The notes beneath the pieces are model-generated. The model did no database searches. It was given only the letters and a program-made list of their open reading frames with translations, and had not been told where the DNA came from. The position numbers and the translations under genes are program-made. DNA of 17,571 bases from Patescibacteria group bacterium (GTDB taxonomy: Bacteria > Patescibacteriota > UBA1384 > XYA2-FULL-43-10). Where the stretch lies: contig JBAYVT010000007.1 of assembly GCA_041674405.1 (NCBI GenBank), forward strand, positions 1 to 17,571. Direction: 5' to 3'. How positions within the stretch are numbered: the first letter of the stretch is position 1; every line of letters starts with the position of its first letter. Shown piece by piece: positions 1 to 17,571 of the stretch.

Positions 1-1343
1 CCGCCCCCGCCATAGTCAGATCCACCGAAGCCCCCGCCGCCGATACTGCCTCCGCCCCCGCCGGAACCTGAGCCCCAATTAGAAGAGGAGGGGGGAGGAG
101 TGTGGTCAACATCATCCACGGCGTTGTGGGCCTTGTCCCCAAGGTCCTTTGCCTGTGCAAAGTAGCTGACGCTGGAGATTGGATCGCTTCCCTCGTTAGC
201 CTGGCCCAGGTTGAACTGGTCCTCGGCTTCTGAGATTAGCGATTCCGCTTCCGATTGGCTGTTCTCGCTCCACTGGCTAGCATACGAGCGAGCGCGGTTA
301 ATTGCGGACCTGGCCGCACTGCGCTGACCAGGGATGCCCGCAATGGCATTCTGCATCTGAGTCCAGCGGTCTTCGGCTCGGCCGAACACTTCAAGCGCGT
401 TGTCCGCGATCTGGTTGGCCCGGTCGAGGCTGTTCTTCGCCTCGACGAACCTCTGCACCTTCATCTCGTTGAGCGCTTTCGCAGTGTTCCACTCGTCGTT
501 GGCTGTGCTCATCTGCTCGTAAGCCGACTGGACTTGAACACTCATCCTGTACTTCGGGTAGCGCTCCAGCTGTCCGGCCACGAACTGCGCCCGGTTGTAG
601 CGGCCTTCAACAATCGAGATGCACGATGGGAAATCGGCAATACGACGATCGTTGGTGCCCTTCATCTCCGGGACTGCCGATGCCAGCTTTCTGGCTTCAG
701 TACACAGCCGTTCGCCTTCGAGGCATGAGACGTAGATCGCTCGGTAATCCGGTAGCCCCTGTTGGAGCTTCCGTCCTACGAGCGAAATCGCCTTGTCGTG
801 GTTGTCGTGCGCAGACGCATTGGTTTTGCGCGCCGGCGCGAAATGGACGGTGAAGTAGCCCATCCTCTCGAATGCTTTGACGTCAGCCTCAAGCTGCTTG
901 ACCATCGCTGCGAGTTTTCCAGGCTCGCCTTGATAGTTGGCCAATGCTTGGTCGAGAAAGGCGATCTCTTCGTGCCAGCCGGCGTAACCGGCCTTGACTT
1001 TCTGACTGTGCACGACGGCTTCCCGGGCAAACCTGGTCTTCATGCTTGGCCGTCTTGTAGACTTGGCCTTCGCGATCGAGTCCCTGGCTGCTTGAAGCTC
1101 TGAGATCGCCTGAGTGGGGCTGAACTTCTCGAGGTAGACCGCGAGATGTTTCTCTCGTGCTGCCTTCAGCTCAGTTGTCGCTGCTTGCAGATCCGTCTCG
1201 GCCTGGTCTACCGTTGCAGTCGCTTCCTTGAGAAAACGCTGCGCGGCATGCTCTAGGCCGATGCGGATTCCTTGGCAGACAAGAAGCGCAACCAAAAGCA
1301 CGATGAAAACCGTGCCAAGGCTACGCCGACTGCTAAGGTCCAT
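1..1343 (-). CDS. Partial CDS (3' end runs off the left edge): N-terminally membrane-anchored, long helical/coiled-coil protein with Gly-rich C-terminal tail; function unknown
   Basis: Absent from the ORF track because it has no in-window stop. Hand translation of the reverse strand from ATG (1343..1341) gives MDLSSRRSLGTVFIVLLVALLVCQGI..., with one hydrophobic helix. About 400 aa of Ala/Gln/Glu/Arg-rich helical sequence follow, ending ...PPPSSSNWGSGSGGGGGSIGGGGFGGSDYGGG at the window edge. I checked triplets 3..302 one by one and saw no TTA/CTA/TCA; none was seen while translating the rest. Composition is high-GC. Confidence 0.6.
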   Translation of the reverse strand, partial: MDLSSRRSLGTVFIVLLVALLVCQGIRIGLEHAAQRFLKEATATVDQAETDLQAATTELKAAREKHLAVYLEKFSPTQAISELQAARDSIAKAKSTRRPSMKTRFAREAVVHSQKVKAGYAGWHEEIAFLDQALANYQGEPGKLAAMVKQLEADVKAFERMGYFTVHFAPARKTNASAHDNHDKAISLVGRKLQQGLPDYRAIYVSCLEGERLCTEARKLASAVPEMKGTNDRRIADFPSCISIVEGRYNRAQFVAGQLERYPKYRMSVQVQSAYEQMSTANDEWNTAKALNEMKVQRFVEAKNSLDRANQIADNALEVFGRAEDRWTQMQNAIAGIPGQRSAARSAINRARSYASQWSENSQSEAESLISEAEDQFNLGQANEGSDPISSVSYFAQAKDLGDKAHNAVDDVDHTPPPSSSNWGSGSGGGGGSIGGGGFGGSDYGGG

Positions 1344-1600
1344 CAGTACCGCCTCCTTGTCATACGGATGACTATTCGCGTTATTATCGCGTTGAACGAC
1401 TGCCTCACACTACTATATTTTAGTCGATATGTCAAGAGTAATGGCCTGTATTTTATCAGCCATTTTTTCTCGAAAAAACAAAAAGTTACTCTTAAAATGG
1501 CAAAAATTAAAGATTTCTGGTTAAAATCTGTTGACCAGAACTATATAATCGTGTAAATTGGCATGTGCAAGATATTCTATTATACGGGTAACGGAGGTCA

Positions 1601-2248
1601 ATGCGGATGAATGCGCCGGGCTCGCGGTTGTGGTTGGTGTCGTGTCTAGCTTTTCGGGCGATTAGCTGGTGTTTGGGCCAGCGATCTGTAGTCATTGGCC
1701 TGGAGAATCTGCCTCAGCATGGCGGATATATCCTGGCCCCCAAACATCAGTATGTCACCGACCCCCCGCTGATCTCGGTGGCATTTTCACGCCCAACGTA
1801 CTTCATGGCCAAGATCGAGTTGTTCAAGCTCGCGGTGTTTCGCTGGTATCTTGGTCAAATTGCGGTGTTTCCCGTAGATCGGGATGATCCGCAATCCGGT
1901 TCGGAGGCAACTTCCCTGGCGATTCAGCTTGCGAGTGCGGGTAAGCCGGTGGCAATCTTCCCGGAGGGTGGCAGATATCCCGGAATTGGCATGGGCGAGC
2001 TGCACGAAGGACTGGTATTGATCGCCAGGAGGGCGAGAGTGCCAGTGATACCGCTTGCGATTGGGTACAAGCCCAATCATCCCAAGCTATTTGGCCGTGG
2101 CCAAAGATGGCTCGTTGTTATCGGGCCACCGGTAAGCGATCAGTCCGGAATCACTCATGGCAAGGGTTGCCGTCTCACGACGGAGGACCTCAGTCTTGCT
2201 CTGTCAGAGGTGACCGTTGCCGCTGTCACGCTGGCAGAAAGCATGTAG
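1601..2248 (+). CDS. plsC: Lysophospholipid (1-acyl-sn-glycerol-3-phosphate) acyltransferase family protein
   Basis: 215-aa ORF carrying the four acyltransferase motifs: H(X)4D (KHQYVTD), FPVDR, FPEGGR and VPVIPLAI. GGAGG at 1591-1595 precedes ATG 1601; ATG 1607 is an alternative start. High-GC. Confidence 0.8.
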   Translation: MRMNAPGSRLWLVSCLAFRAISWCLGQRSVVIGLENLPQHGGYILAPKHQYVTDPPLISVAFSRPTYFMAKIELFKLAVFRWYLGQIAVFPVDRDDPQSGSEATSLAIQLASAGKPVAIFPEGGRYPGIGMGELHEGLVLIARRARVPVIPLAIGYKPNHPKLFGRGQRWLVVIGPPVSDQSGITHGKGCRLTTEDLSLALSEVTVAAVTLAESM

Positions 2249-2269
2249 CACTGGAGGGGGCACAGAAAA

Positions 2270-2289
2270 GGCGGGCTTAAAAGCCCGCC
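2270..2289. terminator. GC-rich hairpin between convergent genes (bidirectional intrinsic terminator candidate)
   Basis: ggcgggctt (2270-2278) pairs with aagcccgcc (2281-2289). On the minus strand it is followed directly by cttttc; on the plus strand by ...cccatttt. It lies between the plsC stop (2248) and the GNAT stop (2312). Confidence 0.6.
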
Positions 2290-2311
2290 CGCTCCCATTT
2301 TCAAACTAAAA

Positions 2312-2788
2312 TTATATTTCTAAAACATATACAGTTGTTGGTTCTCCCTGGTCGTTTATCGACTCCTCGAGCCGAGACCAGCCCAGCTTTTCGTAGAGTC
2401 TGTGGGTATGTTCTGTGTGTAAATAAATTTTTTTGAATCCAAACTTTTTAGCAATATCTAAAACCCGATTTATTAGTTGTGATGCAATGCCTTGTCCGCG
2501 ATAGTTCTCTTTTACATAAACACCTGCAATCCACGGTGTAAGATCGGGCCGTTTGTCCAGATCATGCTCCCAAAGAGAGGCCGTCCCGACCCAGTCACCA
2601 CCATCAAGGGCGACAAGAATGAAGGGAACTTTGTTGATATTTAGTTTCTTCTGAATGCCCTTTTTCAATTTTTCGAAACCTACATCATCTTTTTCTCTAA
2701 TCCACTCGGCTAACCATATTCTGGCAATTTCGTCGATAAATTTCTGATGTTTGGCCAAAAAATCAATTTTAGTTTCATATTTTTTCAT
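2312..2788 (-). CDS. GNAT-family N-acetyltransferase
   Basis: 158-aa ORF with the acetyl-CoA binding motif A, R-G-Q-G-I-A, in YRGQGIASQLINRVLDIAKKFG. Length is typical for the family. Low-GC, unlike both neighbours. Confidence 0.85.
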   Translation of the reverse strand: MKKYETKIDFLAKHQKFIDEIARIWLAEWIREKDDVGFEKLKKGIQKKLNINKVPFILVALDGGDWVGTASLWEHDLDKRPDLTPWIAGVYVKENYRGQGIASQLINRVLDIAKKFGFKKIYLHTEHTHRLYEKLGWSRLEESINDQGEPTTVYVLEI

Positions 2789-2869
2789 TGCTGTAATTTT
2801 ATTTTAACATTTTTTAGCTTAAGGGTTCTGTTAAATTTGTAACCGGTCTTTTATCCACAATCTTTCCAA

Positions 2870-2897
2870 TTGACAGCATTTTTTATTCATATACAAT
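2870..2897 (+). promoter_or_regulatory. Sigma70-like promoter candidate (TTGACA-16 nt-TACAAT)
   Basis: TTGACA at 2870-2875 and TACAAT at 2892-2897, with a 16-nt AT-rich spacer, about 130 nt upstream of the amidohydrolase ATG. Confidence 0.45.
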
Positions 2898-2965
2898 GAT
2901 AAGGGTTAAAAATGACGAACAGGCAAAAACGCAAAAAAAGGAAGGTGATACTCTCTCGCACAAAG

Positions 2966-2988
2966 TGAGCCTAGGGCTCATTTTTTTT
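2966..2988 (+). terminator. Leader terminator/attenuator hairpin between the promoter and the amidohydrolase start
   Basis: tgagcc (2966-2971), loop tag, ggctca (2975-2980), then eight T (2981-2988). It ends 40 nt before ATG 3029. Confidence 0.5.
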
Positions 2989-3028
2989 ATACCCCAGAAC
3001 GTTAACAATATTATAGGAGGCAAACAAA

Positions 3029-4069
3029 ATGATCGATGCGCATGTGCACCTGGATCGGGCGTGGACGGTAGAGGATAAGTACATTGAGCACGAGAGGCTG
3101 AGCATCAGGGAACTCGCAGGGTTGCCTTTGAGCTTGAAGCAGCGGGCGGTAGGCAAGCTACACAGCGGCTTGGCATTTCAGCCTGGGCCGATGAAGGAGC
3201 GGATGGGGCAGGTTATCAAGTCAAAGGCTGAGGCAGGGGAGACAGAACTCTGGACCTGCATCGATACCACTCCGGACATCGGGCTTACTGCCTTCAATGC
3301 GGCACTCGAGCTTTCCGCCGAGTATGCCGGCAGTATCGATATCAAAGTCGGCGCCTACCCGGTGTTTGGATTCAAGGCCTGGGGATCAGATCGACACGAT
3401 ATCATCCGTGAAGCGGCGAGGCGAGCTCATTTCCTTGTCGGTTTGCCGGAGCGGGACGTGGCGCTAGACCACCCGATCGGATTTCGTGGCCACTTGAAGG
3501 CACTCTTCGAACTGGGGCAAGAGTTCTCGTTGCCGATTCATGTGCACCTCGATCAGGCCAATAGCCCGTCTGAAGCGGGAACTGAGACTCTGATCGAAGG
3601 CGTGCGCTGGTTCGGATCGCCGATCGTTCCGGGTACGAAAGGCAAGCCTTCGGTCTGGGCGGTCCATGTGATCTCACCTGCGTGCTATCCGGATGATCGC
3701 TTCCGGAAGCTCCTTGATGGACTACTTGAGTGCAATATTGGTGTAATCGTCTGCCCGCATGCGGCGATCTCCATGCGCCAGCTTCGTCCGTATAATGCGC
3801 CAGTGCACAACTGCATCGCCCGAGTGAGAGAGATGCTGGCGGCTGGGATTCCGGTGCGGCTCGGGACCGACAATATCGGCGATCTTTTCGTCGGGCTTCG
3901 GCGACCCGACCTAAGGCGTGAGATTGAGATGATTCAATCTGCCGTCCGCCTATACGACGATGTCCTCTGGAACAAGGTGGCCTGTGGTCAGTCACTCGAC
4001 GACGTTGACCTCCACACCATCCGAACCTCACTCGAGGAAGACGAGGAGGTGTTTAGGACTCTGTCCTAA
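3029..4069 (+). CDS. Metal-dependent amidohydrolase superfamily protein (cytosine-deaminase-like subgroup)
   Basis: 346-aa ORF with an N-terminal HxH (IDAHVHLD), a central HVHLDQ and a C-terminal GTDN aspartate motif. AGGAGG at 3015-3020 lies 8 nt before the ATG. High-GC. Confidence 0.8.
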   Translation: MIDAHVHLDRAWTVEDKYIEHERLSIRELAGLPLSLKQRAVGKLHSGLAFQPGPMKERMGQVIKSKAEAGETELWTCIDTTPDIGLTAFNAALELSAEYAGSIDIKVGAYPVFGFKAWGSDRHDIIREAARRAHFLVGLPERDVALDHPIGFRGHLKALFELGQEFSLPIHVHLDQANSPSEAGTETLIEGVRWFGSPIVPGTKGKPSVWAVHVISPACYPDDRFRKLLDGLLECNIGVIVCPHAAISMRQLRPYNAPVHNCIARVREMLAAGIPVRLGTDNIGDLFVGLRRPDLRREIEMIQSAVRLYDDVLWNKVACGQSLDDVDLHTIRTSLEEDEEVFRTLS

Positions 4070-4078
4070 CGTGAACCA

Positions 4079-4116
4079 CCATCCCCGCCCATAATGGGCG
4101 GGGATGGAGTCGTTTT
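4079..4116 (+). terminator. Intrinsic terminator (12-bp perfect GC-rich stem)
   Basis: ccatccccgccc (4079-4090), loop ataat, gggcggggatgg (4096-4107), then agtcgtttt. It starts 10 nt after the amidohydrolase stop. Confidence 0.7.
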
Positions 4117-4159
4117 AAAGAACTATTTTTCTAGAAGATAAAAATCCACATCGAGATCT

Positions 4160-5080
4160 TCAAATTTCTTCTTCAAATATTTTGAAAGAGGGGGAATATG
4201 GCACCGCTTTCAAGCCTTGTTCGCGAAGAATTATTGCCGGGTGCGAACAAATGCCGTATTTGACATAAACCAGGTTCTTGTGTTCCTTAATTTTGTTAAT
4301 TATCCGAAAAAATTCAGTCTCATCATCGCCTCGGGCCAGAGTGGTCAAAAGCAAAATATCCTGTTTGCCATTCCAGCTTCTAAGATCAGCAAAAGATTCG
4401 ACCTCAAACAAATTATGTTTATCGGAATCAAAATTAAAATTAGAAAAATGGCAGGTCTTTTTGAATTCCATTATTGTAAAATTTCCATCAGGCATTATGA
4501 AAAATTCATACAAAATGTCATCATCCCAGTCAAATTTTTTAATCTTTTGCCACAAATTTTTGATGTCGGCAATCAAATCCTCCGGATTATTCCGAACAAT
4601 TCTTTTTTCAAGGACGCTCCCATTCTCAAAAAGGCAAGTTTTTGGTGCTACCGAAATTTGCATCTTTGCTTTACTGCCGCTTATGATCACATTGTCGCAG
4701 CTTTTTGCCGACTCCGATTCCCAGACGCCATTGATTATGCTCATATAGTATATACCGCTGTTCTTAACAAAAGTGCCGCTGTATTTGGCGGTGACGAATC
4801 CTTGAACTATCGCCACGAGCTTGGGGGTGATTTTTTCTGAGATAAATTGATAAATTTCTTCGAAAGATTTGATTATCACACTTCTCGGAAGGTTTATCGT
4901 CCTATTTGCAGAAGAAAATCGGACTCCCATTCTGTCGCCATTAGTAAAGCCGGCATCCAGTAGTTCAGCAAATAATTTGTCTTTAGGGGGCAAATTCCGC
5001 AAAATCAAAAGATTCTGCTTAAACAGCCCCTTTTTCTTAAGCTCGGTTAGTGATTCGGCTTTTTGCCCAAGTTTCTTCAT
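4160..5080 (-). CDS. Small PEP-utilising-enzyme-like protein (PPDK/PEP-synthase N-terminal ATP-grasp-like region plus phosphohistidine swivel motif)
   Basis: 306-aa ORF. The N-terminus KKLGQKAESLTELKKKGL resembles the GGKAANLGEL opening of PEP/pyruvate-binding domains. The C-terminus YGICSHPAIILREQGLKAVP resembles the G-x-T-S-H-x-A-I-x-x-R-E-x-G-I-P-A-V mobile-domain motif with the catalytic His. Confidence 0.55.
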   Translation of the reverse strand: MKKLGQKAESLTELKKKGLFKQNLLILRNLPPKDKLFAELLDAGFTNGDRMGVRFSSANRTINLPRSVIIKSFEEIYQFISEKITPKLVAIVQGFVTAKYSGTFVKNSGIYYMSIINGVWESESAKSCDNVIISGSKAKMQISVAPKTCLFENGSVLEKRIVRNNPEDLIADIKNLWQKIKKFDWDDDILYEFFIMPDGNFTIMEFKKTCHFSNFNFDSDKHNLFEVESFADLRSWNGKQDILLLTTLARGDDETEFFRIINKIKEHKNLVYVKYGICSHPAIILREQGLKAVPYSPSFKIFEEEI

Positions 5081-5118
5081 AATCTATTTTCCCAACAGAC
5101 GATTAACATATTTTTTAT

Positions 5119-5562
5119 TTATTCTGCATAGTTTGGGTATTTGGGGTCGGTAAGATCGTCGATTATTTCTACCGGCTCGATAGTGCCTTGCCAAAAATTG
5201 ATTCCGAGCTCTGCAGCCCCTCGTTCACAAACTTTGATATAGCTGGCATATACCGGGAGTTGGGCGCTCTTCTTTTCAGGCCAAATGAAAGCGAAGCAAT
5301 CATTAGCGACCTCAACAAGATCGGAGCCAGATTCACGAGAAATCAAATCGTCCAGTTCACTATCATTGACTTTGAAATAAGCTACCTGAACTTCAGAATC
5401 AGGATTTTTTCGCATGTTTAAATAAGCCCGATCTTTAAATGGAGCATTAAATATTCGTTCGTATCCCTTAAGATTCAAGGGCGTTAATTTTTTAGTTGTC
5501 GGAATAGTCTTTTGTCGGCTCTTGCTATCGAGCAGCGAACCATAAGCTATAATTTTTTTCAT
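5119..5562 (-). CDS. Gamma-glutamylcyclotransferase-like (AIG2/ChaC fold) protein
   Basis: 147-aa ORF. N-terminal KIIAYGSLL matches the YGSL/YGTL signature, and GYERIFN and VAYFKV segments follow in ChaC-like order. GAAGGAG Shine-Dalgarno upstream (reverse complement of 5567-5573). Confidence 0.5.
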   Translation of the reverse strand: MKKIIAYGSLLDSKSRQKTIPTTKKLTPLNLKGYERIFNAPFKDRAYLNMRKNPDSEVQVAYFKVNDSELDDLISRESGSDLVEVANDCFAFIWPEKKSAQLPVYASYIKVCERGAAELGINFWQGTIEPVEIIDDLTDPKYPNYAE

Positions 5563-5583
5563 TTGGCTCCTTCGATGAGCTAA

Positions 5584-5823
5584 TCATTTCTCTAATACAT
5601 AAAAATCCGCATCGAGATCTTCGAATTTTTCGCGAAACCATTTGCGCGCGTCGGAAACTCCGCGATTGTAGAATGCCGGTCCGGCCTTTTTCAGAATGAA
5701 ATCCAGAACTATTTCTGCTCTCAGGTCGCCAAGATCCTCTTCAAATTCTTTTCTAAAAAAATCTTTGATCTCGCCGATCAATATTTTTTTATCATCTTCG
5801 TTTAGTTCAATTTCCTTTTTCAT
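5584..5823 (-). CDS. DUF2164 family protein
   Basis: 79-aa ORF. EEDLGDLRAEIVLDFILKKAGPAFYNRGVSDA...DLDADFYVLEK follows the DUF2164 pattern as I recall it: acidic stretch, LLDFF, G-x-x-x-YN-x-G, C-terminal L-E-x-Y-x-LE. Confidence 0.75.
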   Translation of the reverse strand: MKKEIELNEDDKKILIGEIKDFFRKEFEEDLGDLRAEIVLDFILKKAGPAFYNRGVSDARKWFREKFEDLDADFYVLEK

Positions 5824-5832
5824 AAATGCGGC

Positions 5833-6336
5833 TCATTTTTTAATAAATTTTTTCATATTCTTTACAAAAACCGGCATAGAGCCATATATTTCATGGACCA
5901 TATTACGCAGAACCGAATCACACTCTTTCGAATCGGGTGGAGGAATATGAAAAGATATCTTTTTGCCAGAAACAATTTCGCTAAACATCGGAACCTTGAT
6001 ACCAAAGTGCTCACATATCCAATCCTGATGATATTCTGCCATCGCCACGATCAGATCAGAATCATCAATTATTTTCTGGGTTAATTGAGTTCTTTTGTGC
6101 CCCGAAACATCAATTCCGATTTTTTTTAGTTCATCAAAGTGGGCAAAGTTATACCCGCTTGTATCAGTGCTCGTGTCTGTACCGGCAGAAGTAATATTGA
6201 GATTGGTAATGTTGTTTTTCTTTGAATATTCTTTTAAACAATATTCGGCCATCAAGCTGCGTGCGATATTATCCGAACAAACAAAACAGACGCTAGTTTT
6301 TCTAATTCCGGTTTTGGATTCAATTTCTTTTTTCAT
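5833..6336 (-). CDS. Low-molecular-weight protein phosphatase / arsenate-reductase-fold protein
   Basis: 167-aa ORF with an N-terminal C-X5-R-S P-loop (VCFVCSDNIARS). Its start overlaps the upstream gene stop by 4 nt (ATGA). Confidence 0.75.
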   Translation of the reverse strand: MKKEIESKTGIRKTSVCFVCSDNIARSLMAEYCLKEYSKKNNITNLNITSAGTDTSTDTSGYNFAHFDELKKIGIDVSGHKRTQLTQKIIDDSDLIVAMAEYHQDWICEHFGIKVPMFSEIVSGKKISFHIPPPDSKECDSVLRNMVHEIYGSMPVFVKNMKKFIKK

Positions 6337-6821
6337 TTTTTAAGGACTTTCAGAATAATTTTGGCGGTTTCTTCCGGAGCTTGCGATGAGTTGTCTATAA
6401 TGGTGGTTTTGAATCCGGGATTATTGATACCGATATCATAGTGATGCTTGACGCGTTTTGCTTCCCATTCATCAAGTTCGCGCGCGCCGCGGTTATTTGC
6501 TGCGATGTCAAGCTTCGGGTTTAGTGTAAAGGCGTGAATATCTTTCTTGTCGATGTCAATATTGGAAACTAGAAAATCGTAATTTTCCTTTGAAAGCGGG
6601 TAGTTGATTATAGTATTCAAACCTGTTTTTAGAAAATTATTGGCGACATCGGCAGCATTTTTGAGATTTAGTTTAATCAATTCATCACTGAGCGGGATAA
6701 AGGGTACAAAACTTCGCAGCTTATCGATTTCAATAGAAGCTGTATTTGGGAGTTCTTTTGCCAAAATTTCCGCTATGGTAGACTTTCCCGAATTGATTGA
6801 TCCGCTAATTACTATTAACAT
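6333..6821 (-). CDS. Small P-loop NTPase/kinase (AAA_33 / chloramphenicol-phosphotransferase-like size and layout)
   Basis: 162-aa ORF with Walker A at residues 6-14 (GSINSGKST). AAGGAGG Shine-Dalgarno immediately upstream (reverse complement of 6826-6832). Confidence 0.7.
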   Translation of the reverse strand: MLIVISGSINSGKSTIAEILAKELPNTASIEIDKLRSFVPFIPLSDELIKLNLKNAADVANNFLKTGLNTIINYPLSKENYDFLVSNIDIDKKDIHAFTLNPKLDIAANNRGARELDEWEAKRVKHHYDIGINNPGFKTTIIDNSSQAPEETAKIILKVLKK

Positions 6822-6871
6822 TTCTCCTCCTTGTACCCTAAGTATAACAAAAATATATTCGAAATATTATT

Positions 6872-8161
6872 TTATTGAGATACTGCTCCGCCAGCTCTTT
6901 TAACATGAGTCCATTCACATCCACCAACACCGGTTCTGTGTTCGCGCAAGAGTTTTGGAATGCTATAAAATCCTTTAATTGTTGCGATATATTCGACACA
7001 AGAAAGTATATACATCAAGAGATATGCAATCGGAACCATGACAGCAAATTTTGTTCTTTCATATATACTATATCCTTGCGTTGCTCCACTCGTGAGAATA
7101 ACGGTATAAAAACAAAAAGTAAGGACTGAGCCTGCAATTGTAGTAAAATCTCCGTTTACGAAGATTAAATAAAGAATATATCCAATCATAAGTGGCTCGA
7201 TAGCAGAAATTATTTCGGAAAATAAAGCATATGGCAGATAAAACCATGAAAGCAACTTTCCAAGTTTTCGATCTTTTGAAAAGAAAAGATCGCGCCTTTT
7301 CAAAAACGCCTGGTAACGGCCATATTTCCAGCGGTTTCGTTGTTTCAGAAGCTCGGGGATGCTGGCAACCGACTCAGAGAAAACTACCATCGACGGATCG
7401 TAGCCGATAAATTTCTTGTCTTTGTAGTGCAATATCATTTTCATCGATAGGTCGATATCCTCGGTGATCGTATCGGTATCATAACCGTTTAAAGTACGCA
7501 GTATTCTCATTCTGTACATAGAACCGACTCCTCCAACAATATATTGTATGCGGGTCATCGCTTCGGCTTTCTTCATCTGGTGATTTAGCATATACTCAAT
7601 TCTCTGGAGGAGATTGAGCATGCCTTTTCCGGGAATGATTTTTACATTGGATGCGAGAGCACCAACCCTCTTTTCGCGAAAAAATTCAACGGCTATTTTC
7701 AGCGCGTCCTTTGTTAGTACCGAGTCGGCATCAAGACACATAAAGAGCGAGCCCTTGGCGAATCTCAAGCCTTTATTCATTGCTTTCGCCTTGCCGCGGA
7801 CATTAACATTAAGAACCTTAATTTTTTTGAGTTTTCCTCTAAATTTGCGCTGGAAGAGAAGAGCAATATTTTTTGTTCTATCATCACTGGAATCATTTAC
7901 GATAATTAACTCAACATTTTTGTATGAACTTTTCACAATACTCACAAGATTGCGATACAGGGCAACTTCCTCATTGTGTGCAGGAACGATAATGGTAATA
8001 AGTGGGTGATAATGATGAGAATAATATCGTTGATTCTCGTCCGCATCATCTTTTCGCCCGATGGTTTTGATGTCGTATAGATCACTAGCAACAGAGAAAA
8101 ATGTCAACCGTACAAGATTGATAAAACTGAGCATTAGAACCAAATAAGCTATAAAAAGCAT
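6872..8161 (-). CDS. Family-2 glycosyltransferase, membrane-integrated processive type (PgaC/NodC/cellulose-synthase-like)
   Basis: 429-aa ORF. It has an N-terminal TM helix, IIVPAHNEE, VNDSSDD, a DAD motif (CLDADS), TED, and the Q-R-x-R-W motif (QRNRWKYG). Several C-terminal hydrophobic helices follow. Confidence 0.85.
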   Translation of the reverse strand: MLFIAYLVLMLSFINLVRLTFFSVASDLYDIKTIGRKDDADENQRYYSHHYHPLITIIVPAHNEEVALYRNLVSIVKSSYKNVELIIVNDSSDDRTKNIALLFQRKFRGKLKKIKVLNVNVRGKAKAMNKGLRFAKGSLFMCLDADSVLTKDALKIAVEFFREKRVGALASNVKIIPGKGMLNLLQRIEYMLNHQMKKAEAMTRIQYIVGGVGSMYRMRILRTLNGYDTDTITEDIDLSMKMILHYKDKKFIGYDPSMVVFSESVASIPELLKQRNRWKYGRYQAFLKRRDLFFSKDRKLGKLLSWFYLPYALFSEIISAIEPLMIGYILYLIFVNGDFTTIAGSVLTFCFYTVILTSGATQGYSIYERTKFAVMVPIAYLLMYILSCVEYIATIKGFYSIPKLLREHRTGVGGCEWTHVKRAGGAVSQ

Positions 8162-8166
8162 TGGAT

Positions 8167-8352
8167 TTATTGCTTAGCAGATTGCTTTTTTGCAAGATAG
8201 ATTTTGTAAAGCCGGATGCCCAAAATGATCAATGCGGCTAAAATCGCGGCTAAAATGATACCTTTAAAAAGCAGGTTGGTTGTGAAAAAGGAGCCGGCTG
8301 CAGCTGCAGTGGAGGCACCCAAAACACTTTTACTTGTAGAATCGCCTGACAT
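8167..8352 (-). CDS. Small single-pass membrane protein (first gene of the minus-strand cluster)
   Basis: 61-aa ORF with an AGGAGA Shine-Dalgarno 6 nt upstream. It has the hydrophobic helix GIILAAILAALIILGI and a basic C-terminus. Its stop is 5 nt before the GT2 start. Confidence 0.6.
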   Translation of the reverse strand: MSGDSTSKSVLGASTAAAAGSFFTTNLLFKGIILAAILAALIILGIRLYKIYLAKKQSAKQ

Positions 8353-8541
8353 TTGATTCTCCTGATGGTTAATTAGTTATAACGCTTAGTCATAACACAA
8401 AACCACAAAAATAGCAATAGCTGAGCAGAGATTATCAAAATTTCAGCCGGGTGTGGAGAAAATGATATTTAAATCGGAGAAAATTTGTGCTTTAAAATGG
8501 TTGTGGTGCTTTGGAAATTAGCATCATTTTATAATACCTAA

Positions 8542-8672
8542 ACCCCTCGGGGCATGGTGAAAACACGTAAGCGATAAAGACGGTCTTCTGTCTGGTATGC
8601 TTACGTGTCTCCGCTCGAAAGGGCGGATGGGCACTCGCAAGAGTGCCGCCAGCGGGAGACCATTTTTATTTT
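8542..8672 (+). ncRNA. Structured RNA leader or small RNA: long hairpin plus two tandem GNRA-capped hairpins, ending in a U-tract
   Basis: A perfect TATAAT at 8530-8535 lies just upstream. Hairpins: acacgtaagc (8563-8572) / gcttacgtgt (8599-8608); ccgctc-GAAA-gggcgg (8611-8626, includes a U.G pair); ggcactc-GCAA-gagtgcc (8630-8647). An alternative outer helix is gtctcc (8607-8612) / ggagac (8655-8660), followed by tttttatttt (8663-8672). The GNRA loops and the wobble pair only make sense on the plus strand. Confidence 0.45.
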
Positions 8673-8694
8673 GTCTAATTTTGGAGGGAACAAG

Positions 8695-8955
8695 ATGAGC
8701 GATGAACAGCAGGTTGTGAAAGTTGTTTGTGCTGATTGTGGGAAAGTAGTGCTTGAGATGAATAAGCTGAGTGAGTGCTTGAACCATTTCTGCCATGTGA
8801 ATAATATAATTGCGCCAGCGAAATACACGGGAGAGAATCTCCCTGATTTCTTAGAGTGCGACTGCAAAAATGTGCTCGGAGTCTTGGCTGCAGATCCCCA
8901 GTCTGTCCCAGCCTACTATCTGATAGCGGGGAAATATCGGTTAGCTACGAGGTGA
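8695..8955 (+). CDS. Small Cys/His-rich (zinc-ribbon-like) protein, function unknown
   Basis: 86 aa from ATG 8695. GGAGG at 8683-8687 lies 7 nt upstream. I do not use the track's GTG 8605 start because it lies inside the RNA structure. Motifs: CADCGK...CLNHFCH...ECDC. Confidence 0.6.
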   Translation: MSDEQQVVKVVCADCGKVVLEMNKLSECLNHFCHVNNIIAPAKYTGENLPDFLECDCKNVLGVLAADPQSVPAYYLIAGKYRLATR

Positions 8956-9094
8956 GGCTCAATAATAGAAATCAAGAAAGGTTCAAGTCTATGCTCAAAG
9001 AATCGAGACATTGGATACAGATTCTTACTTCGAGTATGGAAAAAATAAATTTGCTTTAGAGTTAGCAACTCCCAAGTGAGGTAGTGCTGAATCC

Positions 9095-9122
9095 TTTACT
9101 AAAAAGATGCTGTATGTATAAT
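9095..9122 (+). promoter_or_regulatory. Promoter candidate for the DUF4145 gene (TTTACT-16 nt-TATAAT)
   Basis: TTTACT at 9095-9100 and TATAAT at 9117-9122, 36 nt upstream of ATG 9158. Confidence 0.4.
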
Positions 9123-9157
9123 TGAATCATAAATCATAAAATAGTTAAGGTAAAATA

Positions 9158-9904
9158 ATGACCGACCAATCAGAATTAGATAATAGATATTTTATAGATA
9201 ATTATAAATACAATTGCCCTTTTTGCAATCGAAGGTCTGTCACTTATAGCGTTGTAAGTCAAAGCCAAATAAACTGGTCTGATGATAAAGTTGCACATGT
9301 GTACAGAGTAAATTGCGGTGGTTGTCAAAAAGTCTCAATCCATTTTAGTTATTACAATTTCAGAGTTAACTATAGTAGTTTCAACATTCCCGAAGACGAA
9401 AATGGGGAAACAGTTGATGGTTTTAACTTTTCTGACTTGGATAAATATTTTTTTTATCATAACCCAACTTCGTTCTTTACCGTAAACCCTCTCATCCCTA
9501 AAACGGTTAGGGAGTTGGTTTCGGAAGCTGAGGGTTGTAAAAAAATGAACTTCTTAGTGGGTGCTTCCGGTTCACTTCGAAAGGCAATCTACGAATTTCT
9601 AAAACTACAGAAAGCACAAGGAGATAATTATCAAGAAAAAATTAAATGGCTGAAGAAGAAATATCCGGTCATAGATCCAGTTTTATTTGACACTCTCGGA
9701 AATATTCAGGACATGACAAGCGAAAATATGCACGAAAAAGAGGGTTCGTGGGAACCATGGAAGAATAAAGACCTAGAGTTCTTGATAATGTTAGTCCGTC
9801 TAGTTTTAGACGAGGTGTATGTAATACCTTTGAAAAGAAAATCTGCCTTGGACAAGCTGAATCAATTGAAATCAAAATCAGAGCTGAGTAAGCGACTTAA
9901 TTAA
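9158..9904 (+). CDS. N-terminal zinc-ribbon fused to a DUF4145 domain
   Basis: 248-aa ORF. The N-terminus has CPFCNRR...CGGCQK (a 4-Cys ribbon). The C-terminal half, IPKTVRELVSEAEGC...GASGSLRKAIYEFL...LGNIQDMTSENMH...LEFLIMLVRLVLDEVYV, follows the DUF4145 helical pattern as I recall it. Confidence 0.7.
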   Translation: MTDQSELDNRYFIDNYKYNCPFCNRRSVTYSVVSQSQINWSDDKVAHVYRVNCGGCQKVSIHFSYYNFRVNYSSFNIPEDENGETVDGFNFSDLDKYFFYHNPTSFFTVNPLIPKTVRELVSEAEGCKKMNFLVGASGSLRKAIYEFLKLQKAQGDNYQEKIKWLKKKYPVIDPVLFDTLGNIQDMTSENMHEKEGSWEPWKNKDLEFLIMLVRLVLDEVYVIPLKRKSALDKLNQLKSKSELSKRLN

Positions 9905-9949
9905 ATTAACACCTTTTCAAGAATCCAAGAGGGGGAAGGACCTTTAATT

Positions 9950-10516
9950 TTAATGTTTCTTCAGGGTTGTAGGTGTTTTGCCCATAGCTTCCATTAAAGT
10001 CGGTGACGGAGAATTGAATTCTATCTCCAGTCCCAGCTCTTTTTTTAGTTCCAATATTCTCGTAAGTAGCTTCACATTTCGGTCCAGGAGTATCTGATCC
10101 TTCTTCTTGAGCGTTTGGCCAAAATTAGTGACAGTAAGATTGTTTATTTTATACAGTTCTCTTGATGCTATTTCATTATTTATCAAAAGGATGAGATGCA
10201 TCGTCAGGGCTAGTTGTCTGAAGGTTTCTTTGCCTGCCAACTCTTTAGGCAAATGCGTCTTTAGGATATCCCAAGTTGAAAAGTAATATGGAGTTAAGGT
10301 CGATAATAAGTGCTTGTCCTCAAGAATGGAGATTTCTTCTTCTAGATGAATGCAGTTAGCAGATAGCATTTCGAGGTTACTAATAATTTCCTCTTTAAAA
10401 GCTTCAAAGATATTCGTGTCTCTTTTGCTCTCTTGCTGGCTTTCTAATCGAAACGTAAGCAATACACCAAAACCTGTTGCCAAAATGCCGGAAATTAAAC
10501 CGAGTAAATATTGCAA
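9950..10516 (-). CDS. Single-pass membrane protein with helical cytoplasmic domain, function unknown
   Basis: 188-aa ORF. The apparent start is TTG, with AAAGGA 6 nt upstream. The N-terminal TM helix is LLGLISGILATGFGVLLTF. It is convergent with the DUF4145 gene across a 45-bp gap. Confidence 0.6.
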   Translation of the reverse strand: MQYLLGLISGILATGFGVLLTFRLESQQESKRDTNIFEAFKEEIISNLEMLSANCIHLEEEISILEDKHLLSTLTPYYFSTWDILKTHLPKELAGKETFRQLALTMHLILLINNEIASRELYKINNLTVTNFGQTLKKKDQILLDRNVKLLTRILELKKELGLEIEFNSPSPTLMEAMGKTPTTLKKH

Positions 10517-10590
10517 TTAGAGTCCTTTCGTGTACTTCTAGAATCTAACCTAACAAACACTCCCGCTCCTTTTAATCCTCTGAAGCACAA

Positions 10591-10640
10591 AATGTGTAAA
10601 AAATACTATGGTGGAGCTTATCACCGAGAATTTACACATT
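10591..10640. repeat. 10-bp perfect inverted repeat in divergent intergenic region
   Basis: aatgtgtaaa (10591-10600) and tttacacatt (10631-10640) with a 30-nt spacer. It lies between the divergent 9950-10516 gene and the DUF4065 operon. Confidence 0.5.
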
Positions 10641-10788
10641 ATACAAACGGAGGCTAGGCGCTGGAAGGAAATAATCTATCCCAAATTCCAGAGGCATCAT
10701 TTGACTTTATAGATGTAATCCCATAGTGTATTAGCACTATTAATAATAAAATGTTGATGCTATGATAGAACCAGGTAACGGAGGGGAT

Positions 10789-11283
10789 ATGTCTAATACA
10801 AAAGAGGTGGGGCAAATGGCTTCTGATGTGGCGAAATATTTTTTGTATCGAGCAAAAGAAGACGGGGATTATATTTCCCCTCTAAGGATTCAAAAGCTGG
10901 TTTACTACGGCTATGTGTGGCCCCTAGTCCTTAATGAAAAGAAGTTATTTTCTGAGCAGTTAGAAGCATGGCCTAATGGCCCAGTTGTACCAAGCCTCTA
11001 TAAAGAGCTGAAATCTTATGTTTCGAGCCCTATAGATGACAAGTACCTTAAAATTAAAACCCCAAAAGAATTTTCTGAGTTCTTGCATCTCAAATTTGAT
11101 GAAGACACGCTTGATGTTCTTGACCAAGTTTATAACCAATATATGACAAAGACACCATTCGAGCTTGTACTCCTAACTCATAATGAGGCGCCCTGGAAAA
11201 AGGCACGAGAACGAATGGATAATGGCGGCACAAATAATATTTTTGATTCAGACATACTCGAGTACTATTCAAAAACAACTTAA
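10789..11283 (+). CDS. DUF4065 (Panacea / SocA-like) antitoxin-type domain protein
   Basis: ISPLRIQKLVYYGYVWPLVLNEKKLFSEQLEAWPNGPVVPSLYKELKSY matches the DUF4065 core: KLQKLLYY..., the AW-x-x-GPV motif, then Y-x-x-(F/L)K. Start chosen at ATG 10789 after GGAGG (10779-10783). The track's ATG 10762 and ATG 10816 remain possible. Confidence 0.8.
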   Translation: MSNTKEVGQMASDVAKYFLYRAKEDGDYISPLRIQKLVYYGYVWPLVLNEKKLFSEQLEAWPNGPVVPSLYKELKSYVSSPIDDKYLKIKTPKEFSEFLHLKFDEDTLDVLDQVYNQYMTKTPFELVLLTHNEAPWKKARERMDNGGTNNIFDSDILEYYSKTT

Positions 11284-11285
11284 AA

Positions 11286-11699
11286 ATGGCCTCAAAAAAG
11301 AAAAGCGTAGCAGTAGTACCTGAACCTAATTTTGGGAATGAAAAACTCAAAATTAGTTTTGAGTATTATGATTCAGCATCATCGAAATATTGTTTGTCTA
11401 AATTTGAAAAAGATCAGGTCAGAGAAGCGCTTCTGAGACTCAGAGATATTAATGGCAAATCTTATATGGAACTTTATCGACAGAGAGACCATTATCATTT
11501 TCACCAAGTAAATTGGAAAGATACAGAAGAAAAAAATGGCTTCCCTCCTTGTGGAGTCAATGAATTTGATCCATTCCAGATAGCTCTTCACAATGTGAAT
11601 GAGTGGAAGGTAAGGGTCTTTGGGGGAATCCACAAAGGGACATTCTATATCGTATGGTTTGATCTTGAACACGAGATAGACCCTTCGATGAGAAGGTAA
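11286..11699 (+). CDS. Hypothetical protein, candidate toxin partner of the DUF4065 protein
   Basis: 137-aa ORF whose ATG lies 2 nt after the upstream stop, so it is probably translationally coupled. No TM segment. The C-terminus WKVRVFGGIHKGTFYIVWFDLEHEI is a beta-hairpin-like pattern faintly reminiscent of RelE/ParE-fold toxins; this is a weak call. Confidence 0.65.
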   Translation: MASKKKSVAVVPEPNFGNEKLKISFEYYDSASSKYCLSKFEKDQVREALLRLRDINGKSYMELYRQRDHYHFHQVNWKDTEEKNGFPPCGVNEFDPFQIALHNVNEWKVRVFGGIHKGTFYIVWFDLEHEIDPSMRR

Positions 11700-11709
11700 A
11701 ATTATACAG

Positions 11710-12525
11710 ATGGGCAGAAGAGTATATTATCCTCCGATCTATGTATGTTACAGAAAAGGCGATTCGCACTATCTGCTCTTTTGGATTGAGTTCGGAAATG
11801 ACGGGTCTGTTTATGTCTGGTTCTCAGAAAATCACCGGAAACTTTTTCAGGTTCTGGCATCACACGAACAGGAAGAACTGTCTGCAAAAATTTCCCAAAT
11901 TTCCGTAGAAGATAACCCTATTGAAGTCTATAACCCTCACATCTCATACCATTCCAGTGGAAGAGTCCACATCTCTGGATATGACAATCTTCATGACAAA
12001 CCAAAGGAGCATGTAATTGAAGATAGGGCGACGGAAAGTTTCCTTTCGGTCTGTATAAAAAAAATTGGCTTGCCTTTTTGTTCTATAATTAGCCCTGTCA
12101 TGACAGCAGAAAAATGGGCGCAACTTGAAGTTGTGAGCAAGGATGAATTTCTTAAGAAAAAATGGAATTATTCTGCATTGGTTGGAGGTGAAATAAAGAT
12201 AGCTAGCAATAATAACTCGGGAAGAACGCTGATCGCAATTGATTCATCATCTGTCAGCAAAAATCATGCCCTTACCACAGAAATAATTATTCATGGTTCT
12301 GGCCAGTTTGATTTTGACTCAGATCCTAATAAAAAAATAAAAAATATTATTGGTAAGGCTAGTTTCTCTAACGAAAAAGCCCCTGCGAAAATCAGCTTGC
12401 AATTCTCAACAATTCCTTTCAGTAGAAAGAAAGATAAAAGGAACACAAATTACATTTGTTTATATAATAACGATTATCACACCATTGTGCTTATCAAACC
12501 AACCGATCCTTTGCAGAACTCATAA
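11710..12525 (+). CDS. Hypothetical protein (third gene of the DUF4065 operon)
   Basis: 271-aa ORF starting 10 nt after the previous stop. I recognised no motif. It is His-rich near the N-terminus (HISYHSSGRVHISGY). Confidence 0.6.
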   Translation: MGRRVYYPPIYVCYRKGDSHYLLFWIEFGNDGSVYVWFSENHRKLFQVLASHEQEELSAKISQISVEDNPIEVYNPHISYHSSGRVHISGYDNLHDKPKEHVIEDRATESFLSVCIKKIGLPFCSIISPVMTAEKWAQLEVVSKDEFLKKKWNYSALVGGEIKIASNNNSGRTLIAIDSSSVSKNHALTTEIIIHGSGQFDFDSDPNKKIKNIIGKASFSNEKAPAKISLQFSTIPFSRKKDKRNTNYICLYNNDYHTIVLIKPTDPLQNS

Positions 12526-12529
12526 CGAG

Positions 12530-13747
12530 CTATTTCGTGCCATGCCACCTATATGCTCTCCGGAAACCAGCTTTTTCCGCTTGGGCTATTGTAGAACAAT
12601 ATAGCTCTCCCTTATTCACTTCGATTGTTGTGGTATCGTATTGTTGATCAAACGGAAGGTGATAAATCTTTTCTTTGTTTTTTCCGATATTGCATTTAAT
12701 ACAAGGGTATCCGATGTCCATTTTGCAATTTTCTACTAGATCAATATCCAGCTCGTTGGCAAATCTCCGAGCCAAATCAGACAGGCTTGTGCTGGTGTAA
12801 AATACCGCTTTAGGTTTTTTGTCCGGATTGGCGTCTCTGTATTGGAAAAAAGTGCCAAAGAGCTGGAAGATATGTTTTTCATGAATAGTTTTGAAATGAG
12901 ACCAATTTTTGCACTGCACAATCAGACATTCCTTGCCCTTGTGGCAGATCAGGTCACGGCCAAGGTCATCCAACCCTTGAAATATGCCGTGATAATTTAC
13001 GCTGTAACCTTCTTTTTCGTAAAGATAACCTATATAGCGCTCATACATTCTGCCAATAGCCCACTTTGATTTAGGACGCTTCCAATAGCGATCCAGCGCC
13101 ATTTGATTTCTTTCTGCAGAGGAGAGTTTTCGATATTCTTCTTTGGTCAAGAAATTTGATACAGGATCAGCCTTTTCCTTGTCCGTAAATTCTTGCAGAG
13201 CAATGTCCTCGTCTTCAATAATCTCGTCCTTAAAGTCTAACAGAAATGGTGCAATTGATTCGTAATATTCTATTATTGCTTGAGTTTGACGATTTTCAGC
13301 CTCTGCGGTTCTTCTTCTGCGACCCTCTTCCTTGACAACCTCAGCAGCCCGATAGGCTGGATTCCTTTTAGTAACCAGACTATTAACCAAATAATTGTCT
13401 CTAATCTCCTCATACCCGCTAATCACTGAATTCAGTGTTGGAAAGCCGGAGCTTTTTTCAAGTAAAGATTGTTTGTAAACCCCAGCCGAGTGTTCGAATG
13501 TTCGACTTTTGAGATCGAGACGGCTAATTTGTCCTTCAAGCTCGTCCAATTTCTGCTTCTCAACGAATTTATTTTCCTCATAAAAAGTATTGAATGCTAT
13601 TACTGCAACCACAGAAAAAAACCCGGCAAAAACCAAGACCCATCCAATAGAAACATAATCAAATATAACCCATGAGCCAAAAACCAAGGTTATTATTATG
13701 GCCACAGCTAGTGTTGAGAGATAGTTTTTGATGTATTTTTCAATCAA
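12530..13747 (-). CDS. Membrane-anchored Mrr-type (PD-(D/E)xK) restriction-endonuclease-domain protein with a C-terminal nuclease-associated motif
   Basis: 405-aa ORF with a TTG start and AAGGA 6 nt upstream. It has two N-terminal TM helices, a charged coiled-coil region, then an Mrr_cat-like core: YERYIGYLYEKEGYSV...GLDDLGRDLICHKGKECLIVQCKNWS...IHEKHIFQLFG. The C-terminus IKCNIGKNKEKIYHLPFDQQYDTT...GELYCSTIAQAEKAGFRRA matches a module I have seen fused to other bacterial nucleases. Confidence 0.75.
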   Translation of the reverse strand: MIEKYIKNYLSTLAVAIIITLVFGSWVIFDYVSIGWVLVFAGFFSVVAVIAFNTFYEENKFVEKQKLDELEGQISRLDLKSRTFEHSAGVYKQSLLEKSSGFPTLNSVISGYEEIRDNYLVNSLVTKRNPAYRAAEVVKEEGRRRRTAEAENRQTQAIIEYYESIAPFLLDFKDEIIEDEDIALQEFTDKEKADPVSNFLTKEEYRKLSSAERNQMALDRYWKRPKSKWAIGRMYERYIGYLYEKEGYSVNYHGIFQGLDDLGRDLICHKGKECLIVQCKNWSHFKTIHEKHIFQLFGTFFQYRDANPDKKPKAVFYTSTSLSDLARRFANELDIDLVENCKMDIGYPCIKCNIGKNKEKIYHLPFDQQYDTTTIEVNKGELYCSTIAQAEKAGFRRAYRWHGTK

Positions 13748-13837
13748 AACTCATCCTTATAACTTCGATTTCATTATACATCAAACTCTTGGCTATTTCT
13801 CCCAATCAATGATGAAGGCATATTTGTAGCCAATTCG

Positions 13838-14113
13838 CTAAGTATGAGAAATTGCGCTAATTATCACCATTGTAATAATCCATGCTAAGATTAGCCACCA
13901 ACCAATGGCCTTTGTTCTTCGTTCAACATTCTTCGAGAAGGTCTGAATTATTATCATAATTATTGAAACCCAGCTCAAGAAATCGCTTCCGAGTCTAATA
14001 AAATTTCCAACCACGCCCCCAACGATAAATCCAATAATAAGAAGACCGATCCCGATAAGTAGCACAAGATTATAGCTCAGATTCTTACTCTTTTTCGGCT
14101 GTTCTGACTCCAT
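13838..14113 (-). CDS. Small three-pass membrane protein
   Basis: 91 aa from ATG 14113 (MESEQPKK...), preceded by a perfect AAGGAGG with 5-nt spacing. The track's TTG 14131 start actually contains this Shine-Dalgarno sequence. Three hydrophobic segments. Confidence 0.7.
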   Translation of the reverse strand: MESEQPKKSKNLSYNLVLLIGIGLLIIGFIVGGVVGNFIRLGSDFLSWVSIIMIIIQTFSKNVERRTKAIGWWLILAWIITMVIISAISHT

Positions 14114-14133
14114 TATTACCTCCTTTTCCAAAA

Positions 14134-14550
14134 CTAATTGTTTCTTGTATATAGATACCTAGTATTTATCGCTGAACTAATTTTCCCATGAGTTGAATTA
14201 ATTTCCGATTCGCATTTGTCTCCCCCCGGACACTCAATGCCTTCTTTTTTGAGAAGGGACAAAATTTTAGATATTTGTTGATCTAAAAACAAGTGATTAA
14301 TCTTTCCTCCTTCATAGATTTTTTCTAATTCTTCAGCAGGAATTTCATTAACCAGTTTATTCATCTTTCTGTTAAAACGATTCTCTTTTGCAAAAAAATA
14401 GTACAAAAAAGGAGCAGCTATTATTAGGATCGCCCACTCTGAGATATATAGGAACAAAATGTATCCTAATAGTAAAACAACCAGAATTAGTCCGATATAT
14501 TTCACAGTAGGGGCGAAAAACTTTGTAAACCAATGCTCAATTTTATCCAT
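14134..14550 (-). CDS. Two-pass membrane protein with cytoplasmic C-terminal domain (CPGGDKC)
   Basis: 138 aa from ATG 14550 (MDKIEHW...), with GAAGG 8 nt upstream; the track's TTG 14583 start is less likely. Its stop lies 20 nt before the start of the next gene. Confidence 0.65.
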   Translation of the reverse strand: MDKIEHWFTKFFAPTVKYIGLILVVLLLGYILFLYISEWAILIIAAPFLYYFFAKENRFNRKMNKLVNEIPAEELEKIYEGGKINHLFLDQQISKILSLLKKEGIECPGGDKCESEINSTHGKISSAINTRYLYTRNN

Positions 14551-14593
14551 TCGCTTGGCCTTCGTTTTAATAAAAAAGGACAACCACCTAGGT

Positions 14594-14711
14594 TGTCGAG
14601 ACCAGCATCAGGTTTGACCCTAATGTTTGTTGGTGATTGCCCTATTTATAGGGTCAACCACCAAACACAAAAATGTTGGTAGTTTTATTCAAACTAATAC
14701 TGGTCTCGACA
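14594..14711 (-). ncRNA. 118-nt nested inverted-repeat element; candidate 5' leader or small RNA of the membrane-protein/nuclease genes
   Basis: A 12-bp perfect closing repeat, tgtcgagaccag (14594-14605) / ctggtctcgaca (14700-14711). The central hairpin pairs 14630-14644 with 14649-14664 around a 4-nt loop. One position is A.C on the plus strand but G.U on the minus strand. Segment 14650-14659 can instead pair with 14611-14621. Confidence 0.45.
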
Positions 14712-14716
14712 TGATA

Positions 14717-14745
14717 AATATAACAAAAATAGTGCAATACCACAA
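14717..14745 (-). promoter_or_regulatory. Promoter candidate (minus strand TTGTGG-17 nt-TATATT) firing into the 118-nt element
   Basis: The reverse complement of 14740-14745 is TTGTGG and of 14717-14722 is TATATT, with a 17-nt spacer. The predicted start is near 14710, at the first arm of the closing stem. Confidence 0.35.
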
Positions 14746-14766
14746 TGAAATTTATGGGTTGGGGAA

Positions 14767-14819
14767 TTGACCAACTTAATTCATATTTACTTGGTCAAAC
14801 CAGCAAATGCCCATAATAT
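14767..14819 (+). promoter_or_regulatory. Promoter candidate (TTGGTC-17 nt-TAATAT) whose -35 is one arm of an 8-bp palindrome (operator candidate)
   Basis: ttgaccaa (14767-14774) and ttggtcaa (14791-14798) form a perfect inverted repeat with a 16-nt spacer. TTGGTC at 14791-14796 and TAATAT at 14814-14819, upstream of the 14977 gene. Confidence 0.4.
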
Positions 14820-14976
14820 TCCCCCTCCGGCTATTGTGGATGTTATATAAGGGATACTGATGTGTTATTGTGAGTGTTATATAGACGCACGAATGATAGA
14901 AAATGATGTCGTCTATAAAAATATGAATTGTATTGCTATGCTTGAAGTGTACCGTCGCAACCATCATCGATAAAAA

Positions 14977-15618
14977 ATGTCTTCAGAATTAGATGAAATT
15001 ATTAAGAGAATCAATCTAGTATTAAGATCTAAAAAATCCGAGTTCTTTTTTCTTGGTAAAGAGTTGGAAGATAGTCCGACTAAAAGATCAATAATCCATC
15101 AATTATCAGATTTAGGCGTCTTGCATATTGGGCTGGATGAACCATTTTCCTGGAAAGACTTAGACATATCAAAAGTTGATCGATCCGTAAGCAATAGATA
15201 TTCTTCCTTACATGAATCCGAAAAATACAATGAAGCATTCAGGGAAGAACTTGAAAAGCAGATTGACTGGAAAATGACGATATCAATTGATGAAGAAAAA
15301 TTTAGAGAACTGCTTCAATCTGAAAAATTACGCTGGGATGGCGATGATCTCACATTCAAAGACGAAAAAATAAAATTTACAAGAAATAAGCGGCCGTATT
15401 TTTTGCTCAAAACATTATTTTCAAATCCTGATAAATTGTGGGGCTATGATGAAATTGCCGCAGAATGGAGCGAAGAATATAGCAAAAATGATTGGAGCAA
15501 ATATTATCAAGCTGCGTATTCTGCAAATGAATCAATTGCAAAAACAACCAAGATCAAGGATTTTCTGTTAATAACCAGCAAGGATGTCCGAATCAATCCC
15601 CTCCGGCTAGAAAAGTAG
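14977..15618 (+). CDS. Putative DNA-binding regulator with C-terminal winged-helix (OmpR/PhoB-type effector-like) region
   Basis: 213-aa ORF. The C-terminal third, LTFKDEKIKFTRNKRPYFLLKTLFSNPDKLWGYDEIAAEW...DVRINP, resembles the trans_reg_C layout. No clear Shine-Dalgarno sequence. An intrinsic terminator follows. Confidence 0.55.
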   Translation: MSSELDEIIKRINLVLRSKKSEFFFLGKELEDSPTKRSIIHQLSDLGVLHIGLDEPFSWKDLDISKVDRSVSNRYSSLHESEKYNEAFREELEKQIDWKMTISIDEEKFRELLQSEKLRWDGDDLTFKDEKIKFTRNKRPYFLLKTLFSNPDKLWGYDEIAAEWSEEYSKNDWSKYYQAAYSANESIAKTTKIKDFLLITSKDVRINPLRLEK

Positions 15619-15650
15619 TTTACAAACATTTACAAACCTCTCAAGTGATA

Positions 15651-15680
15651 ACCTGAATTCAAACTTAATTCAGGTTTTTT
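15651..15680 (+). terminator. Intrinsic terminator
   Basis: acctgaatt (15651-15659), 7-nt loop, aattcaggt (15667-15675), running into tttttt (15675-15680). It starts 33 nt after the stop at 15618. Confidence 0.75.
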
Positions 15681-15874
15681 ATGTCAAAGGTCGGAGAACC
15701 AAAGAAGAAAATATCGAAAGAAATATTAGCCAATGAAAATATCGCATGGGCAAGATTTTTGTACAAGCAATATAAGAAAAAGAAGCTGAAGCAGTCTTTA
15801 TCTTTTGACGAAAAAAGTATAGGATAGAAGTGGACAAAATACTACGACACAACTTAAATTTTGAAGACGCAAAT

Positions 15875-15930
15875 GGCAGTCTCTTATTTCCGTGTCGTAG
15901 CGGATTGTCCAGAGACTGCCTTTTGTGTTG
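15875..15930 (+). terminator. 10-bp perfect hairpin plus T-tract immediately upstream of the recombinase RBS (attenuator or insulator candidate)
   Basis: ggcagtctct (15875-15884) / agagactgcc (15911-15920), then ttttgtgtt. AGGAGG at 15932-15937 and ATG at 15945. Confidence 0.4.
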
Positions 15931-15944
15931 TAGGAGGAATAAAA

Positions 15945-17522
15945 ATGAGTGCTAAATCAATCGCTCTCTGCCGGGTGTCAACACCAGAACAGAGAATTGA
16001 GGGCCATAGCCTTGAAAGACAAGAGGCTAGTGTTGTAAAAGCCTCTGAGGAACTTGAATCGCCAATCGTTAAGACTTGGTCACTTGACCAGTCGAGTCGA
16101 GTTGGAAAAAATCTAAACCGCAGAGACCTGAAAGAAATGCTGGACTTTTGCAAACTGAACAAACAAGTTAAGTTTCTAATCATAGACGAAGTTGATCGCT
16201 TTATGAGAGATATCAAGTACTTCTATTATTTTGAAGCTGTATTTGAGCAACAAGGTGTAAAAGTATGGTATGCATCACAGCCAGAACTAAATACAAATGA
16301 CATGATGGGAAAGCTCCAAAAGCTCTTCTTAGTATTTAGAGCAGAAGCCAGTAACGATGAAAGGACTTGCAAATCATTAAAAGGATTAAAGGACCGCATA
16401 GCGAAGGGATATTGGCCATTTCCGCTCCACCAAGGCTACATTAAAGGCTCAGAACCAGGTTTGCATATTCCAGATCCTGAACGATATAATTTGCTCCGAG
16501 AGGCATTCGAAGAGGTTCTAATAAGGCGTTTTACAGTCAATGAAGCTTTGGATCGGCTTAATAATAATGGGTACAAATCTCCAAACGGAAAACCCCTCCG
16601 GATTGATAAATTCAGAGAACTATTAAAAGACCCATATTATGCGGGTGCGCTTAGAGTTGAGTCATGGGATAAAGAATTATGGAATGATAACGGATTACAT
16701 GAGTCTCTGATAACTATGGAAATGTGGGAGGAGCTTCAGCTTGTTGTCAATAATAAAATGCGCAAATTCCAACGAAAACAGCACAATCCAGCGTTTCCAC
16801 TATCAAATCTATTTTATTGTGATGAATGTGATGAGAAAAAAATCGTTGGTTATATCCATAGGAATGGGAAGAGCAATTGGACAGGCGAAGAATATCGTTG
16901 TAGGGGATGCAACAAAGTTATTAAAAAGGACGATCTTCATTCAACGACTGACACTTTTTTCGATAGCATAAAAATGCTTGAAAGTAACACACACGATTTT
17001 AAGAGTGCTTTGCGTGAAGTTTGGGCGGAAGAGCAGAAAGAAGGCTTCAATCGGACTAAACAGCTTAAAATTAGGTTAGAAAACCTGAACACTGAGAAAA
17101 ATAAGCTTGCGGTTGGCATAGTTATGAATCCGGAGCTTAAAGATGATTTGGCTCAATCATTAGAAGAGAAAAAGACTCAAATCAAGAATGTCGAGAAGGA
17201 AATATCGGAAGCAGAGAACATAGAGAGCGATTTCCTCGAGTTTGTGGAGTTTTCGATTGATTACATCAAAGATCTCAAAGCTAACTGGTGGGATCTTGGA
17301 CACGATGAACGGCTAGAGTGTAAACATTTGATAACAAAAGACAAAATTTTTACAAATTTCTCTGAAAAAGTTTACACACCAGAAATTAGTCCTATTTTGA
17401 AGCTAATTTGCAATATAAAAGGGGCAGAAACTGCCCCAAAATCCCAAGTGGTGGAGGTGAGGGGAGTTGCACCCCTGTCCAAAAGGCTTCAAACATATCG
17501 TCTACAAGTTTTGCCTTGGTGA
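15945..17522 (+). CDS. Large serine recombinase (phage-integrase-type)
   Basis: 525 aa from ATG 15945, with AGGAGG 7 nt upstream; the track's TTG 15861 extension is rejected. The resolvase catalytic motif is ALCRVSTPEQ...SLERQ...DEVDRFMR. A recombinase domain (GYWPFPLHQGY), a zinc ribbon (CDECDEK...YRCRGCNK) and a long Glu/Lys-rich coiled coil follow. Confidence 0.9.
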   Translation: MSAKSIALCRVSTPEQRIEGHSLERQEASVVKASEELESPIVKTWSLDQSSRVGKNLNRRDLKEMLDFCKLNKQVKFLIIDEVDRFMRDIKYFYYFEAVFEQQGVKVWYASQPELNTNDMMGKLQKLFLVFRAEASNDERTCKSLKGLKDRIAKGYWPFPLHQGYIKGSEPGLHIPDPERYNLLREAFEEVLIRRFTVNEALDRLNNNGYKSPNGKPLRIDKFRELLKDPYYAGALRVESWDKELWNDNGLHESLITMEMWEELQLVVNNKMRKFQRKQHNPAFPLSNLFYCDECDEKKIVGYIHRNGKSNWTGEEYRCRGCNKVIKKDDLHSTTDTFFDSIKMLESNTHDFKSALREVWAEEQKEGFNRTKQLKIRLENLNTEKNKLAVGIVMNPELKDDLAQSLEEKKTQIKNVEKEISEAENIESDFLEFVEFSIDYIKDLKANWWDLGHDERLECKHLITKDKIFTNFSEKVYTPEISPILKLICNIKGAETAPKSQVVEVRGVAPLSKRLQTYRLQVLPW

Positions 17523-17551
17523 TTTGTTCGAATAATAGCTCAACCAAGGCA
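17512..17551. repeat. 40-bp dyad overlapping the recombinase stop codon (terminator or recombinase-site candidate)
   Basis: tgccttggt (17512-17520) and accaaggca (17543-17551), 9 bp perfect with a 22-nt spacer. No T-tract follows. Confidence 0.5.
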
Positions 17552-17571
17552 GAAAACTATTATCTTATCTC

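What the first reader, a model, noticed from the sequence alone, without database searches (positions are those of the whole stretch)
10762..12525. Panacea (DUF4065) antitoxin-like gene heading a tightly packed three-gene operon with two unrecognisable partners
The first protein carries the DUF4065 core (KLVYY...AWPNGPVVPSLY). That domain is established as a promiscuous antitoxin paired with many unrelated toxins (PanA/PanT, SocA/SocB). Here a 137-aa protein follows 2 nt downstream and a 271-aa protein 10 nt after that. I could assign neither to a family. A tripartite Panacea locus, or a new PanT toxin class with an accessory factor, would be novel. The toxin and antitoxin roles are inference from gene order only.
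Basis: partly seen in the sequence, partly recalled or inferred. Interest (0 to 1): 0.7.

Follow-up and report, generated by a model that had tools for sequence, protein, structure and literature searches.

The report
Known Panacea toxin-antitoxin pair plus orphan gene
The first two genes are an ordinary member of an already catalogued toxin-antitoxin family (a Panacea antitoxin with a RelE-like RNase toxin), and the third gene is an unrelated orphan that travels with this pair in no other genome found.

Summary
The three ORFs exist as described, with 2-nt and 10-nt gaps. ORF1 is a Panacea/DUF4065 protein (Pfam 68 bits); its likely start is 10789, not 10762.

The 137-aa protein can be assigned to a family. 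It is 44% identical to Nitrolancea hollandica WP_008476559.1, which Kurata et al. 2022 list in predicted PanT toxin cluster T1. The label pT1 occurs 217 times in their table of 1,268 pairs. The one T1 member they tested was toxic in E. coli and labelled "mRNase".

An exhaustive profile search finds 606 relatives. A confident AlphaFold model (pLDDT 92) has RelE/YafQ/YoeB toxins as its best PDB matches, though weakly. H73, R110 and H129 are near-invariant. That pattern matches the H-R-H triad described for the PB-BECR1 RNase domain of Menshen NsnC, whose PADLOC model 48 of 130 relatives match.

PanA lies directly upstream of the toxin homologue in all 16 full-length loci (14 genomes of several phyla, 2 viral contigs) and in 3 short contigs.

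The 271-aa protein has a single homologue among 5.8 billion protein clusters. That homologue sits in a locus without PanA or T1, and no other PanA-T1 locus carries it.

The tripartite or new-toxin-class reading is therefore not supported. This is a new member of a known kind, of low interest.

The parts
10789..11283 (+). panA: Panacea/DUF4065-domain antitoxin with no N-terminal extra domain. It is 164 aa from the likely start at 10789; the longest ORF starts at 10762 and gives 173 aa. Predicted pI is 5.0.
   Evidence: PF13274 at E=1.3e-18, 68.4 bits. phrog_1281 at 3e-42. GGAGG lies before the ATG at 10789. The ENA gene call is 164 aa. Orthologues at 37-55% identity lie directly upstream of the T1 gene in 14 of 14 genomes. 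pI.
11286..11699 (+). panT: predicted toxin of PanT cluster T1 (related to the NCBIfam MAG6450 family and to Menshen NsnC PB-BECR1). The model shows a RelE/BECR-like fold with conserved H73, R110 and H129, plus D126 and Q98. It starts 2 nt after the panA stop codon.
   Evidence: 44% identity to the T1 member WP_008476559.1. 606 profile hits. NF046006 at E=1e-5 for the window protein and at E<=0.01 for 124/130 relatives. PADLOC NsnC C-terminus matched by 48/130 relatives. AF2 pLDDT 92.4. Best Foldseek matches are RelE, YafQ and YoeB. Residue conservation.
11710..12525 (+). 271-aa near-orphan gene. It lies 10 nt downstream on the same strand with no detectable terminator between, so it is probably co-transcribed, but it is not part of the conserved module. 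It is soluble and basic (pI 8.5), with no family or fold assignment.
   Evidence: One homologue only (P0006, 50% identity) among 5.8 billion protein clusters. No hits in metagenome, viral, phage or plasmid scans. No Pfam, PHROG, NCBIfam or PADLOC family. AF2 pLDDT 30.7. Absent from every other PanA-T1 locus. Terminator scan.
10591..10640 (.). Perfect 10-nt inverted repeat, AATGTGTAAA-30 nt-TTTACACATT, in the 245-nt intergenic region upstream of panA. It is a candidate operator or regulatory element; this is untested inference.
   Evidence: the repeat finder. The JGI assembly of the same locus breaks into a 10-N scaffold gap at exactly this place.

Best explanation
Bases 10789-11699 encode a two-gene PanAT toxin-antitoxin module of the already catalogued T1 type.

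The downstream 137-aa protein is the toxin. It is a small BECR/RelE-fold RNase. Its conserved H73, R110 and H129 (with D126 and Q98) would form the active site, and it would arrest growth by cutting RNA needed for translation.

The upstream acidic Panacea-domain protein (PanA) is the antitoxin. It is made first from the same transcript, with 2-nt translational coupling. It most likely neutralises the toxin by direct binding, as shown for other PanAT pairs.

The module sits in a low-GC region of a Patescibacteria genome next to a large serine recombinase and a tmRNA gene. Its likely role is stabilising that element or aborting phage infection.

The 271-aa gene behind it is a lineage-restricted orphan. 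It is probably co-transcribed but is not a component of the system.

Shown here: domain identity, family membership, conserved two-gene synteny, absence of three-gene synteny, fold class (weakly) and residue conservation. Inferred: RNase activity, its target, the mode of neutralisation and the biological role.
For: PanA is a Panacea protein: PF13274 at 68.4 bits.

The toxin belongs to a known cluster. It is 44% identical (E=8e-30) to the L014 protein, which is exactly WP_008476559.1, with PanA WP_008476557.1. That pair is row 1 of Dataset S1 of PMC8832971: cluster T1, order A|T, gap -1. 'pT1' occurs 217 times in that dataset. The tested T1 member from Clostridium cadaveris is listed as 'toxic' and typed 'mRNase'.

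Synteny is consistent. PanA lies immediately upstream in 14/14 genome loci found by toxin homology alone; they come from CPR lineages, Abditibacteria, Thermomicrobia/Nitrolancea and a Gammaproteobacterium. The same holds in 2/2 viral contigs and in 3 short metagenomic contigs.

Fold: the AF2 model has pLDDT 92.4 and pTM 0.83, with strand-helix-helix-strand-strand-strand order. The best Foldseek PDB match is P. horikoshii RelE 1wmi_A (probability 0.91). 21 of the top 50 matches are RelE, YafQ, YoeB, ParE, HigB or BrnT toxins.

Active site: H73 is kept in 126/130 relatives, R110 in 129/130, H129 in 130/130, D126 in 130/130 and Q98 in 124/130. 48/130 relatives match the C-terminal part of the PADLOC NsnC model. 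PMC12065111 describes that region as PB-BECR1, a YafQ-like RNase domain with an H-R-H triad.

Charge: PanA has pI 5.0 and the toxin pI 7.8.

Third gene: a single homologue, in an unrelated context.
Against: No member of this exact clade has been tested.

The one tested T1 toxin was not neutralised by its own PanA in E. coli. So a complete T1 toxin-antitoxin pair has never been demonstrated.

No RelE, ParE, YafQ or YoeB Pfam model matches any of the 130 relatives.

The window protein scores 26 bits against NF046006, below its 40-bit cut-off.

The 10-nt spacing and the lack of a terminator mean the 271-aa gene is probably expressed with the pair. A local functional link cannot be excluded.
Confidence: 0.78

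Rival explanations
1. This is a genuine tripartite system. The 271-aa protein would be an accessory component of this particular PanAT module, such as a sensor, chaperone, regulator or second effector.
For: The gene is on the same strand 10 nt downstream. No terminator-like site lies between the genes. It ends the operon, with a convergent gene starting 4 nt beyond it. Kurata et al. found accessory third genes in a minority of PanAT loci.
Against: None of the 16 other full-length PanA-T1 loci, and neither short contig with downstream sequence, has a homologue; the downstream genes there differ from locus to locus. The only homologue (50% identity) follows three unrelated small ORFs after a 130-nt gap, with no PanA or T1 in the 1.28 kb upstream. 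[quoted passage not shown]
Confidence: 0.07
2. The pair is a type VI-like system, as in SocAB, rather than type II. PanA would act as a proteolytic adaptor that delivers the toxin to a host protease instead of blocking it by binding.
For: The Panacea domain is the SocA domain. NCBIfam SocA_antitoxin matches at E=6.9e-22. The tested T1 PanA failed to neutralise its toxin in E. coli. That would be expected if a cognate host protease were needed.
Against: The SocA equivalog score of 78 bits is far below its 190-bit cut-off. The toxin is unrelated to SocB, which is in cluster T10. All PanAT pairs examined biochemically formed direct complexes (abstract of PMC8832971).
Confidence: 0.1
3. The 137-aa protein is not a toxin in its native host. 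The conserved PanA-T1 pairing would then reflect some other two-protein function.
For: Eight predicted PanTs were non-toxic in E. coli. No biochemical activity is known for any T1, MAG6450 or PB-BECR1 protein.
Against: One T1 member was toxic. The fold class and the invariant His/Arg/His/Asp residues are typical of BECR RNase toxins. The same domain is the predicted effector of the Menshen antiphage system.
Confidence: 0.05

Closest known systems
PanAT pairs of toxin cluster T1 (Kurata et al. 2022, PNAS, PMC8832971), e.g. Nitrolancea hollandica WP_008476557.1/WP_008476559.1 and Clostridium cadaveris WP_074844973.1/WP_074844970.1
   Same: PanA has no extra N-terminal domain. Gene order is antitoxin first, with the two genes overlapping or nearly touching. 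The toxin is about 140 aa. Identity to the Nitrolancea pair is 44% for the toxin and 47% for the antitoxin.
   Different: The host is a Patescibacteria (CPR) MAG. This locus has an extra orphan gene downstream. The pair has not been tested.
PB-BECR1 domain of Menshen effector NsnC (Li et al. 2025, NAR, PMC12065111)
   Same: The domain appears homologous: the PADLOC NsnC model matches over positions 187-280 of 284 (window protein E=0.0069, 48/130 relatives, best 3.4e-7). It shares an H-R-H set of conserved residues and YafQ/RelE-like structural neighbours.
   Different: Here the domain stands alone with an N-terminal strand-helix-helix extension and is not fused to an inactive-PIN domain. No NsnA (ParB-DUF262) or NsnB (ABC ATPase) gene is nearby. 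It is controlled by a Panacea antitoxin instead.
RelE/YafQ/YoeB ribosome-dependent mRNA interferases (type II toxins)
   Same: The secondary-structure order is strand-helix-helix then a three-stranded antiparallel sheet, with a conserved His just after the last strand and an Arg on the middle strand. These toxins are the best structural matches.
   Different: There is no detectable sequence similarity and no Pfam match. The protein is about 45 residues longer, with an insertion at residues 71-94. The antitoxin is of a different family. The structural scores are weak.
SocAB (type VI TA, Caulobacter)
   Same: The antitoxin carries the same DUF4065/Panacea domain.
   Different: The toxin is unrelated to SocB, which blocks the DnaN sliding clamp. 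The SocA equivalog cut-off is not reached.
Tripartite TA systems (toxin-antitoxin-chaperone modules, paaR-paaA-parE)
   Same: Three co-directional, tightly spaced genes.
   Different: In those systems the third gene is conserved with the pair. Here it is not, in any other locus.

Membership tests
PanAT (Panacea antitoxin-toxin) system | One partner carries the Panacea/DUF4065 domain above Pfam's gathering score | tested here: met
   PF13274 at 68.4 bits against a cut-off of 25.7, E=1.3e-18
PanAT (Panacea antitoxin-toxin) system | Two co-directional genes no more than 100 nt apart, with the architecture conserved in at least 2 species (criteria of Kurata et al.) | tested here: met
   The gap here is 2 nt. 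The pair is conserved in 14/14 genomes of several phyla and in 2 viral contigs.
PanAT (Panacea antitoxin-toxin) system | The partner is toxic and PanA neutralises it, with direct complex formation | not testable with these tools
   From the literature only: one T1 toxin was toxic in E. coli but was not neutralised by its PanA.
PanT toxin cluster T1 (Kurata et al. 2022) | Significant sequence homology to a listed T1 protein | tested here: met
   tblastn gives 44% identity over 120 aa, E=8e-30, to the L014 protein. That protein is exactly WP_008476559.1, which is listed as T1.
NCBIfam NF046006 MAG6450 family | Score at or above the curated 40-bit cut-off | tested here: not met
   The window protein scores 26 bits, E=1e-5. 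124/130 relatives match at E<=0.01, best 3.4e-10. It is related to this family but is not a member by the curated cut-off.
RelE/ParE (BECR) fold RNase toxins | Characteristic fold shown by significant structural similarity to solved members | tested here: inconclusive
RelE/ParE (BECR) fold RNase toxins | Match to a RelE, ParE, YafQ, YoeB or HigB sequence family | tested here: not met
   No such Pfam match for any of the 130 relatives, even at E<=10. No PDB sequence match.
RelE/ParE (BECR) fold RNase toxins | RNase activity with conserved catalytic residues | not testable with these tools
   H73, R110, H129 and D126 are invariant or nearly so. Whether they cluster in space could not be checked because no model coordinates were available.
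Menshen antiphage system (NsnABC) | NsnA (ParB-DUF262) and NsnB (ABC ATPase) genes next to the effector | tested here: not met
   No PADLOC NsnA or NsnB match among the window proteins. Only the effector-domain homology is shared.
Tripartite TA / PanAT with accessory protein | The third gene is conserved next to the pair in other genomes | tested here: not met
   None of the 16 full-length loci and neither of the 2 short contigs with downstream sequence has it. The sole homologue lies in a locus without PanA or T1.
SocAB type VI TA | SocA equivalog score and a SocB-type toxin partner | tested here: not met
   NF047745 scores 78 bits against a 190-bit cut-off. The partner is T1, not SocB, which is T10.

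The most novel reading that the evidence does not exclude
The 271-aa near-orphan (two known members, no detectable fold or family) could be a lineage-specific third component recruited to this PanA-T1 module in a Patescibacteria mobile element. It might be a phage sensor or a second effector under PanA control. That would make this a locally evolved tripartite Panacea system.
Probability: 0.06. Interest if true: 0.5.

Novelty: new member of a known kind. Interest (0 to 1): 0.15.

Why it matters
The finding matters little beyond annotation. It shows that the T1-type PanAT module, catalogued in 2022, is also present in ultra-small CPR/Patescibacteria genomes.

One useful by-product came out of the work. 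Three things appear to be the same RNase-like domain family with a conserved His-Arg-His set:
- the widespread PanT cluster T1;
- the NCBIfam "MAG6450 family";
- the PB-BECR1 effector domain of the Menshen antiphage system.

That gives concrete active-site residues (H73, R110, H129) to mutate in a toxin cluster whose only tested member was toxic but could not be neutralised. I did not find this link stated in the papers I read.

The 271-aa protein remains an uncharacterised orphan.

Tried and rejected
1. 271-aa protein, sequence searches. I tried Pfam, PHROGs, NCBIfam and PADLOC, two searches of 5.8 billion protein clusters including a profile search at E<=10, PDB sequence profiles, and metagenome, viral, phage and plasmid scans. 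All of this found only one homologue.

2. 271-aa protein, structure. AlphaFold on the 2-sequence alignment gave pLDDT 30.7, which is unusable, so no fold search was run on it.

3. A possible link between the 271-aa protein and the T1 toxin. I noticed a 'VWFSENH' versus 'VWFDLEH' resemblance. Profile-profile comparison gave 0.9% probability, so I rejected it as chance.

4. Similarity between the 271-aa protein and the genes flanking other PanA-T1 loci. phmmer found nothing better than E=0.9.

5. tblastn of the 137-aa protein against the phage and plasmid collections gave nothing significant.

6. The PDB sequence-profile search with the 130-member alignment gave only spurious beta-secretase hits at E=0.2.

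8. A literature search for 'MAG6450' found only two incidental gene-list mentions.

I repeated it with a 12-member alignment.

Full report
**Observation.** The window contains three co-directional ORFs at 10762..11283 (173 aa), 11286..11699 (137 aa) and 11710..12525 (271 aa), with 2-nt and 10-nt spacers. The first matches Pfam PF13274 SocA_Panacea at E=1.3e-18, 68.4 bits against a cut-off of 25.7. It also matches phrog_1281 at 3e-42.

One detail needs correcting. The ATG at 10789 follows a GGAGG sequence and is the start used by the ENA gene call, giving 164 aa. Orthologues begin only 8-12 residues before the conserved DVAKYF. So 10762 is probably only the longest possible ORF start.

The source is a Patescibacteria MAG (protein names WC080_04665 and WC080_04670). 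The same locus was assembled from a second sample.

**The 137-aa protein can be assigned to a family.** Word-indexed searching found only three close relatives. An exhaustive HMMER search with their profile found 606 cluster representatives at E<=1e-3 and 132 at E<=1e-10, nearly all about 140 aa long. None of 130 aligned relatives matches a Pfam family. However, 124/130 match NCBIfam NF046006 'MAG6450 family' at E<=0.01; the window protein itself scores 26 bits, below the 40-bit cut-off.

A scan of one genome per species, using only the toxin alignment as query, returned 14 loci. They come from Roizmanbacteria, Saccharibacteria, Peregrinibacteria, Gracilibacteria, Minisyncoccus, Abditibacteria, Nitrolancea/Thermomicrobia and a Gammaproteobacterium.

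One of these is Nitrolancea hollandica Lb. Its two proteins are exactly WP_008476557.1 and WP_008476559.1. That pair is the first row of Dataset S1 of Kurata et al. 2022 (PMC8832971): PanA without an N-terminal domain, predicted PanT, cluster T1, order A|T, gap -1. The window protein is 44% identical to it, E=8e-30.

The label 'pT1' occurs 217 times in that table of 1,268 predicted pairs. The one T1 protein tested, Clostridium cadaveris WP_074844970.1, is recorded as 'toxic', 'failed to neutralise' and typed 'mRNase'. The 137-aa protein is thus a member of a large, published, predicted PanT cluster and not a new class.

**What the toxin probably is.** AlphaFold2 with the 130-sequence alignment gave a confident model, pLDDT 92.4 and pTM 0.83. 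Its secondary-structure order is:
- strand 22-24;
- helices 42-56 and 60-70;
- an insertion;
- three long antiparallel strands at 95-102, 108-116 and 119-126.

In my alignment H73 is kept in 126/130 sequences, R110 in 129/130, H129 in 130/130, D126 in 130/130 and Q98 in 124/130. The window protein has all five. I infer that H73, R110 and H129 are the catalytic set of an RNase.

**Synteny.** tblastn with the three window proteins against all fetched loci shows a PanA orthologue (37-55% identity) ending at or overlapping the toxin start in 14/14 genome loci. The same holds in 2/2 viral contigs that carry distant toxin homologues of 27-30% identity. In three short metagenomic contigs the sequence directly upstream of the toxin gene encodes a PanA C-terminal portion. 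Because these loci were found by the toxin alone, this is an unbiased test of the pairing.

The third gene fails the same test. No locus has a 271-aa homologue. What follows the toxin gene varies between lineages. Related Peregrinibacteria/Gracilibacteria loci share the same downstream ORF, other loci have convergent genes or unrelated ORFs, and there are often gaps of more than 150 nt. Nothing downstream resembles the 271-aa protein even at E about 1.

**The 271-aa protein.** It has exactly one homologue, P0006, at 50% identity over 98% of its length. This is all that turned up among 5.8 billion protein clusters, even with a profile at E<=10. Metagenome, viral, phage and plasmid scans found no more.

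That homologue sits on a 2.2-kb contig behind three unrelated small ORFs and a 130-nt gap, with no PanA or T1. The protein has no Pfam, PHROG, NCBIfam, PADLOC or PDB match. It has no transmembrane segment and a pI of 8.5. Its AlphaFold model is unusable at pLDDT 30.7. A short motif resemblance to the toxin is chance (hhalign probability 0.9%).

It is a real gene, because the reading frame is conserved at 50% identity. With a 10-nt spacer and no terminator it is probably co-transcribed. Nothing, however, links it functionally to the pair. Kurata et al. also found that third genes accompany only small fractions of any PanAT type and judged them not generally involved.

**Mechanism, most likely.** panA and panT are transcribed together and translationally coupled. 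The acidic PanA (pI 5.0) binds and blocks the mildly basic toxin (pI 7.8). This is by analogy with the PanAT pairs shown to form complexes. When PanA is depleted, the BECR-fold toxin cleaves RNA and arrests translation. The RNase activity, its target and the mode of neutralisation are inferred.

The main caveat is that the only tested T1 toxin was not rescued by its PanA in E. coli. This leaves room for a host-factor-dependent, SocA-like mode.

**Context.** GC content drops from about 0.55 to about 0.38 near base 4100. The neighbourhood of the module contains:
- a membrane-anchored Mrr_cat protein with a 'sunset' domain;
- a phrog_1305 'DNA binding protein' homologue;
- a large serine recombinase;
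- the 3' part of a tmRNA gene at the window's end.

Two assemblies of the locus are identical up to base 17455 and then diverge, 7 nt into the tmRNA 3' end. This suggests a site-specific recombination junction and hence that the module rides on a mobile element. I did not resolve this.

**Verdict.** It is a new member of a known kind and of low interest.

The small added value is the link between PanT cluster T1, the MAG6450 family and Menshen PB-BECR1, together with a proposed H-R-H active site.

Noticed in passing
window 17449-17571 (-) and 15861-17522 (+); L019 15747-17205: Rfam finds the 3' part of a tmRNA gene at the window's end (RF00023, 55.4 bits; its CCA end is at 17449). A terminator-like hairpin lies at 17420-17437. 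The large serine recombinase ORF overlaps both. The ENA assembly of the same locus is 100% identical over window 1710-17455. It then diverges sharply, 7 nt into the tmRNA 3' end, into a longer recombinase C-terminus, an HTH_3 gene and a PLDc_2 gene. This looks like alternative att junctions of a mobile element at ssrA.
   Followed up: partly
window 10591-10640: A perfect 10-nt inverted repeat, AATGTGTAAA/TTTACACATT with a 30-nt spacer, lies upstream of panA. The JGI assembly of the same locus has a 10-N scaffold gap replacing window 10596-10646, exactly here. It may be an operator, or a spot that assemblers handle badly.
   Followed up: partly
window 8535-8647 (+): A LOOT RNA (RF03000) matches at 60.6 bits against a gathering score of 46.4, E=1.7e-9. 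It lies in the region between the glycosyltransferase block and the 248-aa gene.
   Followed up: no
window 1-4100 versus 4100-17571: There is a sharp compositional break: GC is 0.51-0.60 in much of the first 4 kb, dipping to 0.43-0.47 around 2000-3500, and 0.35-0.42 in the rest. Either the left part or the right part is foreign DNA, or the contig is chimeric.
   Followed up: no
window 12530-13747 (-): A 405-aa protein has hydrophobic N-terminal segments, an Mrr_cat restriction-endonuclease domain (E=6e-9) and a C-terminal 'sunset' domain (NF051437, 26.4 bits against a 27-bit cut-off). It is convergent with the 271-aa gene, and the two stop codons are 4 nt apart.
   Followed up: no
window 9158-9904 (+): A 248-aa protein with an N-terminal CxxC...CxxC zinc-ribbon-like motif matches phrog_1305 'DNA binding protein' (6.7e-8). 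It also matches the PADLOC candidate defence protein PD-T7-4 weakly (E=0.003).
   Followed up: no
window 6333-6821 (-): A 162-aa P-loop kinase-like protein has a borderline Zeta_toxin match (22.0 bits against a 22.3-bit cut-off). It sits next to a low-molecular-weight phosphatase gene at 5833-6336.
   Followed up: no
L003 694-909 (+): In one metagenomic PanA-T1 locus the toxin gene is followed, 9 nt later, by a 71-aa ORF made of 'YI(D/Q)(N/D)NYIYGP' repeats. It is another lineage-specific downstream ORF.
   Followed up: no
L004 2-100: In this locus the PanA reading frame upstream of the toxin homologue ends early (…SAFELVN*), before the conserved LTHNE.PW motif. It may be a decayed antitoxin or an assembly error.
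   Followed up: no

Follow-up and report, generated by a model that had tools for sequence, protein, structure and literature searches.

The locus raises the question of whether three neighbouring genes, encoding a nuclease with membrane helices and two small multi-pass membrane proteins, form one membrane-coupled defence module, or whether the nuclease is complete on its own. The window, the whole 17,571-nucleotide stretch of DNA that was analysed, comes from a Patescibacteria genome, and the initial annotation had favoured a single module. The three co-oriented minus-strand genes were recovered as described: an ORF of 405 aa with a TTG start for the nuclease (12530-13747), an ORF of 97 aa from TTG for a 3-TM small protein (13838-14131), and an ORF of 149 aa from TTG for a 2-TM small protein (14134-14583). 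Public gene callers chose shorter forms of the two small genes on the same strand, namely 91 aa from an ATG at 14113 that is preceded by a GGAGG ribosome-binding site (13838..14113), and 138 aa from an ATG at 14550 (14134..14550). Hydropathy agreed with the membrane character first assigned to both products. Three TM helices were found in the 91-aa protein (residues 16-32, 41-57 and 69-85) and two in the 138-aa protein (18-34 and 38-54), the latter followed by a soluble tail with the cysteines of ECPGGDKCE. As read from the sequence, 20 nt lie between the 138-aa gene and the downstream 91-aa gene, and these two genes are probably co-transcribed. The gap reported ahead of the nuclease gene was exactly 90 bp (13748..13837, minus strand). 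A perfect TATAAT (13778-13773) was read within it, together with an AAGGA ribosome-binding site (13758-13754) six nt ahead of the TTG start, while a consensus scan of the spacer detected neither a terminator nor a full -35/-10 promoter. It is plausible from these elements that the nuclease gene has its own promoter in the gap; its co-transcription with the small genes could still occur because the gap holds no terminator.

The recombinase noticed near the locus is a large serine recombinase (15861..17522, plus strand) with Pfam Resolvase and Recombinase domains and a PHROG integrase match (E=2e-48), and it is likely the integrase of a mobile element that carries the nuclease. Neither a methyltransferase nor a specificity subunit was found among the contig genes by Pfam and the public annotation of the contig, in keeping with the earlier description of a non-classical restriction layout. 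The statement that the module sits among defence-like genes held weakly: a SocA/Panacea antitoxin gene and an adjoining MAG6450-family gene were identified as window neighbours (Pfam, NCBIfam), but a PADLOC scan of the window returned no significant match for any neighbour gene.

The 405-aa protein was 100% identical to the NCBI entry 'MAG: restriction endonuclease [Patescibacteria group bacterium]'. Its N-terminal membrane anchor (13592..13720, minus strand) consists of TM1 (residues 10-28) and TM2 (34-52) with a 5-residue acidic loop between them; the mean hydropathy of these helices was 2.3-2.5 across 19 residues. The AlphaFold2 model showed a helical hairpin (2-28 and 35-99), so that hydropathy and the model both bore out the two helices proposed at the outset. 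The N-terminal tail carries K/R and the short loop is acidic. By the positive-inside rule, the sole basis for the topology, both termini are predicted to lie in the cytoplasm and the nuclease domain on the cytoplasmic face of the membrane. The anchor is followed by a helical linker (residues 53-96; 13460..13591, minus strand) that extends the long AlphaFold2 helix 35-99, is variable in length and gap-rich in an alignment of 32 homologues, and is possibly a coiled coil. The central helical domain (residues 97-232; 13052..13459, minus strand) was by contrast conserved, with the basic motifs RRRR (143-146) and WKRPKSKW (222-229) invariant in the same alignment. No Pfam family matched this domain; DUF4041 gave no match to the window protein at E<=1 and was not one of the 25 families that the 32 homologues hit most frequently. 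The domain was present in 713 clusters at 50% identity; among the longer proteins listed, most had about 175 aa after it, which is the length of the two domains that follow it in the window protein.

The first of these is an Mrr_cat PD-(D/E)xK domain (residues 233-339; 12731..13051, minus strand). Pfam PF04471 matched it with E=6e-9 and 36.4 bits against a cut-off of 21, and also matched 31 of the 32 homologues. The putative catalytic residues E236, D265, Q278 and K280 were invariant across the 32 homologues, as was the motif DLGRD...VQCK, confirming the Mrr-like core that had been recognised by eye; to judge from the alignment, the E/D/QxK active site is intact. A Foldseek search with the nuclease model retrieved the nuclease domains of MspJI (best match, 1e-4), AF1548, EndoMS, Hjc, Card1 and McrC, and the modelled structure has a restriction-endonuclease-like alpha/beta fold. 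Sequence searches of the PDB, with the family profile and with the C-terminal segment alone, were empty. That segment, noted earlier as a nuclease-associated motif, probably corresponds to the 'sunset' domain (NCBIfam NF051437; residues 350-398; 12554..12700, minus strand), with a score of 26.4 bits, just below the curated cut-off of 27. Its motif IKCN...IYHLPFDQQYD...GFRRA was invariant in the nuclease family, and the segment also matched the C-terminus of 'thermonuclease family' proteins encoded on Microvirga plasmids. A literature search for 'sunset domain' returned nothing relevant. On the basis of the basic motifs alone, the central and sunset domains may both bind DNA.

Clustered at 90% identity, the relatives of the nuclease gave more than 5,800 clusters; they were found in Patescibacteria, where they are abundant, in other phyla, in archaea, on Hymenobacter plasmids and in gut prophages. 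The family is large, highly conserved and unstudied. Its core was invariant in order (helical domain, Mrr_cat, sunset), with a variable N-terminal anchor; TM helices occurred across the family and differed in sequence. Weak matches to the holin model PF07332 were seen in 5 of 32 members. We took a census of membrane tethers at 113 non-redundant loci where the 5' end was intact. The nuclease itself carried TM helices at 70 loci, and at a further 32 a protein with one TM helix and a Zn_ribbon_Top1 domain was encoded directly upstream. Only 11 loci had neither, and for five of these the contig ended no more than about 210 nt away. In the sister clade with the separate partner, the two genes typically had an ATGA-type overlap or a gap of a few nt. 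The partners start with 'ME' and have a K/R-rich stretch after the TM helix, which predicts that their C-terminus is inside. Splitting of a fused gene by a frameshift or a recoded stop codon was rejected as an explanation for these loci, as the upstream ORF encodes a distinct Zn_ribbon_Top1 protein and usually overlaps or abuts the start of the nuclease gene; at three loci scored as 'gap 0', the ATG was 1-4 nt past the stop codon. With its one-TM zinc-ribbon protein and soluble nuclease, the split clade represents a genuine membrane system of two genes. Membrane association, as predicted at about 90% of loci and reached by two genetic solutions, is a conserved trait of the family, and its retention in this manner argues that membrane anchoring is essential.

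This conservation bears on the reading of the nuclease as a membrane-bound, modification-dependent Type IV enzyme, in which the host would be spared by the missing modification and the anchor would be incidental or would aid access to incoming DNA. The Mrr-family enzymes are classically modification-dependent, and the window protein is a member of the Mrr_cat family, is annotated publicly as a restriction endonuclease, has no methyltransferase nearby, and found its top structural match in MspJI, itself a modification-dependent enzyme. The window family and the Mrr/MspJI Type IV enzymes share PF04471, a D...QxK motif followed by W, the fold, and the lack of a cognate methyltransferase. Modification dependence could account for self-tolerance with the membrane playing no part in it. 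However, Type IV enzymes of this group are soluble and carry an N-terminal reader of modified DNA, whereas in the window family the reader is replaced by a membrane anchor together with an unrelated helical domain and a sunset domain. No modified-base reader (Mrr_N winged helix or SRA) was detected by Pfam in the window protein, and the 25 families that the 32 homologues hit most frequently included no reader domain. Anchoring by two genetic solutions is also hard to reconcile with an incidental anchor, and we regard a Type IV role as unlikely.

The module of three genes proposed initially, in which the small TM proteins would sense or gate and the tethered nuclease would be the effector, could be judged from the distribution of the small proteins. 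The genes are co-oriented with gaps of 20 and 90 nt and no terminator between them, all three products are membrane proteins, and the sister clade does pair its nuclease with a small TM protein. However, searches of 5.8 billion proteins returned no homologue of the 91-aa protein except itself, and the same was true of the 138-aa protein. Homologues of either were absent at 178 other nuclease loci, and neither recurred among 116 non-redundant loci encoding nuclease homologues; no conserved linkage of the nuclease to small TM genes was found. An HMM of the sister-clade partner matched neither small protein. Small multi-TM genes lay upstream of the nuclease at 2 of 99 loci against a background of 5.1% (all ORFs), i.e. 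without any excess. Even in relatives with 63-68% identity to the window nuclease, the upstream gene was different or divergent, and this frequent presence of a divergent or unrelated upstream gene in close homologues indicates that the nuclease is transcribed on its own. The TATAAT and ribosome-binding site inside the 90-bp gap point the same way. The grouping of the three genes into one unit was therefore abandoned as improbable. By their distribution, the small TM genes are strain-specific ORFans and at most co-transcribed passengers, and the 405-aa gene appears to be the whole functional unit, autonomous and widespread.

The neighbourhood statistics for the nuclease homologues rest on metagenome and IMG/VR loci; a scan of genome contigs with the single protein gave at least eight loci. 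The homologues occupied unrelated neighbourhoods. Among 43 non-redundant prophage-like loci, CI-like repressors accounted for 22 of the 82 nearest neighbours, and integrases and Abi proteins were among the others. An example of the prophage gene order was a repressor or ImmA-like gene, the nuclease gene and an integrase gene. The 'viral' evidence comes from predicted prophage contigs only, and tblastn against GenBank records of isolated phages gave one weak partial match. A homologous serine recombinase was encoded within 5 kb of the nuclease gene at 11 of 73 non-redundant environmental loci (15%), and a DUF4238 protein adjoined the nuclease homologue on Hymenobacter plasmids. PADLOC matches among the 110 nearest environmental neighbours were sparse, each model listed fitting one or two of them in a count made without a control set, and no PADLOC defence model matched the window nuclease. 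Some homologues lay among housekeeping genes, such as the one at locus L010, flanked by the Era GTPase gene and by genes of purine synthesis. Taken together, the lysogeny modules, recombinase-borne islands and Abi or DUF4238 neighbours point to a context typical of defence genes.

Abi-family and toxin-antitoxin genes were frequent among these neighbours, and membrane sequestration of a toxic nuclease would be equally compatible with abortive infection, in which a nuclease held inactive at the membrane would be freed or activated on infection and would destroy host and phage DNA, so that the cell dies. However, SNIPE (PD-lambda-1) of E. coli, a membrane-bound single-protein defence nuclease and the one membrane-bound nuclease studied mechanistically, acts directly and is non-abortive (Saxton et al., Nature 2026, PMC13190303). 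Furthermore, the neighbourhood surveys revealed no protease, sensor or antitoxin gene conserved beside the nuclease, and an abortive or toxin effector has little probability in our estimate. A role outside defence, in service of the mobile element or the cell (e.g., processing of taken-up DNA for nucleotide scavenging, or element transfer), would suit the abundance of the family in Patescibacteria and the copies amid housekeeping genes, but it is highly improbable given that the predicted cytoplasmic orientation is unlike that of the known uptake nucleases EndA and NucA, which face outward, and that the family occurs both on Hymenobacter plasmids and in prophage lysogeny modules from gut bacteria that are unrelated, which suggests a general function linked to mobile elements.

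The reading that we prefer, with a probability of roughly 0.55, is that the 405-aa protein is a single-gene, membrane-confined anti-phage nuclease that an integrative mobile element carries as cargo in the genome of a Patescibacteria host. The two-helix N-terminal hairpin fixes the nuclease in the cytoplasmic membrane, and the long helix leads into the basic helical domain, the Mrr-type endonuclease and then the small sunset domain; all soluble parts would face the cytoplasm. Incoming DNA of phages and other mobile elements would be cut on entry at the membrane, and the tether would hold the nuclease off the chromosome; an enzyme tethered in this manner would make a protective methyltransferase unnecessary. 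The variable N-terminal anchor probably decides the place of the enzyme at the membrane, and in the sister clade the anchor would be supplied as the separate one-TM protein with its topoisomerase-type zinc ribbon. The proposed action mirrors behaviour demonstrated for SNIPE. More tentatively, the family may be a widespread SNIPE counterpart that arose independently from a PD-(D/E)xK nuclease and acts in Patescibacteria, archaea, plasmids of Bacteroidota and gut prophages. It would destroy invading DNA where it enters and distinguish self from non-self solely by location, with a two-gene variant that recruits a soluble nuclease. To our knowledge, SNIPE (2026) is the only nuclease for which discrimination of self and non-self through membrane confinement has been demonstrated mechanistically. 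If the broader idea is true, spatial confinement would be a general principle of defence that evolved repeatedly on different catalytic folds; if the family works like SNIPE, evolution would have converged on membrane confinement as a common solution. We know of few recognised defence systems in Patescibacteria, and the nuclease family may rank among the main ones there. The idea is open to direct testing through the homologues in gut prophages and on plasmids of cultured Hymenobacter strains, with WP_048826640.1 of Hymenobacter sp. DG25B as one homologue from a cultured host, and the natural split of anchor and nuclease offers a ready-made test of the role of the tether.

Several known systems share parts of this arrangement. 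Superinfection-exclusion genes of prophages, such as Sie2009 of lactococcal phages, Ltp of TP-J34, and rexAB and sieB of lambda, lie in the lysogeny module. Like them, the prophage homologues of the nuclease are found beside or between the repressor and integrase genes and so would be expressed in lysogens, and both groups are membrane proteins whose presumed target is incoming DNA. The classical Sie proteins, however, are small and non-enzymatic and block injection, whereas the window protein carries a nuclease. Rst_2TM_1TM_TIR, Zorya and Kiwa combine membrane components with an effector and in this respect recall the split sister clade, but they had no sequence similarity to the window proteins by PADLOC, and the TM anchor of the window protein is fused to its nuclease.

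The label 'undescribed' given initially has to be qualified: no PADLOC model and no literature were found for the nuclease family itself, but membrane-bound single-protein defence nucleases as such are already known in SNIPE and Epona. SNIPE and the window family are each a single protein with a variable N-terminus of one or two TM helices, a helical linker, a conserved and presumably DNA-binding middle domain and a C-terminal nuclease, predicted to face the cytoplasm, and neither is accompanied by a methyltransferase; in both, a minority of homologues have no TM helix. A conserved core with a variable N-terminus has likewise been reported among SNIPE homologues, and SNIPE deprived of the TM helix is toxic and cleaves the chromosome, autoimmunity being prevented by the tether (PMC13190303). 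The two differ in the nuclease, which is GIY-YIG in SNIPE and PD-(D/E)xK Mrr_cat in the window family, in the DUF4041 middle domain of SNIPE, which had no match in the window family by Pfam and no PADLOC match either, and in the sunset domain at the C-terminus, which is extra in the window family. Epona, encoded in a cassette of the Vibrio cholerae superintegron, combines two TM helices (a holin-like domain) with Mrr_cat, has anti-phage activity in E. coli, and has been reported almost only in V. cholerae (bioRxiv 10.1101/2024.07.02.601686). Compared by description only, Epona and the window protein both join two N-terminal TM helices to Mrr_cat; the window family spans many phyla, whereas Epona is nearly restricted to V. 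cholerae. On the best reading of these comparisons, the nuclease, in which no SNIPE domain was found, would work in the manner of SNIPE or Epona and need not be a member of either family.

Three co-oriented minus-strand ORFs, which the initial annotation had proposed as a candidate membrane-coupled defence module, were present as described when ORFs were called. The 405-aa nuclease gene (12530-13747, minus strand) begins at a TTG with an AAGGA ribosome-binding site six nt upstream. The middle gene (91 aa, minus strand) starts at an ATG at 14113 preceded by a GGAGG site, and the upstream gene (138 aa, minus strand) at an ATG at 14550, according to the ORF and public gene calls; both small proteins are given in the forms chosen by public gene callers. 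Hydropathy predicted that the nuclease has two TM helices (residues 10-28 and 34-52), its 91-aa neighbour three and the 138-aa protein two. Reading of the sequence confirmed the 90-nt gap ahead of the nuclease gene, and the two small genes are separated by 20 nt. The 90-nt gap contained a perfect TATAAT (13778-13773); no terminator-like hairpin or recognisable -35 element was found in it by promoter and terminator scanning and sequence reading. The 138-aa gene is preceded, about 30 nt before its ATG, by a terminator-like hairpin (GACAACCTAGGTGGTTGTC and then a T run; 14579-14597, minus strand), which lies inside a 390-bp gene-free region and faces a divergent 213-aa gene (14977-15618). The window belongs to an 18.9-kb metagenomic contig whose products NCBI assigns to a Patescibacteria MAG. 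GC content was 50-60% across positions 1-4100 and about 38% in the remainder, shifting gradually between roughly 2000 and 4500, and where GC is high, long ORFs on the two strands overlap (e.g., 3029-4069 plus and 3402-4031 minus); this segment could be horizontally acquired or a chimeric assembly.

The linkage of the small TM genes to the nuclease was examined in 178 further loci with nuclease homologues, drawn from genomes, metagenomes and IMG/VR and from targeted protein look-ups, which gave 117 clusters at 90% identity with the window's own contig included. A phmmer comparison of both small proteins with every ORF of 35 aa or more across the loci gave no match outside the window's own contig, and each matched itself alone among 5.8 billion proteins. 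Small multi-TM genes just upstream, taken as co-oriented ORFs no longer than 160 aa that have two or more TM helices and end no more than 400 nt before the nuclease, occurred in 2 of 99 loci, against a background of 5.1% for such ORFs among all crudely called ORFs of the same loci. Homologue P0002 (68% identity) has a divergent upstream gene of 588 aa, P0003 (66% identity) an unrelated 141-aa upstream gene without a TM helix, and P0024 a divergent upstream gene and housekeeping neighbours. The initial annotation had named a lack of conserved linkage to small TM genes as grounds for refuting its three-gene module, and such linkage was lacking: homologues of the small proteins were absent elsewhere, multi-TM neighbours did not exceed background and the closest relatives were arranged differently. 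The trio is therefore not a conserved module, and that proposal is not supported. The two small genes may be co-transcribed passengers.

The nuclease matched Pfam Mrr_cat above threshold (residues 233-339, E=6e-9), and NCBIfam 'sunset' scored just below its cut-off at residues 350-398 (26.4 bits versus 27). No PADLOC defence model matched the nuclease, the 91-aa protein or the 138-aa protein. An AlphaFold2 model of the nuclease, built from 32 homologues (mean pLDDT 76.6), had an N-terminal TM hairpin continuing into a long helix (35-99), then a helical domain (103-223), an alpha/beta core (228-338) and a small beta-rich C-terminal unit. Foldseek searches of the PDB with this model retrieved the PD-(D/E)xK domains of MspJI, AF1548, EndoMS/NucS and Hjc, as well as those of Card1, Cdn1, McrC and Avs3/4; the family profile found no relative among PDB sequences. 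The presumed catalytic residues E236, D265, Q278 and K280 were invariant in the alignment (n=32), as were much of the central domain (e.g., R145-R146 and W222-x-R224) and almost all of the sunset motif, indicating that the nuclease is very probably active. The claim of a membrane-tethered nuclease therefore held, with two TM helices and an Mrr_cat domain whose putative active site is intact, and on sequence grounds the protein is an intact Mrr-type nuclease. Searched by itself, the sunset segment (residues 346-400) was 51% identical to the C-termini of 'thermonuclease family' proteins on Microvirga plasmids (NZ_CP016621.1:114941-115102 and NZ_CP069358.1:406062-406223), showing that this domain recurs on unrelated nucleases.

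At E<=1e-3, homology searching returned 5,863 related proteins. The best 120 were mostly 390-430 aa long and 49-73% identical, with hosts including Patescibacteria, Omnitrophota, Elusimicrobia and a Methanomassiliicoccales archaeon. With the central domain (residues 95-232) as query, 713 clusters at 50% identity were found. Most of the longer proteins listed had about 175 residues after this domain, the length of Mrr plus sunset, and among the proteins listed 45 to 280 residues came before it; the conserved unit is therefore the central domain, Mrr_cat and the sunset domain, with a variable N-terminus. P0002 (L014:5001-6425), the closest distinct homologue, carries about 65 extra N-terminal residues with a CxxC...CxxC zinc-ribbon-like motif before the TM hairpin. 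This extension fits a cytoplasmic N-terminus and is another case of a zinc ribbon added to the family.

In many loci, crude gene calls gave a nuclease ORF without TM helices, abutted or overlapped by a co-oriented ORF of 97-190 aa. These upstream partners begin with 'ME' and have one TM helix, a K/R-rich stretch, a helical region and CPxC...GC..YPxC; Pfam Zn_ribbon_Top1 (PF01396, a topoisomerase-type C4 zinc ribbon) was found in 8 of 10 tested (E 1e-7 to 3e-16). The partner stop codon usually overlaps or just precedes the nuclease start in an ATGA-type junction, as at L062 (partner 4519-4971, nuclease ORF 4956-6056). A partner HMM matched 45 loci (32 non-redundant), nearly always immediately upstream on the same strand; neither the viral loci nor the window's contig gave a match. 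Judged from these gene calls, the sister clade consists of two translationally coupled genes, for a one-TM zinc-ribbon protein and then a soluble central/Mrr/sunset nuclease. This arrangement accounted for 32 of the 117 non-redundant loci (L001, L002, L035, L041, L042, L062, L066-L069, L080, L092 and others) and for none of the prophage-like loci. In the 113 non-redundant loci whose 5' end was intact, predicted TM helices lay within the nuclease in 70, the one-TM partner was present in 32, and 11 had neither anchor, five of these lying no more than about 210 nt from the end of a contig. The predicted membrane anchor was thus conserved through two different genetic solutions, and the core behind a diversified N-terminus. 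Charge distribution predicted both termini inside in the two-TM forms, and the N-terminus out and C-terminus in for the one-TM partners; either anchor would place the DNA-handling domains on the cytoplasmic face. The main alternative, a modification-dependent Type IV restriction enzyme, would suit a member of the Mrr family, but no reader domain was detected and the anchor is strongly conserved, and both points count against it.

The recombinase reported near the nuclease was confirmed as a large serine recombinase two genes away, and its homologues occurred inside 11 of 73 environmental loci. Close to the nuclease gene, a gene for a SocA/Panacea-domain antitoxin (10762-11283) ends 2 nt before one for a 137-aa MAG6450-family protein (11286-11699), and the two probably make up a toxin-antitoxin pair of the PanA type within the same island; no methyltransferase is present. 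Beyond the window's right end (L009:209-934 and 1146-1358), past the serine recombinase, genes for a 70-aa HTH_3 Cro/CI-like protein and a 241-aa PLDc_2 phospholipase-D-family protein, which may be another nuclease, suggest a larger mobile or defence island. Resolvase and Recombinase were the commonest Pfam families among nearest environmental neighbours, where PADLOC matches were sparse (SoFic, MzaA, reverse transcriptases, a DpnI-like enzyme and Cas1). In 43 non-redundant IMG/VR loci, 22 of 82 nearest neighbours were CI-like repressors, and the others included integrases and four Abi proteins. Examples were L141 (repressor, ImmA-like gene, nuclease at 4446-5924, integrase), L128 (repressor, nuclease at 4404-5852, Abi, integrase) and L169, where a CI-like gene overlaps the nuclease start (4803-5954). 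The IMG/VR homologues (L100-L179) were 37-53% identical, mostly had one TM helix, and lay in predicted prophages, within the lysogeny module, where prophages classically carry their exclusion and defence genes. GenBank records of isolated phages held essentially no homologue, so the prophage evidence rests on predicted prophages. Four Hymenobacter plasmids carried a one-TM homologue (44-46% identity). In both plasmids examined (L180:4791-5987, NZ_CP141185.1; L181:3791-4987, NZ_CP010057.1) it is annotated 'restriction endonuclease' and lay within an arsenic-resistance region; its neighbours there were a DUF4238 protein and a hypothetical protein of 415 aa whose C-terminus is PD-(D/E)xK-like. 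These homologues are usable experimental entry points in cultured Bacteroidota. The nuclease gene travels as cargo of mobile elements and occupies positions typical of defence genes, and from this mobile-element and prophage context a defence role is likely for the nuclease, though not as the three-gene module.

The nuclease would face the cytoplasm and act on DNA entering at the membrane, and the tether would confer self-tolerance. This mirrors SNIPE, for which the corresponding points were demonstrated: it cuts phage DNA during injection, and without its TM helix it causes nuclease-dependent toxicity and chromosome breaks (PMC13190303). It is a large family, apparently convergent with SNIPE, which one clade encodes in naturally split form and which occurs in culturable hosts. 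The module had been called undescribed; the family is indeed uncharacterised, but this kind of system is already known from SNIPE and Epona. SNIPE combines DUF4041 with GIY-YIG, neither of which was detected in the window's nuclease, and on both domains the protein falls outside SNIPE. Epona, a V. cholerae integron cassette that is anti-phage in E. coli and is described as Mrr_cat joined to a two-TM holin-like domain (bioRxiv 10.1101/2024.07.02.601686), by that description shares the two-TM plus Mrr_cat plan with the window's nuclease.
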